Part shown: in pieces, positions 1 to 64,000 of the stretch | Layout: each line of letters starts with the position of its first letter | How positions within the stretch are numbered: position 1 is the stretch's first letter | Source: Bacteroidota bacterium | Lineage (GTDB): Bacteria > Bacteroidota > Bacteroidia > Bacteroidales > PUMT01 | Length of the DNA stretch: 64,000 nt | Assembly: GCA_003554865.1 (NCBI GenBank) | Contig: PWHJ01000221.1 | Span: forward strand, 6,594 to 70,593 | Reading direction: 5' to 3' | Position numbers and translations under genes: made by a program | The notes under the pieces: generated by a model | Told to the model about the DNA's origin: nothing | The model's input: only the letters and a program-made list of their open reading frames with translations | Database searches by the model: none

Positions 1-817
1 GATGTTCTTTACCCCGCGGGTCATCGGTCTCCCACAAGCCATCCATTATCCCTTCGGCTATAAGTGCATAAACGGCTTTGTCGATCGCCTCCTGCACAGC
101 CATATGAGAAGGCTCATTGTAGGTAAAACCAGTTTCTGCCTCCAGTATCTTGTTGAGTGATACAAAGCGGAACAACCCGGAATTGAGTTTTTGAGATAAT
201 ATTGTTTTTGAAGTGTGAACATTTTTTAAGATCCGGCCACTGCTTGTTGAAACTGCCCTGAGATAAACGGAAACCTTGTCTTCGCGGTATTCACCTGAGG
301 CGCCTGCACCAAAATAACGCAAACCCGCGCCCCCTGTTACAATATTGGTTTCATATGATATAATTCCGCCTTCAAGTGTTACGCCGCCAAATAAAAGAGG
401 AGGCACAAGAGGGCCTTGCTGACTTCCACCCTGAAATTGCTCCCGGCTTGATCTTATTAACCTGCGTTCATTTAAAAGATTTGACAAACCTTCACGCTCA
501 ATGGTAACAAACCATCCAGATTCATCAAGCGCCTGCAGAAGTATTGAAGTAGCTCCCTGTGTAACGGCAGTTGACCAGCTGGCACCCACCTCAGAAAGCT
601 TATATTGTCCGCTCTGATCGCGAAACTGATAAACTGCAGCAACAACTTTCTCTTTTGGCTTTGGCAGTTTTCCAAAATCTTCATGAACAGCAGAAAATTC
701 TCCTAAACGTGCTTCTTCAGTAGATGCAGGTACCCTGAATGTAGAATCACATCCTCCCAAAAAAAGTGTGAATAAAAACAAAAGCCGTATTTTTCCTTTG
801 AAAAAGAGGAGATTCAT
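1..817 (-). CDS. csgG: Curli production assembly/transport lipoprotein CsgG (C-terminus runs off the left edge)
   Basis: My own translation from ATG at 817: MNLLFFKGKIRLLFLFTLFLGGCDS (lipobox), then AAVYQFRDQSGQYK, STAVTQGATSILLQALDESGWFVTIEREGLSNLLNERRLIR, LEGGIISYETNIVTGGAGLRYFGAGASGEYREDKVSVYLRAVS. These are classic CsgG blocks. The frame is open to position 1. Confidence 0.9.
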   Translation of the reverse strand, partial: MNLLFFKGKIRLLFLFTLFLGGCDSTFRVPASTEEARLGEFSAVHEDFGKLPKPKEKVVAAVYQFRDQSGQYKLSEVGASWSTAVTQGATSILLQALDESGWFVTIEREGLSNLLNERRLIRSSREQFQGGSQQGPLVPPLLFGGVTLEGGIISYETNIVTGGAGLRYFGAGASGEYREDKVSVYLRAVSTSSGRILKNVHTSKTILSQKLNSGLFRFVSLNKILEAETGFTYNEPSHMAVQEAIDKAVYALIAEGIMDGLWETDDPRGKEH

Positions 818-893
818 ATACTTTTAGTTAATTTTAAATACCACTCACCTTTAAAGTATCATACTTATATATTGCTTCACTAATGCTATAATA

Positions 894-1313
894 CTAATAA
901 TGAGGAATGGTAACGGTTGTCTCCCCTCCGGTTTCTGTATCCAGTATATAGATAACTAATCCGTCAACTCCCGGAGTCACCTCAATTTCATAATTTCCAA
1001 ATACGTAGGTTCCCTCGCCAAAAGCTTCTTCACCAAACTGTTTAGCCATAACCTGACGTGAAAGCTGACTCAAAATTTGCCTGCTCAGGCTTGCCTGAAA
1101 ATCTTCAAGCGGATCGCGGCGAAAGGTATCACGTGGGGTAACTTCCTCTTCAAAATCACTCTGTATTTCTGCTGAATTGAGCAGCCACTGATAATTCAGG
1201 TAATTGCCTCCAAATGCCGGATTTGTCGGTCTGTAGACAAAATCCTGGCTTTTGGCTGCCATTGATGATAAAACAAGAAAAAGAATGAATACTAAAAATT
1301 TTGATAATTTCAT
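894..1313 (-). CDS. csgF: Curli assembly component CsgF-like
   Basis: Signal peptide, then FVYRPTNPAFGGNYLNYQWLLNSAEIQ, which matches the conserved CsgF N-terminal motif. Lies between csgE- and csgG-like genes. Confidence 0.8.
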   Translation of the reverse strand: MKLSKFLVFILFLVLSSMAAKSQDFVYRPTNPAFGGNYLNYQWLLNSAEIQSDFEEEVTPRDTFRRDPLEDFQASLSRQILSQLSRQVMAKQFGEEAFGEGTYVFGNYEIEVTPGVDGLVIYILDTETGGETTVTIPHY

Positions 1314-1413
1314 CTCAGATTGATTTTATGTTGGACTTGTTTTTTTATTTTTTTCAATTATTTTTGTTATTGTAAATGGTTTGTTTGTGCCTTGCGCATA
1401 AATAAAATGTTTC

Positions 1414-1444
1414 AGCTGCCCGCTTCCTGCGGGCAGCTTTTTTT
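1414..1444. other. GC-rich 10-bp hairpin (AGCTGCCCGC-ttcct-GCGGGCAGCT) with a T-tract on the plus-strand side, between csgE and csgF
   Basis: Perfect inverted repeat 1414-1423/1429-1438. The T run 1438-1444 overlaps the csgE stop codon. On the coding (minus) strand the stem is followed by GAAACAUUUUAUUUAU. Confidence 0.5.
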
Positions 1445-1907
1445 AGTAAATGCCGCTTCCTGAAAAATCCTGGCTCTCCATCTGTTCCTGGTCAATTTCA
1501 TAGTCAATAAAGTAGGACTGGGTCTGTTCTATTGCTGCCTGTGCAGCATCAATAATCTCCTGGTAACCTGGCCTGAGAGAAGTTCCATAGACTTGCCGGT
1601 CCTCGACCCTTACGGTTATTATAACCCCCATTCCGGGAACAGGACGTTCTTCTATATATACTGACAATCCGACAACACCGGAAGGATTGCTCCAGTGTTG
1701 AAAAAAATGATTATAAAAATCACTTCCCACCTTTGTTATGGTTTTATTAAATATAAATTCCGTAATTTCTATACCCTCTCCCTCATCCATAACACCCCCC
1801 TGCAGTTCCAGGTCAATTAATCTGGAAAGCTGAGCCTGCACAGAAAAGTAAGGGAGGGCAAGCAATAAAATCAGAGTAAGGATTTTTTTAAATGTCTTGC
1901 AGTTCAT
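1443..1907 (-). CDS. csgE: Curli assembly component CsgE-like
   Basis: Signal peptide, then FIFNKTITKVGSDFYNHFFQHWS and VYIEERP...GVIITVRVEDRQVY, which resemble CsgE conserved blocks. Gene order is csgE-csgF-csgG. Confidence 0.75.
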   Translation of the reverse strand: MNCKTFKKILTLILLLALPYFSVQAQLSRLIDLELQGGVMDEGEGIEITEFIFNKTITKVGSDFYNHFFQHWSNPSGVVGLSVYIEERPVPGMGVIITVRVEDRQVYGTSLRPGYQEIIDAAQAAIEQTQSYFIDYEIDQEQMESQDFSGSGIY

Positions 1908-1923
1908 ATTTTTTCTGTTTAAT

Positions 1924-2220
1924 TTATATGCTTGAGTGATATATCACATTTTTTTCACTTTCGGAAACCATAAAATAAAGTTCATCCGGGTTTACCAGCA
2001 TTAACTGACAGGGTTGGGAAAACTCATTATTCAATCTTTTCAGCATAGCGTAAAAGACATTAGGTTCAGTTCCAAAAATTATCACAAGGCTGATTGTTTC
2101 CAGTTTTTTTAAAACATTAATTGCTCCGTCAATATCATTTGATATATTAAAGGAGTCGTCCATTACCTCATCCTCCATCTCCACTCCGATCCCGTGTTTT
2201 CCTATCAACAGTATTTTCAT
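1924..2220 (-). CDS. Small receiver-like (pseudo-receiver) protein; first gene after the sigma-54 element
   Basis: MKILLIG...DGAINVLKKLETISLVIIFGTEPNVFYAMLKRL follows a CheY-like beta1/alpha/beta3 pattern but has no acidic pocket or acceptor Asp. The family call is tentative. Confidence 0.45.
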   Translation of the reverse strand: MKILLIGKHGIGVEMEDEVMDDSFNISNDIDGAINVLKKLETISLVIIFGTEPNVFYAMLKRLNNEFSQPCQLMLVNPDELYFMVSESEKNVIYHSSI

Positions 2221-2253
2221 TTAATTTAATTGTATTATTCTAACATAAATATA

Positions 2254-2269
2254 TGCATAATATATGCCA
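2254..2269 (-). promoter_or_regulatory. Candidate sigma-54 (-24/-12) promoter TGGCAT-ATATT-ATGCA
   Basis: The minus strand reads TGGCATATATTATGCA. GG (2268-2267) and GC (2256-2255) have exactly the spacing of consensus TGGCAC-N5-TTGCW. The -12 GC lies about 35 nt upstream of the ATG at 2220. A sigma-54 activator gene sits immediately upstream. Confidence 0.55.
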
Positions 2270-2510
2270 CTCCGAATATTTTCTTGATTATGTGAGACTT
2301 ATGACAAATTTTGCAAGTTAAAAAATGACCCATTTTTGTCCGTTTGCGGTCAAAAAAAACACAATTTATTTATAAACCTTATTGGAGGTGATTAAAAAAT
2401 GCTTAAATGATGTGACCGGATGCGGGCAGGTGGTAACTAAACGGGCACTGCCAAACGGCGCCCACAAAGTACTGACAAACAAAATGTTAATATTGAAAGA
2501 ACAGGGGAGG

Positions 2511-3887
2511 TTAGTCCTGGATTATGGAATATTTTTTTATTTTCCTGTCAAGGGCCTGTCTTGATATATCGAGTACTTTTGCGGCTCTTGTCTTATTGTA
2601 ATTGCAGCGCAATAACGCTTTTTTGATAGCAGTCTTTTCAACGCTCTGAAGGTTAAGCCCATCACCGGGAATAAACATACTGCTGTCTCTGTTAAATAAT
2701 TTAATATGCTGAGCTCTGATAGTGCTGTCATCACAAATTATTGTTGCGCGTTCAATAATATTTTTCAACTCCCTTACATTTCCGGGAAAATCATAGTTTA
2801 ACATTTTATCGTAAACATTATCTTCAATATTTTCAATATTTTTCCCGAGTTTCCTGGAAAAATAAGCAGTATAATAGTTGATCAGCTCGGGAACATCCTC
2901 CTTTCTCAGGCGCAGCGGCGGTATATTTATTGTGAATGGACTTATCCGGTAATATAGGTCAGGCCGGAATTCATTGTCGGCCACCATATTTTCCAGATTT
3001 TGATTGGTGGCTACTATAATTCTGACATCAATATTTATATGTTTTCTTTCTCCTATCTTGCTGATCATTTTGTTTTCCAGTGCCCTTAAAAATTTAGACT
3101 GCATATTTAAGGGCAACTCTGAAACCTCATCAAGAAAGAGGCTTCCATTTTGTGAAATTTCAAACCATCCCGGCGTACTTTCAACAGCTCCAGTGAAAGC
3201 TCCTTTCTTATGTCCAAAAAATTCACTTTCGAAAAGATTTTCAGGTATGGATGCGCAATTGACAGAGTGGAAAAATTGTCGGGATCTTTTGCTTAAGGCA
3301 TGAATGCTGCGTGCTATCAGCTCCTTGCCTGTTCCGCTCTCACCTGTAATAAGAACAGTCGTTGAATCAGACCCGGCAACCTTGTCCACCAGATTTATTA
3401 CTTCCTTTATTGCCGGACTTGTGCCAACTATCTCTAGTTTTGTTTTTCTGTAGAGATCGGAACATATCCTTTTATACTGCAGATCATTTTCAGTATATTT
3501 TTTTTGAAACTCAGCAAATGGCCTGATTCGTTCCAGAGTTTTCTTTAATTGCTTTAAATTAAAAGGCTTCAGCAAAAGACCATCAGCTCCGGCTAAATAG
3601 GCATCATAAAGATCTTTTGAATCACTCTCCTGATTTACAATAATCACTAAAGTCATTAATGAATTCAAAGACTTTAATTTCCTGATAAGCTCAATTGAAG
3701 CAGAATTCTCAGGCGCCATGAATAAAAAAACAATGTCAATACCTTCCTGACTTAGTATATTTACCCCCTCTGAAATGTCTAAGCTTTTATAAACATCGCA
3801 CCCGCTTTTGAGTAAATAATTATCAAGCAAGCCACCGTTTTTGAAGCTATCTCCAAGAATTAATATTTTTAATTTTTCAACCACCAT
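2511..3887 (-). CDS. Sigma-54-dependent transcriptional activator (NtrC family: receiver + AAA+ + Fis-type HTH)
   Basis: Walker A GESGTGKELIARSIH, intact GAFTGA loop (GHKKGAFTGAVES), ESEFFGH, RIIVATN, and C-terminal HTH (NKTRAAKVLDISRQAL). The N-terminal receiver has DIVFLFMAPE where DxxxxD is expected. Confidence 0.9.
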   Translation of the reverse strand: MVVEKLKILILGDSFKNGGLLDNYLLKSGCDVYKSLDISEGVNILSQEGIDIVFLFMAPENSASIELIRKLKSLNSLMTLVIIVNQESDSKDLYDAYLAGADGLLLKPFNLKQLKKTLERIRPFAEFQKKYTENDLQYKRICSDLYRKTKLEIVGTSPAIKEVINLVDKVAGSDSTTVLITGESGTGKELIARSIHALSKRSRQFFHSVNCASIPENLFESEFFGHKKGAFTGAVESTPGWFEISQNGSLFLDEVSELPLNMQSKFLRALENKMISKIGERKHINIDVRIIVATNQNLENMVADNEFRPDLYYRISPFTINIPPLRLRKEDVPELINYYTAYFSRKLGKNIENIEDNVYDKMLNYDFPGNVRELKNIIERATIICDDSTIRAQHIKLFNRDSSMFIPGDGLNLQSVEKTAIKKALLRCNYNKTRAAKVLDISRQALDRKIKKYSIIQD

Positions 3888-4240
3888 TTTAAACTTACTC
3901 GTTTTATGAAGCGGCTTAAAAAAAATGTTACTGAAATGTTGAAGAAATCAAATAGTGAGATAGGCCTTTTTGTTTAAAGACCTTGCATTAACCCTGTTGT
4001 ATGGAAAAATTGTTTAATTAACAAGTTTCTTAGTTCAATGCTAATATAAAAAATTTATTTAACATTAATTAATAAAAAAAATTGTTAGCTTGTCACAAAA
4101 CCCTAATTGATCAAAACACAAAAACAATTAGTCAGAGTAATTTAACCTTTAATCAAAAATACAAAAACCTGAAAATACCCATGATGAAGTTGAAAAAAAC
4201 CAACCACCAAGGGTCCGGAATGAAAACACGTTTTTAAAAA

Positions 4241-7200
4241 TCAAACATTTGCAATCCGCTCTTTTATCCATTCCCGGGCATTTATAAATGCGCTCAGCCA
4301 TGGGGATATCTCGTCCCTGCAGCGTTCACCAGGATAATGTGCCCAGTTCCAGGGATATAAAGAGCGCTCAATGTGGGGCATCATTGCAAGGTGTCTGCCG
4401 TCGGGACTGCAAACGGCGGCGGCAGAAAAGTCTGAACCGTTCGGATTGCCGGGATACTCTTTATATGTATATTTCACCGGTATGGTGTAATCACCCTCTT
4501 TGCCGGGCAAAATGAACCTTCCCTCGCCATGGGCTATCCAGATACCAAGACGGCTTTCTGAAAGCGAGCCGAGCATTACAGTATCATTTTCAGGGATATC
4601 AACATTAACAAAAGCTGACTCGAACTTGCCGGAAGTGTTGATCCTCATTTCCGGTCTCCCTTCCCCGTGTATTCCAAGTAACCCCAACTCTACCATAAGC
4701 TGGCACCCGTTACAGACACCCAGGCTGAGGGTGTCTTCGCGTGCATAAAACCTGTCAAGGCTCTCCCTTGCCTTCTCATTGAAAAGAAAAGCACCAGCCC
4801 AGCCCTTGGCCGAACCAAGAACATCGCTGTTGGAGAAACCTCCCACAAAAACTATCATATTAACATCCTCAAGTGTTTCATCCCCGCTTATAAGGTCAGT
4901 CATATGCACATCTTTCACATCCATTCCGGAGAGATGCATTATCCATGCCATCTCCCTGTCACCGTTAACACCTTTTTCCCTTATTACTGCAGCCTTAACA
5001 CCACTCCGCTCCCTGCGATCAGCATCAATTCCGTACTGTTCAAGCATACCGGAAAAATCAAGAGGGAACCTGTAGGACAAAACCTGACCGGGATAATTGC
5101 GGAACCTTTCACGGGCAAGCTCCTCGCCCGACTGCCTCCTGTCAAGCAGGTAAGAAGAACGGTACCACACATCCCTGAGCTTGTCAATATCAAAGGAGTA
5201 TTCGCCATTGCGGGAGGTAGCTATGGTGAATTTCCTCCCGTTGTTATACCTCCCGATAAATTTTGCATCCACCCCCTTTTCAAACAAAAAATCCATGATC
5301 CTTTCGGGATCATCGACCTGTAAAACCACGGCCGGCTTCTCAGAGAAAAGAACATGCAGGGGATCCTCATCGAAAAAGGATATATCGGCATGCACTCCGT
5401 CAAGCCTTCCTGCAAAGCACATCTCCAGGAGAGCCGTTATCAGTCCGCCTGCAGAAACATCATGGCCGGCAAGAACCTCCCCCTTTTCAATAAGCTCCTG
5501 CAGAGAATTGAAAGCTTTAACAAAATAAGAAGCATCTTTGACAGTGGGGGCGGTTTTGCCGATATAATTCAGAGATTGTGCAAAACTGCTTCCACCGAGA
5601 TGAAATTCGTCCCGCGAAAAATCTATATACAAAAGTGAGCTGCCCGGTATATTTTTCAGGTTCGGGGTAACCGGCCTGTTTATATCTTTCACCTCGGCCG
5701 CGGCAGATATAATAACGGTCCCGGGTGCATACACCACAGTACCGTCTTTGTATTTTTGGGTCATTGAAAGGGAATCCTTGCCGGTAGGTATATTTATACC
5801 GAGGGATTTTGCAAAACCGGAAGTCGCCTCCACGGCCCTATAAAGACGGCTATCCTCACCCTTGTGCCGGGTGGCCCACATCCAGTTGGCACTGAGCGAT
5901 ACACCTTTAATCCCATCCTGCAGGGGTGCCCAAACAATATTGGTCAACGCTTCGGCAATTGACAATACCGAGCCATTGGCCGGATCGATAAGACCGGGTA
6001 TTGGTGCATGACCTATGGCTGTTGCAACTCCTCTTCCACCACCATGATCAAGGGCCATAACAGCCACGTTGTTCAGCGGCAGCTGAACTTCCCCGGTCGT
6101 CTGCTGCAGGGCAACCCTTCCCGTTACACTGCGGTCAACCTTATTGGTCAGCCAATCCTTGCAGGCAACAGCTTCCATCTGAAGCACCGAGACAAGGTAC
6201 TCCCTGAAACGTTTGGTGTCGAACTGCAGCTCTTCAAATCCGCTCTCCAATGCAGAATCCTTCATAACTGTTTGAGGCGGATTACCAAAGAGCCAGTCGA
6301 GCTGAAGATCCAAAGGCTTAACTTTTTTTACAGTATCCTCAAATGTCAGATGCCTGTCGCCTGTAACCTCCCCCACATCATACATAGGTGCCCGCTCCCG
6401 ATCAGCCACCCTTTTCAAAAAGAACAGATCATGCGGATTGATCACCAGCCCCATTCTCTCCTGCGACTCATTGCCGGCTACCTCTTTTGCTGACAAGGTA
6501 GTATCGCCCACCGGCAACTTGTCCATTTCAATCCTTCCTCCTGTTTCCTCCACCAGTTCGGAAAAACAGTTCAAATGCCCCCCGGCCCCGTGGTCATGCA
6601 CAGAGACTATGGGATTTTTATCCGATTCCATCATGGCACGTATGGCATTGCTCACCCTTTTTTGCATCTCCGGGTTAGAACGCTGAACTGCATTGAGCTC
6701 AATAAAGTTGTCATACTCACCTGTAGCAACTGAAGAAACGGAGCTTCCCCCCATCCCGATGCGGTAATTTTCTCCCCCCATCATTATTATGCGATCCCCC
6801 TTTTCAGGAACATCCTTCATGCTCTCCTTCCTTTTACCGTAACCTATACCGCCGGCAAGCATTATCACCTTGTCATAGCCGTAAGTGGTTTCTTTTTCCC
6901 TATGTTCAAAAGTAAGAAGGCTCCCGCAAATAAGAGGCTGCCCGAACTTATTCCCAAAATCACTGGCACCGTTGGATGCCTTGATGAGAATATCCTCAGG
7001 CGTGCGATAAAGCCATGGCCTGGGCAGTATTCCGCTTTCCCACGGCCTCCCCTCTTCAGTACGGGAATAAGGAGTCATATACACAGCAGTCCCCGCAAGC
7101 GGCACAGCACCCTTTCCTCCGGCCAGGCGATCCCGTATCTCTCCGCCCGTTCCCGTTGCCGCACCGTTAAAAGGTTCGACCGTAGTGGGAAAATTGTGGG

Positions 7201-7939
7201 TTTCGGCTTTAAGGGAAAGGACCGTTTCAACATCCTTTACCTCGAACCAGTCAGCCTTGTCCTGACTGGAGGGAGCAAACTGTCTTGCAACGGGTCCCTC
7301 AAGAAAGGCGCAGTTATCCTTGTAAGCGGAAACCACCCGGTTTGGATTGGTTTTGGTTGTCTGTTTAATAAGCTCAAAAAGTGAATAAAGCTTTTCCTCA
7401 CCGTCAATTATAAACTTCCCGTTAAATATCTTATGGCGGCAATGCTCGGAATTAATCTGAGAAAAGCCGAATATCTCTGTGTCGGTCAGCTGTCTCCCGA
7501 TATGCTCACTCACACTTTTAAGGTAGGCTATTTCCTCCGGACTGAGAGCCAAGCCCTCCTGCCTGTTGTAAGCCTCGATATCTTCTATGTACATTACCGG
7601 ATCCGGCTCCTTCTCAACTGCAAAAACATCCTGTTTAAGAGAATAGTAGGGACTTTCAAGCATCGGATCATACCGGGGGTCATCTTCGGCCGGGAGAAAC
7701 TCCTCTATGCGTTTAATACCGTTTATCCCCATATTCTGGGTGATCTCCACGGCATTAGTACTCCAGGGAGTGACCATCTCGCGGCGCGGGCCAATAAAAC
7801 AACCCTCTACATTTGGAGTATTAAGATAAGAGGCGCCGCCAAAGAGCCATACAAGTTTGTTTATATCGAGATTACTGGGCTGCTTCTTTGCTTCAACGGC
7901 AAAGACCCTGCCGGAGTGTTCACGGAAGAATAATATCAT
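4241..7939 (-). CDS. purL: Phosphoribosylformylglycinamidine synthase, single-chain large form
   Basis: 1232 aa with characteristic FGAM synthase blocks (SEHCRHKIF, ETHNFPTTVEPFNGAATGTGGEIRD) and a C-terminal glutaminase domain (LGVCNGCQLM). Confidence 0.95.
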   Translation of the reverse strand: MILFFREHSGRVFAVEAKKQPSNLDINKLVWLFGGASYLNTPNVEGCFIGPRREMVTPWSTNAVEITQNMGINGIKRIEEFLPAEDDPRYDPMLESPYYSLKQDVFAVEKEPDPVMYIEDIEAYNRQEGLALSPEEIAYLKSVSEHIGRQLTDTEIFGFSQINSEHCRHKIFNGKFIIDGEEKLYSLFELIKQTTKTNPNRVVSAYKDNCAFLEGPVARQFAPSSQDKADWFEVKDVETVLSLKAETHNFPTTVEPFNGAATGTGGEIRDRLAGGKGAVPLAGTAVYMTPYSRTEEGRPWESGILPRPWLYRTPEDILIKASNGASDFGNKFGQPLICGSLLTFEHREKETTYGYDKVIMLAGGIGYGKRKESMKDVPEKGDRIIMMGGENYRIGMGGSSVSSVATGEYDNFIELNAVQRSNPEMQKRVSNAIRAMMESDKNPIVSVHDHGAGGHLNCFSELVEETGGRIEMDKLPVGDTTLSAKEVAGNESQERMGLVINPHDLFFLKRVADRERAPMYDVGEVTGDRHLTFEDTVKKVKPLDLQLDWLFGNPPQTVMKDSALESGFEELQFDTKRFREYLVSVLQMEAVACKDWLTNKVDRSVTGRVALQQTTGEVQLPLNNVAVMALDHGGGRGVATAIGHAPIPGLIDPANGSVLSIAEALTNIVWAPLQDGIKGVSLSANWMWATRHKGEDSRLYRAVEATSGFAKSLGINIPTGKDSLSMTQKYKDGTVVYAPGTVIISAAAEVKDINRPVTPNLKNIPGSSLLYIDFSRDEFHLGGSSFAQSLNYIGKTAPTVKDASYFVKAFNSLQELIEKGEVLAGHDVSAGGLITALLEMCFAGRLDGVHADISFFDEDPLHVLFSEKPAVVLQVDDPERIMDFLFEKGVDAKFIGRYNNGRKFTIATSRNGEYSFDIDKLRDVWYRSSYLLDRRQSGEELARERFRNYPGQVLSYRFPLDFSGMLEQYGIDADRRERSGVKAAVIREKGVNGDREMAWIMHLSGMDVKDVHMTDLISGDETLEDVNMIVFVGGFSNSDVLGSAKGWAGAFLFNEKARESLDRFYAREDTLSLGVCNGCQLMVELGLLGIHGEGRPEMRINTSGKFESAFVNVDIPENDTVMLGSLSESRLGIWIAHGEGRFILPGKEGDYTIPVKYTYKEYPGNPNGSDFSAAAVCSPDGRHLAMMPHIERSLYPWNWAHYPGERCRDEISPWLSAFINAREWIKERIANV

Positions 7940-8127
7940 TTTTTATAAACTTTTGGGAAAGACAAATACAATAATATATTGCGAAATTATAAAAACAATG
8001 TAAGTAATTTTTGTTTTAAAAGAAAAATCCCTTCAGCCATTGAACATATATTGGAAATATTTGTTAACTTGAGTGGCGGATTTAAAAATCCGGCCACAAA
8101 TGTTGAATCCCTTAAAAACATAAAACT

Positions 8128-8703
8128 ATGTCATTTAAACTACCCGAACTGCCTTACGGGCTTAATGAGCTGGAGCCTTCAATTTCACAAAAAACACTGG
8201 AATTTCACCACGGCAAGCATCATCAGGCCTACGTAAACAATCTGAACAAACTTACAGAGGGAACCAGGTTTGAAAATGCATCCCTTGAAGAGATCATTAA
8301 AGAAGCAGATGGCGGGATCTTTAACAATGCGGCACAGGTGTGGAATCACACCTTCTATTTTGAAGCTTTTTCACCATCCGGGGGAGGAGAACCGGAAGGG
8401 GAGCTTGCCGATGCCATTAACCGTGATTTCGGATCGTTTGAAAAGTTTATGGAGGAGTTCAGCAAAGCCGGAGCTACTCTTTTCGGTTCAGGCTGGGTCT
8501 GGCTTGTGAAGGATTCCAGGGGAGGACTCGACATAGTGCAGGAATCCAATGCAGGCAATCCCCTGAGGAAGGGATTAACCCCCATTATGACCATGGACGT
8601 TTGGGAACATGCCTACTACCTGGATTACCAGAACAGGAAGCCTGATCATATCAAAGCCCTGTGGGACATTCTCGACTGGCAAAAAATAGGCAGCCGTTAC
8701 TAG
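8128..8703 (+). CDS. sodB: Fe-type superoxide dismutase
   Basis: LPELPYGLNELEPSISQKTLEFHHGKHHQAYV, FNNAAQVWNHTFYF (Fe-type Gln position), DVWEHAYYLDYQN. Confidence 0.93.
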   Translation: MSFKLPELPYGLNELEPSISQKTLEFHHGKHHQAYVNNLNKLTEGTRFENASLEEIIKEADGGIFNNAAQVWNHTFYFEAFSPSGGGEPEGELADAINRDFGSFEKFMEEFSKAGATLFGSGWVWLVKDSRGGLDIVQESNAGNPLRKGLTPIMTMDVWEHAYYLDYQNRKPDHIKALWDILDWQKIGSRY

Positions 8704-8733
8704 GCGACTTTAAACAAGAAGCATCTTCCAGTT

Positions 8734-9564
8734 ATGATGGAGGTTTTTGCCGTAGCAAGGAAAATAATTCTTTTAATCGCGGCTTTATATATTGCCGTGA
8801 CGGCTATTGCTTTTCTCATGCAGGAGAGAATGATGTTCTTCATGCCGGGCATTGAAAACGAACGTATCCGGCAGATACGGCAAAAGCATCCGGAAGCGGA
8901 AGAGGTTAGTGTGAAGACCCATGACAGCATTACATTGCGCGGCTGGCTTCTGCACAGAAACAAGGCCGGTCCCTCTCCGCTCCTTATATATTTCGGGGGA
9001 AACGCCGAAGAGGTTTCCTGGATGATGGAACAGAAGGAGGTGTTCACCAACTGGTCGATGCTGCTTATCAATTACAGAGGGTACGGCCATAGCGAAGGTA
9101 AACCGGGAGAAAAAGCTCTTCTGAATGACGCCTTGCTCCTGTATGACACATTCTCGAAAAAAGAAGAAATTGACCCCGAGAGGATTGCTGTTATGGGCAG
9201 GAGTCTTGGATGCGCTATGGCCATTCACCTTTCCGCCAACCGCAACATTGCCGGAACAGTGCTGATTTCTCCTTTTGAAAGCATGGTAAATGTATCAAGG
9301 GAACATTTTCCTTTCCTTCCTACAGGGCTCCTTATGAAACACAAATTCAAAATGCTGCCGGATGCCTCTTCAGCCGGCAATCCTATGCTGACAATGGTAG
9401 CTTCCGATGACGAAATTATCCCGCCAGGCCACTCGAAAAAACTTTTTGATGCATGGAAAGGTGACAAGGGGATGGAAATTATAAAAAATGCCGGGCATAA
9501 CGACATATCAGTCTATCCGGAATTCTGGGAGGTTATAAGCTCTTTCCTTAACAGGCTGATATAA
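8734..9564 (+). CDS. Alpha/beta-fold hydrolase with N-terminal membrane anchor
   Basis: Nucleophile elbow GRSLGCAMA (GxSxG), a later acidic residue (SDDEII) and GHND. Size is typical of the family. Confidence 0.8.
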   Translation: MMEVFAVARKIILLIAALYIAVTAIAFLMQERMMFFMPGIENERIRQIRQKHPEAEEVSVKTHDSITLRGWLLHRNKAGPSPLLIYFGGNAEEVSWMMEQKEVFTNWSMLLINYRGYGHSEGKPGEKALLNDALLLYDTFSKKEEIDPERIAVMGRSLGCAMAIHLSANRNIAGTVLISPFESMVNVSREHFPFLPTGLLMKHKFKMLPDASSAGNPMLTMVASDDEIIPPGHSKKLFDAWKGDKGMEIIKNAGHNDISVYPEFWEVISSFLNRLI

Positions 9565-9694
9565 ACAAAAATCCTGATTATTCCACCGTATACCACTCAG
9601 GCAAGCATCTTGCTTACAAATTTATCGACTTTTTCCACAGTCAATACTGTTAACGTTTTCCTTTACACCAGCCACTTTTTTGACAATAAGTTTT

Positions 9695-9723
9695 TGGAAA
9701 AAATTCATTTGGAAAAATTCATT
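9695..9723. repeat. Tandem direct repeat TGGAAAAAATTCATT / TGGAAAAATTCATT
   Basis: Two adjacent copies (15 and 14 nt) in the convergent spacer between the hydrolase and patatin genes. Confidence 0.8.
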
Positions 9724-9804
9724 TTTTCATATATCAATATTTGCCACCTTCAGTTGTACCGTGAGTTGCGGCACAAATAACCGCTGTTTGCATTGTTTTA
9801 AATT

Positions 9805-11058
9805 TTAATTATCTAAATCCCTTTTTCTTCTTATCTCTTTGTACCCATGCCAGTCAAATCCCTCCAAAAAACTTACGGCCTTTTTTGCACCGGCCGTAAA
9901 GAGCTTAACCTGACTGTTAAGGGACATATTAAAATCAAGCCAGTTGAAATCCCTGTCGGCTTCTATCAGGCATATCAGCTTATTGTAGTCGGGATTTTTC
10001 AAAAGGAAATCATAATCGTGGAGCTGTTTCATTGTACCAATCATAGCACCGGTCATACTGCCTGCCCCGCGGATGTGAGTGTAACTGTCCCTCCAGGTGC
10101 TCAGTCTCACACCAAAAGTAGGTTTTTTGGGGATCCCCCGTTTCAAATGGAAAGCGTTGACAGGAAAATTGGAAAGCATTCCACCGTCCACAAAACTAAC
10201 CTTCGGGGGTATCTTCCCGTAATAACCGGCATATTTTCTCCATTTTGTTTTTTCCTTGGGTAAATTCGGATCTTCGTATTCCCCGGCCCCGGGTATATTT
10301 TTCACAACAAAAGGGTAAAAGAAAAATGGAACCGACATGGACGCCCTGACAAATACAGCAGGGTTGACCAGCTCAGGGTCCGGCCAGTAAAGGCTTGCCA
10401 TATCGGGAAAGACCACCTTGCTTTTGGTAGTGATATCGGATGTTATGATCTTCAGCCCTGCTTTGCGCAAGATTGGGCGGTTGTTTTCGGAACGGTCATA
10501 AAGAAGCGGCACCCTTTCCCTCAACCTGTTCAAATCAGACAAAGTGACAATCCCGGCCTCTTTTAGCCTGGCTGTAAACCAATTTTCAAAATCCTCCCCG
10601 GGGTTTATTCCACAATGCCTTCTCAAAGTTCTTACTATCCTGAAAAAGTTAAGCAGGAAAAAGAACCCGAAAAACGAGCGCCCCTCAATGTAACGCCTAA
10701 TTAGCCTGTTCAGGGAAGGATGCCCGTCGGCAAATTCCGAGAGATCTTTTTCCGAGAGGATCTTAAGCATCATCAGTGAAACAGGCTCGCCTATGGGGAC
10801 AAGTGAGGCTGTTAGCATTGCACTTATTGCACCGGCTGAAGTACCTGCAATACTAAAAAAACGGATACCGGCTTTCTCAAGGATAAAGATATAGCCGGCA
10901 AGGGCTATACCGAGCACACCTCCGCCCTCCTGTACCAGGTCGGCATACTGACTGCCACTGTCATCAAAAATATCGGAATATACCTTTTTGTCAACCCCCT
11001 TAACTTTTATCTCCTCGAGCAACTTAAGGACCTCAGGATTTTCGGTAAATTCCCTCAT
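9805..11058 (-). CDS. Patatin-like phospholipase
   Basis: Oxyanion motif GGGVLGIALAGY, nucleophile GTSAGA (GxSxG), catalytic DGG (FVDGGMLSNFP). Confidence 0.85.
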   Translation of the reverse strand: MREFTENPEVLKLLEEIKVKGVDKKVYSDIFDDSGSQYADLVQEGGGVLGIALAGYIFILEKAGIRFFSIAGTSAGAISAMLTASLVPIGEPVSLMMLKILSEKDLSEFADGHPSLNRLIRRYIEGRSFFGFFFLLNFFRIVRTLRRHCGINPGEDFENWFTARLKEAGIVTLSDLNRLRERVPLLYDRSENNRPILRKAGLKIITSDITTKSKVVFPDMASLYWPDPELVNPAVFVRASMSVPFFFYPFVVKNIPGAGEYEDPNLPKEKTKWRKYAGYYGKIPPKVSFVDGGMLSNFPVNAFHLKRGIPKKPTFGVRLSTWRDSYTHIRGAGSMTGAMIGTMKQLHDYDFLLKNPDYNKLICLIEADRDFNWLDFNMSLNSQVKLFTAGAKKAVSFLEGFDWHGYKEIRRKRDLDN

Positions 11059-11103
11059 CGTATTTAAAATAAAATTGCCAGAGGCGAGAGCGACCGCTAA
11101 TTT

Positions 11104-11706
11104 CTAATCATTTTCGCCGCTGTGGTTAACAAGTTGTGAGTAGATCTTATAACAAGCCCATGCATCTGTAGCCGCATACTGCAGCTGTGAATCGGTAAGC
11201 ATTTTTTTCTCCCAGTTTGAAACCTGCTCTTTTTTTGAAATATGTATGCCAAGTACTATTGCCGCAAGTTTTCGCAAACCGTTGCTCTCTATTCCGTAAT
11301 CATTGACAAACTCCTGAAGCTCCACAAAGCCTGCAGGATCAAAAGAGCCAAGTTTTTGCAAACCTGTTATATCATCCCTTATTGCCACACCTGCTTTTAT
11401 TATTCCGGGGTCGGAGAGTATTGACCTGAGCTCCCTGGTAAGACCGGTTTTATTTAAACGAAAAAGGAAAGCCCTGTCACTTACCGCCAGCTGAAGCAGG
11501 GATACATCAAAACTTACTCCCTTCCTGAAAGCAGGCCTTGTTTCAGTGTCAAAGCCGAAAACATTGTAGCGCCTCATCATATCGACAGCTTCAGGCACGG
11601 TACCAGGATCGTCTACTACTGTTATCTCCCCCGTAAATCCTGAACGGGGCAGTGATTTGATCTCCTCGGGAGTAATATTTGATGCAAATCTGTTATTCAT
11701 CATCAC
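11104..11706 (-). CDS. 3'-5' exonuclease (DEDDy, RNase D/WRN-exo-like)
   Basis: ExoI FGFDTETRP, ExoIII YAATDAWACYKIY. 200 aa. Overlaps the upstream gene by 14 nt. Confidence 0.85.
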   Translation of the reverse strand: MMMNNRFASNITPEEIKSLPRSGFTGEITVVDDPGTVPEAVDMMRRYNVFGFDTETRPAFRKGVSFDVSLLQLAVSDRAFLFRLNKTGLTRELRSILSDPGIIKAGVAIRDDITGLQKLGSFDPAGFVELQEFVNDYGIESNGLRKLAAIVLGIHISKKEQVSNWEKKMLTDSQLQYAATDAWACYKIYSQLVNHSGEND

Positions 11707-12328
11707 CGTACCACATTTTTTTCCGCTGGGTTATAAACCAGTCATTTGTGTCCCTCTTTTCGGGATCATACTTGTCATCTCCCTCTTCCTGCTCCTCGTC
11801 AAGGTTTTCCCCGCCATACAACAAAGAATGAATTGCGCGAAGCGAATTCACCAGCTTTTGCCCCCAGTACCTTTCAAAATTTTGATTGCACTCCCAAAGA
11901 GAATCATTCATTAGCTCTTCGGTGCCCATCCGGTATACCATCAAAAAATCCTTGATATCCTGGTAAATATCGGCCATATCCTCACCTATACTTCCCCCTA
12001 CCTGGTCTTCGGTATCCCTGTACAATGGGTCAAAGACTTCAGGATAATCATTATGCCTGCCAAGTTTTTTGACAATTGCAAGGTGTACTGAATTCCAGTC
12101 TTTTTCAGTCACAAATTTCTCGCACCCTTCATCATAATAAGGCTCCGTAAGGGGCAGCAAAGTAGCCTTGTAATAAAGCAGTGAAAGAATTTTACGCGAT
12201 TTGTCTATAAAGTCACGCTTTTCAAATCCCTCAGCCTGCTCAACAAAGGAACAGTATTCGTTGGCAACAGCCACGAATTCTACAACCGCCCCCGAATATA
12301 CCAGCTCATTTCTGTTTATTTCCATCAT
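11693..12328 (-). CDS. Conserved hypothetical acidic protein (possibly the DUF5063 family that accompanies this exonuclease in Bacteroidota)
   Basis: Clean 211-aa ORF translationally coupled to the exonuclease gene. The family name is from memory of gene neighbourhoods only. Confidence 0.6.
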   Translation of the reverse strand: MMEINRNELVYSGAVVEFVAVANEYCSFVEQAEGFEKRDFIDKSRKILSLLYYKATLLPLTEPYYDEGCEKFVTEKDWNSVHLAIVKKLGRHNDYPEVFDPLYRDTEDQVGGSIGEDMADIYQDIKDFLMVYRMGTEELMNDSLWECNQNFERYWGQKLVNSLRAIHSLLYGGENLDEEQEEGDDKYDPEKRDTNDWFITQRKKMWYGDDE

Positions 12329-12392
12329 ATTAACTTATATATTTTCAACCCCTTGCAAAATTATAAAAAGGCCCCGAATAATTTCAACGTAT

Positions 12393-14300
12393 TCACCTTT
12401 CAACATATTTAACAATATTGCCATTTTCACATACAAGCCTTTCATGATCAATTAACCAGCGTATAACTTTCAGGCTTTTTTCCGGCGGATAATCAAGCAG
12501 GTCAACCAACTCATCAAGAAGCACCTTTCCGTGTTTGACAGTTTCACGTATTTTCTCCTCTATTACATCAACTTCGTATTTGCTAAGGTTCAAATCATTA
12601 CGGTTGTTGCACACATCGCAGGTGCCGCAAGCCTTTGCCCCGGTTTCGCCAAAATAAGCCAGCAGTGTCCGGCTGCGACATCTGTAGGAGTCCTTTGCAT
12701 ACTGCAGCATATAATAGGCTCTCTTTTCAAAACGCTTTTTTCTTTCGGTGTAATCTGAGGTTGAAATAAAAAGTGAACCTTCATCCATTCTCTCTGTAGT
12801 AAAGACAATAAGGGGAGTCTTCTTGGCCGGTATGTACTGGATGATCTTCTGCCGGGAAAGTGTTTTAAGGTATTGGTAAACAACATCCCGGGAAACGGAA
12901 GCCTTTCTGGCAAGAAACTCTTCGTCTATGGGAACGAAGCCCGAAAAAACACCCGAATAGGAACGTAAAAGAAGCTTTATAAAAGAATCAAAGCTGGCGT
13001 TTTCGACCTGGAAACGGTAAAGCTCATCACGGCCTGTTATAAAGAAAATCCTTGAAGGATTGTTTACCTCGTCGGTAAGTTCAATATAACCGGCCCTTTG
13101 AAGAATTTTAAGGGAAGAATAAGTTGTAAGGGGATGAAACTTGTAAGTAGAGGCAAAATCCAGCAGATTAAAATCGTAAACATTCTCCTTTCCTCCCCCG
13201 TACGGGACTCTTAAATAACTGCCCAGGGCATGGTAAACCCTTTTAACATATTCAATAGAGGGGAAGTTAACCTGAATACGCCTGTCCATGCTTATTTTGT
13301 CAGAGTCATTATACAAAAGCACTGCAAAGGCAACTTTGCCGTCCCTTCCCGCACGCCCTGCTTCCTGAAAATATGATTCGATTGAATCGGGCAGATCCAT
13401 GTGAATGACAAAACGGACATCCGGTTTGTCAATCCCCATGCCAAAAGCATTGGTGGCGACAATAACATCGGTTTTGCTTTTGCTCCAGTCCTTTTGCTTC
13501 TCATTTCTCAATTCCATCTTCATACCTGCATGATAGGCCTCAGCCGCCACATTGTTTTTAGCCAAAAAATCGGCTATTTCAACGGTTTTTTTACGGTTCC
13601 TGACATATACTATACCCTGCCCCCCTACCCCCCGGATAACTTTCAGCATCTGCTTTGTCTTATCTTCGGTATTTTTCACTATATAGCGGAGGTTTTCACG
13701 TTCAAAGCTTTTTTTAAGAACATTTTTCTCGCCGAAGTGGAGCTTTTCCTGTATATCGTCAACAACATCGGGGGTTGCCGTGGCAGTAAGGGCCAATACG
13801 GGAATGCCGGGCAAAAGCTCCCTCAGCCTTGAAATTTGCAGGTATGAAGGCCTGAAGTCATACCCCCACTGCGATATACAGTGAGCCTCATCGACGACAA
13901 TGAGGTTGACCGGCATTTTGGCAACTCTTGCCCTGAACAGCTCGGTGCCAAGTCTTTCAGGGGAAACGTAGAGGAACTTGTAGTCTCCGTATATACAATT
14001 ATCAAGTGCCACATCGATCTCACGTACAGTTAGTCCGGAATAAACTGCCATAGCCTTAATTCCCCGCTTTACCAGATTGGCAACCTGATCTTTCATCAAA
14101 GCTATAAGAGGGGTAACAACAATACAAATACCTTCATGTGCCATAACCGGTACCTGAAAAGTTATAGACTTCCCTCCTCCTGTAGGCATAAGGGCAAGGG
14201 TATCCTTTCCTTCTGCTACAGACTGTATGATCTCCTCCTGCAGGGGACGGAAAGTATCGTGACCCCAGTAACGCTGCAATATTTTCCTGTAAACTTCCAC
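12393..14300 (-). CDS. recQ: ATP-dependent DNA helicase RecQ
   Basis: MPTGGGKS, DEAHCISQWGYDFRPSY, LTATATP, Zn-binding CRSRTLLAYFGE...CGTCDVC, and an HRDC-length C-terminus. Confidence 0.93.
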   Translation of the reverse strand: MEVYRKILQRYWGHDTFRPLQEEIIQSVAEGKDTLALMPTGGGKSITFQVPVMAHEGICIVVTPLIALMKDQVANLVKRGIKAMAVYSGLTVREIDVALDNCIYGDYKFLYVSPERLGTELFRARVAKMPVNLIVVDEAHCISQWGYDFRPSYLQISRLRELLPGIPVLALTATATPDVVDDIQEKLHFGEKNVLKKSFERENLRYIVKNTEDKTKQMLKVIRGVGGQGIVYVRNRKKTVEIADFLAKNNVAAEAYHAGMKMELRNEKQKDWSKSKTDVIVATNAFGMGIDKPDVRFVIHMDLPDSIESYFQEAGRAGRDGKVAFAVLLYNDSDKISMDRRIQVNFPSIEYVKRVYHALGSYLRVPYGGGKENVYDFNLLDFASTYKFHPLTTYSSLKILQRAGYIELTDEVNNPSRIFFITGRDELYRFQVENASFDSFIKLLLRSYSGVFSGFVPIDEEFLARKASVSRDVVYQYLKTLSRQKIIQYIPAKKTPLIVFTTERMDEGSLFISTSDYTERKKRFEKRAYYMLQYAKDSYRCRSRTLLAYFGETGAKACGTCDVCNNRNDLNLSKYEVDVIEEKIRETVKHGKVLLDELVDLLDYPPEKSLKVIRWLIDHERLVCENGNIVKYVER

Positions 14301-14380
14301 CTTCTGTATCCTCCTGTGTAAATGCTTAAATCAGCCAACAATTACGCTCAAAATTAGTTGGCAACATTAAAACGAAAAAC

Positions 14381-14388
14381 TAAATTTG
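14381..14388 (+). promoter_or_regulatory. Bacteroidota-type -7 box TAAATTTG upstream of guaB
   Basis: Exact match to TAnnTTTG, 54 nt upstream of the ATG at 14442. Confidence 0.35.
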
Positions 14389-14441
14389 CATCCACGTTTT
14401 TTGTAACTTGTGGTAACTTAAAAATAACTAAAATTTGTCAA

Positions 14442-15911
14442 ATGGGTTTTGATAGTGAAAAAATAATCGGAGAAGGAGTAACTTTTGATGATGTGCTTCT
14501 CATTCCTTCCTATTCTGAAGTATTACCACGCAATGTTGATATCTCGTCAAATTTTTCAAGAAACATCAGAATAAACACCCCTGTTGCCTCGGCTGCAATG
14601 GATACGGTAACCGAAGCTCCCCTTGCAATTGCCATTGCAAGGGCCGGTGGAATAGGAGTTATCCACAAGAGTATGAAAACAGAAGAGCAGGCCAGGCAGG
14701 TCAAGCTTGTTAAAAGGGCGGAAAGCGGCATGATATATGACCCGATAACCATACTGAAAAACAGCACTGTCGGGGATGCTCTCAAGATAATGAACGAATA
14801 CCAGATAGGGGGAATACCGGTGGTTGACAAGGAAGGCTACCTTATTGGCATAGTAACAAACCGCGACCTGAGGTTTGAAGATAACATGAGAAGGCCCATC
14901 AATGAGGTTATGACAAAGGAAAATATTATCACAACCTCACATCCAACCGACCTGGAAAAGGCAACACAGATGCTGAAAAAACACAGGATAGAAAAGCTGC
15001 CGGTAATAGACGAAAACAATAAGCTTGTGGGACTGCTCACCTACAAGGACATTACCAAGGCAAAGGACAACCCGTTTGCATGCAAGGATGAAAAAGGGAG
15101 GCTTTGCGTGGCAGCAGGAATAGGTATAACTCCAGATGTTTTTGAACGTGTCGAGGCCCTTACCGAGGCAGGAGCCGATGCACTGGTAATAGACACTGCA
15201 CACGGGCACACCAAAGGGGTTCTCAATCTTTTAAAAGACATAAAGAAACGGAGCGGAAAAACAGATGTGGTTGTCGGCAATATCGGAACTGCCCAGGCAG
15301 CCATATCACTTGTTGAAAACGGGGCCGATGCCGTCAAGGTAGGTATAGGTCCGGGATCAATTTGTACCACAAGAGTTATAGCAGGAGTCGGAATACCCCA
15401 GCTGAGTGCCATATATTCAGTTTCGGAAGCAATTAAAGAGAAAGGTATACCGGTAATCGCCGACGGCGGTATCCGTTACTCGGGAGACATAGTTAAAGCA
15501 CTGGCAGCCGGGGCGGATTGCATAATGGCAGGATCACTCCTTGCAGGAGTGGAAGAGTCACCCGGGGAAACAATAATATACAGCGGAAGGAAATTTAAGG
15601 CTTACCGCGGAATGGGATCTGTGGAAGCCATGCAGCAGGGTTCGAAGGACCGCTACTTCCAGGATATGGAAGACGAAATACAAAAACTTGTGCCTGAAGG
15701 CATTTCGGGCAGAATACCCTACAAAGGTACTCTTTCTGAAGTAGTTTTCCAGCTGGTCGGTGGACTCCGTGCCGGCATGGGATACTGCGGAGCCGGGAAC
15801 ATTGAAAAACTAAAGCAGGCTAAATTCATCAGGATCACAAATTCAGGCCTCAGCGAAAGTCATCCGCACGATGTAACCATCACAAGGGAAGCTCCCAACT
15901 ACAGCAGGTAA
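14442..15911 (+). CDS. guaB: IMP dehydrogenase
   Basis: [19 protein letters not shown] pair, catalytic loop [29 protein letters not shown] prefer ATG 14442 over the TTG at 14358 used in the ORF track. Confidence 0.95.
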
Positions 15912-16040
15912 TTTTTTTCTCTTTATCACGTTTGAAAAAAGGTAGTAAAATGAGTTGTCAATGGAAAGCAAAAAACCGTCTTAAAGGTTTGAATCGTGCG
16001 GAAAGACCGCCAGTTAAAATTTGCAAAAAGGCCTGAAATA

Positions 16041-17984
16041 ATGAAAAATAAATATTTTTTTCTTCTCTTGTTTGCATTTATATTAAACCCATTATTATCC
16101 AACGCCGGTGGTGATGAAAATGTGCTGGTGAAAATAAACGGGGTGGAAATAACAAAAGGGGAATTTCTATATTCTTATGAAAGAAACCGGCAACAATTCA
16201 GAAATATCTCCCTGGATGAATATCTTGAACTGTTCATCGATTACAAGCTTAAAATTGCAGATGCCAAAGAAGCCGGTCTTCATGAATCTGACGAGATAAG
16301 TAAAGAGGTTGAGGCTTACCGCGACAAGCTGGCAAAAGGCTATCTCACTGACAGTACTGCACTTGAAAAAATGGCAAGAGAGGCTTATGAGCGGATGCAA
16401 TACAATGTTAATGCAAGCCACATCCTTGTCGCCCTGGACAGGTACCCGTCACCTGAAGAAACTGAAGAAGCTTATGAGAAAGCCCGTGGAATAAAGGAAA
16501 GGATAGAAAGGGGCGAACCATTTAACCAGGTTGCAAGGGCAACATCAGATGATCACTCGGTAAAACAAAACGGAGGTGATCTGGGCTACTTCACTGCCCT
16601 GCAAATGTCCTACCCTTTTGAAAATGCCGTGTATAATGGTGAACCCGGACAAATAACCGAGCCTGTGAGAACCAAATTTGGTTATCACATAATAAGGATA
16701 AATTCAATTGAAGAGTCCTTCGGGGAAGTCAAAACCGCACATATTTTGATCCGCCCGGAACATGCAAATGATAAGGAAGCTGAGAAAAAAATAATGGATC
16801 TTCACCAGAGAGTTAAAGACGGAGAATCTTTTGAAGAGATGGCACGCAATTATTCAGCGGACAAAGGTTCGGCACCCGATGGCGGCGAGTTGCCATGGTT
16901 TGGTGCCGGGGAAATGGTGAATGAATTTGAAAAAGCGGCATTTGAGCTGGAATCGGTTGGTGATATTTCTGAGCCGGTAAAAACACGGTACGGATGGCAC
17001 ATAATAAAGCTGCTGGATCAAAGGCCTCTGCCCGATTACCAGGAAATAAGGGAAGAGCTGAAAGAAAATATTCTGACATATGGAGGCGAAAGGGCCGATA
17101 TCATTAAATCGGCCTTTACAGATTCGCTGAAAGATGAATACAACTTCAGGGAAAATCCCCGTGCCCTTGAAGCCTTCCGAAGCATGACAAAAGAAAATTT
17201 ATCTGCCATCGATCTGCAAATGCTCTCAAAAATGAGCTCCCCCTCCACACTGTTTACATTTGCTAACAGGCAGGTAGACCAAAGTGATTTTGCCCGGTAT
17301 TTATATGAAATTCAAACAAAACTGGAAACGAAGCTATATCCGGATCATATTGACAGAATGTACAGAAATTTTGTAGAAGTTACCCTCACAGAATATGAAG
17401 ACCGGCAGCTTGAGCAAAAATATCCCAGACTGCGCTACAGGGTAAGAGAATATCGCGATGGACTGCTATTGTATGAAATATCCAGTAAACGGGTATGGTC
17501 AGACATATCTCCCGAGAGTCGAGATTTTATTGAATTTTATGAAAAAAATAAAAACGATTATCTCCGGGAGGAGAGAATCGATGCCACCATATTTACCGCA
17601 TCAAGCGAAAGAGCTGCCAGAAGAGCCGCAGCACTGGCCGAAGATATTCATGAAGGAACCAGGGATACCGAATGGCTGCTGAGAAGAGTGAACCTGTTTT
17701 CATCAGAACCACGGGTGACTGCCAGAAGGTCAATTTTTTCAAAAGGCGAATCCGCTGTGGTCGACATGATAGAATGGGAAAGCGGTGTTGCCGGCAAATT
17801 ATTAAGGGGTGAGGAAAACTACTACGTTGTACTGGTTCACAAAGTCGTGGAGCCGGAGCCAAAACCTCTTGAGATGGTAGAAGAGCGTGCTTTGAAAGAT
17901 TACCGGGAGTACCTTGAGAAAAAGTGGCTCAAGGAGCTTCACCAAAGATATGAAGTAACAGTCAACAAAGAGTTGATACAGTGA
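16041..17984 (+). CDS. Periplasmic peptidyl-prolyl isomerase with two parvulin (PpiC) domains
   Basis: Signal peptide from ATG 16041 (MKNKYFFLLLFAF). Parvulin blocks GGDLGYF...FGYHIIRI and GGELPWFGAGEMVNEFE...YGWHIIKL. Confidence 0.85.
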   Translation: MKNKYFFLLLFAFILNPLLSNAGGDENVLVKINGVEITKGEFLYSYERNRQQFRNISLDEYLELFIDYKLKIADAKEAGLHESDEISKEVEAYRDKLAKGYLTDSTALEKMAREAYERMQYNVNASHILVALDRYPSPEETEEAYEKARGIKERIERGEPFNQVARATSDDHSVKQNGGDLGYFTALQMSYPFENAVYNGEPGQITEPVRTKFGYHIIRINSIEESFGEVKTAHILIRPEHANDKEAEKKIMDLHQRVKDGESFEEMARNYSADKGSAPDGGELPWFGAGEMVNEFEKAAFELESVGDISEPVKTRYGWHIIKLLDQRPLPDYQEIREELKENILTYGGERADIIKSAFTDSLKDEYNFRENPRALEAFRSMTKENLSAIDLQMLSKMSSPSTLFTFANRQVDQSDFARYLYEIQTKLETKLYPDHIDRMYRNFVEVTLTEYEDRQLEQKYPRLRYRVREYRDGLLLYEISSKRVWSDISPESRDFIEFYEKNKNDYLREERIDATIFTASSERAARRAAALAEDIHEGTRDTEWLLRRVNLFSSEPRVTARRSIFSKGESAVVDMIEWESGVAGKLLRGEENYYVVLVHKVVEPEPKPLEMVEERALKDYREYLEKKWLKELHQRYEVTVNKELIQ

Positions 17985-18110
17985 AAAGAAATAATTGTGA
18001 AACATTGAAATTTTAACATTAACAGTATACTAAAAAGCTCCAATAAACCGATTTAAGATAAAATGTATTAAAATAAAAACAGACCCGCTAAAAAATAAAA
18101 CCACTCAAAA

Positions 18111-19472
18111 ATGATAAAAAAAACCTTAATATACTGTATCATACTAAGCCTTGCCTTCGCAGCAACAACAAAATTAAATGCGCAGGATGATGAAAGACGT
18201 ATAGTAGATCAGGTTGTGGCAGTTGTAGGCAATCATGTTATCCTTCAGTCAGAACTCGAGGAATACATGGAACAGCTGCGAGCACAGGGTCAAAGTGTTA
18301 CCGAGGGAACCAGGTGTGAACTTCTTGAAGACTTCCTTGTACAAAAATTAATGGTTAATGAGGGGGATACCATTGAAGTATCGGAGTCAGACATTGAAAT
18401 GGAAATAAACAACCGCCTGCAATTTTTTATTCGTCAAATCGGTTCCGAGGAAGAACTCGAAAATTACTTCAACAAATCGATTTTTGAGATTAAAGAGGAT
18501 ATGCGCGACCCCATCAGAGAGCAAATGATAACCCAGCAAATGAAAAATGCTATTACAGAAGATGTACAGGTAACCCCGTCTGAAGTCAGGAGATTCTACA
18601 ATAACTTATCTGAAGATGAGATCCCTATGATACCCTCAAAAGTCCAGGTCAGAAAAATTGTTAAATATCCGGAATTTACTGAAGCCGAAGAATACAGGGT
18701 TGTTCAGCGCCTGAATGAAATGAGGCGAAGGGTAATGGAAGGAGAGAGAGACTTTGAAACCCTTGCCCCTCTTTATTCACATGACCGGGAGACAGCCAGG
18801 CGGGGCGGTGAACTTGGTTTTGTTTCCCGCAGCGATCTTGAACCGAAATTTGCCGATGTGGTTTTTTCACTGAGAGGAGACAGAGTCTCGCAGGTTTTTG
18901 AAACCGAATATGGTTATCATATAGCCCAGGTATTAGACCGCAGGGAAGAACAGTTAAATGTCAGGCATATTCTTTTACAACCTGAAATTGACGAGGAAGA
19001 AAAAAGAGAGACAAAGGAAACCCTGGACAGTATTGTAGCAGAAATACGAAAAGACACCCTGACCTTCAAAAATGCTGCCAGGATGTATTCCGAAGATGAA
19101 AAAACCAGTCTGAGCGGCGGATTGATTATCAATCCCGAAACAAGGGGGGCAATGTTTGAAATGGATCAGCTTGATTCTGAAATATATGAAGTAGTAAAAG
19201 ATATGAGCGAAGGGGAAATATCCGACCCTGTTGAAATGCGTGGGGACAAGGGTCAGGTGGCGTACAAAGTATTTTACCTGAGCAGGCAGACACGACCCCA
19301 GAAAGCCACTCTTGAAGAGCATTACGATGTAATAAAAAATATGGCCCTGGAAGAAAAGGAAGACAGGGTGCTGCAGGAGTGGATAAGAGATCAACAGCAA
19401 AACACGTTCATTAAGATAATGGATGATTACAAAAATTGCAGCTTTACTAACGAGGGCTGGTTGGACAATTAA
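18111..19472 (+). CDS. SurA-like chaperone/peptidyl-prolyl isomerase
   Basis: Signal peptide, SurA-N-like region, parvulin blocks GGELGFVSRSDLEPKFADVVFSL...YGYHIAQV. Confidence 0.8.
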   Translation: MIKKTLIYCIILSLAFAATTKLNAQDDERRIVDQVVAVVGNHVILQSELEEYMEQLRAQGQSVTEGTRCELLEDFLVQKLMVNEGDTIEVSESDIEMEINNRLQFFIRQIGSEEELENYFNKSIFEIKEDMRDPIREQMITQQMKNAITEDVQVTPSEVRRFYNNLSEDEIPMIPSKVQVRKIVKYPEFTEAEEYRVVQRLNEMRRRVMEGERDFETLAPLYSHDRETARRGGELGFVSRSDLEPKFADVVFSLRGDRVSQVFETEYGYHIAQVLDRREEQLNVRHILLQPEIDEEEKRETKETLDSIVAEIRKDTLTFKNAARMYSEDEKTSLSGGLIINPETRGAMFEMDQLDSEIYEVVKDMSEGEISDPVEMRGDKGQVAYKVFYLSRQTRPQKATLEEHYDVIKNMALEEKEDRVLQEWIRDQQQNTFIKIMDDYKNCSFTNEGWLDN

Positions 19473-19514
19473 CCTCCCCCAAGATGGATATCTTTTCAAG
19501 CCAGAAGAAAAACA

Positions 19515-21038
19515 ATGGGCCGCTTGATTTTTATAATTATACTGCTGGCGACGGCAGGTCTTATAGTAGTATTTGCAGACACAACAACGCCGGAAGATGA
19601 CGAGAGGGAAAGAAAGGTGGAAATACTCCATGCCAACAGCCTTGAGCATGACCGCCGTCTGGGGCCTGATGTGAGAAGGCTGCTGGGAGATGTCAGGCTC
19701 AAGCATGAAGAGGTCCTTATGTATTGTGACAGCGCCCATTATTACGGAGCAGACAACAAAGTGCATGCCTACGGTAATGTACATATAAATCAGGGTGACA
19801 CGATCAATCTTTATGCCGATTCAATCCATTATTTCGGGGAGAGGCAGTTTGCCGAGGCACGCGGAAATGTGAAACTGGTTGACAGGGAAACCACCCTGAA
19901 AACTGAAAACCTTGATTTTGACATTGAAAACAATATTGCTTTCTATCCCGACAGCGGCAGGATAGAAAGGGGCGATGATGTAATTGAAAGTCTCACCGGC
20001 TATTACTATTCTGATGAGAAAACCTTCCTTTTCAAGCAAAATGTGAATGTACGAACTCCTGATTACACTATAGAAAGTGATACCCTGAGATATAACACTG
20101 AAACAGAAACGGCATACTTTAGCGGCCCCACTACAATTGTCACCGAAGATCTTCATATTTATTGTGAAAGCGGGTGGTATAACACACAAACCGACATTTC
20201 ACAGTTCAATGAAAATACCGTTATAAAATATGATAACAGTGTTATAACAGCCGACAGCATTTATTACGATCATGCAAAAAAAAGCGGCAAGGGATACTAC
20301 AACGTTGAAATGAACGATACGGTCGAAAGAGTTATACTGGAAGGCAATTACGCTTTCTTTGAAAGGGAGCCCGAATATACAATGTTAACCGACAGTACCC
20401 TGTTCACTCATTACAATGAAGAAAATGACTCACTTTTCCTTCACGCCGATACCCTGGAATCCTTTTTTGAAGGAGATCACAGAATAATGAACGCATATTA
20501 CGGGGCAAGGTTTTTCAGCAAAGATATGCAGGGCAAGTGCGACTCACTTTATTACAGCTTTCAGGACTCGATAATACGCATGTACACAGACCCTGTTCTC
20601 TGGACCAACCAAACGCAGCTTACCGCTGACCATATACAGATCCACTCCAGGGATGATCAGGTTGACAGCGTTTACATGGACAGAAATTCCTTTATTGTCT
20701 CATTTGAAGAGGATGACTACTACAACCAGATAAAGGGAAGGGAAATGACAGGGTATTTCAATCAAGGTGAGCTCACCAGGGTCCGCGTTGTAGGTAACGC
20801 CGAAACACTATATTACCCCCGCGAGGAAAATGATATAATAGGCCTCAACCAGGTGGCAAGCACCTCTCTTTTTATCTTTATGAAAGATAACTCACCCCAC
20901 CGCATCAGGTTTGAAACAAACCCTGAAGCCACTCTTTTCCCGCTGGAAGACTTAACAGATTCCGACTTGTTTCTGGAAGGTTTCAGATGGCTGGACGATA
21001 TTCGCCCACGCTCAAAAATCGATTTATTTAAAAATTAG
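19515..21038 (+). CDS. OstA-like (LptA/LptD N-terminal fold) repeat protein
   Basis: N-terminal anchor and repeated beta-jellyroll-like segments (ILHANSLEHD...LLGDVRLKHEEVLMYCDSAHYY...AYGNVHINQGD). Sits after the SurA-like genes, as in many Bacteroidota. The family call is moderate. Confidence 0.6.
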   Translation: MGRLIFIIILLATAGLIVVFADTTTPEDDERERKVEILHANSLEHDRRLGPDVRRLLGDVRLKHEEVLMYCDSAHYYGADNKVHAYGNVHINQGDTINLYADSIHYFGERQFAEARGNVKLVDRETTLKTENLDFDIENNIAFYPDSGRIERGDDVIESLTGYYYSDEKTFLFKQNVNVRTPDYTIESDTLRYNTETETAYFSGPTTIVTEDLHIYCESGWYNTQTDISQFNENTVIKYDNSVITADSIYYDHAKKSGKGYYNVEMNDTVERVILEGNYAFFEREPEYTMLTDSTLFTHYNEENDSLFLHADTLESFFEGDHRIMNAYYGARFFSKDMQGKCDSLYYSFQDSIIRMYTDPVLWTNQTQLTADHIQIHSRDDQVDSVYMDRNSFIVSFEEDDYYNQIKGREMTGYFNQGELTRVRVVGNAETLYYPREENDIIGLNQVASTSLFIFMKDNSPHRIRFETNPEATLFPLEDLTDSDLFLEGFRWLDDIRPRSKIDLFKN

Positions 21039-21042
21039 AAAA

Positions 21043-21264
21043 TCAATACTCATCCTCATTAAAAAAGAAATCATCCTTGCTCGGATAATCTGGCCATATA
21101 TCCTCTATACTTTCATATACCTCCCCTTCATCTTCAATTTCCTGAAGATTTTCAATCACTTCAAGCGGTGCTCCCGAACGCATTGCATAGTCGATCAGCT
21201 CATCTTTTGTAGCCGGCCAGGGAGCGTCTTCAAGTTTCGAAGCCAATTCTAAGGTCCAATACAT
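21043..21264 (-). CDS. DUF2795-like small protein
   Basis: MYWTLELASKLEDAPWPATKDELIDYAMRSGAPLEVIENLQEIEDE fits the DUF2795 pattern. ATG at 21264 is preferred to TTG at 21276. Confidence 0.65.
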   Translation of the reverse strand: MYWTLELASKLEDAPWPATKDELIDYAMRSGAPLEVIENLQEIEDEGEVYESIEDIWPDYPSKDDFFFNEDEY

Positions 21265-21476
21265 AGCTCTAAACAATTAATTTACTCACTTAAAAGTTGC
21301 ACAAACTTAATAAAAACAAATTACACTTTGCCAAAAACAATAGCAAAGTGATTAACAGGGTAAATCAGGAAATTTTTTCAGATCCACCCAAAGTTGTAAA
21401 GGTGTAACGTTAACCTCTCTCATTTTTGGTATACAAAGAAGATGAAATTTTTCCCAACAACGTCATTTATAACACT

Positions 21477-21497
21477 ATTCCGGAGCCTACCCGGAAT
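21477..21497 (-). terminator. 7-bp hairpin ATTCCGG-agcctac-CCGGAAT downstream of the ABC ATPase gene
   Basis: Perfect inverted repeat 32 nt past the stop at 21529. There is no clean U-tract, so terminator function is uncertain. Confidence 0.3.
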
Positions 21498-21528
21498 AAT
21501 CGTTATGGATAACGCAACACAGGCTGAT

Positions 21529-22257
21529 TTAATTGTCATCAACAACAACCGGTTCCCTTTTTAAAGGATTGGGATTTATCTTGTCGGATTCGACCTCCCC
21601 GTCACGCAGCCTTACAATGCGATGGGCACGCTGCGCAATATCGGGTTCATGGGTTACCAGTATAATGGTATTTCCCGCTTCATGTATGTCGGTAAAAAGG
21701 TTCATAATGTCAACCGATGTTTTGGAGTCAAGATTTCCGGTTGGCTCATCTGCAAGGATTATTGACGGACTGTTAACCATGGCTCGTGCAACGGCAACAC
21801 GCTGACGCTCCCCGCCTGATAATTCATTGGGATTATGCATTATCCTCCCTGCAAGGCCAACCTTGTCAAGCATCTCTTTTGCTGAGTCAATGCGCTCATT
21901 TTTGGGTTTTCCCGCATAGATCATAGGTAACATAACATTCTCTAGGGCATTGTAACGGGGCAAAAGGTTAAACGTCTGAAAAACAAATCCGATCTCCTTG
22001 TTCCTTATCTCGGCAAGCTGTGAATCCTCAAGCTGGCTCACATCAGTGTTATTAAGCACATAACGACCGCTGTTTGGGGTGTCAAGACAACCTATAACAT
22101 TCATAAGTGTTGATTTTCCTGAACCGGAAGCTCCCATTATGGCAACGTACTCATTTTTTTTAATCTCAAGACTGACCGAACGCAGAGCCCTTACGACAAC
22201 ATCCGAGCCAAGCTGATAATTTTTTACAATGTCTGTTAACTGAATAATGGTTCTCAT
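21529..22257 (-). CDS. ABC transporter ATP-binding protein, MacB/LolD-type
   Basis: Walker [10 protein letters not shown], signature [14 protein letters not shown], Walker [13 protein letters not shown]-loop VTHE. Confidence 0.9.
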
Positions 22258-22351
22258 TTGGATGTTTTAATTTAATACTTTTTACTATTGACCTTGAAAT
22301 CTCGAATTTAATTTTTTTAAACCTTAAACCGAAATAGTTTATTGTATATTT

Positions 22352-23188
22352 TTAAAAATTTAACACAAATCTTTGCCTTGACAGTTCTTTCCTGAAAAAA
22401 ACCAGTCCCATCCGGAAAATATCAACAGTTACCCTAACAGAAGGATCTGCTGAAATTTCTTCCCAGGCCTTCTCCATATCATCAGACCAATGAATATCAT
22501 CAAAAACAAAAATACTTTCAAAAGTGGATCTTTTTAAACACTCTCTGAACTGCCAAAGAACGGAATCTTTACTGTGAGATCCGTCAAAAAAAACAAAATC
22601 AACCCTCCCGAGCGAATCCAGCAGCCCGGGCAAAGTATCTTCAAATGTCCCCTCTATTAATCTTATATTGTCAAAACCGCCGTTTCTGAAATTCTTAAAT
22701 GCCAGACTGCACTGCTCAGAACAACCCTCAATTGTATAAACAGTGCCATCTTTTGATGCTGCTGCCATATACATGGCCCCTATCCCCAGAGATGTTCCTG
22801 TTTCAATTATGTTTTTGCACCCAAAGTAACGAACCAGCCTGTAAAGTAGTCTTCCTTCAGCCAGCCGGCAGGATGAATGCCTGACCATCTGTTTTACCTT
22901 CCTTTTACCCGTCGGGAAAAAAAGCGATCCAGCCCCCAGATCACTCACGTTGAGGGTTTCACCGGATAAAACAAGACTCTCTCGTATATTTTCAACTCTG
23001 TCATAATCAGCATAGTGTAACCCGTCACGGAAAACTTTATCTATAAGCTCATATACAAAAGGAGAATGCACACCGTACCCCCTTTTGCTTCGCGCTTTTG
23101 ATTTATAGACCAAAAATCTGAGGAAAAGTTTAAATTTACACCTTAAAAGAAAAATAAGACGCAAAAAGATTGACAGGCTTTTGCTCAT
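22352..23188 (-). CDS. Class I SAM-dependent methyltransferase
   Basis: Motif I IIETGTSLGIGAMYMA, downstream acidic/aromatic motifs (VFFDGSH, VFDDIHW). The exact start is uncertain. Confidence 0.7.
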   Translation of the reverse strand: MSKSLSIFLRLIFLLRCKFKLFLRFLVYKSKARSKRGYGVHSPFVYELIDKVFRDGLHYADYDRVENIRESLVLSGETLNVSDLGAGSLFFPTGKRKVKQMVRHSSCRLAEGRLLYRLVRYFGCKNIIETGTSLGIGAMYMAAASKDGTVYTIEGCSEQCSLAFKNFRNGGFDNIRLIEGTFEDTLPGLLDSLGRVDFVFFDGSHSKDSVLWQFRECLKRSTFESIFVFDDIHWSDDMEKAWEEISADPSVRVTVDIFRMGLVFFRKELSRQRFVLNF

Positions 23189-23382
23189 AAAAAAATCATT
23201 TAATTCAGCAAAAAATGAAATTGACCCCGTCCAGGCCTGAACTATTTATTTATCCGTAAAGGGCACACAATCGGATTGCATTAATTTTTGAGCATGTGAA
23301 TATAACTTTTTTTATAACAATGTTTTTTTTCGGACTTGTTTTAATGTAAACGTTATACTATTTTTTACGGCAAAACGGCAAA

Positions 23383-25488
23383 ATGGCGGATATTTTAGAT
23401 ACCGATATCAAATTTCTTAGCGGTGTGGGGGCGAAAAGAGCTGAACTGTTAAACAAGGAGTTGTCCATATACACTTTTGAGGATCTGCTCTTTTTTTTCC
23501 CCTTCAAACATGTTGACCGCACCAGGTTTTATTCCATCCGGGAAATAACAGCCGAGCTTCCATATATTCAGGTTGTGGGACAAATAACCGGCATTGAAGC
23601 TGCAGGGAAGGGTAACAAAAAAAGACTTGTCGCTTACATCAGCGACGGGACAGGCATTATGGAACTTGTGTGGTTTAAGGGACTGACCTGGATAACACGG
23701 CGGGTTAAACCGGGGAAGAAATTTATCGTTTATGGAAAACCATCGATTTTCGGAGGAAAAATTAACCTTGTACATCCCGAGCTGGAAGAGCCCGAGAAAA
23801 AGGAATCAACTCTGAGGGGAACACTGCAGTCATTTTATACCACCACAGAAAAACTTAAAAACAACTTTGTCACTTCCCGGGTTATCCATAAACTGGCAGG
23901 CAACCTGTTGCAAAATGTATACGGGAAAATACCCGAAACTCTTCCTGAGTATATCGTAAAAGAATGCAACCTGATCTCCCTGAATGACGCTTTGCTTAAC
24001 ATACATTTTCCCCAAAGCCAGGAATTGCTAAAAAAAGCCTCTTTCAGACTGAAATTTGAGGAGCTTTTCTACATACAGCTGAACATACTGAAACAAAAAG
24101 CCAACAGAAACACTACGGTTGAAGGTTTTGCCTTTTCAAAAGTAGGTGATCTGGTGAACCAGTTCTATAAAAATCACCTGCCTTTTGAGCTGACCGGGGC
24201 ACAAAAAAGAGTTTTACGGGAGATAAGGCACGATTTGGGCTCCGGCAAGCAAATGAACCGCCTGCTGCAGGGTGATGTAGGCAGCGGCAAAACACTCGTG
24301 GCTATAATGTCTATACTTATTGCCCTTGACAACGGTTACCAGGGATGCCTGATGGCACCCACAGAAATACTTGCAGGTCAACATTTCAATACCCTGAAAA
24401 AGATACTGGGCAATATGCCGGTAACAATAGAGTTGCTCACAGGCTCAACCAAAAACTCTCACCGTAAAGAAATACATGAAAATCTTATTTCGGGAAAGCT
24501 GCAGATACTGGTTGGCACTCATGCTCTTATCGAGGAGAGCGTCAGGTTTAACAACCTCGGTCTGGTCGTTATAGACGAACAACACCGGTTTGGAGTGGCT
24601 CAACGGGCAAGAATGTGGAATAAAAATATTAAGCCTCCTCATATACTGGTGATGACAGCAACCCCAATTCCCCGCACTCTTGCAATGACAGTTTACGGTG
24701 ATCTTGAAGTATCCGTTATAGACGAGATGCCGCCCGGGAGAAAGCCTGTCAAAACTGTTCATTATTTCGACACAAAGCGGGAAAGAATGTTCGGCTTCCT
24801 TCGCGAACAGATTAAAAAGGGGCGACAGGTTTATATTGTATATCCACTGATAAAGGAGTCGGAAAAAATGGACTACAAAGACCTGGAGGACGGGTATAAC
24901 AGCATTGTAAGGGCATTCCCCCCGACCGGATATGTTGTCTCGATTGTCCACGGGCAAATGAAACCTGAAGATAAAGAAGCCGGAATGAAACAGTTTGTAA
25001 ACGGTCAGGCGCACATCATGGTTGCTACCACCGTAATTGAAGTAGGAGTAGATGTGCCCAATGCTTCAATTATGGTAATTGAAAGCGCCGAAAGGTTCGG
25101 CCTCTCTCAGCTTCATCAGCTGAGGGGGCGCGTAGGCAGGGGGGCTGAACAATCCTGGTGTATTCTTATGAGCTCATACAAGCTTTCAAAAGAGGCAATT
25201 CAGCGTCTTAAAACACTTGTCAACACCAACGACGGGTTTGAAATTGCCGAGGCTGACCTTAAGCTTCGCGGTCCGGGCGACATAGAAGGAACCATGCAAA
25301 GCGGCTTCCCCTTTGACCTGAAAATATCCCACATTGGCAGGGATAGCAAAATATTGGAATATGCCCGGGAGAAAGTAACGAAAATACTAGACGACGATCC
25401 CCTGCTTGAAGAAACTAAAAATTCCCTTCTTGTAAAAAGACTTAAAGAGTTAACAAAAAAAGAACACGATTGGAGCAAGATAAGCTGA
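23383..25488 (+). CDS. recG: ATP-dependent DNA helicase RecG
   Basis: Wedge/OB N-terminus, GDVGSGKT, DEQHRFG, MTATPIPRT, QLHQLRGRVGRG. Confidence 0.95.
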   Translation: MADILDTDIKFLSGVGAKRAELLNKELSIYTFEDLLFFFPFKHVDRTRFYSIREITAELPYIQVVGQITGIEAAGKGNKKRLVAYISDGTGIMELVWFKGLTWITRRVKPGKKFIVYGKPSIFGGKINLVHPELEEPEKKESTLRGTLQSFYTTTEKLKNNFVTSRVIHKLAGNLLQNVYGKIPETLPEYIVKECNLISLNDALLNIHFPQSQELLKKASFRLKFEELFYIQLNILKQKANRNTTVEGFAFSKVGDLVNQFYKNHLPFELTGAQKRVLREIRHDLGSGKQMNRLLQGDVGSGKTLVAIMSILIALDNGYQGCLMAPTEILAGQHFNTLKKILGNMPVTIELLTGSTKNSHRKEIHENLISGKLQILVGTHALIEESVRFNNLGLVVIDEQHRFGVAQRARMWNKNIKPPHILVMTATPIPRTLAMTVYGDLEVSVIDEMPPGRKPVKTVHYFDTKRERMFGFLREQIKKGRQVYIVYPLIKESEKMDYKDLEDGYNSIVRAFPPTGYVVSIVHGQMKPEDKEAGMKQFVNGQAHIMVATTVIEVGVDVPNASIMVIESAERFGLSQLHQLRGRVGRGAEQSWCILMSSYKLSKEAIQRLKTLVNTNDGFEIAEADLKLRGPGDIEGTMQSGFPFDLKISHIGRDSKILEYAREKVTKILDDDPLLEETKNSLLVKRLKELTKKEHDWSKIS

Positions 25489-25627
25489 AAAAACACTATG
25501 TATAATCCAAACTATTATATCAGGTCATATCAGCTTAAGTCAAGATTATTTGTATTCAATATAAATAAAAATTGTTTATATGATTGCAAAATATGACAAA
25601 ACGCAATTTTTAATTACCAAACATAGA

Positions 25628-25635
25628 TAATTTTG
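25628..25635 (+). promoter_or_regulatory. -7 box TAATTTTG upstream of the rseC-like/rnf operon
   Basis: Exact TAnnTTTG match, 39 nt upstream of the ATG at 25674. Confidence 0.4.
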
Positions 25636-25673
25636 TACCTTCTTAATTTCAAACAGACGGCAAATTAAACAGT

Positions 25674-26102
25674 ATGTCTTCACAGGCATCAATTAAGCAC
25701 AAAGGGACAGTCAGGGAAGTGTCGGGTTCCCAGGTCAGGGTCAAAATAGACCCTAAGACTGCCTGCGGTTCATGCCAGGCAAAGTCCTCATGTTCCCTTG
25801 CTGAAATGGAGGAGAAAATAATTGATGTAAAAGAGACGAAAGAGAAATTTTCAGTCGGTGAGGAAGTGGAAGTAACTCTCAGTCAGACTCTGGGTTTTAA
25901 AGCTCTTTTTTACGGTTATATTTTGCCCTTTATTGTGGTAGTTACAGTGCTTATAACACTGATTGCAGTAACAGGCAATGAAGCTCTTTCGGGAATAACT
26001 GCCCTGCTGTTTCTTGTGCCGTATTACGCAACTTTACATTTTTTCCGTGACAAATTGAAAAAAGAATTTTCATTTACTATAAATAAACCGGTAAATAATT
26101 AA
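25674..26102 (+). CDS. RseC/MucC-family (SoxR-reducing-system) membrane protein
   Basis: N-terminal CGSCQAKSSC motif after a beta-rich segment, two C-terminal TM helices. Position directly before rnfB is typical. Confidence 0.7.
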   Translation: MSSQASIKHKGTVREVSGSQVRVKIDPKTACGSCQAKSSCSLAEMEEKIIDVKETKEKFSVGEEVEVTLSQTLGFKALFYGYILPFIVVVTVLITLIAVTGNEALSGITALLFLVPYYATLHFFRDKLKKEFSFTINKPVNN

Positions 26103-26105
26103 GCA

Positions 26106-26972
26106 ATGAGCGATGTTGTTGTATATTCTATTGTTTCTCTAAGTGTGTTAGGTACACTTGCAGCCATAATCCTCTACATAATCGCCCAAAAATTCAAGGT
26201 TTATGAGGATCCCCGCATAGATAAAGTCCAGGAAGCCCTTCCGGGGGCAAATTGTGGCGGTTGCGGAATGCCGGGCTGCAGGCCTTTTGCCGAAGAGCTT
26301 GTAAAAGCAGACGATATATCCGAGCTGAACTGCCCTGTTGCTGATAATGAAGCTATGGGGGAAATTGCAAAGATACTGGGGAAGGAGCTAGGAGAAAAAA
26401 CACCTTTGGTTGCCGTAGTAAAGTGCAACGGGAGTCCGGAACACAGACCAAAAACCAGTCATTACGAAGGGGCTTCCGAATGCCGCATTGCAACCGAGCT
26501 TTACAGGGGAGAATCAGACTGTCCGTATGGCTGTCTCGGACTTGGAGAGTGTGAGAGAGCATGCAAATTCGACGCGATCCATATTAACAAAGAAACGGGA
26601 CTGCCGGTTGTGACAGATGAAAAATGCACTGCCTGCAATGCTTGTGTTGTTGCATGCCCGAGGGATATCATAGAACTGCGCAAAAAGAACAAAAAAGACC
26701 GCAAAGTATATGTTTCATGCATTAATGAAGATAAAGGCGGAATAGCCCGCAAAAGTTGCAAGGTGGCATGTATAGGGTGCGGAAAATGTGTTGAGGTATG
26801 CCAGTTCGATGCTATCACCCTTGAAAACAACCTTGCATATATCGATTCTTACAAATGCACGCTGTGCCGGAAATGCCCTCCGGTATGTCCGACAAACGCT
26901 ATATTGGAAGAAAACTTCCCGCCGCGTAAGGAAAAGAAGAAGGCCGGAGATTCAGCGGCAAACAAGAGCTGA
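26106..26972 (+). CDS. rnfB: Rnf complex subunit B (polyferredoxin)
   Basis: N-terminal TM helix, CGGCGMPGCRPFAEELV, and several CxxCxxCxxxCP clusters (CTACNACVVACP, CIGCGKCVEVCQ, CTLCRKCPPVCP). Confidence 0.9.
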   Translation: MSDVVVYSIVSLSVLGTLAAIILYIIAQKFKVYEDPRIDKVQEALPGANCGGCGMPGCRPFAEELVKADDISELNCPVADNEAMGEIAKILGKELGEKTPLVAVVKCNGSPEHRPKTSHYEGASECRIATELYRGESDCPYGCLGLGECERACKFDAIHINKETGLPVVTDEKCTACNACVVACPRDIIELRKKNKKDRKVYVSCINEDKGGIARKSCKVACIGCGKCVEVCQFDAITLENNLAYIDSYKCTLCRKCPPVCPTNAILEENFPPRKEKKKAGDSAANKS

Positions 26973-27023
26973 CAATGAAGAAAAAATTAAACTTTCTGAA
27001 AAACAAAAAGTAGGAGGTTAAAA

Positions 27024-28355
27024 GTGTTAAAAACATTTCCAAAAGGAGGCGTTCACCCGGCGGAGAACAAAGTTACCGCCAGCAAGCCTATAGAGACTCT
27101 TCCCGTGCCCAAGACCGTTAGCATTCCTGTTGCTCAACATCTTGGTGCACCTTCAACTCCCGAGGTAAAAAAAGGAGATACGGTAAAAGCCGGTCAGCTT
27201 ATAGCCAAAAGCAGCGCTTTTGTATCGACCAACATACATTCATCGGTCTCTGGGAAAGTGCTGAAGGTAGATAAAGTAACCGATACTTCCGGCTACAGGC
27301 AAACCGCAGTTGTAATCCAGGTTGAAGGTGATGAATGGGACGAAAGCATAGACACCGGGAAGGAACTTAAAAAAGATACAGGTCTTACCGGGGAAGAGAT
27401 AAGAAACAAAACCCTTGAAGCAGGAATTGTGGGACTTGGCGGAGCCACGTTCCCCTCCCACATCAAATTGTCCGTTCCCAAAGGCAAAAAGGCGGAAGTT
27501 CTAATAATAAACGGCGCTGAATGCGAGCCATATCTGACGGCTGACCACCGGCTTATGCTTGAAAAAGGAGAAGAGCTGATGGTGGGAATCAGGCTGCTTA
27601 TGAAAGCTCTAGATGTGGAAAAGGCGATGATAGGCATAGAAAATAACAAGCCTGATGCCATTGAACATCTCTCCTCTCTCGCCGGTAAATACAAAGGTGT
27701 TTCTGTGCACCCCCTGAAGGTGATGTACCCGCAGGGCGCCGAAAAACAACTTATAAAAGCATTGATAAACAGGGAAGTGCCTTCCGGCGGACTGCCAATC
27801 GATGTCGGCACCGTTGTGCATAACGTGGGAACGGCCGTAGCTGTCTACGAAGCGGTACAAAAAAACAAGCCCCTCATTGAACGGGTTGTTACCGTTAGCG
27901 GCGAATCATTGAAAAATCCGGGCAATTTTATGGTGCGTATAGGTACTCCTGTCTCAGAGCTTATTGAGGCGGCAGGCGGACTGCCCGATGACACAGGCAA
28001 GATTATAAGCGGCGGCCCCATGATGGGAAAAGCGCTCAATTCACTTGAAGTACCTATAGCAAAAGGTACATCGGGCATACTTGTCTTTCCCGAAAACAAG
28101 GCAAAAAGGGACAAACCGCAAAATTGTATTCGCTGTGCGAAGTGTGTCAGCATTTGCCCGATGGGACTCGAGCCTTACCTTCTAAGATCAGCAAGCGAGA
28201 GGGAAATGTGGGAAATGGTTGAGAACGAGAGGGTGATGGACTGTATGGAGTGCGGCTCATGCAGCTATATATGTCCTTCCCGCCTACCCCTGCTTGATTA
28301 CATCCGGCTTGGAAAATCAACCGTAAGTAAAATCATCAGATCAAGAAAACAATAA
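27024..28355 (+). CDS. rnfC: Rnf complex subunit C
   Basis: GTG start. GLGGATFP, SGGPMMG, CIRCAKCVSICP and CMECGSCSYICP. Confidence 0.9.
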   Translation: MLKTFPKGGVHPAENKVTASKPIETLPVPKTVSIPVAQHLGAPSTPEVKKGDTVKAGQLIAKSSAFVSTNIHSSVSGKVLKVDKVTDTSGYRQTAVVIQVEGDEWDESIDTGKELKKDTGLTGEEIRNKTLEAGIVGLGGATFPSHIKLSVPKGKKAEVLIINGAECEPYLTADHRLMLEKGEELMVGIRLLMKALDVEKAMIGIENNKPDAIEHLSSLAGKYKGVSVHPLKVMYPQGAEKQLIKALINREVPSGGLPIDVGTVVHNVGTAVAVYEAVQKNKPLIERVVTVSGESLKNPGNFMVRIGTPVSELIEAAGGLPDDTGKIISGGPMMGKALNSLEVPIAKGTSGILVFPENKAKRDKPQNCIRCAKCVSICPMGLEPYLLRSASEREMWEMVENERVMDCMECGSCSYICPSRLPLLDYIRLGKSTVSKIIRSRKQ

Positions 28356-28358
28356 ATA

Positions 28359-29360
28359 ATGAGCAAACTACTAACAGTATCTCCGTCACCCCACACATTC
28401 GGAGGTGACAATGTAAAAAAGCTAATGTACGGGGTGATCCTTGCACTCCTCCCTGCCCTGGCAGTATCGGTTTATTTTTTCGGAATCGGAGCACTTGTAG
28501 TAACTGCCGTATCTATCATCTCGTGTATAGGGTTCGAATACCTTATACAGAAATTCCTGATGAAAACCGAACCAACAATATCCGATGGATCCGCGGCGGT
28601 AACCGGACTGCTTCTGGCCTTTAACCTGCCGTCCAACCTGCCTGTGTGGATTATTATTATAGGTGCACTTGTATCTATTGGTGTCGGGAAGATGTCGTTC
28701 GGGGGACTCGGCAATAACCCTTTCAATCCTGCACTCGTGGGAAGGGTTTTTATGCTTATTTCATTTCCGGTTCAAATGACAAGCTGGCCTGAGCCGGTAG
28801 CAGCAAGAACACAGTATACCGACGCGGTTACCGGAGCAACCCCGCTTGATGTAATGAAAGAAGGAATCGCTGACGGAGTACCCGTTTCGCAACTTATGGG
28901 TGAAGTTCCGGGTTATCTCGATCTTTTCATTGGACGAATGGGCGGTTGTATTGGTGAGATTTCTGCTGCAGCTCTAATACTGGGGGGAATTTACCTGCTT
29001 GTACGCAAAATAATTTCATGGCATATTCCCGTTTCAATTATTGCCACAATAGCAGTGTTTACCGGCATATTGTGGGGCGCTAACCCAGAAGCGAACGCCG
29101 ATCCTGTATTCCATATTCTTACAGGAGGAATTTTGCTTGGTGCTATTTTCATGGCAACCGACTATGCTACCTCCCCAATGACCGCAAAAGGGATGTGGAT
29201 ATACGGAGTCGGAATAGGCATTATTACAGTAACTATAAGGGTATGGGGTGCCTACCCCGAGGGAATGTCCTTTGCTATACTGATAATGAATGCGTTTGTG
29301 CCTGTTATTAACAAGTATGTCAAACCAAAGAGATTTGGAGAGGAGATAAAAAATGGCTAA
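28359..29360 (+). CDS. rnfD: Rnf complex subunit D
   Basis: NqrB/RnfD-type polytopic membrane protein, FMN attachment context DAVTGATPLD, FMATDYATSP. Confidence 0.9.
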   Translation: MSKLLTVSPSPHTFGGDNVKKLMYGVILALLPALAVSVYFFGIGALVVTAVSIISCIGFEYLIQKFLMKTEPTISDGSAAVTGLLLAFNLPSNLPVWIIIIGALVSIGVGKMSFGGLGNNPFNPALVGRVFMLISFPVQMTSWPEPVAARTQYTDAVTGATPLDVMKEGIADGVPVSQLMGEVPGYLDLFIGRMGGCIGEISAAALILGGIYLLVRKIISWHIPVSIIATIAVFTGILWGANPEANADPVFHILTGGILLGAIFMATDYATSPMTAKGMWIYGVGIGIITVTIRVWGAYPEGMSFAILIMNAFVPVINKYVKPKRFGEEIKNG

Positions 29361-29934
29361 GAAAGAATCAAACTTCAAAAACATGGTGCTCACACTTTTT
29401 ATTGTGACCCTTGTTGCATCCACCTCACTTGCAGTTGTTTATGAGGTGACAAAAGAGCCGATAAGACTCGCGGCAATCGAGAGAAAAAACAATGCAATCA
29501 GAGAGGTGGTGCCTGATTTCGACAACCAGCCCAATGAGGAAGAGTATACCGTAGAGGTAAACGGTGAGGAGCTAGTTTTTTATCCTGCAAAGATGGGCGA
29601 CGAGCTGGTGGGAGTTGCAATTGAAACATTCACCCGCCAAGGTTACAGCGGAACAATAGAGCTGATGGTGGGGCTGCTGCCCGACGGCACAATCCACGGA
29701 ATTGAAGTACTAAGGCATGCGGAGACACCCGGACTGGGTGACAAGATAGAAACCGACAAATCGGATTTTTACAAGCAGTTTGTGGGACGAAACCCGGCCG
29801 ACTTCAATATGAAGGTCAGACAAGACAACGGTGATATTGACGCGATAACAGCTTCTACAATCACTTCAAGAGCTTACTGCGAAGCGGTACAGTTAGCATA
29901 CGATGTTTTCATTGAAAAAAAAGATAAAAAATGA
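29353..29934 (+). CDS. rnfG: Rnf complex subunit G
   Basis: Single TM helix plus FMN-binding domain with DAITASTITSRA. Overlaps rnfD by 8 nt and rnfE by 4 nt. Confidence 0.9.
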   Translation: MAKKESNFKNMVLTLFIVTLVASTSLAVVYEVTKEPIRLAAIERKNNAIREVVPDFDNQPNEEEYTVEVNGEELVFYPAKMGDELVGVAIETFTRQGYSGTIELMVGLLPDGTIHGIEVLRHAETPGLGDKIETDKSDFYKQFVGRNPADFNMKVRQDNGDIDAITASTITSRAYCEAVQLAYDVFIEKKDKK

Positions 29935-30512
29935 ACCAGGCAAGAAACTTCACAAAAGGATTCGTACGCGATAACCCTGTGTTTACAATGATGCTGGGAT
30001 TATGTCCCGCCCTCGGCACCACCACTTCCGCCTTTAACGGTTTTGGTATGGGTATGGCAACACTTTTCGTCGTACTAATGTCAAATATAGTTGTAGCAAT
30101 CTTCAAGGATTTTATTCCCAACAAAGTGCGTATTCCTTCATATATAGTAATAATCGCATCCTTTGTTACCATAACAGACCTAGTGATGGAGGCTTTTATG
30201 GGAGCGCTGCATGCCGAACTGGGGCTTTTCATTCCCCTCATTGTTGTTAACTGCTTTGTTCTGGGACGCGCAGAAGCCTTTGCCTCCAAAAACACTCTGT
30301 TTTCTTCGATAGTAGATGGTATCGGGATGGGGCTCGCCTTTACAATGGCCCTTACAATGCTGGGAGCAGCAAGGGAGCTGCTGGGAGCAAATGCCTTATT
30401 TGGAGTGGAACTGGTTGAAGGTGACGGAATGCTTGTTTTTGTTCTTGCACCCGGCGCATTTATTGCTCTTGGATATCTGATCGCATTAATGAACAAATTG
30501 AAAAAAGATTAA
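29931..30512 (+). CDS. rnfE: Rnf complex subunit E
   Basis: NqrD/RnfE-type six-TM protein (NPVFTMMLGLCPALGTTT). Confidence 0.9.
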   Translation: MNQARNFTKGFVRDNPVFTMMLGLCPALGTTTSAFNGFGMGMATLFVVLMSNIVVAIFKDFIPNKVRIPSYIVIIASFVTITDLVMEAFMGALHAELGLFIPLIVVNCFVLGRAEAFASKNTLFSSIVDGIGMGLAFTMALTMLGAARELLGANALFGVELVEGDGMLVFVLAPGAFIALGYLIALMNKLKKD

Positions 30513-30524
30513 TTATAAAAGACT

Positions 30525-31097
30525 ATGGAATACATTGTTATAATTATAGGAGCCGTACTTGTCAACAATATTGTACTTGCCCAGTTCCTGGGACTTTGTC
30601 CGCTGTTCGGTGTTTCAAGCAAGATATCTACAGCAGCCGGTATGGGCGGAGCCGTGCTGTTCGTTATGACAGTTGCATCGATAGTAACTTACCTTCTTTC
30701 CACATTCCTGCTTGAGCCTTTTAACATCATGTACCTGCAGACCATTACATATATCCTGGTAATATCATCGCTTGTGCAAATGGTGGAGATAGTACTAAAA
30801 AAGGTTAGTCCCCCATTGTACCAGGCACTCGGGATTTTCCTGCCGCTTATGACAACCAACTGTGCCATCCTGGGAGTTGCAATACTGGTGTTTCAACAGG
30901 ATCTTACACTGCTGCAGGGTGTGGTTTTTGCAATATCACACTCTATAGGTTTTACACTGGCAATCGTTCTTCTGGCAGGCATCCGCGAACATATGGATTT
31001 GGTGAATATACCTAAAGGAATGAAAGGTAACCCTATTATTATGGTGACGGCCGGTCTGCTTGCACTTGCTTTTATGGGTTTTGCAGGGATAGTTTAA
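30525..31097 (+). CDS. rnfA: Rnf complex subunit A
   Basis: NqrE/RnfA-type six-TM protein (NNIVLAQFLGLCPLFGVS). Confidence 0.9.
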   Translation: MEYIVIIIGAVLVNNIVLAQFLGLCPLFGVSSKISTAAGMGGAVLFVMTVASIVTYLLSTFLLEPFNIMYLQTITYILVISSLVQMVEIVLKKVSPPLYQALGIFLPLMTTNCAILGVAILVFQQDLTLLQGVVFAISHSIGFTLAIVLLAGIREHMDLVNIPKGMKGNPIIMVTAGLLALAFMGFAGIV

Positions 31098-31266
31098 TTT
31101 TTTCGTTCTCAACAAGCATTGCCGACTATAAATACATACTTGCTGATTTTACTTTAAATTGACAGGCAGGGGAAGGCAGGCGAAATAAAGTTGCAATTCA
31201 GGCTGCATTTAACTAACTTGTAAAAGTTTGCAAATAATAGACTTATTGTAACCAAAATTCTCCTTC

Positions 31267-31986
31267 ATGATTAAAATAATTAATCTCCTGTTTTTCGCTT
31301 TAATGGTAGTTGTAAACTACCTGGCAAACGCCCTGCCGATAAACAACAAAACCACCGGAGAATTATCGGCCCAGTATGAAAACCTTTTTGTTCCCGCCGG
31401 TATTACATTCTCAATATGGGGAGTAATATACCTTCTGCTTTTGATCTTCTGTATAATCCAGTTCAGGGAAGAAAACAGGGAGGCTGTCGGCTCGATTGGT
31501 ATAACCTTTGCCATAACCTGCCTTTTAAACGCCGCATGGATATTTGCCTGGCATTATGAACAGCTGCCCCTTTCACTTTTGATAATGCTTGGTTTGCTGG
31601 CAGGACTTATTTTCATAAACCACACTTTGCGTGAAATACCTCCAGGCTGGATCAAAGCGGCGTTCGGTATTTACCTGGGCTGGATATGTATTGCCACAAT
31701 AGCAAATGTTACCGCCCTGCTTGTAAGCATCAACTGGGGAGGATGGGGTATATCCGGACAGGTGTGGACTATAATAATGATAGCTGCAGGCACAATTATT
31801 ATTGCCGCCACAGTTTACAGACTTGATAACCCTTTTACCGGACTGGCAGCAATATGGGCATTTACAGGCATAATAATCAAAAGGCAGCAAGATTATATCT
31901 CAATAGTTATTGCAGCAGCAATTGCCATAGCACTTACGGCTGTGGTGACGGGATTAATGTTTTACCGCAAACTCACCCCTGCCTGA
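31267..31986 (+). CDS. Polytopic Trp-rich membrane protein, possibly TspO/MBR-related
   Basis: NYLANALPINNKTTGELSAQYENLFVPAGITFSIWGVIY and repeated W-rich helices. The family call is from memory and is weak. Confidence 0.5.
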   Translation: MIKIINLLFFALMVVVNYLANALPINNKTTGELSAQYENLFVPAGITFSIWGVIYLLLLIFCIIQFREENREAVGSIGITFAITCLLNAAWIFAWHYEQLPLSLLIMLGLLAGLIFINHTLREIPPGWIKAAFGIYLGWICIATIANVTALLVSINWGGWGISGQVWTIIMIAAGTIIIAATVYRLDNPFTGLAAIWAFTGIIIKRQQDYISIVIAAAIAIALTAVVTGLMFYRKLTPA

Positions 31987-32006
31987 GTTAATTAAATTTT
32001 ACACAA

Positions 32007-32705
32007 ATGCATCGCAAAGACCTGTTTTTCAGCATTGCAGTAATAATCTTCTTTTTGCCCTTTTTTCTATGGAACCCACTGCTTGAAGCATACAAAGAAT
32101 TCAACCTTAACTACGGGATGGTAACCAGTTTTTTAAAGTTTGCTGTTTTGGCAACACTTGGAGAGGTGATCGGTTTACGCATTAAAACCGGCAATTACAA
32201 CAAGAGGGGGTTCGGCATTCTGCCCCGGGCAATTGTATGGGGTATTATCGGTCTGACCATACAGATGGCCTTCATAATTTTTTCAACCGGTACACCGATG
32301 TTCCTTGAATACCTCGGCGTGGAAGGAAGCACAGGTATGCTAGAGGAGTCTGGTTTGTCAGCGGCCAAAATACTGGTAGCTTTCTCCATCAGCCTTACGA
32401 TGAACATCATCTATGCACCGGTTATGATGACAACTCACAAAATAACTGACACACATATAGAGAATAATGGGGGGACGCTAAGGGGACTTTTCAGGCCCTT
32501 AAAGATGGGAGAGATCATGGCGGGCATAAACTGGAAAGTGCAGTGGGGTTTTGTTTTTAAAAAAACCATCCCCATCTTTTGGATCCCCGCCCATACAATA
32601 ACATTTTTACTTCCTCCGCAACACCGTGTGCTATTTGCAGCTCTTTTGAGCGTAATGCTGGGGGTGTTCCTTGCAGTGGCGGCAATTCTTGGCAAAATTA
32701 AGTAA
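32007..32705 (+). CDS. Hypothetical integral membrane protein
   Basis: Clean 232-aa ORF with about 6 hydrophobic helices. No recognised motif. Confidence 0.6.
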   Translation: MHRKDLFFSIAVIIFFLPFFLWNPLLEAYKEFNLNYGMVTSFLKFAVLATLGEVIGLRIKTGNYNKRGFGILPRAIVWGIIGLTIQMAFIIFSTGTPMFLEYLGVEGSTGMLEESGLSAAKILVAFSISLTMNIIYAPVMMTTHKITDTHIENNGGTLRGLFRPLKMGEIMAGINWKVQWGFVFKKTIPIFWIPAHTITFLLPPQHRVLFAALLSVMLGVFLAVAAILGKIK

Positions 32706-33088
32706 AAAGAGGCTGCATCTTTATAAACAGCCCCCTTTTGTCAATTTGCCGGCAATGTTACTTTTTCAGAATTTTCTTCAGTACCGTCTCCTCCTCCAGC
32801 TTTTTGGTGCAAAAGAACCAGTCTTTGCAATCCAGCTCCTCTTCCTTGCCCTCCATTCTGTTTTCAGCAGCACCGCAGGAAGATGCAGGAGGATACAGTG
32901 ATCATTATAAGCACTGAAAGAGAGGGTTGTGAGGATAAATACAGCTAATTGGAAGAAAAAATTAAAAATAATATTCAAAACATTAAACAAAATTGTTGAC
33001 ACGTAAAATAATTTTTCTTAACTTAATTTTAAAAAACCAAAAACACCCTATTATTTATGTTATTACCTCAAAAATATACAGCTTTAAT

Positions 33089-33661
33089 ATGAAAAAATTA
33101 TATAACCACAGTTTTTCTTTACATACATTTCTATGGGTAATATTTTTTCTGATTCTAATTTCATGCGGGCAAAAACTCTCTCCTGAGGAGGAAATGATTA
33201 GAGATGTCCTGAATAAAACGGTCAATATAAATCTTTTTGACAGCATCAGGAAGGAAGGTGAAGTATTTCATTTTACAGAATTCCGGGAAAAATACGATTA
33301 CATTTCCCTTGTTTACCTTGAAGATGGTTGCAGTCCTTGTTATCCGAGATTTGTTGACTGGCACGGGAAAATAAATTCGTTTCTTAAATATGAAGGCTAT
33401 ACTGTATTATTTGTTATCCGGGCAAACAACTACGTAAGGTTTCTTGAATTTGCATCCGAATATGGTGATGTTGAAGACCATCTTTATTTAGTAGTTGATC
33501 GGCACAATCGTTTTCTTGATAACAACAGGGATATCCCCCGTTCAATTTTAGACCGCTCTATCTTGATTGACAAAAAAAACAAGATCAAGCTAATTGGGCC
33601 TCCTTTGCAACTCCTGAAATGGGGGAACTTTTCCACAGAATTGTTGCCGGAACTGATTTGA
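33089..33661 (+). CDS. Thioredoxin-fold (TlpA/redoxin-like) lipoprotein with CSPC motif
   Basis: ATG at 33089 gives MKKLYNHSFSLHTFLWVIFFLILISCGQ (lipobox). YLEDGCSPCYPRFVDW carries a CxxC. LIDKKNKIKLIGPP resembles the C-terminal strand of TlpA-like proteins. The last 20 aa look out of frame (see findings). Confidence 0.6.
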   Translation: MKKLYNHSFSLHTFLWVIFFLILISCGQKLSPEEEMIRDVLNKTVNINLFDSIRKEGEVFHFTEFREKYDYISLVYLEDGCSPCYPRFVDWHGKINSFLKYEGYTVLFVIRANNYVRFLEFASEYGDVEDHLYLVVDRHNRFLDNNRDIPRSILDRSILIDKKNKIKLIGPPLQLLKWGNFSTELLPELI

Positions 33662-34002
33662 TTTCAGTTGGGACTTCTGAAGGCCCTATTATTGAATTTG
33701 ACAGGGAGATTCAAGATTTTGGTGAAATCCCGGTTGAAAACATTTCCGGACCAAGGGAGATAGAATTTGTTGTGTACAATAAAGGACCAAAGCCATTGGT
33801 GATGACAAATGTTGAATCATGTTGTGGTACAAGAATTAAGAGTTATACAAGAGCACCAATTCATCCCGGTGATTCCGGCTATGTGAGGGTAACCTCAAGG
33901 TTGCAAGCCCGCCAACAGGTAATAAATCATACGGTTACCGTGTACTCGAATGATCAAAACAGGGGAAGATTAGATCTGCAAATTAGGGGTATAGTTAATT
34001 AA
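33619..34002 (+). CDS. DUF1573 domain protein (no signal peptide of its own; probably the frameshifted C-terminal part of the preceding gene)
   Basis: IEFDREIQDFGEIPVENISGPREIEFVVYNKGPKPLVMTNVESCCGT...PIHPGDSGYVRV fits the DUF1573 pattern (FDFGxI...NxGxxPLxI...SCGCT...PGxxG). Confidence 0.65.
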   Translation: MGELFHRIVAGTDLISVGTSEGPIIEFDREIQDFGEIPVENISGPREIEFVVYNKGPKPLVMTNVESCCGTRIKSYTRAPIHPGDSGYVRVTSRLQARQQVINHTVTVYSNDQNRGRLDLQIRGIVN

Positions 34003-34075
34003 CTGCTAAAGTTATTTGAATTACAGAATGTTACATGAATAATATAAAAAATGCCTAACCACAAGGGAAAAAAAA

Positions 34076-34148
34076 GGAAGAGGAAGCAGCAGTGCATCGC
34101 TTGGCAGATACTTCCTCTTCCGGCCTCCCTTTATAAAAATAAAGGAGG
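34076..34148 (+). other. Two adjacent stem-loops (11-bp GGAAGAGGAAG/CTTCCTCTTCC, then CCTCCCTTTAT/ATAAAGGAGG)
   Basis: Perfect 11-bp inverted repeat 34076-34086/34111-34121. The second hairpin, 34124-34148, has a 3' arm that is an AGGAGG box 5 nt before a 5-codon ATG mini-ORF (34154-34171). Confidence 0.5.
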
Positions 34149-34323
34149 TAGATATGCCGGGAGACAAATAAGTTAGAGCAGGTACGCCCTGTTCAAGAAA
34201 AAGGATCTATCTATTCAAATTATGATAGAATATTATTTCTGCAAAAAATGTTTAATATCCATCATTTTACTTACCCAAATGATGATTGTCAGCAAAAGAA
34301 CTTTTATTTAACCTATAAAATTA

Positions 34324-34644
34324 ATGAAAATGAAGAAAAAAAAAATTATAGGCATATCCTCATGTTTATTTATGGCAATTACAATGTTTAGCGTACAGTT
34401 GCTACAGAATAACGAGGATATAGATTTCTCTATTCAAGATATTGCGGTTATGGCTCAAGCTGAAGATGATTATATCGAAGGTCCTTGGGGCACAAATTGG
34501 AAACATTATACCTTAAGATGTACTTACAGTAGAACAATTGGTTTTAATTACATCCTGGTTTTTGAGCAGAGTTCTGAGTACTCAGTAAATAAAAGAGTTT
34601 GCGGCTATGGCTTAGGCACATGCTTGCCGGCTGCAGGATGTTAA
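34324..34644 (+). CDS. Small secreted Cys-containing protein with an NVEALA-like motif
   Basis: Signal/anchor MKMKKKKIIGISSCLFMAITMF, then IQDIAVMAQAEDD (pattern [ND]-[IV]-x-[AV]-[LM]-A-x-x-E, as in the Bacteroidales NVEALA family). The C-terminal part has LRCTY and RVCGYGLGTCLPAAGC. Sits directly upstream of a BF3164-type propeller gene. Confidence 0.55.
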   Translation: MKMKKKKIIGISSCLFMAITMFSVQLLQNNEDIDFSIQDIAVMAQAEDDYIEGPWGTNWKHYTLRCTYSRTIGFNYILVFEQSSEYSVNKRVCGYGLGTCLPAAGC

Positions 34645-34659
34645 TCTATTAAGGGTTAT

Positions 34660-34698
34660 CAACATGTTGGCCATTACACCATTAAGGTCAACATGTTG
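34660..34698. promoter_or_regulatory. Two copies of the 10-bp palindrome CAACATGTTG, 29 bp apart
   Basis: 34660-34669 and 34689-34698 (the second extends to TCAACATGTTGA). Each is preceded by ATTAAGG. They lie in the 124-nt spacer between the peptide gene and the propeller gene. Confidence 0.4.
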
Positions 34699-34768
34699 AT
34701 TCCTGTAAATATTTTTAAAAAAGTAGAATATTTAACAACAATTATAGACATTTGATAAATAGATTATT

Positions 34769-35962
34769 ATGAAACTAATAATTATTGTCTCAGCTTTACT
34801 TCTCATTGCTGGCTGTAATGGTATATGGGAAAAGGGTTCTGCCTTTGAAGATGTTAATACATCAGAGTTTGTCAGAGAATTAAAAAGTGTAGAAAAAATA
34901 AATTACGAACCTGTCAGAATAACTGTTGATAATCTTAATGAGGGAAAAGAACTGTTGCTCTCGGAGGTTATTGATTCAGTATGGTACATCAAACTGGACA
35001 ATTCCACAAGCGCTTTGCTGGGTGATATTGACAGAATTGCTTTTACTGACTCACACATATTTATATTGGACAGGTATAAAACAAAATCTATAAAGAAATT
35101 TGACCTGGAAGGGAATTATATCACTGATATCGGAAGCCAGGGCAGAGGACCGGGGGAGTTTATCGAGCCTACCGATTTTGTCTGTATTGACAATAAGATA
35201 ATAGTTTATGATCAATTTACTCACAGATTGCTTCATTTTAATATTGATGGTACTTTAATTGACGTGCAAAGAGTACCGTTTAGCTTTAACACCTTTTTTG
35301 CATTTAATGAAAACGAGTTTGTATTTCAGTGCTTTGACAGTGATAATGTGCATTTCCCAGAAATATTAGGCTACTCGTTGATTTGGTCTGATTCAACCTT
35401 CAATATAAAATACCGCGGAATATTTACACCACATGAAAAATATATTCCAAGGCTAAACAGGGGATTGGTTCACTCCAACGACGAATTATTATTTGTCAAG
35501 CCTTATAGTGACACCCTTTATCAGGTAAAACAAAACGGCATATTTATTCCTAAGTATTTTATAGATTTTAAACAGTATACAATGCCGGAAAATGAAAAAA
35601 AGAGCTTAAACAACCAAAGCAATTTTGCCTATTTAAGTGACTGTTTTCTGACTGACAATTTTTTCTATTTTAATTTATCATATAAAAACAGAGTATTTCA
35701 TTTTTTTCATTCAGAAAATGATGATAAGTTAAGTTACTTCCATGTACAGCTAAATGATGTGTCTCCTCTCCTGAGATTTTTAAACATCATCTCTGGCAAA
35801 AAAGAAAACATTTTGATTGGATACAACTATTCACACACAATCTATGAAATCTATAAAAAGATAGAAGAGGCCAATCATTTGGAATTGCTTGATAAATACC
35901 GGGATTTTAAGGACGTTAAATTCAATGACAATCTGGTCCTGACATTTTACAAATTAAAGTAA
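34769..35962 (+). CDS. BF3164-type / 6-bladed beta-propeller lipoprotein
   Basis: Lipobox MKLIIIVSALLLIAGCNG. IFILDRYKTKSIKKFDLEGNYITDIGSQGRGPGEFIEPTDF...IIVYDQFTHRLLHFNIDG shows the GxGPGEF repeat signature of this Bacteroidota family. Confidence 0.75.
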   Translation: MKLIIIVSALLLIAGCNGIWEKGSAFEDVNTSEFVRELKSVEKINYEPVRITVDNLNEGKELLLSEVIDSVWYIKLDNSTSALLGDIDRIAFTDSHIFILDRYKTKSIKKFDLEGNYITDIGSQGRGPGEFIEPTDFVCIDNKIIVYDQFTHRLLHFNIDGTLIDVQRVPFSFNTFFAFNENEFVFQCFDSDNVHFPEILGYSLIWSDSTFNIKYRGIFTPHEKYIPRLNRGLVHSNDELLFVKPYSDTLYQVKQNGIFIPKYFIDFKQYTMPENEKKSLNNQSNFAYLSDCFLTDNFFYFNLSYKNRVFHFFHSENDDKLSYFHVQLNDVSPLLRFLNIISGKKENILIGYNYSHTIYEIYKKIEEANHLELLDKYRDFKDVKFNDNLVLTFYKLK

Positions 35963-35983
35963 ACCTCGGGCAAACAGGGAGGG

Positions 35984-36054
35984 TAAACTGATTACCGGTT
36001 TACATCAAAACACCAGAAATAACTCCGTGTTAAACTGGTTGCCGGTTTACATCA
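35984..36054. repeat. 24-nt imperfect direct duplication TAAACTG(A/G)TT(A/G)CCGGTTTACATCA
   Basis: Copies at 35984-36007 and 36031-36054 (22/24 identical). The second overlaps the stop codon and last codons of the 36047-37633 gene. Confidence 0.8.
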
Positions 36055-37633
36055 CAATCGCATAAATTACTCCCAATACTCCCGTTATAGCGAGAGCATA
36101 AACAACCCTTGCTGGCATAATGCCATTATTTTCGGCAGTTTTACCAAAAATTCCGAAAACAAGGGGATGAACAAGAAATGGCATTGCAAAGACAAATGCA
36201 ATAAGTCCCGCAGCCTGCTCACCAAACATTCCCCCCTGAATAGCGGCAAAAAGGCCGAAATGAGAAATAGCGGATGAATTGGCCATTACAGAATCATTCA
36301 AGGGCATTCCCCCCAGGTTTAAAATGAAGAGTCCGCCAAAAACTGCCACCAATTGCCATCCAAGTGAAAATATCATCAACCCCCTGATCTCCCTGGCCTC
36401 TTCATTATTTGCCCGCCTTAAAACCTTGAGTGCCAAAAAAGTTAATATCACACCGGCTGAGACTACCGCAATGGTATGAGGAATAAGCAGTTTATCTGCA
36501 GTAGCACTGGCGGCCAGTATTGAAAATACGAATATGTGGCCTATAAAAGGGATGTTGATCATTATGGGGGCCCTGAATTGCGCTTCGGGACCGAGATCCC
36601 CTGCGGTACAGGCACCGGTTAAACCTGAGTGAGACAACGAACCGGCCATTCCCGGTGCAAGATTACGCATATGATTGGCCTTGCCTGCCAGGATCAGTAT
36701 TGCCAGTCCACCGAACATCCACAACAACTGTCCGAAAAATCCGAATGCCAAAACAGAATTCATTCCGGTAAGTGCAAAAGCCTCCCCGATCCTTGATCCG
36801 CCCACCATAAAGTTGGCAGCCAGGACGACAGGTATACCGGCAAAAAGCAAAGACCTAATGGTGGGACCGTATTTCCAGCGCGAAAAGATCATACCCATGC
36901 TAACGGCCAGAACCATAACAAAAAATATTTCGGGCAGGGCAATATAGGATTTAATCCACTCGGCCACAAGCCATGATAAAAGTAAAACGCCCAATATCAT
37001 TGCCGTCTCAAGGATACCCTTGCGTATATAGACAGGTTTATTGGTGATCTTGGCACGGTAGTCAATCAATATAATAGAACCCACCAGACCCAGATATCCG
37101 AGCAAAGGGTAAAATTCATCCAGAGGCTCGTTGTTGCTGTAACCGATAATGACACGCTTCATTGATTCTATTCCCACAAGCACAAAAAAGGAGCGTATCA
37201 GGAACATGAACTGCGTAAACTTGGTGCCAAGAAACATTTCCTCATCTGAGGGCACAACTATATCCTCCTTATCAATTTCCTGTTTTGCAAAAAGTTTCCT
37301 GATCTCTTGTCCCCCGACAAAAAAAGAGGCACTCAGTGCCGTTATTGTCATCTTGCTTGTAAAATCAATTATGGGGAATTCGCTCAAGCCCGGAGTTCCC
37401 AGCCCACTGGTCTGCAAAACATATCCCATTATCAACCCGAAAACCACAATTATAAGTATTGGCGAATAGCGGGTGCCTGCCACAAAAGTACGGGAGACAA
37501 GCACCATGGTAATAACAAGCAAAAAAGTAAGCCATAACTGGTTCAGGATATGGGCGTTTGCCATCTGTTCTGATAAGTGCTCCATTGAATTACATTTTTG
37601 ATTTTTTGAAAAACCTTCCTTTCCGCTCTTCAT
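36047..37633 (-). CDS. Large polytopic membrane protein, putative transporter of unrecognised family
   Basis: 528-aa ORF with more than 10 hydrophobic helices and a Gly-rich loop GSLSHSGLTGACTAGDLGPE. The start is uncertain (alternatives at MEHLSEQ and MANAHI). Confidence 0.7.
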   Translation of the reverse strand: MKSGKEGFSKNQKCNSMEHLSEQMANAHILNQLWLTFLLVITMVLVSRTFVAGTRYSPILIIVVFGLIMGYVLQTSGLGTPGLSEFPIIDFTSKMTITALSASFFVGGQEIRKLFAKQEIDKEDIVVPSDEEMFLGTKFTQFMFLIRSFFVLVGIESMKRVIIGYSNNEPLDEFYPLLGYLGLVGSIILIDYRAKITNKPVYIRKGILETAMILGVLLLSWLVAEWIKSYIALPEIFFVMVLAVSMGMIFSRWKYGPTIRSLLFAGIPVVLAANFMVGGSRIGEAFALTGMNSVLAFGFFGQLLWMFGGLAILILAGKANHMRNLAPGMAGSLSHSGLTGACTAGDLGPEAQFRAPIMINIPFIGHIFVFSILAASATADKLLIPHTIAVVSAGVILTFLALKVLRRANNEEAREIRGLMIFSLGWQLVAVFGGLFILNLGGMPLNDSVMANSSAISHFGLFAAIQGGMFGEQAAGLIAFVFAMPFLVHPLVFGIFGKTAENNGIMPARVVYALAITGVLGVIYAIVM

Positions 37634-37692
37634 ACCGGTTTTTACAGAATAAATATGGTGTTTTAAGACCCTTATTACCGGTTAAGAATTAG

Positions 37693-37700
37693 CAAAAATA
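37693..37700 (-). promoter_or_regulatory. -7 box TATTTTTG upstream of the membrane protein gene
   Basis: The minus strand reads TATTTTTG (TAnnTTTG), about 60 nt upstream of the ATG at 37633. Confidence 0.35.
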
Positions 37701-37788
37701 ATTTTTTTTTGTTTAATTCATCCTCAGGGATAAATTTTTCTCAAGCAGTAAAAGGTATTAACCTGTTTTATATCTTAAGTGGAATTAC

Positions 37789-37830
37789 GGGGCCGGTTCC
37801 CGTGCCATAATCCGGCCCTTTATGCACGGG
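37789..37830 (-). other. GC-rich interleaved helices (pseudoknot topology or two nested hairpins) in an AT-rich spacer
   Basis: GGGCCGG 37790-37796 pairs with CCGGCCC 37812-37818. CCCGTGC 37799-37805 pairs with GCACGGG 37824-37830. The order is A-B-A'-B'. Confidence 0.4.
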
Positions 37831-37903
37831 AGTTAAAGCGGGTTCTATTGCAATTTTTTACATCCAGCTTCAGTCAAAAGCAGTCTGAGACAGCTACCGG
37901 GGG

Positions 37904-39163
37904 TCAGGTGTTAATGGTGATAATTTCATTTATATTGGTGGTATAACGGGGAGAAAGCCTCTCCTGCTTCATTTTCCATATCCGGTTCGGGTCCTGCACC
38001 GCCAGTTTAACTTTTTGTTGTCCGAATGATGCGTTTATCCTGTCAACGGTCCGCATAAGCGGTATATGCCTGGGATCTCTGTTTGTAAATATATTGAGCT
38101 GTACATTTTTTTCCGGGCAAAGATCCATTGCAATCACACCGGCCTTCTTGTAGTAGCAACCGGACTTAAAAATATTTCCAAGTGCGCAAACGGCAAACTT
38201 AACAAGCTCAATAGATGAATTTGTGGGAAAAGGTAGTTTAACCACAACGCTTTTGCCGTATTGAGGCAGGTCCGGGCGATGCCTGTTACCGTGGACAAAA
38301 ACCATAAGGGTATTGCAGCATGACCCCTCCACCCTGAGTTTTTCGGCACAGGATGAGGCAAATGCCGCAACACGCTCCTTAAGCTCCTCATACCGGGTAT
38401 AGTGCTTTTCAAAGGTGCGGGTGGTTGCTATGCTTTTGCGCGGTTGCACCTCGTTCAGATCAAGTCTCGGCACTCCCTGCAGATCATGTTTAAGGCGGAG
38501 CCCAACAACCGACATAAGGCTCTTCACCCGATTGTCTTCCATCTTTGTAAAATCAAAAGCCCTGTTTATGTTCATTGATTTAAGCCTTGCGGCATAGCGG
38601 GAGCCTATTCCCCAGACATCCTCAACAGGAAGCCATTTAAGGGCTTTAACACGTTTCTCCTCCGTATCGATCAGGTAAACATTTTTTGTCCGGTGAGGAA
38701 ATTTCTTGGCTATACGGTTGGCAACCTTGGCCAGCGCCTTTGTGGGAGCGATCCCCACACTTATAGGTATGCCCGTCCACCGCCCCACCTTTCTGTGCAT
38801 TTCCCAACCCATGGACTGCAAGTCAAAATTACCAAAACCCTTCAGTTTCAGAAAAGCCTCATCTATGCTGTAGATCTCCATTTCAGGTGTGAACCCGTCA
38901 AGTATGCTCATGACCCTGTTGCTCATATCCCCATAAAGAGGAAAGTTGGCCGAAAATATACGCACATTGTGCCGCCGGAAAAGCTTTTCATATTTAAAAG
39001 CCGGGGCTCCCATAGGGATCCCTGCAGACTTCGCCTCATTGCTGCGGGCAATTACACAGCCGTCGTTGTTGGAGAGCACCACAACCGGCTTGCCCATGAG
39101 GCCGGGATCAAAAACCCTTTCACAGGAAACGTAAAAATTATTGCAGTCGATCAGTGCAAACAT
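37904..39163 (-). CDS. umuC: Y-family translesion DNA polymerase (Pol V catalytic subunit UmuC-like)
   Basis: [20 protein letters not shown]...[27 protein letters not shown], little-finger-length C-terminus. Abuts the umuD-like gene. Confidence 0.9.
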
Positions 39164-39613
39164 TTAAAAGGATTTTATAACATGCGTTACAACACCCCAT
39201 ATCAACAGCTCATTTTCGGAAGTGACCCTTATAGGCTCATAATTATCATTGGCCGGCATAAGCCAGCAAACATCCTTTTCCAGTCTGATCTTTTTAACTG
39301 TAAACTCCCCGTCAATATAACAAACAGCTATTTTGCCGTCAGCCGGCTCAACACTTCTGTCGATCACCAGCAGGTCCCCGTCATCAATACCCTCGTCCTT
39401 CATGGAATACCCCTTAACACGCCCGTAAAAAGTTGCCGAAGGGTGTTTTACAAGGTGCCTGTTAAGATCGATCGAAAGATCTATAAAATCAAGCGCGGGA
39501 GAAGGGAATCCTGCACTGATGCCGCCCGGTATGAGAGGGCGTTCCATTTCGGTTTGCGTTTCGGCAGAATAAATATCAAGTGTTGCCGACGTATGTAGTT
39601 TCATTGCGGCCAT
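39164..39613 (-). CDS. umuD: S24 peptidase, UmuD-like autoproteolytic subunit
   Basis: GFPSPA motif, Ser context VKGYSM, Lys context FTVKKI. 149 aa. Immediately upstream of umuC. Confidence 0.85.
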   Translation of the reverse strand: MAAMKLHTSATLDIYSAETQTEMERPLIPGGISAGFPSPALDFIDLSIDLNRHLVKHPSATFYGRVKGYSMKDEGIDDGDLLVIDRSVEPADGKIAVCYIDGEFTVKKIRLEKDVCWLMPANDNYEPIRVTSENELLIWGVVTHVIKSF

Positions 39614-39739
39614 ACTTATACTTTTAATATGAACAAATTAACAAAATCGTGAATAGAGAAAGAGGCTTCTCCACAAAGTTAATGAAAATATTGCCACGTA
39701 GCTTTCAATTTTGTATTTTGGCTATGATCGTAAAAAATT

Positions 39740-40342
39740 ATGGGTTTCAAAAAACTATTAATTATGAAAACAACATTCGGACCTCAAAAGATTATGTTCC
39801 CTTGTCCTGCTGCTCTGGTGGTAACAGGCAATATGGACAAGGCCAATATTGCAACCATAGCATGGGTAAGCCTTCTTACCAGCTCCCCGCCCACCCTGGG
39901 TGTTTCGATAGGCCAAAAGGGTTTCACTAGCAACGAGATAAAAAAGAACGGTCACTTCACGGTCAACATACCTACGGTTGAGATCATGAAGGAGGCTGAT
40001 TTTTGTGGTATAACCTCAGGCAGGGATATTGACAAGTTCACTGAAACAGGCCTTACTAAAATGTCTTCAAATATAGTAGACTCGCCCATTATAAAAGAAT
40101 GCCCCCTGAATCTTGAGTGCACACTTGAGCAATCAAACGTTTTCGGGCAAACCAACCATTTTGCAGGCAGGATCGTGGAAACTCACATTGACACCGGAAA
40201 GTTGAAAGATACAGGCGATTATACCTCTTTTGACACCGAAGCCATGAATCCCCTCATTTACATAGGAGGGGCAAGGGAGTACCGAAAAATAGGAGAAAAA
40301 ACCGGAGACGCATACAGTATCGGAAAAAGTCTTAAAAAGTAA
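39740..40342 (+). CDS. Flavin reductase-like (FMN-binding split-barrel) protein
   Basis: FPCPAALVVTGNMDKANIATIAWVSLLTSSPPTLGVSIGQKGFTSNEIKKNGHFTVNIP is typical of the family. An alternative start is ATG 39764. Confidence 0.8.
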   Translation: MGFKKLLIMKTTFGPQKIMFPCPAALVVTGNMDKANIATIAWVSLLTSSPPTLGVSIGQKGFTSNEIKKNGHFTVNIPTVEIMKEADFCGITSGRDIDKFTETGLTKMSSNIVDSPIIKECPLNLECTLEQSNVFGQTNHFAGRIVETHIDTGKLKDTGDYTSFDTEAMNPLIYIGGAREYRKIGEKTGDAYSIGKSLKK

Positions 40343-40413
40343 CGCCCCGGTAAATATGGCGGCATCAGAAAATAAATTTTAAGGGGGCAAAAACTTCACG
40401 GTGAGCTCCCTTA

Positions 40414-41571
40414 TTATTTTTCCTCAGCAACTATCTTTCCCTCGGAAGCAAATACTGACCCTGGCTTTGTTCGCAAATTAAAATCCATATTCATCGATTC
40501 GGCATAAGCCCCGCAAGAGAGTATGTGCACCAGGTCGCCCCTTGAGGTGCGCGGAAGCAGAACATCCCGTGCGAAAACATCACTGGATTCGCAAACAGGT
40601 CCAACCACATCATACCTTTCCAAAGAAGCCGAAGAGCTAACATTGACAATTCTGTGCATGGCACCATATAGAGCCGGCCTTATCAGCTCGGTCATTCCGG
40701 CATCTATTATGACAAATTTTTTGCCCACACCCTGTTTTGTGTAAAGAACCCTGGTTACGATCCTTCCGCACTGGCCAACCAGGCTTCGTCCGAGCTCAAA
40801 GTGGACACTGGTTCGGGAGGGAAGGTCAAGGTTATCGGCAAACAAAGCAAAAAAAGATTTGAAATCGGGAATAGGGTTGTTTTCAGGTTCACAGTAGTCT
40901 ATACCTAAACCTCCTCCCAGGTTCAACATATCCCCCCCATAACCGGGAATATCAAACTCTCTCCATATTTGGTTCACCTTCTTGCAGAGGTTCCGGTAAG
41001 GCTCAAGGGAAATTATCTGGGAGCCAATATGAAAATGAAGTCCTGCAAAATCAAGACCGGGAGAATTTTTGCAATAATCAAGAGCATTTTTCAAATGTGG
41101 TAATCCAACACCAAATTTATTCTCGTCCTTTCCGGTAGTTATATAGCTGTGAGTATTCGCTTCAAGTGCCGGGTTTACCCTCAGTGCCACACTCACCCGT
41201 CTGTTTACTTCCCTTGCTTTTTCGGCTACAACCTCAAGCTCTTCAAGTGACTCACAATTAAGGCAAAAAATTTCATTCTCTATTGCCAGCTTTATCTCTT
41301 CGTCGGTTTTGCCCACTCCTGCAAATACGATACCTTCAGGATGGTACTTCCAATCAAGCACCCGTCGTATCTCATTACCGCTTACGCAATCGGCTCCAAA
41401 TCCATAATCCTTTATTTTACCGGCTATAACATCATTGTTGTTGGCTTTCACTGCATAATGAAGCCTGTATCCGTATTTTCGGGCTTCACCGGCGGCAAGG
41501 GCAAGCGTTCTACTAAGAATATCAAGATCATAAAAGTAGACCGGAGTTTTAATACCTGAAAAATCTATCAT
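40414..41571 (-). CDS. lysA: Diaminopimelate decarboxylase
   Basis: PLP lysine context HYAVKANNN, GGGLGIDY, CESSDVF. Overlaps lysC by 4 nt (ATGA). Confidence 0.9.
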   Translation of the reverse strand: MIDFSGIKTPVYFYDLDILSRTLALAAGEARKYGYRLHYAVKANNNDVIAGKIKDYGFGADCVSGNEIRRVLDWKYHPEGIVFAGVGKTDEEIKLAIENEIFCLNCESLEELEVVAEKAREVNRRVSVALRVNPALEANTHSYITTGKDENKFGVGLPHLKNALDYCKNSPGLDFAGLHFHIGSQIISLEPYRNLCKKVNQIWREFDIPGYGGDMLNLGGGLGIDYCEPENNPIPDFKSFFALFADNLDLPSRTSVHFELGRSLVGQCGRIVTRVLYTKQGVGKKFVIIDAGMTELIRPALYGAMHRIVNVSSSASLERYDVVGPVCESSDVFARDVLLPRTSRGDLVHILSCGAYAESMNMDFNLRTKPGSVFASEGKIVAEEK

Positions 41572-42887
41572 AAATGCCGGATTTTAAAAAGTAACCTGTT
41601 TAGCGAACACAAAATTTCTTCTACTTCTTTTTCTGGCACAACAATGGTAATGTTATTCCTGCTTCCCCCGAAAGATACCATTTTTACACTGAACGATCTA
41701 AGGGAGTCCAGAATTTTAACCGCATACCCCTTGTGTTTTTCAAGTATGTCGCCAACTACACACACAATGGCAAGGTTCCTTTCGATCTTCACTTCACCGA
41801 GACTTTCCAGTTTGGATTTAATTGTTTCAAGCCACTTTTCATTATCAATAGTTACACTAACCGATACCTCTGAAGTGGTAACCACATCAACCGGTGTTTT
41901 GCATTTTTCAAATATCGCAAATATCCTGCTTAAAAACCCGTAAGTGTTCAGCATTCGTCCCGAAGCAACCCTTATTGCGGTGACCCCCCTTTTAGCTGAA
42001 ACGCCCTTCACCCCTCCGTCCACAGATTCACGGCACAGTAGCGTTCCGGGTGCACGTGGACTGGAGGTTTTTTTTATATGAACCGGAATATTATATTTTT
42101 TTGCCGGCCAGACAGATGCAGGATGAAGTATCTTTGCACCGAAATATGCAAGCTCTGAAGCCTCCTGAAATGAAAGTTTGCGTATGGGATATGTTCTGTA
42201 AACTATGCCGGGATCATTGTTCCTTATTCCGTCAATATCAGTCCATATCTCAATTTTTTGGGCAGAAAGCGCAGCACCGGCTATAGTAGCGGTATAATCG
42301 CTCCCGCCTCTTCCAAGATTGGAAGGATTGCCGTTATGATCAAGACATATGAACCCCTGAGTCAGATACCTTCCTGAAAGAGGGAAGCCGGTCATCCCAA
42401 ACAAGCGCGATCTCACATCACTGATTACAGGCTCACCATCAGCTCCCGCATAAAGGAAATCAAAAGCATTCAGCAATTTTACCGGTACTTGCTGTGAGTT
42501 AAGAAAAAAAGCTAAAATCTCCGATGTAATGAACTCCCCCTGGGCAATAATAAAATTTTTATCAATTGATGTAAACTCCTTTTTTAAACAATCATAAACT
42601 GCATCAATGCGATCCTGGACAATTCTGAGAGCAGTTTCAACCACTCCCGGATCAAACAAGCCACTGCATATTTTTTCGAAATGCTCTCTTGTCTGCAGGC
42701 AAATTAAACGGGCCTTCTCCCTATCATCATTCTCAAAAGCTATAGCAATATCCGCAAGCATATCGGTAACACCACCCACAGCAGAGCAAACCACAAAGCA
42801 TGAATCATTTTGCTCTATCAGGGATGCCGCTTTTTTTATCATTTCAGCATTACCCAGGGAAGTGCCGCCGAATTTCATTACCATCAT
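41568..42887 (-). CDS. lysC: Aspartate kinase
   Basis: MKFGGTSLG, GRGGSDYTA, C-terminal ACT pair (LAIVCVVGD...). Confidence 0.9.
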   Translation of the reverse strand: MMVMKFGGTSLGNAEMIKKAASLIEQNDSCFVVCSAVGGVTDMLADIAIAFENDDREKARLICLQTREHFEKICSGLFDPGVVETALRIVQDRIDAVYDCLKKEFTSIDKNFIIAQGEFITSEILAFFLNSQQVPVKLLNAFDFLYAGADGEPVISDVRSRLFGMTGFPLSGRYLTQGFICLDHNGNPSNLGRGGSDYTATIAGAALSAQKIEIWTDIDGIRNNDPGIVYRTYPIRKLSFQEASELAYFGAKILHPASVWPAKKYNIPVHIKKTSSPRAPGTLLCRESVDGGVKGVSAKRGVTAIRVASGRMLNTYGFLSRIFAIFEKCKTPVDVVTTSEVSVSVTIDNEKWLETIKSKLESLGEVKIERNLAIVCVVGDILEKHKGYAVKILDSLRSFSVKMVSFGGSRNNITIVVPEKEVEEILCSLNRLLFKIRHL

Positions 42888-42963
42888 ATCAACTTTTTAG
42901 TGCAAAAAAAATTAATTTAAAATAGAGCAATAATATTTTTTTAATATTTTTACATTTTCACAA

Positions 42964-42989
42964 CAAATTGTTAAAAATTTAACAATTTG
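42964..42989. promoter_or_regulatory. 26-bp palindrome CAAATTGTTAAA-AA-TTTAACAATTTG in the divergent lysC / ACT-protein spacer
   Basis: 12-bp perfect arms at 42964-42975 and 42978-42989. It ends 16 nt before the ATG at 43005 and lies 77 nt from the lysC start. Confidence 0.45.
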
Positions 42990-43004
42990 AATTATCATTG
43001 GAAA

Positions 43005-43667
43005 ATGACTGTTACCGAAGTAGTTGACAAGCTAATATCCCGTTCGCCATTTTTGGAAGAGGCAATTCACGACAACATTGTAAATGTTTCCTCCCTTGCG
43101 CGCAAATTAAAGCCCGAGGCAGAAAAAATCCTTAATAAACAGGTCAATACAAGTGCAATTGTCATGGCTATAAACAGGAGGCCTGCCGGCAGATATATAA
43201 AATTAAGCCATCAGATCGGGAAAATTTTGAAAAACCTGGGTGACATAACAGTTCGTTCCGGCTTAAGCGGACACAGTTTTGAAAATTCCCCCACCCTTGT
43301 CACATGTCAGCGCAACCTTATGGATGAGGCGGGTAAAAGGAAAAATACTTTTTTTGCCTTTTCGCAAGGTGTAACCGAAACAACATTAGTTATAAGCAAC
43401 ACACTCGATCATAAAACCAAGAGACTGTTTAAAGGGGAAAGAAAACTTTCATACAACCCCGGCCTTGGTTCTGTCACAATTCAACTTCCGGGAGAAAACA
43501 CAAAAATTTCAGGCATTTATTATTTTATACTCAAAAACCTTGCATGGGAAGGAATAAACATAAGAGAAATTATTTCGGCAACAAATGAGCTAAATATAGT
43601 GGTTGATGAAACAGACACGGAAAAGGCTTTCCCTGTAATACTTAACCTGAAAAGACCCCCAAGGTGA
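43005..43667 (+). CDS. Hypothetical protein with ACT-like C-terminal domain (possible amino-acid-sensing regulator)
   Basis: C-terminus GIYYFILKNLAWEGINIREIISATNELNIVVDETDTEKAF resembles the aspartate-kinase ACT fold. The N-terminus (VVDKLISRSPFLEEAIHDNIVNVSSLARKL) is HTH-like. ATG at 43005 is preferred to TTG at 42987. Confidence 0.5.
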   Translation: MTVTEVVDKLISRSPFLEEAIHDNIVNVSSLARKLKPEAEKILNKQVNTSAIVMAINRRPAGRYIKLSHQIGKILKNLGDITVRSGLSGHSFENSPTLVTCQRNLMDEAGKRKNTFFAFSQGVTETTLVISNTLDHKTKRLFKGERKLSYNPGLGSVTIQLPGENTKISGIYYFILKNLAWEGINIREIISATNELNIVVDETDTEKAFPVILNLKRPPR

Positions 43668-44004
43668 AAATCCTCTAATAACCATCATGCCGGGCGAAGC
43701 CTGCAGCAGACAACCTCAGCCACTTTTTACAGGGACAAATAATACAGACAAACAATGGATAAAAACTTTTACCAGACATCAGCTGATTGATACTGATGCG
43801 CAAAACAGGTTGTACGCATGCGTACAGCCCCTGTAATGTAAGCGAACATAATATACCTTTCACAGGATTGCAACCAAAATTGATACAAAGCTCATTATTA
43901 AAGCTTTGCATTTTTTGGTTCAATGTTTGATCTTCAGGTTAATAAACGAAAAGGCAGGAATCCGGGATTCCATCCGATTATTAAATATAAAATTATTGAC
44001 AGAA

Positions 44005-46419
44005 ATGTTTAAAAATTACATTACAATTGCATGCCGCAATCTTTTGAGAAAAAAAGGATATTCACTGATCAACATTTCAGGTTTGACAATAGGCATTGCA
44101 AGCTGTATCCTCATTGTGCTTTTCGTATCCAGCGAACTCAGCTATGACCGCTACCATGAAAAATCGGACCGGATTTACCGTGTCGGAATCGAAGCGCTTT
44201 TTGGCGACAATCATATTTTTTCAGCCGTCACATCAGGTGCCATGAAAGATGGCCTCGAATATGAATTCAGCGAGGTAGAACAGGCGTGCAGGCTGTATTA
44301 TGCAACCAACCCGGTGGTAATTACACAGGAGGATAGTTTTCCCGAGGATAACTTTTTCTTTGCCGATTCAAATTTCTTTGACGTTTTCACCGTGCCGCTT
44401 ATTTCAGGCAATCCTTCAACTGTGCTTAACAGGCCAAACACTGTTGTTATAACAAAAGAAACGGCGGAAAAGTATTTCGGTGATGTAAACCCGGTTGGCA
44501 AAACGATCAGTTTTAACGAACAATACGAAATGGAAATAACCGGTATTTCTGAAAACATGCCAGCTAACTCCCATTTTCGCTACGATTTTCTGGGCTCTCT
44601 TGAAACATTGAGACCAGATCATCAGCAATACTGGGAAAACTGGACAAGCAACAGCCTCTATACCTATTTTGTCCTGAACCAGAACACCGGTAAAGATGCT
44701 TTCAGCGAAAGACTCCAGGAACTTGTCTACAATTATGTTGCCCCGGAGGTGGAAAGGACTATGGGAGTTGATATAAATTCATTCGAGGCCGAAGGCGGGG
44801 TTTACAAATTCTACATGGAACCTCTTACAGATATTCACCTTCACTCCGATTCTGACAACCAGCTAAGTGCCGGAGGCAGTGTGACAACTCTCTATTTTTT
44901 TTCCATAATAGCAGTTTTAATCCTGCTTATAGCTTGCATAAACTTTATGAACCTGGCAACAGCACGTTACACAAACAGGGCAAAAGAAGTAGGTGTGAGA
45001 AAGACTCTGGGAGGAAGCAAGAAGCAACTTATAATGCAATTCCTCACCGAATCGGTCCTTGTCAGCCTGATCGCCGTAATACTTGCAACAGCACTGGTTG
45101 AGCTTTCCCTCCCCTTTTTCAACAATATAACTTCAAAAAGTTTTGAGCTGAATTACATAAACAACTGGTTCATCCTCCCCGCGCTGATATTACTGGGACT
45201 ATTTACAGGAGTACTTGCAGGGAGCTACCCGGCTTTTTTCCTTTCGTCTTTCAAAACGGTCAATATTTTAAAGGGAGTAACAGACAGCGGGACAGGAAGC
45301 AATAAATTAAGGAAAATACTTGTAGTAGCTCAGTTTTCCATTACCATTGCCTTACTGGCAGCCACCTTCCTGGTTTTCAGGCAGCTCGACTATTGGCAAT
45401 CACAAGATCCCGGCTACGAAAGCGAGGGAATTGTTGTTTTACAACGCACGCATATACTCGAAGAGAGACAAAATGCTTTCAGGGAGGAACTTCTCAAAAA
45501 CGAAGGTATTGTTAACGGCAGCTTTTGCAGTGCATTGCCCAGCTACAATTTATCCGGCACCTCCCTGCACAAACAGGGCAGCTCCGCGGAAAACCTTGTT
45601 CAAACCTCTCTTGTATGGGCAGACGAACATTACCTGGAAACCATGGGGTTGGAGCTTTCAGAAGGAAGGTTTTTCTCTTCCGAGTATGGCACTGATAATG
45701 AATCAGTTGTCATAAATGAAGCTTTGGTAAGAACCATGGGCATAGAGGATCCCACACAAAACAACATCGTCTTTCCCCATCTAAACCTGGTAAGTCCGGT
45801 TGCCGGGGTAATTAAAGATTCCAATTTTGAATCTATGCACCGCAATATAAGGCCGATGACAATTCAAAAGCTGGAAAACCAGGGTTGGTACATGGCAATT
45901 AAAATAAACCATTACAACATACCCTCGGTTATAGGATCAATAGAGCAAACCTGGAATGAGTTTACAGTTGATGCTCCTTTTATATGGACATTTCTGGAAG
46001 ATGATATTATGGCTCAGTACAACAATGAGGTAAGAACAAAGAATATATTCTCCATATTCTCGATGCTGGCAATTTTCATAGCTTGCCTTGGACTGCTTGG
46101 CATGGCATCTTTTACAACCGAAAAACGAACAAAAGAGATAGGAGTAAGAAAAGCTATGGGGGCATCTTCCGGATCGATAATAATACTTTTATCAAAGGAG
46201 ATTAACCTGCTGATCTTTATAGCAACACTGATCGGGTGGCCCGTTGCATGGTATTTTATGGACGGCTGGCTTAACAATTTTGCCTACAGGATAGACCTCC
46301 CGCCCTCAATCTTCATTGCCGCATCGGTGCTGACTTACACAATAGCACTTGCAACTGTGGGACTACAGTCTTACAGGGCCGCACAGCTCAACCCTGTAGA
46401 CACACTCCGTAATGAATAG
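44005..46419 (+). CDS. ABC transporter permease, FtsX/MacB-like with duplicated FtsX domains
   Basis: MFKNYITIACRNLLRKKGYSLINISGLTIGIA N-terminus and two FtsX four-helix bundles (…RAKEVGVRKTLGG…, …RTKEIGVRKAMGA…). ATG at 44005 is preferred to the upstream start at 43906. Confidence 0.9.
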   Translation: MFKNYITIACRNLLRKKGYSLINISGLTIGIASCILIVLFVSSELSYDRYHEKSDRIYRVGIEALFGDNHIFSAVTSGAMKDGLEYEFSEVEQACRLYYATNPVVITQEDSFPEDNFFFADSNFFDVFTVPLISGNPSTVLNRPNTVVITKETAEKYFGDVNPVGKTISFNEQYEMEITGISENMPANSHFRYDFLGSLETLRPDHQQYWENWTSNSLYTYFVLNQNTGKDAFSERLQELVYNYVAPEVERTMGVDINSFEAEGGVYKFYMEPLTDIHLHSDSDNQLSAGGSVTTLYFFSIIAVLILLIACINFMNLATARYTNRAKEVGVRKTLGGSKKQLIMQFLTESVLVSLIAVILATALVELSLPFFNNITSKSFELNYINNWFILPALILLGLFTGVLAGSYPAFFLSSFKTVNILKGVTDSGTGSNKLRKILVVAQFSITIALLAATFLVFRQLDYWQSQDPGYESEGIVVLQRTHILEERQNAFREELLKNEGIVNGSFCSALPSYNLSGTSLHKQGSSAENLVQTSLVWADEHYLETMGLELSEGRFFSSEYGTDNESVVINEALVRTMGIEDPTQNNIVFPHLNLVSPVAGVIKDSNFESMHRNIRPMTIQKLENQGWYMAIKINHYNIPSVIGSIEQTWNEFTVDAPFIWTFLEDDIMAQYNNEVRTKNIFSIFSMLAIFIACLGLLGMASFTTEKRTKEIGVRKAMGASSGSIIILLSKEINLLIFIATLIGWPVAWYFMDGWLNNFAYRIDLPPSIFIAASVLTYTIALATVGLQSYRAAQLNPVDTLRNE

Positions 46420-46561
46420 AAAAACCAGCAATCAATTATACTCATTGTATCTTCATCAAAGGTCAATTACTCATACCCCGGGCGGAACCGGACGGGTTTG
46501 TTAAAAGAGCAGCCTGGTTTAAGCTTCACTTGAATGATTTATTTTCAGGAAGCTGTGTCTG

Positions 46562-47815
46562 CTAAGAACCGGCGTTTCGAATCTTTATAGGCTGGCGTTT
46601 CATATAAGTCAGACTTCGCCAAACCCATTCAAAAGGTCCGTATCTGAAATATCTGAGCCATACATTGCTCAGCAAAACCTGTGCGGCGAATATAACAATC
46701 GTAAGAAGCACCCCCTGGAAAACATTAATCTCTCCAAACAGTCCAAAACCGTAAGGCAAAAAGAGTGTGGTGCAGATCAGCGAATGAAGAAGGTAGTTTG
46801 TAAGTGCCATGCGGCCAACAGGTGCCAGGTACCTGCCAATAATACTGATTTTGCCTTTATCATAAAGCAATACAATGGCAGAAACATAAAAAAGGCAAAG
46901 TAAAACTCCGCCCACTATGTGAAATGTGCTTGAAATGAACGTCCATATATCGGGTACAACCAATTCGGCTGTAAAATGTGACCATGTATATATTACATTG
47001 CTTAATATTCCACCTACAAGGCCCACCCACAAAGACTTTCGGAAAAAAGGCAGATTACTTCTGTAATCCTCGATTATACGTTTTCGCCCGCCCCAGACTC
47101 CTGCTATGAACATTGCCAGAACCATAGGATAAAAAAAGAAAATCCCCGGAAGCATAATAAAGTATTCCTGCAGCCGCAGCGAAACTATTTCGGAAAAGCT
47201 CCCCCGGCCGTAAATTTCATACGCCTTATCTATAAAAGAAAACAGAAACTGCTTCTCCTCTTTTATACTTGCTTCATACATTTCCTTAGACTCGGGGTGC
47301 ACTGAAGCCAATTCAGGTATAAGAACCGTAAAAACGGTAAAAACAATAGGAAGCAACAGGAAAAATGCAGACCATTTCAAAAGGGTGGTATCGCTTTTTC
47401 TCCTGAAAAGTATCAGAAGAAATCCGAAAAGAGCATAGAAAACGAGTATGTCGCCGGGCCACAAAAGCACCACATGCAAAATCCCAATCATCAAAAGTAT
47501 CAGCATACGTCGCCTGAAAACCGGAATTATGCTCCCGCCACCGGCAGTTCTTTTATTAATGAACATCCAGAAGCCGTAACCGAACAGAAAGGAAAACAAC
47601 ACATAAAACTTCCCCTCGAAAAAGAATTTTATGATAGCTTGCGAGCCAATATTCACAAAGGATTCCGCACCGGTATATCCTGCAAGCATAACGGTCATCG
47701 GCCTGTAGAAGATCTGCATATTTACCATAAGGATGCCGAAAATGGCAAGTCCCCTTAATATGTCAAGAAGGTCAATACGATAGGAGGTGGGAGCGGCAGA
47801 AATATTTGAATGCAT
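46562..47815 (-). CDS. DUF418/YeiB-like membrane protein
   Basis: RIDLLDILRGLAIFGILMVNM N-terminal signature, about 10 TM helices, C-terminal RYGPFEWVWRSLTY. Confidence 0.75.
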   Translation of the reverse strand: MHSNISAAPTSYRIDLLDILRGLAIFGILMVNMQIFYRPMTVMLAGYTGAESFVNIGSQAIIKFFFEGKFYVLFSFLFGYGFWMFINKRTAGGGSIIPVFRRRMLILLMIGILHVVLLWPGDILVFYALFGFLLILFRRKSDTTLLKWSAFFLLLPIVFTVFTVLIPELASVHPESKEMYEASIKEEKQFLFSFIDKAYEIYGRGSFSEIVSLRLQEYFIMLPGIFFFYPMVLAMFIAGVWGGRKRIIEDYRSNLPFFRKSLWVGLVGGILSNVIYTWSHFTAELVVPDIWTFISSTFHIVGGVLLCLFYVSAIVLLYDKGKISIIGRYLAPVGRMALTNYLLHSLICTTLFLPYGFGLFGEINVFQGVLLTIVIFAAQVLLSNVWLRYFRYGPFEWVWRSLTYMKRQPIKIRNAGS

Positions 47816-47907
47816 TATAAATAATACTGTTTTTTCAGCTCTTTTTTAAAACTCCCGGAATTTTTAGTGTTAAGTTTATAACACCCGGGGTAAATTACTG
47901 AATTTTA

Positions 47908-48870
47908 TCACTGTTTGTTAAAATCCGGGCGCGGGAGCAAGCCGGCCTCCTCGGCAATACCCGGTACACTTTTTTCACCTCCGATAGCCATCAGGTGTAC
48001 CCCATGGACACCTTCCATCTTTTTCAACTCAGCTATTTGCTCAAGTGCAATCTGTCTTCCTTCCGCCTTTTGATCTTCAGCCTCTTCCATCCTTTTTACT
48101 ATATCTTCGGTGAAAGATATCCCCGAGACGTTATCCTTCATATATTTTGCCATTTTTGCAGATTTCAGGGGGGTCACTCCGGCCAGGATATAAACTTTTT
48201 TATGAAGTCCCCTTTCCCTTACCTCCTCCATCCACCGGCTGAACCTCTCCATATTATATATAACCTGAGTCTGGATAAAATCGGCCCCTGCATTAATTTT
48301 CTTTTCCAGTCGCATAACCCTGAAATCCAGAGGTTCTGCAAAAGGATTCGCCGCGGCACCGATGAATATTTTAGGCTCCACGACAGGGCCTTTTTTGCCG
48401 TTCCTTATCATGTCACCGCATTCAAATTGCTGCTGCTCCCTCATTTTATAAAGCATATTGATAAGCTGCACCGAATCAATGTCAAAAACATTTTTAGCGG
48501 CAGGGTGATTGCCAAACGACTGATGGTCTCCGGAAAGGCATAATATATTCTTTATGCCGAGGGCAGCGGCACCCAGCACATCACTCTGGATAGCAAGCCT
48601 GTTCCTGTCGCGTGTGGTAATCTGCACAACCGGCTCAAGTCCCTGTTCAAGACAAATAACTCCCGAAGCTATAGAAGAGAGGCGTGCAATGGCAGTTTGA
48701 TTATCGGTAATATTTGCTGCATCAACATATCCTTTCAGGTAGTTTGCCTTTTCTAAAATATTATTCCTGTCAGCGCTTTTTGGAGGGCCCAGCTCACCTG
48801 TCAAAGCAAACTCCCCCGATTGCAAAACCTGTTCAAGATTACTGTTTGAGCTAGTCTTGTTTTTGTCCAT
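47908..48870 (-). CDS. metF: Methylenetetrahydrofolate reductase, short anaerobe-type MetF
   Basis: TIM-barrel MTHFR-like blocks (FALTGELGPPK, ANITDNQTAIARLSS, QITTRDRN, CLSGDH). Last gene of the hdr-mvhD-metV-metF string. Confidence 0.8.
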   Translation of the reverse strand: MDKNKTSSNSNLEQVLQSGEFALTGELGPPKSADRNNILEKANYLKGYVDAANITDNQTAIARLSSIASGVICLEQGLEPVVQITTRDRNRLAIQSDVLGAAALGIKNILCLSGDHQSFGNHPAAKNVFDIDSVQLINMLYKMREQQQFECGDMIRNGKKGPVVEPKIFIGAAANPFAEPLDFRVMRLEKKINAGADFIQTQVIYNMERFSRWMEEVRERGLHKKVYILAGVTPLKSAKMAKYMKDNVSGISFTEDIVKRMEEAEDQKAEGRQIALEQIAELKKMEGVHGVHLMAIGGEKSVPGIAEEAGLLPRPDFNKQ

Positions 48871-48897
48871 ATATATTTTTGTCTCTTTTAAAATTGC

Positions 48898-49593
48898 TTA
48901 ATTATTCTCCTTTTCCTCATCAAACATCATATCTTCCCTTGCAACCCTTCTGGGACCGCCGTCCCTGGCAGTCGACCAGTTTTTTGCGGGTTTATACTCC
49001 ATTAATTTATCAAGCTTGTTAAGGCGCTTGAACCGGTCGTATATCAACTGTCCGCCACATTCAGTATTTTCCGGGTCAATTTCACACATACCGTGAGAAG
49101 ACCCTCCACATGGTCCGTTCATTAAACTTTTGGCACACCTGGCAATCGGGCATATGCCTTCATATTCATCCAGCACACATTCACCGCAGCCTGCACAACG
49201 TTCGGACCACAAGCCCTGGGAAATGTTGGCCCCGAAAAATTTGGTGTTTACACCCGGTCTGACGATAACATCAGGGAAAAGCTCAACAATATACTGCACA
49301 CCAACCCCGCATCCCAATGAAAGTACCATTTCGGCCCGGTTTATTTTTTCTGTCGCATCCTCGTCAAAAAACTCCCTGTCGCATTGGCGCGTTAGTGTCA
49401 GCTCTTCAATTTCAATATTCCGGTTCTCCTGTCTGGCAGCCAATTTAAGTTGTTTCGAAAGCACACCTGCTTCATTTTCCCCGCCTGCCATACAAACGGT
49501 CATACAAGTACCGCATCCCATAACCAGGATATTATTGTAATCCTTAACAAAATCAAAAATTTGCTGAAAAGGTTTTTGTTCTGAAACAATCAT
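48898..49593 (-). CDS. metV: MetV-type protein (MTHFR C-terminal-like Zn/Fe-S domain)
   Basis: CPIARCAKSLMNGPCGG signature plus further Cys clusters (GCGTCMTVCMAGG, CAGCGECV). Lies 27 nt upstream of metF. Confidence 0.75.
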   Translation of the reverse strand: MIVSEQKPFQQIFDFVKDYNNILVMGCGTCMTVCMAGGENEAGVLSKQLKLAARQENRNIEIEELTLTRQCDREFFDEDATEKINRAEMVLSLGCGVGVQYIVELFPDVIVRPGVNTKFFGANISQGLWSERCAGCGECVLDEYEGICPIARCAKSLMNGPCGGSSHGMCEIDPENTECGGQLIYDRFKRLNKLDKLMEYKPAKNWSTARDGGPRRVAREDMMFDEEKENN

Positions 49594-49625
49594 ATATATT
49601 CCTCCTTGTATTAGCAGTTAATTTT

Positions 49626-50111
49626 TTATTTGCAGCATTGACTTTTATCCTTCTTCCCTTTTCCTTGACCTGTGTCCTGATCCGGAACCTCACCTTTATC
49701 TGTTTCTGCCTCCTTGCTACCGTCAAGCTGCTTTATCTTATCTGTAAACTCCTGTGCAGATCTAGCAAAGAGGGGGCCTTCCGATGCCGGTATATAGTAC
49801 ATTTCAAGCCTTTCGGGGTTTATTCCCACCTCCTGAAGCTTCTCTTTTGCAAGAGTGACTCTTTTCACCGCCCTTGCATTTCCTTCAAGAAAATGGCAAC
49901 TACCGATCTCACAGCCCGCCACCATCACCCCGTCAGCTTCATCCACAAAAGCCTGCAGCAACATATTTACATGTACTTTACCGGTACACGGCAACCGGAC
50001 AATGTGAATATTAGTGGGATACTGCTGCCGCATTGTTCCGGCCAGATCGGCCGCCGTGAATGCACAATAATGACAACAAAAGGCTATTATTTTAGGTTCT
50101 CTTTCTTTCAT
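49626..50111 (-). CDS. mvhD: MvhD/FlpD-like (methyl-viologen-reducing hydrogenase delta subunit family) protein
   Basis: KIIAFCCHYCAFTAADLAG...VRLPCTGKV...GCEIGSCHF are the family's conserved Cys blocks. It has a Lys/Asp-rich C-terminal tail ending CCK. Confidence 0.85.
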   Translation of the reverse strand: MKEREPKIIAFCCHYCAFTAADLAGTMRQQYPTNIHIVRLPCTGKVHVNMLLQAFVDEADGVMVAGCEIGSCHFLEGNARAVKRVTLAKEKLQEVGINPERLEMYYIPASEGPLFARSAQEFTDKIKQLDGSKEAETDKGEVPDQDTGQGKGKKDKSQCCK

Positions 50112-50164
50112 TTCTTCTAATAGTGTTTAATTCCCAAAGCATCCTTTACCCGAAACCAATCATT

Positions 50165-50184
50165 TTTGCCGGAAGACCGGCAAA
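50165..50184 (-). other. Intra-operon 8-bp hairpin TTTGCCGG-aaga-CCGGCAAA between hdrA and mvhD
   Basis: Perfect inverted repeat inside the 113-nt hdrA-mvhD gap, which is the largest gap in the operon. There is no U-tract on the coding strand. Confidence 0.4.
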
Positions 50185-50224
50185 GGGACAATTATTTGAT
50201 GCATCTTATTTAGTAAGATTTGGC

Positions 50225-53200
50225 TCATGAGTTAATTTCAATAATACTCTTTTCATTTCTTTTCAAGATATTCTTAACCAAGCTGCATTCCTGCTCATCA
50301 GTAAATGTGTGAAGTTGTATTGCACTGGCAGGGCATGCCGCTGCACAGTTTCCGCATCCCTGACACTTGGCCGCATCAACTTCTGCTTTTCCGTTTTTAT
50401 TAATAAACGGGGCATTAAACAAGCATTCTCTGATACATGTAAGACATGAGGCACACTTATCTTCATTTATCACGGAAACAACACCACCCACCTCAAGTGA
50501 GTCTTTCGAGAGGACCGTTACCGCCCTGCCCGCTGCCGCTACACCCTGCATTATGTTTTCCTCGGTATTTTTGGGAGAATGTGCCATTCCGCATATAAAT
50601 ACACCTTCATTGGCGAAATCAACCGGACGAAGTTTAATATGAGCCTCCATGAAATTGCCGTGCTCATCCAGGGGAAGTTTCATCAATTCGGCAAGATGGC
50701 CGTTCGACTCTTTAGTTGCCTCTATACCCGCACTTAGTACCAGCTGATCACATTCAAGTGTAACATAATCGTTAAGCACGGTGTCTTTAACTTTTATAGT
50801 GAGCTTGTTTTTATTTTCCTCAACTTCCGGATATTCCTCATCGGGGAAATGGATAAACTTAACACCCAGCTCCCTTGCCCTGCGGTAGAAGATCTCACGT
50901 ATGGTATATGTTCTTATATCACGGTAAAGAATATATACTTTGGAATCCGGGTCCTTTTCCTTTATACTTATTGCATTTTTAATAGCCTCACTGCAACAGA
51001 CCCGGGAACAATAATTATGCTCATCGTCACGGCTTCCCACACACTGGATCATTGCAACCGTTCCGAATTTTTCTTTTTTATCGATCTCAAATTCAAACCC
51101 CCGTTGAGTAATAACATTTTTATTTTTACCGTAAAGAAAGTTTTCAGTTTCATACTCCTTTGCACCGGTTGCAATTAATATAACCCCGTGATCAATTTCC
51201 GTTTTATTATCATCGAGAGTGGTTGTAAAATTCCCAATAGAGCCGTTAACAGACTTGATATTAGTGTTCAAGTGGATATCGATCAGCTCTTCATCATTAA
51301 CTTCACGTATCTTATTTTTCAGAAATTCCTGCCAGTCCTCTCCGTTGATCTCCTTGTTCAAATAAATCATGTTGCCGCCCAGCTCACTCTCCTTTTCAAC
51401 AAGATGAACCTTAAACCCCTGTCTTGCCAGAGAAAGCGAGGCCGTCATACCTGTTATACCTCCTCCTACAACCAGGGCATTTTTATTGACAGATATTGTT
51501 TTAAGCTGTAAAGGCTCCAGATGCATTGCTTTCCCGACACTTCCCCTTACCAGTGCTTTGGCTTTTTCCGTTGCCAGCTCCGGCTCCTTCTGGTGCACCC
51601 AGGAGCACTGTTCCCTGATATCGGTCATTTCAAAAAGATACTTGTTCAGTCCACCCTCACGCAAAGTCTCCTGAAACAGACCTTCATGAGTACGCGGAGT
51701 ACAGGATGCAACCACTACCCTGTTAAGGTTATACTCATCGATCAGCTCTTTCATCCTTTTTTGGGTATCCTGGGAGCAGTTGTATATTGTATGCTCGGCA
51801 TAAACGACACCCGGCAAATTTTTGGCATATTCGGCAACCGCTTCAACATCCACAACGGATGCTATGTTTATGCCGCAATGACAAATAAATACCCCAATGC
51901 GTGCTTCAGTATCCGCCACTTTCTTTTCCACCGGATATCTTTTTGCCGTTATTTCGGTGTTACGAACTTCTTTGAGAACTTCGCTGCTCAATGCAGCCGC
52001 CGAACTTCCCTGAGTTACAGCTTCGGGAATATCGCTCGGTCCGTTTCCGGCACCGCACAAATAAATACCCCTGCGGGTTGACATAAGCGGCTTAAGCGAC
52101 TCCTCAAGGAAAAATCCAAACCTGTTCTGCTCAATACCGAGAATTTCGCTGATCTTCCTGTTGGCCGGATTGGCAAGCAAGCCGACCGAAAGTACCACCA
52201 TGTCGAATTCCATTTCCTTATAGATGCCGTCCTCAATAAAACTAAGATTCAAACCCCTTGTCACAGGATTCTCTTTTACCGAAGAAATCTGACTGCGCAC
52301 AAACCTTACACCCGAATCATGCCTTGCCTGCTTATAAAAACTCTCAAAGCCCTTTCCGAAAGCTCTGATGTCTATATAAAAAATATAAGGTTGAACTTCA
52401 GGATCATGATCTTTGGCGATCATAGCCTCTTTAAGAGCATACATGCAACATACTGAAGAACAGTAGTCACTGCCCGTGGGGGTAACATCTCTCGATCCCA
52501 CACATTGGATCCAGGCAATCTTTTTAGGCGGCTTGGCGTCAGACGGGCGCGTTACATGGCCCTCATACGGTCCGGAAGCACTCAGAATCCGCTCAAACTG
52601 TATACTGGTTACAACATTGGGATATATGCCAAAGCCGTATTCCGGCTTCCTCTTTGCATCATAGGGAACGAATCCTCCTGTGGATATTACAGTTCCCACA
52701 TTGATCTGCAATGTCTCATCCTGCTGATTGTGTAAAACACCTTCGGCCTTGCATATGCGAACACATTCCATACATTCGGCACAGCTTGCACATTGGAGGC
52801 ATCTTTTAGCTTCATTTACAGCTTGCTCTTCTGTAAATGTACTTTCAATCTCATCAAAATTACCGCTTCTGCTTCCGGCTTCTGCTATAGAAGGGCTGGT
52901 ACGTTTAACCGGTTCTTTATCCACCCCTTCGGGCATCCCGGCAAAATCGCCGTCAATGTCAACCGGTTCTCTCTCTGTTTTCAGATCCTCCTTATTCAGG
53001 AAACGGTCAATGGATTCCGAAGCACGGTGCCCCATTGCTACCGACTCCACCAGTGAAGAAGGGCCGATCACCATGTCTCCTCCGGCAAACACACCCTCTT
53101 CGGAACATTCCAGGGTCAAAGGATCGGTACAAATCCATCCTTTATCGCTTTTAACAGAAGGATCAAGTCCACAGAGATCACATTCCTGTCCGGTTGCAGG

Positions 53201-54685
53201 AATCACAGTATCTGCCTCCACCACAGTTGTCTGATCAGGATCGGTCTGCAGTGAACGCTCCCCTTTGCTGTTATATACAGTCTCACATTTTTCAACTTCC
53301 AGTCCGCTAACCTTTCCATCCTCAAATACTATCTTTTTAGGGGACCATGAATTTTTTATCTCTACCCCTTCTTCAAGAGCCTCTTCGATCTCCCATGAAT
53401 GGGCAGGCATCTCCTCTTTGGTTCGGCGGTAAACAATTGTCACCTCAGAACCCATACGGATAGCCGAGCGTGCGACATCAACCGCAACGTTACCGCCACC
53501 TATAACGGCAACCTTTGAACCTGCCGAAGGTTTTTTTCCTTCACTTATTTCTCTGAGAAAAGATAGCCCATATATTACACCCTCGCCACCGGCAGTGTCA
53601 AGGGGTATCTCTTTGGCCTTTTGGGCCCCGAGCGAAACAAAAACCGCCTTGTAGCCCTGCTGTTTGAGATCCTTAATTGAAAAGTCCACCCCCAGTGTCT
53701 GTCCTTTTTTAACCTCGATACCATCATCAACCATCAATTGAATCTCATAATCGAGATAATCTTTAGGCAACCTGTAATCGGGTATACCTGTGCGCATCAT
53801 GCCCCCCAGCTTATCGCCCGCCTCAAAAAGAGTCACTTTATATCCTTTTTTCACAAGATCATGAGCACAGGTAAGACCTGCAGGGCCACCACCAATCACC
53901 GCAACTTTTTCTTCAGGGGCGGCGGAATTCTCACTTTGTAATTTATTTTCCCTTTCAGGAAGACCTCCCTCTTCGAGGAGTCTCTTTTCATAATCCGCTG
54001 CAAAACGCTTAAGGTTACGCACAGATACCGGTTGGTCAATTTCATTGCGATTGCAATTCTCCTCGCACGGATGATGGCATATCCTGCCGCAAACCCCGGC
54101 AAAAGGCATCCTTTCCCTGATAAGATCAACCGCCTCCAGGAATTTACCCTTTGCAATCAGAGCCGTATAGCCCTGCACATTGACACCTGCCGGGCAGGTG
54201 TTTTTACACGGGGCTGCAGGTGTGGATTTGTCTATGGTATAAACATTCGGGATTGCCTGGGGATATAACCGGTAAATCGCTTTGCGGTTTGAGAGCTGTC
54301 CATTAAATTCGTCTATTCTTACAACAGGGCACTCCAGCTCACACTCCCCGCAGCCGTTACATTTGTCTTCATCAACATAACGGGCCTTTTTATTTATGGT
54401 AGCTGTAAAATTCCCTGCTTCTCCCTCTATTTTATCCAGCTCTGCATAGGAGATAATCTCTATATTAAGATGGCGGCCTGTTTCCACCAGCTTGGGAGAT
54501 ATCATACACATGGCGCAATCGTTGGTGGGGAAGGTTTTATCGAGTTTCGCCATGTTACCACCGATAGCAGGCTCTTTTTCCAGCAGGTAAACTTTATACC
54601 CCATTTCAGCGCTGTCAATGGCAGCCTGCATTCCTGCAATACCGCCTCCTATAACCAATACTGAACCTGTTTGCTTATTATGCAT
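50225..54685 (-). CDS. hdrA: Giant HdrA-like flavo-iron-sulfur protein: HdrA (interrupted by an NfnB/GltD-like NAD(P)H module) fused to a second complete HdrA
   Basis: VIGGGIAGMQAA...GGNMAKLDKTFPTNDCAMC; CPAGVNVQGY...GRICHHPCEENC; VAVIGGGPAGL; VAVIGGGNVAVD; IAWIQCVGSRD; RIGVFICHCGINI...REQCSWVH; LVVGGGITGM; VAMIQCVGSRDD; terminal CASCLTCIRECL / CQGCGNCAAACP. Confidence 0.9.
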   Translation of the reverse strand: MHNKQTGSVLVIGGGIAGMQAAIDSAEMGYKVYLLEKEPAIGGNMAKLDKTFPTNDCAMCMISPKLVETGRHLNIEIISYAELDKIEGEAGNFTATINKKARYVDEDKCNGCGECELECPVVRIDEFNGQLSNRKAIYRLYPQAIPNVYTIDKSTPAAPCKNTCPAGVNVQGYTALIAKGKFLEAVDLIRERMPFAGVCGRICHHPCEENCNRNEIDQPVSVRNLKRFAADYEKRLLEEGGLPERENKLQSENSAAPEEKVAVIGGGPAGLTCAHDLVKKGYKVTLFEAGDKLGGMMRTGIPDYRLPKDYLDYEIQLMVDDGIEVKKGQTLGVDFSIKDLKQQGYKAVFVSLGAQKAKEIPLDTAGGEGVIYGLSFLREISEGKKPSAGSKVAVIGGGNVAVDVARSAIRMGSEVTIVYRRTKEEMPAHSWEIEEALEEGVEIKNSWSPKKIVFEDGKVSGLEVEKCETVYNSKGERSLQTDPDQTTVVEADTVIPATGQECDLCGLDPSVKSDKGWICTDPLTLECSEEGVFAGGDMVIGPSSLVESVAMGHRASESIDRFLNKEDLKTEREPVDIDGDFAGMPEGVDKEPVKRTSPSIAEAGSRSGNFDEIESTFTEEQAVNEAKRCLQCASCAECMECVRICKAEGVLHNQQDETLQINVGTVISTGGFVPYDAKRKPEYGFGIYPNVVTSIQFERILSASGPYEGHVTRPSDAKPPKKIAWIQCVGSRDVTPTGSDYCSSVCCMYALKEAMIAKDHDPEVQPYIFYIDIRAFGKGFESFYKQARHDSGVRFVRSQISSVKENPVTRGLNLSFIEDGIYKEMEFDMVVLSVGLLANPANRKISEILGIEQNRFGFFLEESLKPLMSTRRGIYLCGAGNGPSDIPEAVTQGSSAAALSSEVLKEVRNTEITAKRYPVEKKVADTEARIGVFICHCGINIASVVDVEAVAEYAKNLPGVVYAEHTIYNCSQDTQKRMKELIDEYNLNRVVVASCTPRTHEGLFQETLREGGLNKYLFEMTDIREQCSWVHQKEPELATEKAKALVRGSVGKAMHLEPLQLKTISVNKNALVVGGGITGMTASLSLARQGFKVHLVEKESELGGNMIYLNKEINGEDWQEFLKNKIREVNDEELIDIHLNTNIKSVNGSIGNFTTTLDDNKTEIDHGVILIATGAKEYETENFLYGKNKNVITQRGFEFEIDKKEKFGTVAMIQCVGSRDDEHNYCSRVCCSEAIKNAISIKEKDPDSKVYILYRDIRTYTIREIFYRRARELGVKFIHFPDEEYPEVEENKNKLTIKVKDTVLNDYVTLECDQLVLSAGIEATKESNGHLAELMKLPLDEHGNFMEAHIKLRPVDFANEGVFICGMAHSPKNTEENIMQGVAAAGRAVTVLSKDSLEVGGVVSVINEDKCASCLTCIRECLFNAPFINKNGKAEVDAAKCQGCGNCAAACPASAIQLHTFTDEQECSLVKNILKRNEKSIIEINS

Positions 54686-54723
54686 TATAATAAAGCTCCT
54701 TTATGTTTTATCAATTATTAGTC

Positions 54724-55611
54724 TTAACTATTTTTCAATGAACGGGTTTTATAGATTGACCCCAAAGGGACAAAGTTTTTCTTAAATCCCAGATCAGCGG
54801 GACTGCAGCCAAATGCCACTCCCATCAACTGGGTAATAAAAGCCACCGGCAACGGATATTCAACTGGATACTTTTTCCGGATTGAATCTTGCTTTGTATC
54901 GAGATTGGTCTGACACATAGGACAGGATACCGCAACACAGTCCACCCCCCTTAGTCCGGCATCCTTCAACACTTTGCCCACAAGCTTTTCGGCAATTGTA
55001 TTTACGGTAACAAACAAACTCGCCCCACAGCAATCCGTTTTATATGACCAGTCTACCACCTCACCACCCAGAGCTTTTACAATTTCATCCATGCTCATGG
55101 GGTATTCCCGGGTATCGAAAGCTTTTTCTATGGGAACCCGTGTATTCAGGCATCCGTAATAACAGGCAACCTTAAGCCCGTTAAGGGGATTTTTTACATA
55201 TTTTGAAATATGATCAAGGCCCACAACATTCACGAAAAAGTCGAGTATATTCCTGACCTTGACCTGGCCCTTATAGGGAAGATCACTTTCATTGTTCAGT
55301 TTCTCCAGCAGCTTTTCATCATTATTAAGCTCATATTCCGCCCCTACCAGCCTGAAATAACAGGATGCACAAGGGACAACCAACTCCCTGATCCCTTGCT
55401 TTTCTGCCAGCGCCAGATTTTTATGGCTCAACATCAGGTTAAGATGCTGATCTACAGACTTTACAGATGTTGCCCCGCAACAGTTCCAGTCAGCTATCTC
55501 CCTGAAAGGTATCTGCAGAACACCGAAAACGGTCTTGATACTCTGCAAATAGTGAGATGAGCTGGTTTCAAGGCTACAGCCCGGATATATAGCAATTTCA
55601 TCTTTGTTCAT
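54724..55611 (-). CDS. hdrB: HdrB-like subunit (two CCG cysteine-rich domains)
   Basis: YPGCS...DWNCCGATS and YYGC...KTDCCGASL are the duplicated CCG-domain signatures. Confidence 0.85.
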   Translation of the reverse strand: MNKDEIAIYPGCSLETSSSHYLQSIKTVFGVLQIPFREIADWNCCGATSVKSVDQHLNLMLSHKNLALAEKQGIRELVVPCASCYFRLVGAEYELNNDEKLLEKLNNESDLPYKGQVKVRNILDFFVNVVGLDHISKYVKNPLNGLKVACYYGCLNTRVPIEKAFDTREYPMSMDEIVKALGGEVVDWSYKTDCCGASLFVTVNTIAEKLVGKVLKDAGLRGVDCVAVSCPMCQTNLDTKQDSIRKKYPVEYPLPVAFITQLMGVAFGCSPADLGFKKNFVPLGSIYKTRSLKNS

Positions 55612-55659
55612 AAAAATTTTTTTTCAAGAAAACAGTCTCTCCAAGAACCAACCTGTATT

Positions 55660-56184
55660 TCAGTCCTTTGGTGAAATTTGTTTTATCCAGTTGCGAAAAC
55701 CTTTTACCGCCTTTGGTGGCGTAAAATGCAGCTTGTTCTTCATCAGCATTTTAGGTCCCAACATCGCATTTTTGAAAGGTTTGCCCAGCCGCAAATTATA
55801 CTCAATCATAATCCTGAACTCATGCACCTTGCCCCTTCTTAAAATATCATCCGTAAAAGTCTTGTGGAACTTATAAATATCATTCCTTTTTGGTTTAAGT
55901 CCACGCTCCAAAGCCATTTGCTTCAGCCGGGTCATTATATTGGGGATCTCGATATCGTTGGGGCATTTTACAGCACAAGCATAACAACTTGCGCAAATCC
56001 AGGGAGTTTCAGTTTTGAATACTTTTTCCTCCATTCCAAGGGAAGTAAGATGAATAACTATATGCGGATACACATCCATCTCCTCCACCACCGGGCAACC
56101 GGCTGAACACTTTCCACACTGGTAACAAAGCGATGTCTCACTGTACAACTCTTTTTTCGTCTTCTCCAGTTCAGGTGTCTCCAT
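55660..56184 (-). CDS. hdrC: HdrC-like subunit (2x[4Fe-4S])
   Basis: CYQCGKCSAGCP and CASCYACAVKCP. 174 aa. First gene of the operon. Confidence 0.85.
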   Translation of the reverse strand: METPELEKTKKELYSETSLCYQCGKCSAGCPVVEEMDVYPHIVIHLTSLGMEEKVFKTETPWICASCYACAVKCPNDIEIPNIMTRLKQMALERGLKPKRNDIYKFHKTFTDDILRRGKVHEFRIMIEYNLRLGKPFKNAMLGPKMLMKNKLHFTPPKAVKGFRNWIKQISPKD

Positions 56185-56212
56185 AATATAATTAAAAAAT
56201 AAATTTAAACTG

Positions 56213-56220
56213 CAAAGTTA
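56213..56220 (-). promoter_or_regulatory. -7 box TAACTTTG upstream of hdrC
   Basis: The minus strand reads TAACTTTG (TAnnTTTG), 28 nt before the ATG at 56184. Confidence 0.4.
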
Positions 56221-56536
56221 TAATAAATCCTGACACATCTCGAATTTTATTGCATTTATTACATGTCTTGCCCACATAACTAGCTCAATATAAGCGCCTT
56301 AGATCCAGGACGAAAACCGGCACTTAGGATAAAAACAATATTATGTCGATCACAAGCGCTGCTGCCACGAATATTATAACAGCCAAACTACTCAAAATGT
56401 TCTGCACCCGGAAAAATTCACCTTCAAGTTTACTATCGACCCATACCTTGTAGATATTAATATAATTTGCCTGCCAACATACCCCGGCATGCAAAAAAAA
56501 TTTGACAAGCATGATAATACGGCAAACAGGCGGCTA

Positions 56537-56971
56537 TTAGAGCCCGGGCTTTATAGTATCATTATAGAATTTTGCAAACGCTTCCCTGATCTCATCCCTC
56601 ACCCGGGCAAACTCGTGGCGTACCTCTTCAGGGGAGCCCTCGGCCATGTAAGGGTCGTCAAAACCTAAATGAAGGCGTTTTTTGACATTGCCGCTAAAAA
56701 CAGGACATGTTTCATAAGCACTGTCGCAGACAGTTATAACATAATCCCATTGCTCATTTAAATATTTTTCTACCGGTTCGGATTTATGACCACTTATATC
56801 AATTCCGGCCTCTTTCATCACTTCCGTGGCCTTCGAGCTTACTTTACCGGATGGATGAGTTCCGGCTGAACGCACTGTAAGCCTATCGTCAAATGAACTC
56901 AAAAATCCCTCTGCCATCTGGCTGCGGCATGAATTGCCTGTACATATGATCAAGATTTTCATTTTTTGCAA
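56537..56971 (-). CDS. arsC: Arsenate reductase, LMW-PTP/thioredoxin-coupled type
   Basis: P-loop CTGNSCRS at the N-terminus plus the downstream Cys pair in VITVCDSAYETCP. Confidence 0.8.
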   Translation of the reverse strand: MQKMKILIICTGNSCRSQMAEGFLSSFDDRLTVRSAGTHPSGKVSSKATEVMKEAGIDISGHKSEPVEKYLNEQWDYVITVCDSAYETCPVFSGNVKKRLHLGFDDPYMAEGSPEEVRHEFARVRDEIREAFAKFYNDTIKPGL

Positions 56972-57156
56972 TTTTTTAAAATATTATTTCCTGTACCGAT
57001 ACTCCTGAAAAATTTTTAAGTAAATATTTAAGTTTTTGCACCCGGTGTGCATCTCACTGGCAATACCGATTGTAATGCATATAGCCATAGGGCTTTGCAG
57101 AGCGTTTTTTCAAACGGTAAAAATAATAAGATAGGCTGAAAAATCAACGATCACTA

Positions 57157-57339
57157 TCAGGCAGCCATATATTTAAAAAGCTCATAAACCATAAGGGCGG
57201 GCCATACCAAAGCTTTAACAAACCCCCAGACCCCCATCCATAATGAAGTAGACTGAGAAATAAAAAAAACCGCAGCCCCGATAAAACCCAGTCCATAAAC
57301 CGCATTTGCGGTTCCGGAATTGTGAATTCTTTTTGTCAT
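57157..57339 (-). CDS. Small two-helix membrane protein
   Basis: 60 aa. AVYGLGFIGAAVFFISQSTSLWMGVWGFVKALVWPALMVYELF looks like a conserved small membrane protein family. The name is not recalled. Confidence 0.5.
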   Translation of the reverse strand: MTKRIHNSGTANAVYGLGFIGAAVFFISQSTSLWMGVWGFVKALVWPALMVYELFKYMAA

Positions 57340-57440
57340 TTTATTTTATATAGTTCAATTGCAACAACTTTATCAAAAGGTGTAATATTGACCCTGTTCA
57401 ATATTTTTAACCATTACCATGCATCGGAATCCTGTGACTA

Positions 57441-58169
57441 TCATTCCCAGTGAGGAAAGTATTGTATGTTTATCCTAACAGGATATGCATTTGCCGCAAT
57501 TTCCTCAAGGCAATCAAGCCAGATACTGACGGCCTCCTCATCTACAGCCGTTTCGGCTCCTTCAAGCATCAGCTGCTGAGCCCTTTTCATAAGATCAGCC
57601 CCCTCCTGTACCCTTCCTGATTTAATCAACCCTTCAGCTCTTTTTATCATATCCTGCACATCTTCAGTCTCACCAACACCTCCCATCTTTTTATGGTATT
57701 TGTCATAAATCAGCTCATCCACCGAAACCAGATTTCCCTGATCATCCTCTTTCTGAAGAAAGAAATAATTATTATAAGGGGTGTACCTCCTTTCGGTTTC
57801 ATCAAATTTTTCCTGACTTATATGACCCAGGGTCATCAATCCCCTGATCTCATTTAAAACCCGGTTAACAGCCTTGCTGCGACCAGACCTGTAGTGAATA
57901 TAGACACCATCCGACTCGGGCATTCGGGCATAATACCGGAAAAAAGTTCTCTTACCCTGTTCGCCAACATCATCTTCCCTGTTAGGAGAGCCATTCTCCT
58001 TTACATAAAAGGCCTTAACCTCATCATATGAGTCATTAATTAAAAAAGCCATCTCGCTGACCGGACTGAAAGGAACTGCACCGGGGTAGACCGATGGTTT
58101 TCGCTGAGCATAACTTCCCGCTGCTAAAAAAGCCAGCAAAACCACTAAAATTAAACATTTGACCTTCAT
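57441..58169 (-). CDS. Hypothetical secreted protein
   Basis: ATG at 58169 gives MKVKCLILVVLLAFLAAGSYAQ (signal peptide). No recognised domain. Confidence 0.6.
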   Translation of the reverse strand: MKVKCLILVVLLAFLAAGSYAQRKPSVYPGAVPFSPVSEMAFLINDSYDEVKAFYVKENGSPNREDDVGEQGKRTFFRYYARMPESDGVYIHYRSGRSKAVNRVLNEIRGLMTLGHISQEKFDETERRYTPYNNYFFLQKEDDQGNLVSVDELIYDKYHKKMGGVGETEDVQDMIKRAEGLIKSGRVQEGADLMKRAQQLMLEGAETAVDEEAVSIWLDCLEEIAANAYPVRINIQYFPHWE

Positions 58170-58178
58170 AAGTGCAAA

Positions 58179-58186
58179 CAAATTTA
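58179..58186 (-). promoter_or_regulatory. -7 box TAAATTTG just upstream of the secreted-protein gene
   Basis: The minus strand reads TAAATTTG. It ends only about 10 nt from ATG 58169, so it would imply a very short leader. Confidence 0.3.
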
Positions 58187-58214
58187 ATTAGTATTGATGT
58201 TAGTTATTTTATAA

Positions 58215-58229
58215 TTTTTTTTTTTTTTT
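58215..58229. repeat. T15 homopolymer (A15 on the coding strand)
   Basis: Counted directly: 15 consecutive T, 46-60 nt upstream of ATG 58169. Confidence 0.95.
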
Positions 58230-58469
58230 GACCACATGGCCCCTTGTTTGTTCATCTTATTTTATTTGCCGAAGGCTGATTAAGGTACATCACCATAAAT
58301 CTGATTAGGTACCATAAGATTAGTTAAACTACTGAAAGGCAAATTACAAAAAAACAACACCAGATTCAAGATTATTGAAAAATAATTTAAAGGTGTATAA
58401 TGTATGGCTGAGAAAACTAAGCAGTAAAAAACATTTGATGTTATTTTGGCTGCCGAAGGTAGGTGGGGA

Positions 58470-59846
58470 TCAGGCTTTAAGTTTTTTCACATTTTCCGCC
58501 CTGAAACCCAGAATAAAAAGGGTTATGGCTATAACAATGCAAAATGCAGCCGCAATATCATATTCACCTGTAAACCGGTGTGAAAGACTGAAAATGAAAG
58601 GGCCCAGGGCACTTGAGACAACAAGCCAGCCCATGGCGTACCCCGATATGGCCCCCAGATGTTTCAAGCCGAAAAAACGGGGCCATGTAATTACCGACAA
58701 AACCCCGAACATGCCCTGCATAATTCCGTTACCACCAATCAAAACCCATCTGAAATACCCGGAGTGTTCCAGGAAAATTATTGCAGTCATACTTATCATC
58801 ATTCCAAATAGCTGAAGTAACAAAAAGTACTTAAGCTTAAAGTAATCACTCAGCCAGTTACCGCCAAAATTGAAGCTAACAGCAACGATCGAAGCAGGGA
58901 AAAAAACTGTTATGGCAGACCTGTGATCGTAACCGCTGACCTCGAAAATAGAGACGACATGAAATGTAAACGCCGTGATATAAAGCGCCTGTAATGCCAG
59001 TGTAAGGTTGAATATCCAAAACGTATAGGTTGCCCTGGCTTCCCTTAGTGTATAATCCCTGTAAGTTCCTGCCTTTTCCTGTTTAGTACTGTCTTCTTTT
59101 GATTTTCTTCCGTCAGGGACAAGCCCGTAGATCATCGGGTTATCCCTGAAAAAAACAAAAGCAAAAACTACAAAGGCTATCCCGGCGATAATACCAAGTA
59201 TAAGCCAGGTGGCCTGCCATGAAAAACTTGAAATCATAGCATCAAGGACCCTGGGTGAATATGAAAAACCAAATGAAATGCTCACCCCCAGGATTGCATT
59301 TGCAAACCCCCTTCTTTTTTCAAACCATTTCATCACCATATTGCGGGAGATCATTGTCAGAACACCCTGGCCAAGAAAACGGAGCATAAAAAACCCAGCG
59401 GTAAGAAGAACAAACAAAAGGACAGCCGGCTCAACAAAGCCAATTACAGATATGACAAATGATGATACCCGTTCAATACCTGAAAGGTAAATAAGAGTAA
59501 CCCCCATGAGAAAACCTGAAACAATGGCAACCGGTCTTACTCCATAGCGATCGTATAACCTCCCAGCATAGGAAATACAGAAACCGCTGATGATCGTCCC
59601 TGCCATATATGCCAAACTCAGGCTTACCCTTCCGATATGAAGATCATCAATAAGATGATCGGTGAAAGCTGAAACACCGATGGTCTGACCGGGCACGCTC
59701 ATCAGTACTCCCACAATACCTGCAAAAATTATCACCCAGCCGTAGTAAAAAGGCCACTTTACCGGCGAAAAAGGAAAATCCTTAAGCCGCTTGTAAATTT
59801 TGTTATTCTTATCCTTCATACACAATCCAAAATATTCACCATTCAA
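58470..59846 (-). CDS. MFS transporter
   Basis: 458 aa with a 12-TM pattern and the loop motif GRLYDRYGVRP between TM2 and TM3. Confidence 0.85.
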   Translation of the reverse strand: MNGEYFGLCMKDKNNKIYKRLKDFPFSPVKWPFYYGWVIIFAGIVGVLMSVPGQTIGVSAFTDHLIDDLHIGRVSLSLAYMAGTIISGFCISYAGRLYDRYGVRPVAIVSGFLMGVTLIYLSGIERVSSFVISVIGFVEPAVLLFVLLTAGFFMLRFLGQGVLTMISRNMVMKWFEKRRGFANAILGVSISFGFSYSPRVLDAMISSFSWQATWLILGIIAGIAFVVFAFVFFRDNPMIYGLVPDGRKSKEDSTKQEKAGTYRDYTLREARATYTFWIFNLTLALQALYITAFTFHVVSIFEVSGYDHRSAITVFFPASIVAVSFNFGGNWLSDYFKLKYFLLLQLFGMMISMTAIIFLEHSGYFRWVLIGGNGIMQGMFGVLSVITWPRFFGLKHLGAISGYAMGWLVVSSALGPFIFSLSHRFTGEYDIAAAFCIVIAITLFILGFRAENVKKLKA

Positions 59847-60134
59847 TCAGGCTGTATAAGGCACTGATTTAAAGACACTAAACCAAGCAGCCCTGTTCTG
59901 AGAGGAAGCTACAAAGCTAATAAATCTGAACCGTTTTTTCACGGAGGTTCATCTAACACAGGAAGGTTTTGGATTATTTGACATGGATAAGCCTAAAACA
60001 GTCAATTACAGTCTTTTTGCATATGGCCGCAAGGTAATAACGGACACCATTTTTTATAAAAACAAAGGGTTTTTAAACAACATGCGTTAACTTTACGGTA
60101 TAAAAAAGGAAAAGACCCGGTAAAAAAATTTAAT

Positions 60135-60326
60135 ATGGGAAAAGCAATTGTAAAACTAATCATTTCCACATATGCAATAGAGGAATATGTGGTTGAAGTA
60201 CCTTGCGAAAAAGATGATGTTGAAGAGTTAATAATTGCCAATGCATGGAAAAAACTCAAGGAAGATGAAGGCGGATCACTGCCTTATGGACATCGAACAG
60301 CCGAGATAATTAAGCGCACAGACTGA
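60135..60326 (+). CDS. Hypothetical 63-aa protein
   Basis: ORF only. Acidic and non-repetitive, with no recognised motif. Confidence 0.3.
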   Translation: MGKAIVKLIISTYAIEEYVVEVPCEKDDVEELIIANAWKKLKEDEGGSLPYGHRTAEIIKRTD

Positions 60327-60356
60327 TCCTGCAATTTATCTTTATTAAAAAAAAGT

Positions 60357-61970
60357 TTAATCAACAAAAGAACTGATGGCATTCCAGTTGAGGCTACTCC
60401 AGAGATCATCGAGCATATTAACCCTTCTTTCGTTGTAGAACATTCCCCCTTCCGACCTGTAGCGCGCATCGGTCTCTTCCCACCACTCAACTGACAACAG
60501 CAGTATGGAGGAAGGGGAAGTAAAAGAGTCAAAAAAAGCCGGATTTATAGATAAAAGAGACCTTGCCCCTTCGGTTCCGGGATCGACAAGACCAGAAGCC
60601 CTTTCCGCATGGAAATCCAGTGCAACTATATGCCTGTGGGGGCCAAGTGGATGCCAGGGAGGAAGCTCAAAACCGTATGCCGGTGACCGGCGTTCAGATG
60701 CAGACATAGCATTCAACTCGGCCTGAAGCATTTCAAGCTTGCGGCCGGTATCTGAAAGAAAAAGAAAGTGTGGGACCTCCAGCTCTTCGCCAAGCTTTTC
60801 AAGGTTGTCCCAATTGCGCCCGCTGATAGCTGCATCAGCCTGATTCCAAATATCATCTATTGTCAAAAGCGCCTCAATCAGGTTTCTTTGATGCTCCTCA
60901 AACTCCGGGCGAAGCTCTGCTGCAGCCTCCAGCTGTGCTTCAAGGTTTTCATCGGCACTCTCGAGAATTTCCCTGTGACGCTTTTCTGCTTCTTCAGGGT
61001 CAAACCCCTTCATCATTTCAAACATTTTCTCAGCATCCTCCAGAGTCTTTTGGTGTCTTGCAATAATTGCCTCCTCATCAAAGACTTTTTGAATCTTTTC
61101 AAAATCACTGCGCATTTTTTCAATCTGCTCTCTGGTATACTCAGTCTCTCTTGCAGCATTAACCCCTGCCAGAAAATTCTCTAACTCACCGCGTGCCTTT
61201 TCTTTCAGTGCAAGAATCCATCTTTGCCGGCTTACCGGCTCCCAAAACGGGTGCCCCCCCGTAGTAAAGATAGTTGCAACAGTGGGTTGGGCAAGTCCAA
61301 AAGTGGGACGCACAACGGAACGAAGAAAGGGTTCAACTTCTGAACCCCATAAAGGGAAAAAGCTGTATGAAGGAAATTTTTGATCGTAACCCACCGGATG
61401 AGCTGATCGGCAATAAAGCTGCTGGCCTCCCCTCTCCTCTATCAAAGGTGGCAATATATATATCCCGCCTTTTGAATCATTCAGGACAGGTTCTCCAAGC
61501 AAACTGTAGGGATCATTTATCCTCACCCTCACCCCGGCCGTTACATCCGAAGAAACATAAGGAAACCGCATCGAAAGCCTCAGGTTTGCCACCGCCGGAC
61601 CTTCTGAGTCTTCCGGTAAAGAGAGGGGCGGGAACAAATCTCCCCTTGGTGATATTGCAACCCCAACCGGGGGGTTCAGTGTGCCTGCATTTTTGAATAC
61701 TTCAAGTATATCCTCCATTTTCAGTTTTAGCTCCTCATGGCCCTGAACAGGGCCTACAGAGCCTCTGTCAAGCCAGCTCAGGGGCTGCCATCCGTCGCGG
61801 GAAGCAGGTGTGCTAACAGAAAACCGCCCGGCAAGCATCAGAGCTGCTAAAACCAGAAGCAATGCCTTTAGAGGCAGAGGAAACAAAAAAAAGTTACAGC
61901 AGATGCCATTATAATTTCCTTTAATGGAAAACTTTTTTTTAAAAAAGTTTTTGTTGATTTTTTTAAGCAT
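60357..61970 (-). CDS. Hypothetical exported protein with central coiled-coil region
   Basis: N-terminal hydrophobic anchor (LKALLLVLAALMLAG) and a long Glu/Lys-rich helical middle (REQIEKMRSDFEKIQKVFDEEAIIARHQKTLEDAEKMFEMMKG...). No recognised family. Confidence 0.6.
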   Translation of the reverse strand: MLKKINKNFFKKKFSIKGNYNGICCNFFLFPLPLKALLLVLAALMLAGRFSVSTPASRDGWQPLSWLDRGSVGPVQGHEELKLKMEDILEVFKNAGTLNPPVGVAISPRGDLFPPLSLPEDSEGPAVANLRLSMRFPYVSSDVTAGVRVRINDPYSLLGEPVLNDSKGGIYILPPLIEERGGQQLYCRSAHPVGYDQKFPSYSFFPLWGSEVEPFLRSVVRPTFGLAQPTVATIFTTGGHPFWEPVSRQRWILALKEKARGELENFLAGVNAARETEYTREQIEKMRSDFEKIQKVFDEEAIIARHQKTLEDAEKMFEMMKGFDPEEAEKRHREILESADENLEAQLEAAAELRPEFEEHQRNLIEALLTIDDIWNQADAAISGRNWDNLEKLGEELEVPHFLFLSDTGRKLEMLQAELNAMSASERRSPAYGFELPPWHPLGPHRHIVALDFHAERASGLVDPGTEGARSLLSINPAFFDSFTSPSSILLLSVEWWEETDARYRSEGGMFYNERRVNMLDDLWSSLNWNAISSFVD

Positions 61971-62341
61971 AAAAACTTATTTTAATTACAACCAATCCGG
62001 CATAAAAACTGTGGGTTTCGATGTAATAGAGGGCTTAATTATCATTTTTGATTTTTTATATAAAAGTACAACATTTCTCTTTTCACTGTCAAGTAGAAAC
62101 AATAATTTTTTACCTGAGATTCAGCCTCATGCTACACAACCCCAACGTATTTGGCTCGAAATAAAATAATAGTGGCGATTTTTAATTCCGGTTTTATTTA
62201 AGTATTTTAGCATAAACTAAAATAAATTAATTATATCTAACGGTAATGACTTTCAATAGACCGTGTGGTCATTGCAACTACCGTTTTCATTTTTGCCTTT
62301 AACCCCTGCAATAATGTAAGACAAACCATAAATTTTCAATT

Positions 62342-63346
62342 ATGCAAGCATCAGCATTTGCTAATAAAGACGGGTATTCAGAACAGCTCATCACAGTATC
62401 AGACCTTACCAAAAACTTTGATAATGTTAAGGCAGTAAATAAAATCTCTTTTAACGTTGGTAAAGGTGAGCTTTTTGGATTTCTTGGCCCAAACGGTGCA
62501 GGTAAAACCACCACGATCAACATGCTAACCGGTCTGGCCCGGCCTGACTCGGGATGGATTAATATCGCCGGCCTGAATTGTTCAAAAAATCCAAAAGCAG
62601 CCCAGCATCTCATTGGTGTTGTTCCCGATGAGAGCAACCTTTATCCCGAACTTACAGGCTTTGTAAATCTTTGCTTTTGTGCCTCTTTGTATGGCATTTC
62701 CAAAAAGGAGCGTATCAGCAGGGCGGAGCAACTCCTTGCTGATTTCAATCTGGAGAAAGCGGGCAACAGGAAATTTAACACCTATTCAAAAGGGATGAAG
62801 CGCAAGCTAACTATAGCAGCCGGCATCATTCACCGTCCGCCAATCCTGTTCCTTGACGAACCCACCACCGGGATTGATGTAGCAAGTGCACGCCATATAA
62901 GGGGGTTAATATCCAAACTGTTTAACGAAGGAACAACAATATTTCTTACAACACATTATATTGAAGAGGCCGAAAGGCTTTGTGAACGTATTGCCTTTAT
63001 TGTTAACGGGCACATTGTAAAAAATGACACGGTAGCCAATCTTATACAGCCTATAAAAAACCTTAAGACTCTTTTGATTACTTACACAAACCTTGCCGGT
63101 AACCCGGAAGAAAAGCTAAACAAGGCTTTCCCGGAATTTGAATTCCTGCAGGAATCAAATAATCAAATAAAGGTGCATTCTGAAAAAACTATAAGCATTG
63201 GGCCTGTAATTCGATTTTTTGAAGAACAGGGAGCTGAAGTAACCGAGGCGCGCCAGTTAAATCCCTCACTTGAAGAAATTTTTGTTGAGGTTACAGGAAT
63301 TGAAGCAGATGCAATGAAAAATGAAAAAAACGATGGAAAATTATGA
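62342..63346 (+). CDS. ABC transporter ATP-binding protein (ABC-2/DrrA-like)
   Basis: Walker A GPNGAGKTT, signature YSKGMKRKL, Walker B LFLDEPTTGID, and a C-terminal extension. Confidence 0.9.
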   Translation: MQASAFANKDGYSEQLITVSDLTKNFDNVKAVNKISFNVGKGELFGFLGPNGAGKTTTINMLTGLARPDSGWINIAGLNCSKNPKAAQHLIGVVPDESNLYPELTGFVNLCFCASLYGISKKERISRAEQLLADFNLEKAGNRKFNTYSKGMKRKLTIAAGIIHRPPILFLDEPTTGIDVASARHIRGLISKLFNEGTTIFLTTHYIEEAERLCERIAFIVNGHIVKNDTVANLIQPIKNLKTLLITYTNLAGNPEEKLNKAFPEFEFLQESNNQIKVHSEKTISIGPVIRFFEEQGAEVTEARQLNPSLEEIFVEVTGIEADAMKNEKNDGKL

Positions 63347-64000
63347 AACAATGGATTGCTTTTAAAAATATTATGCTGAAAGATATGCGCAGTTACTACC
63401 TTAAACCGCCTAATGTAAGCTGGGGTCTGGTTTTTCCTTTAGCATGGACTGCGATGTTTTTCGTAAGAACTGGAAGCGGTCTGGAAAAAGCAATTGAAGT
63501 GCTTCCTGGTGTTGTGGCTATATCAATACTTTTCGGGACCACCTCAATGCTGGCTGTTACCATAACTTTCGAGAAGAAAAACCGTTCCTTTGAACGGCTC
63601 CTGCTGGCCCCTGTTTCGCTGGAATTGCTTATGCTCTCCAAAACAGGGGGAGCAATACTTTTCGGGGTAGTAAATTCTTTTGTTCCTGTTGTACCAGCCG
63701 CGTTTTTAACCGACCTGACTCAGGTTGAATGGCTTACAGTACTGCCTGCTGTAGCGATGATAGCGGTTGTATCCACATTTTTGGGGTTATTTATAGCTGT
63801 ATCAGTGAGTGAGGTTTTTGAAGCACAAACCTTCTCTAACTTTTTCCGCTTTCCCATGATCTTCCTTTGCGGGTTATTTTTCCCGGTTGCAGATCTGCCG
63901 GTTTTTTTAGAGCCTCTGTCTTATGTGCTTCCTTTGACCTACGGGGTGGACATTCTTCATGGTTCAATTCACGGGCAACACATATTTCCAATATGGATCA
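63343..64000 (+). CDS. ABC-2 type transporter permease (runs off the right edge)
   Basis: My translation from ATG 63343 (ATGA overlap with the ATPase stop): MKQWIAFKNIMLKDMRSYYLKPPNVSWGLVFPLAWTAMFF...EKKNRSFERLLLAPVS. This is a typical ABC-2 permease N-terminus, open to the window end. Confidence 0.8.
   Translation, partial: MKQWIAFKNIMLKDMRSYYLKPPNVSWGLVFPLAWTAMFFVRTGSGLEKAIEVLPGVVAISILFGTTSMLAVTITFEKKNRSFERLLLAPVSLELLMLSKTGGAILFGVVNSFVPVVPAAFLTDLTQVEWLTVLPAVAMIAVVSTFLGLFIAVSVSEVFEAQTFSNFFRFPMIFLCGLFFPVADLPVFLEPLSYVLPLTYGVDILHGSIHGQHIFPIWI

Follow-up and report, generated by a model that had tools for sequence, protein, structure and literature searches.

A probable sigma-54 promoter with an apparently dedicated enhancer-binding protein at a curli secretion locus of uncultured Bacteroidota

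The curli genes of Enterobacteria are controlled by CsgD and RpoS, and to our knowledge it is almost only in this group that curli regulation is understood, in terms of CsgD, RpoS and c-di-GMP. In E. coli and Salmonella the genes of this type VIII secretion system are arranged as csgDEFG and csgBAC, and CsgE, CsgF, CsgG and curlin-repeat subunits are common to those systems and to the locus described here, which in addition has a borderline CsgC/CsgH-like gene. A surface fibre under a dedicated enhancer-binding protein has a parallel in Pseudomonas, where PilR/PilS and sigma-54 act on type IV pilin, although the fibre and its secretion route differ from ours. The promoter architecture proposed below, with a GG-N10-GC element and two dimer-type palindromes some 100-180 bp upstream of it, likewise has counterparts in NtrC-type sigma-54 promoters with tandem activator sites, such as E. 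coli glnAp2, and in the FhlA-dependent fdhF and hyf promoters. Curli loci of Bacteroidetes have been described as lacking csgD, and other regulators were suggested for them, with none named (Dueholm et al. 2012, PMC3521004). The cell exterior has been recognized as a general theme of sigma-54 control, with curli appearing only in the reference list of that work (Francke et al. 2011, PMC3162934), and a 2025 survey of sigma-54 regulons makes no mention of curli, csg or amyloid (PMC12316311).

The window analyzed here is a stretch of 64,000 nucleotides from a Bacteroidota bacterium (GCA_003554865.1, PWHJ01000221.1:6594-70593) whose genome is a 243-contig assembly of 3.2 Mb. On the minus strand at its left end, a small gene, orf98, is followed by csgE (1443..1907; PF10627, 73 bits against a cut-off of 25), csgF (894..1313; PF10614, 140 bits) and the first 272 codons of csgG (1..817; PF03783, 210 bits), so that all three csg genes named in an earlier, sequence-only reading of this DNA exceed their Pfam cut-offs. 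The csgG gene runs past the left edge and encodes 466 amino acids in full (ORF at L003 7410-6010). The window contains no curlin gene, as the same reading had noted; it placed any such gene beyond that edge, and directly to the left on the same strand there are indeed three genes for Curlin_rpt proteins (253, 294 and 196 aa; 113, 138 and 28 bits; cut-off 20.7). Having CsgG, CsgE, CsgF and curlin-repeat subunits, the locus is predicted from its sequence to encode a curli (type VIII) secretion system. In contrast to E. coli and Salmonella, all genes are co-directional, with the three curlin genes followed by a csgC/H-like gene (a borderline match) and a gene for a 497-aa CarboxypepD_reg/beta-propeller protein, CsgG is extended at its C terminus by about 190 aa, and no csgD (LuxR-type) gene was seen in the ORF lists of the locus and its flanks, in line with the 2012 description of Bacteroidetes loci.

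Upstream of orf98 and on the same strand lies a gene for a 458-aa sigma-54 enhancer-binding protein (2511..3887), with a degenerate receiver, an AAA+ sigma-54 interaction domain and a Fis-type helix-turn-helix (Sigma54_activat, PF00158, 220 bits; HTH_8, 50 bits; Response_reg, 38 bits; AAA_lid_14). Its GAFTGA loop is intact, as had been reported, and occupies residues 229-234. The closest solved structure is that of Aquifex NtrC1 (1NY5/4L4U, E 5e-85). Among seven activator orthologues the Walker A sequence GESGTGKE is invariant.

Between orf98 and this gene, the minus strand at 2269-2254 carries TGGCATATATTATGCA, whose GG and GC stand in the -24/-12 register that had been described for it; the GG-N10-GC spacing is correct with respect to the consensus context TGGCAC-N5-TTGCW, and 33 nt separate the element from the orf98 ATG, close to the gap of about 35 nt first proposed. 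At the constrained positions its core, TGGCAT-N5-ATGCA, is identical to those of fdhF and hyfA of E. coli (PMC12316311, S2 Table), and the -12 element upstream of groES in the same genome has the same ATGC form, groES being sigma-54-dependent in Bacteroides thetaiotaomicron (PMC12316311). The genome carries one rpoN gene, of 484 aa, with the Sigma54_AID, CBD and DBD domains all above cut-off. Scored with a matrix derived from 178 curated sigma-54 sites, the element reaches 12.8 bits, which is inside the range of the curated sites and at their 13th percentile, the matrix being mainly proteobacterial; an A at -15, as found here, is present in 11% of those sites. The degenerate pattern TGGCAY-N5-WTGCW has 19 matches in the genome, eight of them outside ORFs of at least 100 aa, DNA that makes up 17% of the total. 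Taking C2255 as position -12, transcription is predicted to start at 2243 on the minus strand, give or take about 2 nt, and the leader would then measure about 23 nt.

The spacer between the activator gene and orf98 is 290 nt long and contains two perfect copies of TGnCCG-N4-CGGnCA, 76 bp apart. The distal copy, UAS1 (TGCCCGCATCCGGTCA; 2413..2428, minus strand), would be centred at about -178 and the proximal one, UAS2 (TGACCGCAAACGGACA; 2337..2352, minus strand), at about -101, distances that are as expected for candidate sites of an enhancer-binding protein. Only four exact copies of the palindrome exist in the 3.2-Mb genome and UAS1 and UAS2 form its sole perfect pair, so the activator appears to be dedicated to this locus. 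From the start of UAS2 to the TGG of the -24 element there are 83 bp. Compared with NtrC-type and FhlA promoters, the palindrome is family-specific, the receiver has no acceptor Asp and no histidine kinase gene adjoins the activator gene.

It might be argued that the likeness to a -24/-12 element is fortuitous, that the palindromes are operators for a regulator of some other kind of promoter, and that the activator serves another target. Scores of at least 12.8 bits do occur at 127 of 6.4 million genome positions, a frequency that translates into about 0.006 expected on one strand of the 290-nt spacer, and the -12 elements of related loci are degenerate: 6 of 11 have T or A in place of the C at -12, four have A or G at -14, where T is usually invariant, and several of these elements score 3.5 to 10 bits and one -0.8 with the mainly proteobacterial matrix. 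Nevertheless, seven diverged activator-bearing loci share the layout (L033, L034, L037, L060 with three sets, L061, L066 with two sets, and L067), with palindromes 70-83 bp apart and [T/C]GG-N9-[T/A/G]G a further 80-83 bp on. Ten related promoter regions keep the GG at -24 and the G at -13 in register at this distance from the proximal palindrome, against a background rate of 4.2% per position, while the remainder of each relative's spacer is unalignable. The palindromes also follow the activator gene when it has moved, since in L061 it is located at the 3' end of the locus and the sites are still found upstream of csgE. In addition, the genome offers no second palindrome pair for the activator to serve, and a regular-expression scan of the activator-orfX and L061 spacers found no Bacteroidota housekeeping -7 box (TAnnTTTG). 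A chance resemblance is therefore improbable in our judgement.

Palindrome pairs are restricted to loci that have the activator gene. About 108 further curli loci of Bacteroidota (from 25 genomes of the phylum, 79 metagenome loci and L062 to L065) have neither the activator nor the palindromes nor orf98. The activator-bearing loci form one CsgG clade (support 98/95), and their conservation thus reflects one origin rather than independent recurrences. In at least two other cases, Alkalitalea saponilacus and L065, LytTR-type regulators adjoin the curli locus instead.

Some members of the activator family work without sigma-54, namely TyrR generally and FleQ at some promoters, and the degenerate receiver of the present protein could be seen as fitting such behaviour, with the activator acting as a repressor or as an activator of the sigma-70 type. 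This we regard as very improbable, because the loop that contacts sigma-54 is GAFTGA or GSFTGA in all seven orthologues and the sites are followed, at the usual distance, by a -24/-12 element with the correct spacing. Taken together, the rpoN gene, the score of the site and the conserved palindromes uphold by comparison the original suggestion that the neighbouring activator acts on a sigma-54 promoter, and we consider it likely that 2269-2254 is a working sigma-54 promoter, opened by the activator encoded upstream when bound at the two palindromes.

In the proposed mechanism, sigma-54 RNA polymerase would sit on the site as a closed complex and activator dimers would bind the two 16-bp palindromes. 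The bound activator would then assemble into an ATPase ring and loop to the polymerase, and its GAFTGA loop would open the promoter. Transcription would run from about 2243 through orf98 and csgE; probably it would also pass a hairpin that has no U-tract and take in csgF, csgG and the three curlin genes.

The signal to which such an activator responds would differ from that of a classical response regulator. The phospho-acceptor Asp of NtrC1 aligns with F56 of the activator and the acidic pair with G12-D13, and by this alignment the activator of this genome does not appear to have a phosphorylatable two-component receiver. Five of the seven orthologues have the acceptor Asp, and L060 has Ala at this position; the acidic pocket is down to a single acidic residue in five of the seven, the one in the window included, the exceptions being L060, where it is intact (D-D-D), and L061, which has only a Glu, one position earlier. 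With F56 in place of the acceptor Asp the input signal must be something else, and we infer that the activator responds to a ligand, to a partner bound to it or to its own abundance.

The first gene after the promoter, orf98 (1924..2220, minus strand), encodes a small cytoplasmic protein of 98 aa from an orphan family. It had been taken to be receiver-like, a description that is not supported: it has no Pfam or NCBIfam match, no sequence match in the Protein Data Bank below E 0.3, and no match to a CheY-like fold. An AlphaFold2 model (pLDDT 80) shows beta-alpha-beta-alpha-beta followed by three strands, and a Foldseek search with it gave no significant match (best E 0.03, TM 0.38) and no CheY-like protein among the best 50 matches listed. 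A profile search of 1.84 billion representatives recovered no more than 18 clusters. The position of orf98 next to the activator gene is conserved in five related loci. Being a cytoplasmic product of the regulated operon, the protein is a candidate feedback modulator. PspF, an activator without a working receiver, is restrained by PspA, a product of its own operon, and a possible analogy is offered by orf98 as the cytoplasmic first operon product beside a non-phosphorylatable activator; it is no more than an analogy, for orf98 has no sequence or fold similarity to PspA and is missing from L061, though that locus keeps the activator and its sites.

How far transcription from the sigma-54 promoter extends is a separate matter. 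Just after the csgE stop codon is a GC-rich hairpin (1414..1438, unstranded), conserved in L033, L034, L060 and L066, which a terminator scan called on the plus strand only: its T-run is on the non-coding strand, whereas the mRNA strand continues UGAAAC. A copy of a repeated 19-nt motif (CACAAACAAACCATTTACA; 1371..1389, minus strand) stands 58 nt before the csgF start. The motif, CACAAAYAAAYCATTTACA, precedes csgF and each curlin gene, is conserved there in relatives and has the same orientation as the genes. Its distance to csgF is about 58-61 nt in the window, L033 and L039, and 198-340 nt in L034, L060 and L066.

These features bear on an alternative in which sigma-54 and the activator control only orf98 and csgE, with csgF-csgG and each curlin gene transcribed from motif-marked promoters of their own; the activator would then govern the CsgE secretion adaptor and not the whole machine. 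Such an arrangement would be consistent with the locus specificity of the motif (AAAYCATTYRC has 28 matches in the genome, six of them in the curli locus), its orientation and its position 20 nt before the curlin start codons. In L063 and L065, which have no activator, the motif is found upstream of csgE as well, where the window has the sigma-54 module. The strong hairpin after csgE points the same way, as do L060 and L066, in which csgF is preceded by additional palindrome pairs and -24/-12 elements, suggesting that read-through from the first promoter is insufficient in those loci. On the other hand, the motif resembles no known promoter consensus, its printed copies contain no TAnnTTTG box and it has no Rfam match; it may be another kind of promoter, and it could equally be an RNA leader or processing element. 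The hairpin, too, has no U-tract on the mRNA strand, which makes read-through plausible. We hold this division of the locus to be a tentative possibility, on the unlikely side. Direct sigma-54 control is best supported for orf98-csgE; for csgFG in the genome of the window it depends on read-through of the hairpin, and csgF and the curlin genes may have promoters of their own.

A more elaborate scheme can be imagined in which the locus is a self-contained, kinase-free sigma-54 switch, orf98 binding the pseudo-receiver and setting a feedback threshold for amyloid export, and the 19-nt motif providing a second locus-specific layer, at the RNA level or through an undescribed sigma factor or regulator. 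We find this doubtful.

The preferred reading remains that of a sigma-54 promoter opened by the activator encoded next to it. Where E. coli and Salmonella use CsgD and RpoS, comparative evidence indicates sigma-54 and an enhancer-binding protein here, and relative to the Bacteroidetes loci described in 2012, which belong to the same phylum and share the gene set, a sigma-54 activator module can now be identified, in one clade. An uncultured group of Bacteroidota thus appears, from its sequences, to switch on curli secretion genes by a sigma-54 promoter and a dedicated activator. This would provide a concrete and testable circuit for Bacteroidota curli, with a defined activator, operator sequence and promoter, and the activator, with its naturally non-phosphorylatable receiver, would suit the study of non-canonical activation. 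This locus also shows regulators of curli loci to be exchanged between clades, the sigma-54 activator being found here and LytTR-type proteins elsewhere, and functional amyloid export would join the cell-surface structures that are under the control of sigma-54.

The genes form a true curli (type VIII secretion) locus; the window is bases 6594-70593 of contig C18 in an assembly of 3.2 Mb in 243 contigs (96% complete, 42.5% G+C), and the named relatives from the protein search indicate Bacteroidales or Marinilabiliales-like Bacteroidota. On the minus strand of the window, purL (7939-4241) is followed by the gene of an NtrC-family sigma-54 enhancer-binding protein of 458 aa (3887-2511; hereafter the activator), a spacer of 290 nt, an ORF of 98 aa (orf98; 2220-1924), csgE (1907-1443), a second spacer of 129 nt, csgF (1313-894) and csgG, which starts at 817, runs past the left edge and encodes 466 aa when complete. 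The remainder of the locus occupies 6.6 kb of the contig left of the window, and the curlin subunit genes that the sequence-only reading expected there were found, encoding three Curlin_rpt proteins (253, 294 and 196 aa) after csgG; the last gene of the locus encodes a CarboxypepD_reg/beta-propeller protein of 497 aa. No Rfam match was obtained anywhere in the locus.

Two further features of the part left of the window concern the curli machinery itself (coordinates of the whole contig, L003, minus strand). About 190 aa at the C-terminus of CsgG lie outside the CsgG domain (6010-6590), and Bacteroidota homologues 446-483 aa long conserve this extension; precomputed annotations of some of them include a PF13505 match, and a faint PagL-like match was seen in the CsgG of this genome. 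A protein of 133 aa encoded after the curlin genes (2744-3145) scores 24.4 against CsgC (Pfam cut-off 25) and 23.0 against CsgH (cut-off 27), and its homologues recur in related loci; Bacteroidetes have been reported to lack csgC (Dueholm et al. 2012, PMC3521004).

The spacer between the activator and orf98 contains, as previously noted, a -24/-12-like site, TGGCAT-ATATT-ATGCA (minus strand, 2269-2254), ending 33 nt upstream of the orf98 ATG. The genome encodes five enhancer-binding proteins and one copy of rpoN, with activator-interacting, core-binding and DNA-binding domains present. Against a matrix built from 178 sites (S2 Table, parts 1 and 4, PMC12316311), the site scores 12.8 bits, at the 13th percentile of the training set, which is dominated by Desulfovibrio sites and thus biases the spacer preferences towards G+C. 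Equal or higher scores occur at 127 of 6.4 million genome positions, so genome-wide the matrix by itself carries little weight; for one strand of the 290-nt spacer, where about 0.006 such sites are expected, it is meaningful. The A at -15 occurs in 11% of curated sites, and the core TGGCAT-N5-ATGCA is identical to that of the E. coli fdhF and hyfA promoters (S2 Table, PMC12316311).

The same spacer carries the palindrome TGnCCG-N4-CGGnCA twice without mismatch, at 2428-2413 (distal) and 2352-2337 (proximal), 76 bp apart; the two copies are candidate activator-binding sites. Only four exact copies exist in the whole genome, and a genome-wide search for a further pair, with mismatches allowed, returned nothing except an unrelated GC-rich coding repeat on contig C20. 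With C2255 taken as -12, transcription is predicted to start near 2243, which would centre the palindromes at about -101 and -178, in the usual range of enhancer-binding protein sites. Just upstream of the distal palindrome lies a third, degenerate half-palindrome, TGCCCGTTTAGTTACC (2432-2447, minus strand); a related locus, L034, has a similar additional site, TGCCCGTTTTCAGTCA, in the same place.

Comparison loci were gathered by CsgE and CsgG searches, contig look-ups and a metagenome scan. Orthologues of the activator (48-55% identity) place it in seven distinct loci, namely that of the window, L033, L034, L037, L060 (= L068), L061 and L066, whose spacers can be aligned at three places only: the two palindromes and an element [T/C]GG-N9-[T/A/G]G in -24/-12 register. 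Spacing is conserved in ten promoter regions: one palindrome follows the other at 70-83 bp, and the TGG starts 80-83 bp past the start of the proximal palindrome, an offset at which such an element has a background rate of 4.2%. Additional palindrome-plus-promoter sets precede csgF in L060 and L066, and L067 has one such set before csgG. L061 lacks orf98, and its activator gene occupies the extreme 3' position in the locus; the palindrome pair and TGGAAT-N5-TTGT are still found upstream of csgE. Neither the palindrome pair nor orf98 was detected in activator-less loci, either in 25 genomes of the phylum (8 kb on either side), in 79 metagenome loci or in the related loci L062, L063, L064 and L065.

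The elements of the relatives are not uniformly close to the consensus. Several have low matrix scores, the C at -12 is replaced by T or A in six of eleven, and four of the eleven have A or G in place of the T at -14, which hardly varies among curated sites; GT at -12 is known from validated promoters, e.g. E. coli pspA and pspG (S2 Table, PMC12316311). In a CsgG tree all activator-bearing loci form one clade (support 98/95), with L062, L063 and L067 as sister group, so the module has one origin and its conservation amounts to phylogenetic footprinting within one lineage, not to independent recurrence. Other searches were negative: among 60 genomes of the same order csgE was found in this genome only, a CsgE search of named genome contigs gave nothing beyond a weak verrucomicrobial match, and a first metagenome scan with a CsgE alignment gave nothing confirmed. 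Around csgE in 25 distant Bacteroidota loci, a simple search for sigma-54-like sites yielded no conserved element; the lack of the activator in these loci explains this result.

Other arrangements were seen around activator-less loci. In the Marinilabiliales-like L064 (Alkalitalea saponilacus, CP021904) and L065, LytTR response regulators flank the curli locus and a sigma-54 activator is absent; L064 is also flanked by a LytS-type kinase. In the sister loci L062 (1119-3113, 664 aa) and L063 (1946-3193, 415 aa), CsgE forms the C-terminal part of longer proteins.

Matches to E. coli-type sigma-70 promoters in the spacer are irrelevant for Bacteroidota, are not conserved and do not exceed those in shuffled sequence. 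A Bacteroidota housekeeping -7 box (TAnnTTTG) was looked for in the spacers between the activator and the first ORF after it and occurs there only once, inside a palindrome in L033. Taken as a sigma-54 promoter served by the adjacent activator, the site has a supported interpretation that we consider likely.

The AAA+ domain and HTH of the activator are intact, and its closest solved relative is Aquifex NtrC1. Alignment to that protein places F56 at the position of the phospho-acceptor Asp and gives G12-D13 as the acidic pair; the Asp is kept in five of the seven orthologues and is Ala in L060. No kinase gene is adjacent to the activator in the window. The product of orf98, formerly described as receiver-like, gave no match to receivers by family, sequence or fold, which leaves that description unsupported. 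The gene itself is real and conserved and belongs to a very small family (18 clusters in 1.84 billion representatives), and its product lacks a signal peptide; from its position one may guess that it modulates the activator by feedback.

How far the transcript would extend depends on two elements downstream. The hairpin that follows csgE has a T-run on the non-coding but not on the coding strand, which makes read-through into csgF plausible; it was rejected as a canonical terminator for the mRNA strand. An oriented 19-nt motif, CACAAAYAAAYCATTTACA, stands before csgF and each curlin gene (minus strand; window 1371-1389, and L003 5899, 5854, 5801, 4934 and 3942); six of its 28 genome matches fall inside this curli locus. 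The motif is conserved in L033, L034, L039, L060, L063, L065, L066 and L067; it lies exactly 20 nt ahead of curlin start codons, and its distance to csgF is about 58-61 nt in three loci and 198-340 nt in three others. In the activator-less L063 and L065 it is found upstream of csgE. Neither Rfam nor any known promoter consensus matches the motif, which may mark separate promoters or be an RNA element. In the first case, direct control by the sigma-54 switch would be limited to orf98 and csgE in this genome.

In the genome as a whole, TGGCAY-N5-WTGCW is matched 19 times; eight of these matches are in the 17% outside long ORFs, and downstream of five of these eight an ORF or tmRNA gene starts within about 115 nt. 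One, TGGCACAAATTATGCT (C83:54371-54386, plus strand), precedes groES-groEL by 57 nt and shares the ATGC form at -12 with the window site; the gene of an enhancer-binding protein is located about 3 kb upstream. Because groES is reported to be sigma-54-dependent in Bacteroides thetaiotaomicron (PMC12316311), the site serves as an internal positive control; as a putative promoter it agrees with the same survey's report of heat-shock genes under sigma-54 in Bacteroidota. At C102:46771-46786 (plus strand), TGGCATTGACTTTGCA would give a sigma-54 start that coincides with the mature 5' end of tmRNA (GGGGCUGA) or precedes it by 1 nt, the gene being placed at 46798-47193 by ARAGORN. A sigma-54-like site precedes the start codon of each of two exported paralogues (about 445 aa), by 113 nt at C30:34347 (plus) and by 51 nt at C90:14602 (minus).

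Curli loci of Bacteroidetes have been described as lacking csgD, and other regulators have been proposed for them (Dueholm et al. 2012, PMC3521004). Curli are unmentioned in the 2025 sigma-54 regulon survey (PMC12316311), and literature searches on curli together with sigma-54 turned up no such control. The locus represents a known curli system with a new regulatory variant.

Follow-up and report, generated by a model that had tools for sequence, protein, structure and literature searches.

The segment at 33089–35962 of the window (the whole stretch of DNA analysed, 64,000 nucleotides) encodes, with about even probability, a Sec-exported, disulfide-bonded polymorphic peptide together with a cognate beta-propeller partner, possibly an immunity protein. 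The chances are likewise balanced that this cassette is a satellite copy, placed away from the peptidase/pump operon, of a peptide system widespread in Bacteroidota. The most likely products of that system are secreted peptide weapons and the protection to match them. The host is an uncultured Bacteroidota MAG, 96% complete, with a G + C content of 42.5%, and belongs to the same order as Bacteroides. The first-pass annotation had proposed a small secreted peptide, oxidatively folded or processed and then held at the cell surface, with a role in signalling, bacteriocin-like activity or adhesion. None of the three outcomes set to overturn this proposal, on family match, linkage or composition, does so, and the comparisons given below narrow it in the direction of a polymorphic peptide and a propeller partner specific to its core.

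The segment is AT-rich, as had been claimed. Its G + C content of 34.4% differs from that of the genome; a value no higher is found in just 2.8% of genome windows of equal size, which places the segment in the lowest 3%. The four open reading frames described earlier are all present and co-directional, but they make up three genes, the redoxin-like and DUF1573 frames being halves of one. The two spacers have exactly the lengths reported, 321 nt (34003–34323) and 124 nt (34645–34768), and are structured, both folding better than shuffled sequences. The longer one folds at −69.2 kcal/mol (z −2.8; none of 100 shuffles reached this stability), and its tandem hairpins are probably the terminator of the oxidoreductase gene. 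The shorter one folds at −32 kcal/mol (z −5.3); its hairpin, predicted to form next to the peptide stop codon, is likely an attenuator or terminator between precursor and propeller. This hairpin is kept in the related metagenome locus L028, and in 13 of the 15 other peptide–propeller spacers an unrelated hairpin takes its place. No promoter was recognised for the cassette.

Features of the cassette and its right edge (positions in the window).
Feature	Position	Strand	Basis
N-terminal part of fusion gene: lipobox LISC (Cys26), thioredoxin-fold domain, CSPC (Cys81/Cys84)	33089..33605	+	Family alignment, AlphaFold2, Foldseek
Frameshift: Tyr codon one base short (TAT read as TT)	33605..33606	+	DNA comparison of window, C73, L027 and L028
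C-terminal part of fusion gene: last thioredoxin-like helix, linker, DUF1573 Ig-like domain with vicinal Cys (ESCCGT)	33607..34002	+	PF07610; C73 copy
Two tandem hairpins (34076–34121, 34123–34149) in the 321-nt spacer	34076..34149	+	RNA fold
106-aa peptide precursor	34324..34644	+	63 homologous clusters, alignment, PF14055-passing homologues, model
15-bp hairpin directly 3' of the peptide stop codon (ATCAACATGTTGGCC / GGTCAACATGTTGAT)	34658..34700	+	Spacer fold
397-aa lipoprotein, predicted six-bladed beta-propeller, lipobox LIAGC (Cys16)	34769..35962	+	PF17170 (DUF5128)
Remnant copy of the 3' end (final codons and stop) of the adjacent gene for a 528-aa membrane protein	35984..36026	−	81% identical direct repeat D1

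The precursor consists of a basic N-terminus with a hydrophobic helix (residues 5–29), an NVEALA-like helix IQDIAVMAQA (residues 37–46, nt 34432–34461) with V-M-A and A-Q-A sites, and a core of about 60 aa, GTNWK..C..C-G-Y-G-L-G-T-C-L-P-A-A-G-C, with four conserved Cys. The IQDIAVMAQAE motif and the four Cys quoted earlier are present. Homologues begin at the second ATG (34330). The model comprises a transmembrane helix, a short helix (37–46) and a beta-hairpin at 61–93, with moderate confidence (pLDDT 67.6). No match of the 106-aa protein to PF14055 (NVEALA; gathering score 27 bits) was obtained even at E up to 1, nor any other direct Pfam or NCBIfam match; PF14055 has zero matches across the whole host genome at E up to 10. 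Exhaustive phmmer with the same protein yields 63 representative homologous clusters. Of the 39 homologues in the alignment, 15 match PF14055 (E ≤ 0.01), and its cut-off is passed by six of the eight that were scanned one at a time. P0038 is related to the window protein at E 1.2e-11 and scores 51.9 bits on PF14055; P0035 is related at E 2.9e-15 and scores 29.7 bits. By BLASTP the window protein aligns with P0038 over the full length (7e-21), IQDIAVMA standing opposite LANVEALA. The claimed likeness to NVEALA is thus lost as a direct family match and retained as full-length homology to proteins that pass PF14055, with the motif aligned. On the strength of that homology the 106-aa protein is classed here as a divergent NVEALA-leader peptide, the leader of which (IQDIAVMAQA) has drifted below the Pfam threshold. 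Leader columns are conserved among the homologues at L37 (52/60), I/V40 (52/61), A/V42 (51/62) and A44 (54/62), and the four Cys (C66, C93, C100 and, at the C-terminus, C106) hardly vary. The GTNWK...AGC core, joined to an exact NVEALA leader, is found upstream of 411–412-aa propellers in Bacteroides genomes (L077, L099). The same core type occurs in cultured Bacteroides isolates, e.g. Bacteroides sp. GD17 (copy truncated), and the question is therefore testable in laboratory strains.

The propeller was correctly assigned as a BF3164-type lipoprotein (PF17170, E 2.1e-36, 126.1 bits against a cut-off of 22.9; LIAGC and GRGPGEF present). The "GxGPGEF repeat" is not a repeat: GRGPGEF occurs once, at residues 125–131 (nt 35141–35161), and is NHL-like. 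Matches include PDB 4raa, a 'putative exported protein' (E 2.6e-8), and the NHL repeats of TRIM71/Thin. Only the lipobox Cys and a G.GPGE motif are conserved across propellers; no catalytic-looking set of residues is seen. The nearest relatives of the window propeller are those located downstream of peptides with the same core type. Propellers without a peptide gene make up 14 of 23 in related loci and at least three of the five to six in the host genome; by analogy, these resemble orphan immunity genes.

The oxidoreductase gene is split. The called redoxin-like frame (33089–33661) continues in the wrong frame from 33605 to 33661, and the DUF1573 frame, as called, starts at ATG 33619 and ends at 34002. 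The thioredoxin-like family ends in LIGPPFASxxMAELFYxIC, a helix which the window encodes in the DUF1573 frame (FATPEMGELFHRIV). In-frame, single-protein copies are present in a paralogue on contig C73 of the same genome, where the gene is partial, and in L028. Because the conserved C-terminal helix lies in the other frame and the C73 and L028 copies read through, the two frames are taken as one fusion lipoprotein gene, split by a 1-nt deletion in the assembled sequence. The C-terminal DUF1573 part is 76% identical to the C73 copy, and the fusion gene of L027 is frameshifted at the same codon. Of the four exported proteins claimed earlier, the redoxin-like frame does carry a lipoprotein signal, while the DUF1573 frame alone is without a signal peptide. 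The DUF1573 assignment itself is sound (PF07610, E 7.7e-18, 64.8 bits against a cut-off of 26.1, full model length 1–98; ESCCGT present). The same frame matches the OS_HP2 (seleno)protein family NF041425 under its cut-off (E 2.3e-13), and DUF1573 includes selenoprotein (UGC) members (PMC9312934).

The redoxin-like frame has no direct Pfam or NCBIfam match and no match to any thioredoxin model at E up to 1, including Redoxin, AhpC-TSA and Thioredoxin_8; its family profile has no sequence match in PDB. The family comprises lipoproteins of about 180 aa in which C81xxC84 is invariant (27 sequences). The AlphaFold2 model (pLDDT 82.8) has a strand at 71–78, C81SPC84 and a helix at 86–98. Foldseek gives 129 matches at E ≤ 0.001 (best 6e-6); all 50 among the matches listed belong to the thioredoxin superfamily, with TlpA/DsbE/ResA/Sco-like folds at the top. 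The CxxC redoxin described earlier is therefore retained as a thioredoxin fold with an invariant CxxC, but has no curated sequence model behind it. Fusions of DUF1573 with a different thioredoxin subfamily are present in the Bacteroides NVEALA loci L067, L077 and L078, and the window oxidoreductase belongs to a separate CSPC family without a Pfam model. CxPC-type motifs such as CSPC are commoner in reducing TlpA/ResA/CcmG enzymes than in DsbA-type oxidases, which counts against an oxidase reading. A search of the genome (96% complete) for DsbA, DsbB and VKOR detected none of the three.

Linkage of the genes is conserved in unrelated genomes, both for peptide with propeller and for the thioredoxin-like gene. 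A propeller lies within 450 nt downstream of 22 of 28 peptide genes, and the thioredoxin-like gene adjoins a propeller in 10 of the 11 loci with an intact copy. A signal peptidase I gene (S26) adjoins cassettes in L004, L027, L062, L067 and L078. A second cassette is present in the host genome, and its contig C161 carries an additional S26 gene with an RND efflux operon downstream (S26-MFP-RND-RND-OMP); this S26 is almost identical to the one downstream of the cassette in L027. Core similarity and propeller similarity are correlated (Mantel r 0.84, p 2e-4). Between C73 and L027 identity is 93% as far as the leader/core junction of the peptide gene (C73 nt 1069), beyond which the two are unrelated. 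The window and L028 form a mosaic, about 85% identical in the oxidoreductase gene and 95–96% identical in core, hairpin and propeller. These breakpoints indicate that core and downstream propeller are exchanged as one unit, with a constant leader and a variable core. Neighbouring genes are expected to co-vary in part simply by being inherited together, a concern which the mosaic breakpoints reduce but do not remove.

On the evidence of the repeat, the D1 remnant marks where the inserted or replaced segment ends on the right. Its reverse complement reads GVISGVLM-stop, against GVIYAIVM-stop at the true end of the 528-aa membrane-protein gene (36031–36073). Different genes occupy the same chromosomal slot in a same-genus relative. 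Distribution is sporadic: the thioredoxin-like family is present in 13 of 301 genomes of the order, the peptide in 4 of 401 genomes of the phylum. Judged by its variable slot, foreign composition and mosaic structure, the cassette is accessory.

The following mechanism is proposed. The precursor would enter the Sec pathway via its basic and hydrophobic N-terminal segment, predicted to be helical. The NVEALA-type helix ends in a small-x-small site (V/A42-x-A44, i.e. VMA, plus AQA at 44–46), about 15–17 residues past the hydrophobic segment, at which the extra, system-linked signal peptidase I may cut. The thioredoxin-fold/DUF1573 lipoprotein, given its fold, CxxC motif and linkage, would oxidise or isomerise the four-Cys core; since the window gene is frameshifted, the partial in-frame C73 paralogue would have to serve. 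The propeller would recognise the variable core rather than the constant leader, as co-variation and shared recombination units suggest, and would most likely protect the producer (immunity) or otherwise escort the peptide. The MFP/RND/RND/outer-membrane pump encoded beside S26 on C161 may release the peptide, to judge from its linkage. The conserved hairpin after the precursor gene may keep transcription of the propeller below that of the precursor. With no S26 or pump of its own and its oxidoreductase gene frameshifted, the cassette may be inactive here.

Inactivity in a stronger form, i.e. a decaying, non-functional remnant with an oxidoreductase pseudogene and a peptide–propeller pair carried by recombination without selection, is improbable. 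The frameshift and the lack of S26 or pump in cis favour it, as does similar decay in related loci: L027, whose fusion gene is frameshifted, and L028 have internally deleted propeller remnants, L078 a broken second copy and L063 thioredoxin fragments. The peptide and propeller frames are nevertheless intact and close to those of L028, the halves of the split gene are both open and keep all conserved residues, which points to an error in the assembly or a change of very recent date, and the partial paralogue and the S26/RND operon are available in trans. There is a slim chance that the N-terminal helix holds the peptide in the membrane for good, and that peptide and propeller form a complex in the envelope that serves structure, adhesion or sensing. 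Both proteins are membrane-tethered, and the distance of the small-x-small site from the hydrophobic segment is atypical for signal peptidase I; against this, the A/V-x-A site is strongly conserved, genes for an extra S26 and for efflux pumps recur in linkage with the system, and the hairpin of the precursor gene, implying excess peptide, fits a released product better.

It is also rather unlikely, less so than either of these, that the propeller acts on its core as a specific maturation factor, chaperone or receptor, the peptide being a signal or other non-toxic secreted product (RiPP- or pheromone-like). The co-variation of core and propeller fits any specific binding partner, and the NHL-type repeat is common to the protein-binding NHL domains of TRIM proteins. 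Bacteroidetocin producers need no immunity protein (PMC6671954), and immunity is therefore not a given in the phylum. A dedicated maturase, however, would hardly explain the many propellers without a nearby peptide gene, and no catalytic residue set is conserved. No sensor kinase or regulator adjoins the window cassette or occurs within the inspected loci, which also speaks against this reading. Joint swapping of core and partner at the leader/core junction is the pattern of toxin–immunity modules.

For the preferred reading, a polymorphic peptide with a cognate propeller, a wider version is put forward tentatively and is rather doubtful: NVEALA peptides, propellers, thioredoxin/DUF1573 oxidoreductase, signal peptidase I and RND pump might form a new phylum-wide Gram-negative bacteriocin system, with Sec-exported, disulfide-knotted polymorphic peptides, cut at a distal A-x-A by a dedicated peptidase, exported by RND pumps and matched by a core-specific propeller as a new type of immunity protein. 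NVEALA and DUF5128/TolB_like are large families of unknown function, common in gut Bacteroides and environmental Bacteroidota. No mention of NVEALA or DUF5128 was found in searchable papers, and these catalogued families have no described function. If the reading is true, they would gain one, as peptide weapon and antidote or as peptide and specific partner; the distal A-x-A leader, extra signal peptidase I, RND pump and thioredoxin–DUF1573 oxidoreductase would constitute a route undescribed for bacteriocins. The window extends the system to an environmental bacterium of the order to which gut Bacteroides also belong. It indicates that cassettes can be satellites, apart from the peptidase/pump operon, and the clean breakpoints that core and propeller move as one unit.

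Polymorphic toxin–immunity cassettes with orphan arrays are known from CDI, Rhs and T6SS effector–immunity islands. Shared with these are a constant N-terminal delivery part, a variable C-terminal part swapped with the gene directly downstream, breakpoints at the constant/variable junction, additional partner genes that stand alone, foreign composition and decay in many copies. In the present system the variable part is short (40–60 residues), disulfide-rich and without a recognisable toxin domain, and the partner is a 350–420-aa lipoprotein propeller, not a small cytoplasmic immunity protein. The tapA-sipW-tasA operon of Bacillus subtilis includes a dedicated signal peptidase I along with the genes of its substrates. 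Similar is the additional S26 gene embedded in an operon of specific exported substrates; different are the phylum, the substrates, which are amyloid fibre proteins in Bacillus, and the position of the peptidase, which for the window is in trans (C161). The predicted oxidoreductase resembles TlpA/ResA/CcmG/DsbE thioredoxins in its thioredoxin fold, which is tethered to the membrane and has CxPC where helix 1 begins, and the relay of DsbD alpha (Ig-like) and gamma (thioredoxin-like) domains in joining a thioredoxin fold to an Ig-like domain with a Cys pair. It differs from them by the lack of thioredoxin Pfam or PDB sequence matches and of a CcdA/DsbD membrane domain nearby.

Bacteroides is without general Dsb machinery, and bacteroidetocin loci encode their own thiol oxidoreductase (PMC6671954). 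Bacteroidetocins (class IIf bacteriocins; PMC6671954, PMC8546649) are likewise small four-Cys Bacteroidota peptides encoded beside a dedicated thiol oxidoreductase; their product is secreted, a further likeness if the window peptide is exported as proposed. Their leader is of the double-glycine type and 15 aa long, and they come with a five-TM protein and an ABC transporter that carries a peptidase domain, but with neither propeller nor immunity protein (PMC6671954, PMC8546649). The window peptide has no double-glycine leader, and no peptidase-domain ABC transporter was seen in the window cassette or related loci. In their place the system has a Sec-type leader ending in A-x-A, a linked S26, an RND pump and a core-specific propeller, and sequence similarity to bacteroidetocins is absent. 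From the NVEALA (PF14055) and DUF5128 (PF17170)/TolB_like (PF15869) pairs of Bacteroides the window differs by its sub-threshold leader, its location as a low-GC insert in an uncultured MAG and its separate CSPC oxidoreductase. It shares with them the leader architecture, a basic/hydrophobic N-terminus followed by a helix of the L-x-N-V-E-A-L-A type, and the downstream propeller lipoprotein.

The preferred reading of the region is a satellite cassette that belongs to a polymorphic system of exported peptides. Four co-directional open reading frames (ORFs) are present as described in the first-pass annotation, with spacers of exactly the lengths it gave (321 and 124 nt). The AT-richness it reported is borne out by a GC content of 34.4% for the cassette vs 42.5% for the whole genome (3.2 Mb, 243 contigs); GC as low is found in only 2.8% of equal-length genome windows. 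Pfam confirms DUF1573 in ORF 2. ORF 4 is a propeller lipoprotein as proposed, and the supposed GxGPGEF repeat is a single GRGPGEF. ORF 1 and ORF 3 are without match to any Pfam or NCBIfam model.

Features of the cassette and its right edge (window positions)
Feature	Position	Orientation or placement	Characteristics
ORF 1, thioredoxin-like (Trx-like)	33089-33661	co-directional with other three ORFs	
Frameshift site	33605/33606	within Tyr codon of ORF 1	1-nt deletion
ORF 2, DUF1573	33619-34002	co-directional	Pfam E 7.7e-18
Two tandem hairpins	34076-34149	in 321-nt spacer	
ORF 3, 106-aa peptide	34324-34644	co-directional	
15-bp hairpin	34658-34700	in 124-nt spacer, directly 3' of peptide stop	z -5.3
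ORF 4, propeller lipoprotein	34769-35962	co-directional	DUF5128, six-bladed, Pfam E 2.1e-36, lipobox LIAGC
Tandem imperfect duplication	35984-36073	right edge	43 nt, 81%
Remnant of 3' end and stop of 528-aa gene	35984-36026	convergent	
Real end of 528-aa gene	36031-36073	convergent	

ORF 1 and ORF 2, annotated at first as separate genes, are a single gene. Trx-like and DUF1573 parts form one unbroken ORF in a paralogous cassette of the same order on contig C73 of the own genome, and likewise in the metagenome locus L028. About 30 relatives of ORF 1 (word-indexed database search), nearly all lipoproteins of ~180 aa, have in common the invariant motif VYLEDGC-x-PC (C81, C84) and, at the C-terminus, the helix ...LIGPPFASxxMAELFYxIC. 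The helix is absent from ORF 1 of the window and is encoded directly 5' of the ORF 2 ATG, in the DUF1573 frame (FATPEMGELFHRIV). DNA comparison places the window deletion within a Tyr codon; in the same codon, 2 nt are added in L027 (metagenome contig, JGI sample 3300000557, ambiguous bases present). Both shifts are read, on sequence grounds, as probable mutation or sequencing error and not as recoding, because neither site is a slippery heptamer. Programmed frameshifting was considered, since the L027 shift falls in the same codon and would likewise call for -1 shifting, and is rejected: CCT CCT TTG and CCG TTT ATG do not fit X XXY YYZ, transcriptional slippage would need a longer T run, and the L027 sequence has ambiguous bases.

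In the AlphaFold2 model of ORF 1 (family alignment, pLDDT 82.8), CSPC opens a helix following a strand; confidence is low in the wrong-frame tail. Among the 50 Foldseek matches listed, all belong to the thioredoxin superfamily (TlpA, DsbE, ResA, Sco-like and AhpC types). The designation as a CxxC redoxin lipoprotein is therefore correct by fold, and the true gene architecture is lipobox, thioredoxin fold, DUF1573. Loci of Bacteroides with NVEALA (PF14055) peptides encode ~290-aa lipoproteins in which another thioredoxin subfamily (C-x-S-C) is fused to DUF1573 (SCGCT); in L067 and L078 such a fusion has a signal peptidase next to it. Trx-DUF1573 fusions therefore recur as a component of the peptide system.

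Homologues of the 106-aa peptide fall into 63 clusters at E<=1e-3, most of them end-to-end (exhaustive phmmer, 1.8 billion representatives). One further phmmer match, P0054 (904 aa), is a low-complexity repeat protein and is rejected as a relative. In the alignment, MKKK and a hydrophobic segment are followed by a leader helix D-x-x-L-x-x-[IV]-[EAS]-[AV]-[ML]-A, acidic residues, Y-x-x-G-x-x-G-T-N-W-K-x-Y-x-x-x-C-T, a variable beta region and the C-terminus C-G-x-G-x-G-x-C-L-x-x-A-G-C. Almost no variation is seen at the four Cys, and wherever the final column is occupied its residue is Cys. The peptide model (pLDDT 67.6) comprises a TM helix (5-29), a short helix (37-46) and a long beta-hairpin (61-93). 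The peptide is rejected as a lipoprotein: the Cys of its lipobox-like ISSC (residues 11-14) is not conserved among homologues.

The NVEALA likeness noted at first holds by homology, though the PF14055 HMM itself misses the window peptide. Exact LANVEALA is read in many homologues; PF14055 is matched at E up to 0.01 by 15 of 39, and its cut-off is passed by 6 of 8 scanned singly. Against one PF14055-passing homologue the window peptide scores 7e-21, with IQDIAVMA opposite LANVEALA. By this homology and the aligned motif, it is a divergent NVEALA-leader protein. Ala occupies position 44, the last Ala of the motif, in 87% of sequences, and Ala or Val occupies position 42 in 82%; the window leader has the site VMA plus a second, AQA. 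Positions 42-44 are thus a predicted signal-peptidase-I-type site, though ~15-17 residues beyond the hydrophobic helix.

A separate observation concerns P0069 (713 aa, representative library), a long, charged protein of helical appearance in which KRACG-x-GLGFC-[TGS]-PE, bordered by dibasic sites, is repeated six times or more. Its loop C-G-x-G-L-G-x-C matches CGYGLGTC of the window peptide, a short motif for which chance similarity is possible. P0069 could be an unrelated multi-copy propeptide.

Further loci were collected by whole-genome searches with peptide and Trx-like profiles, plus a degenerate DNA pattern for the core (4 of 55 matches real), and were annotated with HMMs built in this analysis. 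The linkage anticipated in the first-pass annotation recurs in them. A propeller gene (326-424 aa) lies <=450 nt downstream, on the same strand, of 22 of 28 leader-bearing peptide genes, a count that takes in L028 and L064, added from HMM matches. The Trx-like gene adjoins a propeller in 10 of the 11 loci where it is intact; L028 departs from this, having only a propeller remnant and the downstream peptide-propeller pair near it. Signal peptidase I (S26) genes occur within or beside cassettes in five loci (L004, L027, L062, L067, L078). Gene order is peptide (82 aa), propeller, Trx-like, S26, membrane-fusion protein in L004; RND, RND, propeller, Trx-like in L001-L003; and transposase, propeller, Trx-DUF1573, peptide, propeller, S26, propeller in L027. 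Occurrence is sporadic: the Trx-like profile matches 13 of 301 sampled genomes of the order and the peptide profile at least 4 of 401 of the phylum, where short peptides may be undercounted; the first-look filter of these profile searches scores <=12 candidates per genome.

By a whole-genome HMM scan, the own genome has two genes each for the peptide (window, C73), for Trx-like/DUF1573 and for S26, together with five to six propeller genes. One S26, of 465 aa on contig C123, resembles the housekeeping LepB. The second opens contig C161, where the contig start truncates it; downstream of it (C161:3-9000) come genes for a membrane-fusion protein, two RND pumps and, probably, an outer-membrane protein. 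This S26 is almost identical to the S26 fragment directly after the L027 Trx-DUF1573/peptide/propeller cassette. On the real chromosome, C73 may lie next to C161. Since the S26, membrane-fusion and RND genes lie on C161, the window cassette is a satellite of a locus encoded elsewhere. The second cassette (C73:1-4401) comprises an in-frame Trx-DUF1573 fusion, a 98-aa peptide of similar leader with an unrelated six-Cys core, and an unrelated 386-aa propeller, after which come a 432-aa protein and the beginning of a further propeller.

Several observations suggest that the propeller is matched to the core. The normalised similarities of core and propeller correlate over 17 peptide-propeller pairs (Mantel r 0.84, permutation p 2e-4), a correlation driven by two clusters: GTNWK...AGC cores with 397-424-aa propellers (window, L073, L077, L099) and CPNGC...CYC cores with 344-345-aa propellers (L004, L027, L061). 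Linked genes co-diverge anyway, so breakpoints weigh more. Identity between C73 and L027 is 93% over the stretch that begins in the oxidoreductase gene and takes in the peptide leader; alignability ends at C73 nt 1069, the leader/core junction, and core and propeller beyond it are unrelated. Between the window and L028, identity is ~85% in the oxidoreductase gene, 51-70% in the spacer and 95-96% in core, hairpin and propeller. Breakpoint and mosaic identity together indicate that core and propeller behave as a single exchangeable unit behind a constant leader.

The insertion site is a variable chromosomal slot. In G002, a genome of the same genus, the flanking genes (TspO-like, 232-aa and 528-aa membrane proteins) are retained; between the last two, where the window has the cassette, G002 has ~7.3 kb of different genes (L018, G002:C38, 1590-8800), encoding an outer-membrane protein, a LolA-like protein, an MMPL/RND-type exporter, a TetR regulator and an SLC13-like anion transporter. 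The remnant copy of the 528-aa gene end, on the right side of the cassette, has the appearance of a scar left by recombination within this neighbouring gene when the cassette was replaced. Propeller genes resembling the one on contig C2 persist at L028:1-280 and L027:2653-2769 as internally deleted remnants, lipobox end joined to C-terminal end, and are a further sign of rapid turnover. In L028, 51 nt that match the S26 gene of C161 stand directly 5' of the Trx-DUF1573 gene. L078 (Bacteroides sp. GD17, NZ_JBCEZS010000005.1) has a second Trx-DUF1573 copy with a frameshift at the DUF1573 start (7301-7998); next to it lie an S26 gene and a 291-aa copy that is intact, and the GTNWK-type peptide of the locus is truncated. 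Decay of surplus cassette copies seems common.

The 15-bp hairpin is kept in L028. Of 15 other spacers between peptide and propeller that are 49 nt or longer, 13 have an unrelated hairpin in the equivalent place. In many bacteriocin operons an attenuator yields precursor transcript in excess of partner transcript, and the hairpin fits such a function. Sigma-70 promoter and intrinsic-terminator scans give no enrichment over shuffles, the Bacteroidetes -7 motif TAnnTTTG is absent from the + strand of the cassette spacers, and Rfam returns nothing credible in window 32600-36200. No promoter is assigned.

From these features we infer the biochemical steps and biological role of the system. The peptide precursor would enter Sec, the linked S26 peptidase would cleave the NVEALA-type A-x-A site, the Trx-DUF1573 lipoprotein would form or isomerise the peptide disulfides, and an RND pump would release the product. 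The propeller would bind the core specifically, most likely as immunity. As a rival, the propeller may be a maturase or receptor, roles for which matching to the core would equally be expected; conservation across propellers is limited to the lipobox Cys, the G.GPGE motif and a handful of structural residues, which argues for a binding scaffold over an enzyme. Propellers without a peptide gene (14 of 23 in related loci, most in the own genome) resemble orphan immunity genes.

The peptide-propeller complex may instead stay anchored, a reading consistent with the modelled TM helix and the propeller lipobox; the predicted cleavage site and the RND genes of related loci point to release. The cassette may also be a decayed remnant, as the frameshift in its oxidoreductase gene would suggest; beside this stands the high identity of its core, hairpin and propeller with L028. 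Reading the cassette as a satellite of an exported peptide system is preferred.

No DsbA, DsbB or VKOR is detected in the own genome (96% complete), a rationale for a dedicated oxidoreductase. As a further DUF1573/redox pairing in this genome, the region C240:13911-15597 has a stand-alone DUF1573 lipoprotein adjoining a 377-aa multi-pass membrane protein, the C-terminal soluble domain of which is thioredoxin-like as judged by eye. The same rationale has been argued for bacteroidetocins in Bacteroides, the shared argument being an own oxidoreductase where general Dsb proteins are missing (PMC6671954). A search of the available literature library found no paper naming NVEALA or DUF5128 and nothing relevant for BF3164 or the Pfam accessions; the main text of a Bacteroidales RiPP-mining paper (PMC10352776) has no propeller, signal peptidase, thioredoxin, cysteine-rich or disulfide. 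NVEALA and DUF5128 are catalogued in Pfam without function. Against database families, the window copy is a divergent, new member; against characterised systems, it is a bacteriocin-like peptide locus of new form.

Follow-up and report, generated by a model that had tools for sequence, protein, structure and literature searches.

[quoted passage not shown] Intergenic gaps computed from the coordinates are 48, 38, 113, 32 and 27 nt from hdrC to metF, in exact agreement with the six co-directional genes and the spacing reported in the first-pass annotation. We judged the six genes to be real because dN/dS against an 81%-identical relative was 0.04-0.10 for each of them, and all are under strong purifying selection. 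All gene and feature coordinates of this cluster given below refer to the minus strand.

A Bacteroidota-type -7 promoter box, TAACTTTG, is located at 56213-56220; its 3' end lies 28 nt upstream of hdrC, whose ATG starts at 56184. TAnnTTTG by itself is not significant: chance predicts 66 occurrences in the window, and 48 were counted. The longer pattern TTA[AC]CTTTG, together with an upstream TTTG(A), is kept in the same register 5' of hdrC in three relatives (L010, L013 and L056) whose hdrC-upstream spacers have otherwise diverged. Terminator-like sites were not found in the gaps between the genes on the coding strand. Gene order, common strand, short gaps, a single conserved promoter box and the lack of terminator-like gap sites fit a predicted operon.

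HdrC (hdrC, 55660-56184; 174 aa, 20.2 kDa; TIGR03290, E 2e-17) contains two CxxCxxCxxxCP motifs, read as CYQCGKCSAGCP and CASCYACAVKCP, for two putative [4Fe-4S] clusters, and matches 4Fe-4S dicluster families in Pfam. HdrB (hdrB, 54724-55611; 295 aa, 32.8 kDa; TIGR03288, E 3e-48) contains two copies of the CCG domain (PF02754; CCG at residues 44 and 194), both complete, and the resulting set of ten cysteines is the predicted ligand pattern of non-cubane [4Fe-4S] clusters. MvhD (mvhD, 49626-50111; 161 aa, 17.8 kDa) belongs to the FlpD family (PF02662, E 4e-46) and is a predicted [2Fe-2S] electron-transfer adaptor. MetV (metV, 48898-49593; 231 aa, 25.9 kDa), for which a solved homologue was not found, contains 13 cysteines and the motif NGPCGG, matches PF12225 (MTHFR_C/DUF5981, E 1.5e-31) and is a predicted Fe-S/Zn small subunit of a MetVF-type methylene-THF reductase (MTHFR). 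It adjoins metF with 27 nt between the two genes. MetF (metF, 47908-48870; 320 aa, 35.4 kDa) belongs to PF02219 (MTHFR, E 4e-39; 135 bits, cut-off 24) and matches the MTHFR half of PRK08645 best (E 7e-66). Canonical type I NAD(P)H MetF (E. coli, Thermus; TIGR00676) is a single subunit that catalyses the same reaction with the same TIM-barrel flavoprotein fold family, but the window MetF reached only 84 bits with TIGR00676 (cut-off 294) and shares only 21% identity with the canonical MetF that adjoins the cluster in sister Bacteroidales species. By these comparisons it is predicted to be a MetVF-associated flavin-binding catalytic subunit and not a canonical NAD(P)H MetF.

HdrA (hdrA, 50225-54685; 1486 aa, 163.6 kDa; 986 bits with HdrA NCBIfam models) is of a large "HdrL-like" form, more than twice the length of methanogen HdrA, and aligns segment by segment to solved HdrA structures (E 1e-160 to 1e-177). 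Its first module comprises a TrxR-like FAD domain and a ferredoxin half-domain (residues 1-154 and 635-905), and its second module corresponds to a complete HdrA minus the inserted ferredoxin domain (residues ~906-1486). Between the two parts of the first module lies a GltD/NfnB-like NAD(P)H- and FAD-binding insert (52784-54223; residues ~155-634; PF14691 and PF07992; PRK12771, 546 bits), which carries a Fer4_20 domain and the Rossmann motifs GGGPAG (265) and GGGNVA (396), and which matches NfnB and GltD structures with E 1e-63 to 1e-111. In the alignment this insert falls between residues 291 and 293 of 5ODC HdrA and thereby splits the "inserted ferredoxin domain" of HdrA. The E/K bifurcation signature is found in both TrxR modules, as E698/K752, which align with E356/K409 of 5ODC HdrA, and as E1198/K1236 in module 2. 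The C-terminal two-cluster ferredoxin domain is retained.

The subunit signatures listed in the first-pass annotation (HdrC, HdrB, HdrA, MvhD/FlpD, the NGPCGG of MetV, and MetF) were thus all present, and the proteins passed their family HMMs, including the MTHFR families for MetF and MetV. Since they did so and HdrA has the architecture published for Moorella thermoacetica, the operon is predicted to encode a type IV (Hdr-type) MTHFR, HdrCBA-MvhD-MetVF, of the same kind as in that organism. The Moorella system (Moth_1191-1196; Mock et al. 2014, as summarised in PMC9430772 and PMC5861303) was compared by its published description, which agrees with the earlier claim of identical composition and order: both have six subunits in the order hdrCBA-mvhD-metVF, and the subunit masses in the window lie within ~3.5 kDa of the published Moorella values. 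HdrA measures 1486 aa and 163.6 kDa in the window versus 1487 aa and 162.8 kDa in Moorella, and in both, by description, a TrxR-like module is split by a GltD NAD(P)H domain (PMC9430772). Both second modules have MvhD-like, TrxR-like and ferredoxin parts without the inserted ferredoxin domain, and each protein carries the E/K signature in both TrxR modules (first module E698/K752 versus E696/K750). Sporomusa ovata HdrCBA-MvhD-MetVF agrees with the window cluster in gene set and order, with a MetVF core tied to Hdr-like proteins; its HdrA (101 kDa), unlike that of the window, has no GltD NAD(P)H domain and bears the E/K signature in one of two TrxR modules rather than in both, and the complex belongs with a membrane H2:methylene-THF chain (PMC9430772). 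Type II MetVF and type III MetVF-RnfC2 MTHFRs (Clostridium ljungdahlii, Thermoanaerobacter kivui, Acetobacterium woodii) share the MetF and MetV core (PF02219 and PF12225) with the window cluster but lack Hdr and MvhD subunits, and receive electrons from reduced ferredoxin in vitro (type II) or through an RnfC-like NADH subunit (type III).

Qmo and Flx-Hdr systems, with which the first-pass annotation had allowed that the Hdr subunits might group, were considered and rejected. HdrC, at 174 aa, lacks the membrane part of QmoC, with a match confined to positions 19-99 of the 360 in the model, and no flx or apr genes lie nearby. Across 78 loci with a large HdrA, the family is consistently linked to MetV (adjoining in 46) and MetF (in 45), not to Qmo or Flx.

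Housekeeping-gene homology places the host contig in Bacteroidales, as the named best PurL matches are all Bacteroidales or Bacteroidota; the closest HdrA relatives are MAGs of soda-lake Bacteroidales, and the Bacteroidota origin proposed for the contig therefore stands. The MAGs nearest to that of the window are B1Sed10_220R1, B1Sed10_61, CSSed162cmB_490 and T3Sed10_212R1. Among MAGs labelled Bacteroidales, 19 carry an identical six-gene order, at a total of 21 loci; these group as a single clade in the HdrA tree, and the operon is stably inherited in this uncultured, sediment-dwelling soda-lake Bacteroidales lineage. Overall the order is kept in at least 34 loci, with MAG labels that span more than 10 lineages. 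The cluster had been regarded as unusual for the phylum; given its presence in 19 Bacteroidales MAGs and many other lineages, it is not rare, and it is most likely another instance of a known enzyme kind, type IV MTHFR, in a Bacteroidales host. The first-pass observation is confirmed, and its interpretation is partly supported.

At 12 of the Bacteroidales loci a canonical MetF is encoded directly upstream of hdrC (TIGR00676, 307 bits, cut-off 294), and at the 9 loci where the contig reaches far enough metH lies upstream of this canonical metF (1778 bits, cut-off 1497). The order in this sister clade is metH-metF(canonical)-hdrCBA-mvhD-metVF, with all genes co-directional and 5-84 nt between canonical metF and hdrC. 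Since metH and canonical metF directly precede the cluster there, the arrangement points to a role in methionine synthesis. The subclade of the window (the window, L010, L013 and L056) has neither gene beside the operon, and the anabolic link is for this reason transferred from the sister species.

We consider it probable, with some reserve, that the operon specifies an NAD(P)H-driven, probably bifurcating type IV MTHFR that supplies methyl-THF for methionine. The mechanism is modelled on domain content and on the Moorella and methanogen enzymes, and the physiological role on genomic context. NAD(P)H would be oxidised at the GltD-like module within HdrA, from which electrons would pass to the FAD of the TrxR-like HdrA modules that bear the E/K signature. 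The downhill electron pair would travel along the Fe-S chain (HdrC/HdrB and/or MvhD) and then through MetV to the flavin of MetF, which would reduce 5,10-methylene-THF to 5-methyl-THF. The second pair would be pushed via the C-terminal ferredoxin domain of HdrA onto a low-potential acceptor, probably ferredoxin or flavodoxin, which could be re-oxidised by the Rnf complex encoded 17 kb away in the window (26106-31097). Because the Moorella enzyme did not accept ferredoxin in vitro (PMC13391211), bifurcation to ferredoxin is put forward as a hypothesis. The methyl-THF product would be used by methionine synthase and in the SAM methyl cycle, not by acetyl-CoA synthase, so that a complex, acetogen-type MTHFR would here be tied, via the gene neighbourhoods of relatives, to methionine synthesis and not to acetate formation. 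Two observations on the anabolic role run the other way: a ~295-kDa Fe-S-rich complex seems extravagant for a low-flux step, and in the sister clade the canonical MetF beside the complex could do the same job.

The first-pass annotation had suggested a reductive or oxidative methyl branch or the reductive glycine route. To our knowledge MTHFR is not among the steps of the reductive glycine pathway, and that proposal is unsupported. That the same enzyme would serve a Wood-Ljungdahl methyl branch in Bacteroidales, whether oxidative or reductive (acetogenic or autotrophic), is in keeping with the acetogen type of the module and the Rnf encoded in the window, and elsewhere the module is indeed used in this setting: a Nitrospiraceae MAG holds the identical six-gene unit inside a Wood-Ljungdahl cluster with acsC/D, RACo, cooC, acsE and fhs, and fhs adjoins the module in six non-Bacteroidota loci. 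Genomic context thus separates two uses, Wood-Ljungdahl in the Nitrospiraceae MAG versus methionine in the sister Bacteroidales clade, where metH is linked to the module. Neither the Pfam-annotated genes of the ~80 kb that surround the operon nor any of the 21 Bacteroidales loci include CODH/ACS (acsABCD, cooS), acsE, fhs or folD, and in a published survey of acsB across 871 MAGs from soda lakes Bacteroidetes are not named among the carriers (PMC6146748). Unlike that of Moorella, the host is a non-acetogenic-looking Bacteroidales whose operon is not beside acsE or CODH/ACS, and whose relatives have the cluster after metH and canonical metF. We regard a catabolic methyl branch as very unlikely.

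Methylated osmolytes are abundant in soda-lake sediments, a setting that would suit the enzyme working in reverse, as an oxidase of methyl-THF whose methyl groups would come from methylated compounds (glycine betaine, methoxylated aromatics, methanol) via corrinoid methyltransferases. The Hdr module would then provide confurcation coupling, with methyl-THF (-200 mV) oxidised with NAD+ (-320 mV), a reaction that is endergonic by +23 kJ/mol, and type IV enzymes have been discussed in methyl-THF oxidation by Moorella on methanol (PMC13391211). At a single Bacteroidales locus (L030), genes for a free-standing corrinoid protein and for B12 salvage and uptake follow just 3' of metF, but B12 supply for MetH would account for them equally well; methyltransferase and corrinoid genes are absent near the window operon and in the other Bacteroidales loci, and no fhs, folD or formate dehydrogenase genes lie near the operon. 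This reversal seems improbable to us. Bacteroidota are menaquinone producers, and the MTHFR could also work without bifurcation to ferredoxin, by confurcating NADH and a membrane carrier (menaquinol) onto methylene-THF as a respiratory link, an idea proposed for Sporomusa and Moorella. It accords with the failure of the Moorella enzyme to use ferredoxin and with the proposal of menaquinone or cytochrome b as its third carrier (PMC13391211), as well as with the partial membrane association of the S. ovata complex through MvhD. However, a membrane subunit occurs neither in nor beside the operon at any locus, no conserved transmembrane partner was found, and HdrA retains the C-terminal two-cluster ferredoxin domain and both E/K signatures; we think such a respiratory link unlikely.

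More distant systems share parts of the complex with the predicted MTHFR. Methanogen MvhAGD-HdrABC (PDB 5ODC, 8RVU and 7BKB) has the HdrA, HdrB, HdrC and MvhD folds and cluster-binding motifs in common with the window, whereas the window cluster has no hydrogenase subunits, CoM-S-S-CoB chemistry is not expected, HdrA is duplicated with an added NAD(P)H module, and the electron sink would be MetVF. In Desulfobacterium autotrophicum, HdrL (a "heterodisulfide reductase/glutamate synthase fusion") is, as in the window, a large soluble HdrA-GltD-like NADH-binding fusion with mvhD following it, and its loci contain selenocysteine and are linked to dsr and other genes (PMC2702500); the window HdrA, in contrast, lacks Sec, and its linkage is to metVF.

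The operon comprises six open reading frames on the minus strand of the window, hdrC (55660-56184), hdrB (54724-55611), hdrA (50225-54685), mvhD (49626-50111), metV (48898-49593) and metF (47908-48870), separated in that order by 48, 38, 113, 32 and 27 nt. These coordinates and gap lengths exactly reproduce those of the first-pass annotation, whose quoted sequence motifs were all found and whose family identities were each confirmed by profile-HMM search: HdrC (20.2 kDa) has a two-cluster ferredoxin fold, HdrB (32.8 kDa) two CCG domains, HdrA (1486 aa, 163.6 kDa) matches HdrA models at 986 bits, and MvhD (17.8 kDa), MetV (25.9 kDa) and MetF (35.4 kDa) match PF02662 (E 4e-46), PF12225 (MTHFR_C; E 1.5e-31) and PF02219 (E 4e-39), respectively. 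Purifying selection on each of the six genes is strong (dN/dS 0.04-0.10 against an 81%-identical relative). Terminator-like sites were not found on the coding strand of the operon gaps, nor was an intrinsic terminator found 3' of metF. MvhD carries a C-terminal extension of ~30 residues, acidic and lysine-rich and ending in ...KSQCCK, which is not part of the FlpD profile and varies between relatives. We also searched for a solved structure of MetV; none exists.

HdrA, whose great length the first-pass annotation had passed over, was compared by alignment to solved HdrA structures. With numbering from M. thermolithotrophicus HdrA, residues 9-154 of the window protein correspond to 145-291, residues 635-861 to 293-520, residues 927-1077 to 3-153 (the N-terminal domain) and residues 1345-1462 to 518-638, and the GltD-like segment is inserted precisely within the "inserted ferredoxin domain". 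HdrA of the Moorella methylene-tetrahydrofolate reductase (MTHFR) complex is a 162.8 kDa protein of 1487 aa with an E/K "bifurcating flavin" signature in both TrxR modules (E696/K750 and E1204/K1246) (Kremp et al., PMC9430772). The equivalent residues in the window are E698/K752 and E1198/K1236, and the layout, compared by published description, is exactly that of Moorella HdrA, so that the 1486-aa length, considered as a possible departure from the Moorella type, is ruled out as such by a Moorella subunit of 1487 aa with the same domains. The masses of the other five subunits lie within ~3.5 kDa of the published Moorella values. Because layout, E/K signatures and subunit masses agree, the encoded enzyme is assigned to the Moorella subtype of type IV (Hdr-type) MTHFR and not to the Sporomusa subtype, whose HdrA, unlike that of the window, has no GltD domain. 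A Qmo or Flx identity of the Hdr subunits was rejected, and the Moorella-like MetFV-HdrABC-MvhD complex first recognized from motifs now stands on firmer ground.

The assignment of the contig to Bacteroidota was likewise borne out: all named best matches of the window PurL are to Bacteroidales or Bacteroidota (64-76% identity), Bacteroidota-typical genes are present, and the closest HdrA relatives (81-86%) belong to Bacteroidales MAGs from Kulunda soda-lake sediments. Identical proteins occur on contigs of JGI sample 3300000557 (SL_8KL_010_SED). To describe the distribution of the module, one genome per GTDB species was scanned, yielding 78 loci (designated by L numbers). The order hdrC-hdrB-hdrA-mvhD-metV-metF is kept in at least 34 of these, and by ORF clustering the large HdrA has MetV beside it in 46/78 and MetF in 45/78. 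Twenty-one loci are labelled Bacteroidales or Bacteroidota and come from 19 genomes, MAGs without exception; the six-gene unit is also found in MAGs bearing the labels of over 10 further lineages. The module is thus far commoner across lineages than was reported by a 2018 survey of complete genomes, in which just 25, most of them Firmicutes and Proteobacteria, had the complex (PMC6085437). A literature search combining MetV/Hdr with Bacteroid* found no paper on such a cluster in Bacteroidota.

In a neighbor-joining tree of HdrA, the Bacteroidales loci group as a single clade in which the window falls among soda-lake genomes; Fibrobacteria, PVC, Hydrogenedentes and Nitrospiraceae are the neighbors of this clade. 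Since there is a single HdrA clade, the operon is, on this tree, an old and stable trait of the window's Bacteroidales lineage; recent horizontal transfer was rejected on the same monophyly and on the absence of any anomaly in GC content across the operon. Variants of the module were seen elsewhere. Nine loci (L037, L039-L042, L051, L072, L084 and L085), labelled Myxococcales, Binatia, Planctomycetota and Acidobacteriota, carry hdrCBA-mvhD-metV without metF downstream and have divergent MetF-like and glutamate-synthase-large-subunit-like genes (GXGXG, Glu_synthase) 4-8 kb upstream; in this clade the Hdr chassis may serve a different substrate module. In four Chloroflexota loci (L047, L048, L061 and L063) the genes instead run hdrA-mvhD-metV-metF-hdrC-hdrB, with longer HdrA match regions (~6.4 kb).

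The six-gene unit occurs in two contrasting neighborhoods. In a Nitrospiraceae MAG (GCA_964587655; L090 1-16572), hdrCBA-mvhD-metVF follows acsC/D, RACo, cooC, acsE, DUF3786 and fhs, a classical Wood-Ljungdahl pathway (WLP) cluster, and fhs adjoins the module in six non-Bacteroidota loci; this catabolic context is missing from the Bacteroidales loci. In the sister clade of Bacteroidales, with 68-75% HdrA identity, 12 loci have a gene for a canonical NAD(P)H MetF (TIGR00676, 307 bits; cut-off 294) immediately before hdrC; in the 9 loci whose contig is long enough, this metF is itself preceded by the gene for the cobalamin-dependent methionine synthase MetH (1778 bits; cut-off 1497). The resulting eight-gene metH-metF-hdrCBA-mvhD-metVF array (L088 3819-14849; L089 1-11967; L091 3593-17131; also L014, L016, L031, L032 and L046) is encoded on a single strand, and 5-84 nt separate its canonical metF from hdrC. 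It places two different MTHFRs side by side, with an (R)-SAM hydrolase-like gene close by. In one Bacteroidales MAG (L030 5663-12121), several genes downstream of metF are B12-related: they encode a free-standing corrinoid protein of 215 aa, a cobalamin adenosyltransferase, a CobC-like phosphatase, and a DUF5074 protein accompanied by a TonB-dependent receptor (B12-uptake-like).

In the subclade of the window itself, which also comprises L010, L013 and L056, the six-gene operon stands alone, flanked by variable housekeeping genes and with no conserved functional neighbors. The first-pass annotation had proposed acetogen-style C1 catabolism or the reductive glycine route. The former is disfavored by the metH synteny of the sister clade and by the lack of CODH/ACS, acsE, fhs, folD and methyltransferase genes in ~80 kb around the window operon. 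The latter found no support, since to our knowledge that route does not use an MTHFR. In an acsB scan of all 871 soda-lake MAGs, Bacteroidetes were not among the listed carriers (Vavourakis et al., PMC6146748). Our preferred interpretation, based on gene order in sister species and on the lack of WLP genes around the operon, is that it would supply methyl-tetrahydrofolate (methyl-THF) to MetH.

From the subunits, cofactor motifs and architecture present in the window complex, we infer an electron path in which NAD(P)H would enter at the GltD-like insert and one of the HdrA flavins would be the site of bifurcation. Of the two branches, the high-potential one would pass via HdrC/HdrB and/or MvhD and MetV to the flavin of MetF and on to methylene-THF (E0' -200 mV); the low-potential one would leave by the C-terminal two-cluster domain and reduce ferredoxin or flavodoxin, a partner unproven even for Moorella. 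An rseC/mucC-like gene followed by a complete rnfBCDGEA set (ferredoxin:NAD+ oxidoreductase) lies at 25674-31097 on the plus strand, 17 kb from the MTHFR operon; the Rnf complex (26106-31097) could re-oxidize the reduced carrier and is a plausible sink for any ferredoxin reduced by the MTHFR. The Moorella enzyme did not use ferredoxin in vitro, and menaquinone has recently been proposed there (PMC13391211); with the low-potential partner unproven, confurcation of menaquinol and NADH therefore remains a rival to ferredoxin-directed bifurcation.

The analysis shows that an uncultured Bacteroidales clade stably carries a complete Moorella-type operon kept under selection, and that in sister species this operon is linked to metH. 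Together with the spread over more than 10 other lineages, this broadens the ecological range of Hdr-type MTHFR, argues that the enzyme serves anabolic one-carbon metabolism too, and makes hdr-metVF clusters in MAGs unsafe as markers of acetogenesis or the WLP. A wider reading, to which we give little credence, is that Hdr-type MTHFR is no speciality of acetogens but a widespread anaerobe module tied in Bacteroidales to the methionine/methyl cycle, in sister species through the eight-gene array, either as a redox valve or energy saver, with NADH yielding reduced ferredoxin for Rnf while one-carbon units are assimilated, or in reverse, with sediment Bacteroidales oxidizing methyl groups of methylated osmolytes, which would be an unrecognized methylotrophic trait in Bacteroidota. 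If this reading were true, the hosts, because they appear to be without the WLP, would give an uncluttered background in which to look for the long-sought third electron carrier of type IV MTHFR. They offer a possible WLP-free setting for finding the missing electron partner of type IV MTHFR, the step of the acetogenic pathway about which least is understood; the second partner has been sought since 2014 and the question was still open in 2026 (PMC13391211).

The promoter box claimed upstream of hdrC, TAACTTTG, is present at 56220-56213 on the minus strand, its 3' end 28 nt ahead of the hdrC ATG. As statistical evidence the motif alone is uninformative (48 TAnnTTTG matches in the window vs 66 expected). 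In L010, L013 and L056, where the spacer ahead of hdrC has otherwise diverged, TTA[AC]CTTTG and, ~20 nt further upstream, TTTG(A) still occupy the same register, and for this reason a genuine Bacteroidota-type promoter is likely. Neither sigma-70 promoters nor intrinsic terminators exceeded the number expected from shuffled sequence. Riboswitch control was rejected, as Rfam gave zero matches across the whole window at gathering thresholds; it likewise gave none upstream of hdrC (E ≤ 1), in eight related loci or upstream of metH in L088 (E ≤ 1). A conserved ~120-nt block precedes metH (L088 ~3450-3600, with equivalents in L091, L014, L016 and L032; alignment A1) and contains a TTTG/TAAGTTTG promoter and a "TTATTTTGTACAGAA" box, followed by a ~250-nt leader; as it matches no Rfam riboswitch, it may be an undescribed regulatory site. 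An LMW phosphatase/ArsC-like gene (56537-56971, minus strand) lies on the same strand as hdrC, 352 nt upstream, and is probably unrelated to the operon because the adjacency is not kept in related species. A curli-type gene set for secretion and assembly (csgE, csgF, csgG, a curlin-repeat protein and a CsgC-like gene) occurs at 1-3887 in the window and at 5818-13366 in L094, and on the Bacteroidales contig adjoins a sigma-54 response-regulator activator.

Follow-up and report, generated by a model that had tools for sequence, protein, structure and literature searches.

Large HdrA subunits described to date

The HdrA subunit of the Moorella thermoacetica methylene-tetrahydrofolate reductase (Moth_1194, YP_430051; enzyme of Mock et al. 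2014, described in PMC9430772, PMC5861303) has 1487 aa and 162.8 kDa. Its N-terminal part contains an extra ferredoxin and an extra thioredoxin-reductase-like domain with a GltD domain interrupting, and the latter binds [4Fe-4S], FAD and NAD(P)H (PMC9430772). The recombinant HdrA has NADH:benzyl-viologen activity by itself (PMC9430772), and the complex, encoded by a cluster hdrCBA-mvhD-metVF, reduces methylene-H4F with reduced benzyl viologen; bifurcation is unproven for this enzyme and so is the second acceptor (PMC9430772, PMC5861303). A related complex of Sporomusa ovata is loosely associated and partly membrane-bound, and reduced quinones have been proposed for it; added NADH was not oxidised in the H2:methylene-THF oxidoreductase assay, and in pull-downs MetF/MetV contacted HdrA and HdrB (PMC9430772).

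In sulfate reducers the name HdrL has been in use from 2009 onwards, and those of Desulfobacterium autotrophicum and Syntrophobacter fumaroxidans are large soluble HdrA/glutamate-synthase fusions (PMC2702500, PMC5947623). ANME-1 archaea have an NfnB-like insertion of ~500 aa in HdrA9, HdrA10 and HdrA11, and the same work describes fused HdrA units with complementary loss of Cys197 and of the N-terminal domain, the Moorella MetFV enzyme included; no MetF clustered with HdrA in the ANME-1 genomes analysed there (PMC9012536).

The 1486-aa HdrA analysed here is a typical representative of a widespread family, because the large HdrA subunit had already been described. A sequence-only reading of this DNA had raised a possible lack of precedent, which does not hold: the exact architecture is published, characterised and common, with full-length relatives found in abundance in many phyla of bacteria and archaea. 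With a probability of about 0.85, the gene encodes the large HdrA subunit (HdrL) of an HdrCBA-MvhD-MetVF complex, the Hdr-type methylene-tetrahydrofolate reductase first described in Moorella thermoacetica.

The gene and its cassette

In the window (the whole stretch of DNA analysed, 64,000 nt) the gene is the third of a six-gene cassette, hdrC-hdrB-hdrA-mvhD-metV-metF, with intergenic gaps of 27-113 nt:

55660..56184, minus strand: hdrC-like, 174 aa, two [4Fe-4S] motifs (Pfam Fer4_8 and Fer4_17)
54724..55611, minus strand: hdrB-like, 295 aa, two CCG cysteine-rich domains (Pfam CCG, two stretches, E 2.6e-23)
50225..54685, minus strand: large HdrA (HdrL-type), 1486 aa plus stop (Pfam, NCBIfam, relatives, PDB alignments)
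49626..50111, minus strand: mvhD, 161 aa, [2Fe-2S] electron-transfer protein (Pfam FlpD, E 3.8e-46)
48898..49593, minus strand: metV, 231 aa, Fe-S subunit of MetVF (Pfam DUF5981, the "methylene-tetrahydrofolate reductase C terminal" family, E 1.5e-31)
47908..48870, minus strand: metF, 320 aa, methylenetetrahydrofolate reductase (Pfam MTHFR, E 4.4e-39)

The hdrC-like and hdrB-like genes matched the NCBIfam models CoB_CoM_SS_C (E 1.9e-17) and CoB_CoM_SS_B (E 2.6e-48), both under the curated cut-offs. Beyond the cassette, the window has no Wood-Ljungdahl genes; it has no dsr genes, and hydrogenase genes are absent. The whole cassette recurs in Bacteroidota relatives (L001, L081 and L082) amid different flanking genes. 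Most of the 80 related loci compared have MvhD behind HdrA, and about half carry MetV and/or MetF on the same stretch.

The large HdrA is read from one unbroken ORF, from an ATG through 1486 codons to the stop. All the motifs quoted for it in the sequence-only reading were found in the translation, namely VIGGGIAGMQAA, GGNMAKLDKTFPTNDCAMC, CNGCGECELECP, CPAGVNVQGY, GRICHHPCEENC, VAVIGGGPAGL, VAVIGGGNVAVD and GVFAGGD, and also CLQCASCAECMECV, IAWIQCVGSRD, YCSSVCC, RIGVFICHCGINI, VVASCTPRTHE and REQCSWVH. The unusual length and mosaic make-up, with no further support, prompt the explanation that separate hdrA-like and gltD-like genes were fused by an assembly or frameshift error, to which we give practically no credence. 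NCBI and JGI records hold an identical protein, and the ORF is not a chimera because a near-identical copy (1485/1486 residues) occurs in a separate, independent ENA assembly. Nearly all of the 120 relatives listed are co-linear over at least 97% of the query with lengths of 1449-1575 aa (the exceptions being two partial sequences and 14 archaeal variants of ~1650 aa), and in the 80 loci, from genomes of different species, the matches reach both ends of the protein. Base composition is uniform along the gene, and the insertion point falls exactly between two Cys motifs of a single ferredoxin domain, which also argues against an artefact.

Domain anatomy of the 1486-aa protein

The protein is made of two HdrA units, the first of them interrupted by a GltD/NfnB-like module:

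54224..54685, minus strand: HdrA unit 1, aa 1-154, first part of a thioredoxin-reductase-like FAD domain (GGGIAG); aligns with 8rvu_a 154-299
52784..54223, minus strand: GltD/NfnB/StnC-like insert, aa 155-634 (Pfam Fer4_20 and Pyr_redox_2, NF009410, PDB matches)
51971..52783, minus strand: remainder of HdrA unit 1, aa 635-905; aligns with 8rvu_a 301-527 and 5odc_A 293-520
51494..51910, minus strand: N-terminal Fe-S domain of HdrA unit 2, aa 926-1064; residues 920-1079 align with HdrA 4-163
50486..51493, minus strand: FAD domain of HdrA unit 2 (GGGITG), aa 1065-1400 (alignment of the two units and direct reading)
50228..50485, minus strand: C-terminal 2x[4Fe-4S] ferredoxin of HdrA unit 2, aa 1401-1486 (Pfam Fer4 families at aa 1405-1457; HdrA aligned up to 650)

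The earlier interpretation of the protein is partly supported. Its four-part order agrees with Pfam, NCBIfam and the alignment with solved methanogen HdrA, which runs in four pieces (9-154 to 154-299, 635-861 to 301-527, 920-1079 to 4-163 and 1295-1471 to 476-650; E ~1e-173 to 1e-177). With the NCBIfam HdrA models, the matches fall into four or five separate stretches and score below the curated cut-offs (986 vs 1100, 748 vs 1400 and 706 vs 1300). All four domains of the HdrA of MvhAGD-HdrABC (PDB 5odc, 8rvu, 7bkb) are recognisable, with the same Fe-S ligands and flavin-site residues. However, in methanogens two ~650-aa chains form a symmetric homodimer, whereas here one asymmetric chain of 1486 aa carries each accessory domain once.

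Unit 1 provides one FAD domain, Cys60 (the equivalent of methanogen HdrA Cys197) and the sole inserted ferredoxin domain. The first CxxCxxCxxxCP motif of the latter is C109, C112, C115 and C119, its second motif (CxxCxxCxxxC) is C635, C638, C641 and C645, and the spliced-in module separates the two exactly. The order proposed earlier, with the module between HdrA pieces, stands, but the site is not arbitrary. The LDKTFPTNDC.MC motif did not vary in 10 relatives; as had been noticed, the second unit lacks LDKTFPTNDC, and Cys60 is confined to unit 1. The FAD domain of unit 1 has its own [4Fe-4S] site (C728, C742, C746, C747) and a Glu/Lys pair, E698/K752, that is invariant in alignment A1.

The insert had been identified correctly as NfnB/GltD-like and had been placed at aa ~155-565; its end lies farther on, at ~aa 634. 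It gave matches to Fer4_20 (aa 158-234), Pyr_redox_2 (aa 260-552) and NCBIfam NF009410, a GltD-like NAD(P)-binding protein (546 bits vs a cut-off of 516, aa 156-666), and to the PDB chains 5jca_L, 4ylf_B, 8oh5_C, 9bov_A, 9n5u_A and 6s6s_G of NfnB/NfnI large subunits, StnC-type modules and the GltD small subunit (E 1e-44 to 1e-112; 9bov_A 6e-112, 8oh5_C 2e-93, the NfnI large subunit 5jca_L 8e-66). Solved NfnB-type chains matched with E 1e-64 to 1e-112. Like NfnB/NfnI large subunits, StnC-type proteins and GltD, it has two [4Fe-4S] sites (eight cysteines, C160, C164, C199, C203, C207, C211, C629 and C632), an FAD Rossmann motif (GGGPAG, ~aa 265-270), an NAD(P)H Rossmann motif (GGGNVA, ~aa 396-401) followed by VYRRT, an NADPH-type YRR signature, and GVFAGGD. 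NfnB is a free subunit, whereas the insert is an internal domain with no NfnA-type partner; and, unlike in NfnB but as in 8oh5_C and 9bov_A, its RCLQC ligand segment is C-terminal in the module.

Unit 2 provides the sole N-terminal Fe-S domain (invariant C935, C937, C970, C995 and C1027), a second FAD domain with a [4Fe-4S] site (C1215, C1226, C1230, C1231) and the pair E1198/K1236, and the sole C-terminal ferredoxin domain (C1411, C1414, C1417, C1421 and C1441, C1444, C1447, C1451). It had been called a complete HdrA, which is not the case: alignment blocks and direct reading found neither an inserted ferredoxin domain nor a Cys197-type cysteine in its FAD domain. Unit 1, in turn, has neither the N-terminal nor the C-terminal Fe-S domain, so that the halves complement each other and are not duplicates: together they form a built-in asymmetric "dimer", or heterodimer.

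Judged by published description and cluster synteny (YP_430051 was absent among the 80 loci returned), the Moorella HdrA is equivalent in length (1487 vs 1486 aa) and in domain order, a GltD-interrupted flavin and ferredoxin part being followed by an HdrA unit without inserted ferredoxin domain (aa 922-1487 vs ~920-1486). In both proteins one unit has the Cys197-type cysteine and the other the N-terminal domain, and the flavin-site pairs are E696/K750 vs E698/K752 in unit 1 and E1204/K1246 vs E1198/K1236 in unit 2. Both have the same hdrCBA-mvhD-metVF cluster, although the host is a member of the Bacteroidota here and of the Bacillota in Moorella, and the present cluster has no Wood-Ljungdahl genes nearby. 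Among the 80 loci, Bacillota relatives share 44-48% identity.

Homologues in Desulfobacteraceae and Syntrophobacterales cover the full length at 45-48% identity. Sulfate-reducer HdrL shares with the present protein the HdrA/glutamate-synthase fusion, the NAD(P)H site and the adjacent mvhD. Some of these HdrL hold selenocysteine, whereas here a normal cysteine stands at the Cys197-type position; one has a predicted fumarate-reductase region, and they often adjoin dsr or fdh-like genes instead of metVF. In ANME-1 HdrA9-11 the insertion breaks the inserted ferredoxin domain as it does here, and the fused HdrA3/HdrA4 show the same complementary losses. However, insertion and tandem fusion are described there in separate paralogues and are combined here in one polypeptide, and the N-terminal domain of HdrA3/4 is on the N-terminal unit, an order that is reversed here.

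Proposed electron path and competing explanations

Starting from the domain anatomy, cofactor motifs, gene cluster and distribution, which come directly from the present data, we infer the electron path, the bifurcation step and the second acceptor as follows. The FAD of the insert would accept a hydride from NAD(P)H and pass on single electrons, by way of the insert's two [4Fe-4S] clusters and the split ferredoxin domain, to the cluster of the N-terminal domain (probably completed by Cys60) and on to an HdrA flavin. One route would then continue over the flavin-domain cluster, HdrC and HdrB to MetV and MetF, where methylene-H4F would be reduced to methyl-H4F; the other would use the C-terminal ferredoxin domain and MvhD and would end at an acceptor of low potential, probably ferredoxin. 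The two routes would amount to flavin-based bifurcation, or to confurcation if the enzyme worked in reverse. The earlier idea of a built-in NAD(P)H entry that hard-wires the donor of the MetFV-Hdr complex is essentially right, and the Moorella counterpart by itself oxidises NADH.

A plain NAD(P)H:methylene-H4F oxidoreductase is conceivable in its place, with the HdrA cofactors serving only as a wire, or with a membrane/quinone link, and with no ferredoxin-type second acceptor. NAD(P)H has an E0' of about -320 mV and would reduce methylene-H4F exergonically unaided. The methylene-H4F/methyl-H4F couple has an E0' of -200 mV (PMC5861303), bifurcation was never demonstrated nor a second acceptor identified for this type of enzyme (PMC9430772, PMC5861303), and the membrane-bound fraction and quinones of S. 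ovata point the same way. We nevertheless consider this unlikely, though deserving of some weight. The Glu/Lys pair that marks bifurcating HdrA flavins (Appel et al. 2021, as cited in PMC9430772) is retained in both flavin domains. Conservation across many phyla extends to HdrB, HdrC, MvhD, some nine Fe-S sites and three flavin sites. A simple wire would hardly call for so much, since small NADH-dependent MetF enzymes exist.

It is quite improbable that HdrA, HdrBC and MvhD serve a disulfide or a DsrC-like thiol and that MetVF is a mere neighbour. This has been suggested for the HdrL of sulfate reducers, which adjoins dsr or fdh-like genes and has been tied to DsrC (PMC2702500, PMC5947623); the HdrB retains both CCG domains, the disulfide-reducing site in methanogens, and about half of the 80 loci show no metVF beside the large HdrA. 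However, the lack of dsr genes in the window, the S. ovata pull-downs and the tight cassette, which here and in the Bacteroidota relatives shifts as a unit between genomic contexts, all argue against that reading. As to the donor of the methylene-tetrahydrofolate reductase proposed here, the YRR signature at the nucleotide site suggests NADPH rather than NADH in the Bacteroidota host, whereas in the Moorella assays the nucleotide used was NADH.

Anatomy of the large HdrA

The large HdrA, an HdrL-type protein of 1486 aa, is encoded by a single unbroken reading frame running from 54685 to 50225 on the minus strand (start ATG, 1486 codons plus stop), in whose translation all fourteen motifs quoted in the sequence-only reading are found. 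Its profile matches in Pfam and NCBIfam lie far beyond what chance would produce. GC content and skews are uniform over the gene and its neighbours, and a second copy from an independent assembly is identical at 1485 of the 1486 residues, which excludes an assembly chimera. A chimeric or frameshifted gene was ruled out by the even composition, the co-linear relatives, the many loci at which the gene occurs and the independent copy.

The middle of the protein had been taken for a pyridine-nucleotide module of the NfnB/GltD type, and domain annotation bears this out. Pfam places Fer4_20 at aa 158-234 and Pyr_redox_2 at aa 260-552 (Fer4 families match near the C-terminus), and the GltD-like NCBIfam model NF009410 covers aa 156-666 with 546 bits over a curated cut-off of 516. 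Against the PDB, its E-values are 1e-44 to 1e-66 with structures of the NfnI large subunit, NfnB, dihydropyrimidine dehydrogenase and GltD; with three GltD-like modules (9bov_A, 9n5u_A and 8oh5_C) the match is better still (E 1e-93 to 1e-112). By these three lines of evidence the insert has the Fer4_20 Fe-S domain and the two Rossmann domains, for FAD and for NAD(P)H, that characterize the NfnB/GltD small subunit. It is not a free subunit paired with NfnA or GltB, being internal to HdrA, and neither an nfnA-like nor a gltB-like gene is in the cassette. On the large HdrA, the equivalog models of gltA, GltD and related proteins stay below their cut-offs.

The matches of the NCBIfam HdrA models are broken into four or five stretches, and those for canonical CoB-CoM HdrA all stay under their cut-offs (NF041778, NF041891 and NF040770; 748 vs 1400, 706 vs 1300 and 986 vs 1100). 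In the structural comparison, the solved methanogen HdrA chains (8rvu, 5odc and 7bkb) align to the large HdrA in four pieces, which for 8rvu_a are as follows.

Pieces of the large HdrA aligned with methanogen HdrA (8rvu_a)
aa 9-154: HdrA residues 154-299
aa 635-861: HdrA residues 301-527
aa 920-1079: HdrA residues 4-163
aa 1295-1471: HdrA residues 476-650

Since HdrA residues 299 and 301 are adjacent, aa 155-634 with the NAD(P)H module lie exactly inside the inserted ferredoxin domain, between its two CxxCxxCxxxC motifs (C109/112/115/119 and C635/638/641/645). At the C-terminal end of the module, aa 576-634 (52784-52960, minus strand) align with residues 15-46 of 5jca_L (…RCLQCP), the N-terminal segment of NfnB as a free protein, and the module is therefore circularly permuted with respect to NfnB. 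The alignments with 8oh5_C and 9bov_A have the segments in the same order as the window module.

The two HdrA units are complementary halves. Unit 1 (aa 1-154 plus 635-905) is without the N-terminal Fe-S domain or a C-terminal ferredoxin domain, both of which are present in unit 2 (aa 926-1486). Unit 2 has neither an inserted ferredoxin domain nor the LDKTFPTNDCxMC motif: a motif scan of its aa 1080-1214 found no CxxCxxC, and at the position of the ferredoxin insert of unit 1 it reads GNFTTTLDDNKTEIDHGVILIATG. Cys60, which by alignment offset corresponds to Cys197 of the methanogen enzyme, occurs in unit 1 only, and the N-terminal domain in unit 2 only. The sequence-only reading had described the second unit as a complete HdrA without the LDKTFPTNDC motif; the motif is indeed missing, and the word "complete" needs correcting, since the unit has neither the inserted ferredoxin domain nor the Cys197-type cysteine. 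Each unit carries a Glu/Lys pair. E698/K752 of unit 1 correspond by alignment offset to E356/K409 of 5odc, and when the units are aligned with each other these residues pair with E1198/K1236 of unit 2, the lysine K1236 being conserved in eight of ten relatives.

The gene cassette and the Moorella enzyme

The large hdrA belongs to a cassette of six genes lying head to tail on the minus strand, with intergenic gaps of 27-113 nt.

Genes of the cassette in order of transcription
55660-56184, minus strand: hdrC-like
54724-55611, minus strand: hdrB-like, with two CCG domains
50225-54685, minus strand: large hdrA
49626-50111, minus strand: mvhD (FlpD)
48898-49593, minus strand: metV (DUF5981)
47908-48870, minus strand: metF (MTHFR)

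This is the hdrCBA-mvhD-metVF cluster of Moorella thermoacetica (PMC9430772), and the same set of genes is found at three loci of Bacteroidota relatives (L001, L081 and L082). A gene for a DUF418 membrane protein (46562-47815, minus strand) starts 92 nt after metF on the same strand; it was not found flanking the cassette in the relatives L081 and L082 and is therefore probably unrelated to it. Our promoter/terminator scan of 46.4-57.4 kb gave fewer sites than shuffled sequence and so carries no signal; Bacteroidota promoters, moreover, differ from the type scanned for.

Compared by published description, the window protein is the Moorella HdrA feature for feature. The latter has 1487 aa (162.8 kDa) against 1486 aa here, and its aa 922-1487 resemble methanogen HdrA without the inserted ferredoxin domain (PMC9430772), as does the C-terminal unit of the window protein, which from about aa 922 to the end consists of N-terminal Fe-S, flavin and C-terminal ferredoxin domains. 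The extra N-terminal flavin domain of thioredoxin-reductase type, with a ferredoxin domain broken by a GltD domain for [4Fe-4S], FAD and NAD(P)H, is likewise present, as the four-piece alignment, Fer4_20, Pyr_redox_2, NF009410 and the PDB matches agree. Both flavin domains have the Glu/Lys pair, at E696/K750 and E1204/K1246 in Moorella (PMC9430772). By motif count the window protein would carry up to nine [4Fe-4S] sites, besides three FAD-type GxGxxG sites and one for NAD(P)H; eight clusters were predicted for Moorella HdrA (PMC9430772). The complementary placing of the Cys197-type ligand in one unit and the N-terminal Fe-S domain in the other is described in PMC9012536, according to which the N-terminal cluster of an HdrA is completed, in the methanogen dimer, by Cys197 of its partner.

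Other published systems are related. The name HdrL was given in 2009 to a fusion of HdrA and glutamate synthase with mvhD next in line (PMC2702500), a protein that has been detected in Syntrophobacter proteomes (PMC5947623), and HdrA9-11 of ANME-1 have an NfnB-like insertion of ~500 aa in the inserted ferredoxin domain (PMC9012536). Biochemical data, i.e., NADH:benzyl-viologen activity or a complex with HdrBC, MvhD and MetVF, come from M. thermoacetica and S. ovata only (PMC9430772, PMC5861303), the activity of the M. thermoacetica HdrA being 190 U/mg (PMC9430772). Neither a chain of this architecture nor a solved structure of the subunit was in the PDB copy that we searched. The question of precedent for the HdrA-NfnB-HdrA order is thereby answered: the architecture is already published, biochemically sampled and very common. 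What had been observed from the sequence holds, as does most of its reading. The only new aspect of the locus is its Bacteroidota host. No title or abstract retrieved in our literature search appears to deal with the cassette in this phylum, and passages of PMC6085437 name Bacteroidetes only for other bifurcating enzymes.

Relatives and the nucleotide site

The protein search listed 120 relatives, nearly all of 1449-1575 aa and with at least 97% query coverage; those named among the matches listed are labelled Bacteroidales (~70% identity), Fibrobacteria, Latescibacterota, Verrucomicrobiota, Dehalococcoidia/Chloroflexota and Spirochaetota. Fourteen variants of ~1650 aa (P0076-P0089, 75-77% query coverage) have extra Fe-S domains (PF25160 and PF13484), and three of them are labelled Thermoplasmata/Thermoplasmatota; the architecture seems to have been elaborated further in archaea.

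A genome scan with one genome per species gave at least 600 matches, the best 80 of which reach both ends of the protein. These 80 loci belong to Bacteroidota (77% identity), Planctomycetota, Desulfobacterota and related groups, Bacillota, Chloroflexota, Acidobacteriota, Armatimonadota, Thermotogae, Spirochaetes, Gemmatimonadota and Asgard archaea. The Moorella locus (Moth_1194, YP_430051) is not among them; cultured and uncultured Bacillota give full-length matches of 44-47% identity (L026, from the cultured Desulfotruncus arcticus, L029 and L040). In most of the 80 loci mvhD adjoins the large hdrA, and in about half metV and/or metF are on the same stretch. Two further Bacteroidota genomes have the same six-gene cassette flanked by unrelated genes. 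At six loci (L004, L009, L046, L047, L070 and L080) the tblastn match to the large HdrA spans ~6.3-6.6 kb vs 4.4 kb, which points to an immediately neighbouring second HdrA-like gene or larger fusion.

After the second Rossmann strand the large HdrA reads VTIVYRRTKEEMPA, with the YRR(T) signature of the NfnI large subunit and StnC (VYRRT in the window protein; YRR at aa 419-421, 53423-53431, minus strand). YRR at a Rossmann site points to NADPH, and the motif suggests this nucleotide for the window protein. Many relatives have C-L-E in place of YRR, an acidic residue that suggests NADH. Among 75 loci the site is YRR in 47 and Glu-type (C/S-L-E) in 27, and both types are found with metVF. All members of the Bacteroidales clade have YRR (P0001-P0027, wherever the motif matched), and we considered whether it was a speciality of these Bacteroidota. 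This was ruled out: being the majority state, with or without adjacent metVF, the signature is not peculiar to this lineage. The activity of Moorella HdrA, in contrast, was given with NADH (PMC9430772).

The architecture is of general importance: among the candidate energy-coupling steps of acetogens and acetate oxidisers is the Hdr-type methylene-H4F reductase. This locus contributes very little that is novel, and three points are added: that a clade of Bacteroidota/Bacteroidales genomes also has the cassette, in well conserved form, that it moves as a self-contained six-gene unit, and that the family divides into NADPH-type (YRR) and Glu-type nucleotide sites. The last could steer the choice of homologues for biochemistry or cryo-EM.

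Proposed electron path and the rest of the window

The anatomy is established by the present analysis, and oxidation of NADH by HdrA is known from the Moorella data; for the present organism we infer the path, bifurcation, acceptor and direction. Most probably NAD(P)H would reduce the FAD of the inserted module, and electrons would pass through its two clusters and the split ferredoxin domain to the single N-domain cluster, presumably completed by Cys60, and on to an HdrA flavin. On one branch the flavin-domain cluster would then pass electrons to HdrC/HdrB and MetV/MetF, where methylene-H4F would be reduced; on the other, the C-terminal ferredoxin domain and MvhD would hand them to a low-potential acceptor, e.g., ferredoxin.

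A linear, non-bifurcating reductase is a serious rival to this bifurcating path. In the Moorella complex methylene-H4F was reduced by reduced benzyl viologen and benzyl viologen by NADH, and bifurcation to a ferredoxin or flavodoxin remains a proposal (PMC5861303). The Glu/Lys pair present in both units of the large HdrA is a literature marker of bifurcating HdrA flavins. A thiol or DsrC-type acceptor we rate as a minor rival.

A complete rnfB-C-D-G-E-A cluster (26106-31097, plus strand), encoding a ferredoxin:NAD+ oxidoreductase and ion pump, lies ~20 kb from the cassette. The Rnf complex would be well placed to consume or produce whatever ferredoxin passes through the Hdr-Met complex, and ferredoxin reduced in the bifurcating path could be used by it. 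The gene search over the whole 64-kb window found no Wood-Ljungdahl genes besides the cassette; the remaining content is housekeeping genes and the rnf cluster. We consider it unlikely that the Moorella-type complex of this lineage is NADPH-linked and acts outside the classical acetogenic Wood-Ljungdahl pathway, e.g., in C1/folate metabolism, by taking up or supplying reducing power coupled to ferredoxin, with the ferredoxin turned over by Rnf. If true, the reduction of methylene-H4F, or the oxidation of methyl-H4F, would have an unrecognised energy-conserving role in fermentative Bacteroidota.

No Pfam match at E <=1e-6 was obtained for seven ORFs of 222-537 aa (31267-33661, plus strand; 36047-37633, minus strand; 42987-43667, plus strand; 57441-58181, minus strand; 60357-61970, minus strand), and three of them stand in a row immediately downstream of the rnf cluster. 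Alongside the anaerobe-type redox enzymes (Hdr and Rnf), the window also encodes an Fe/Mn superoxide dismutase (8128-8703, plus strand).
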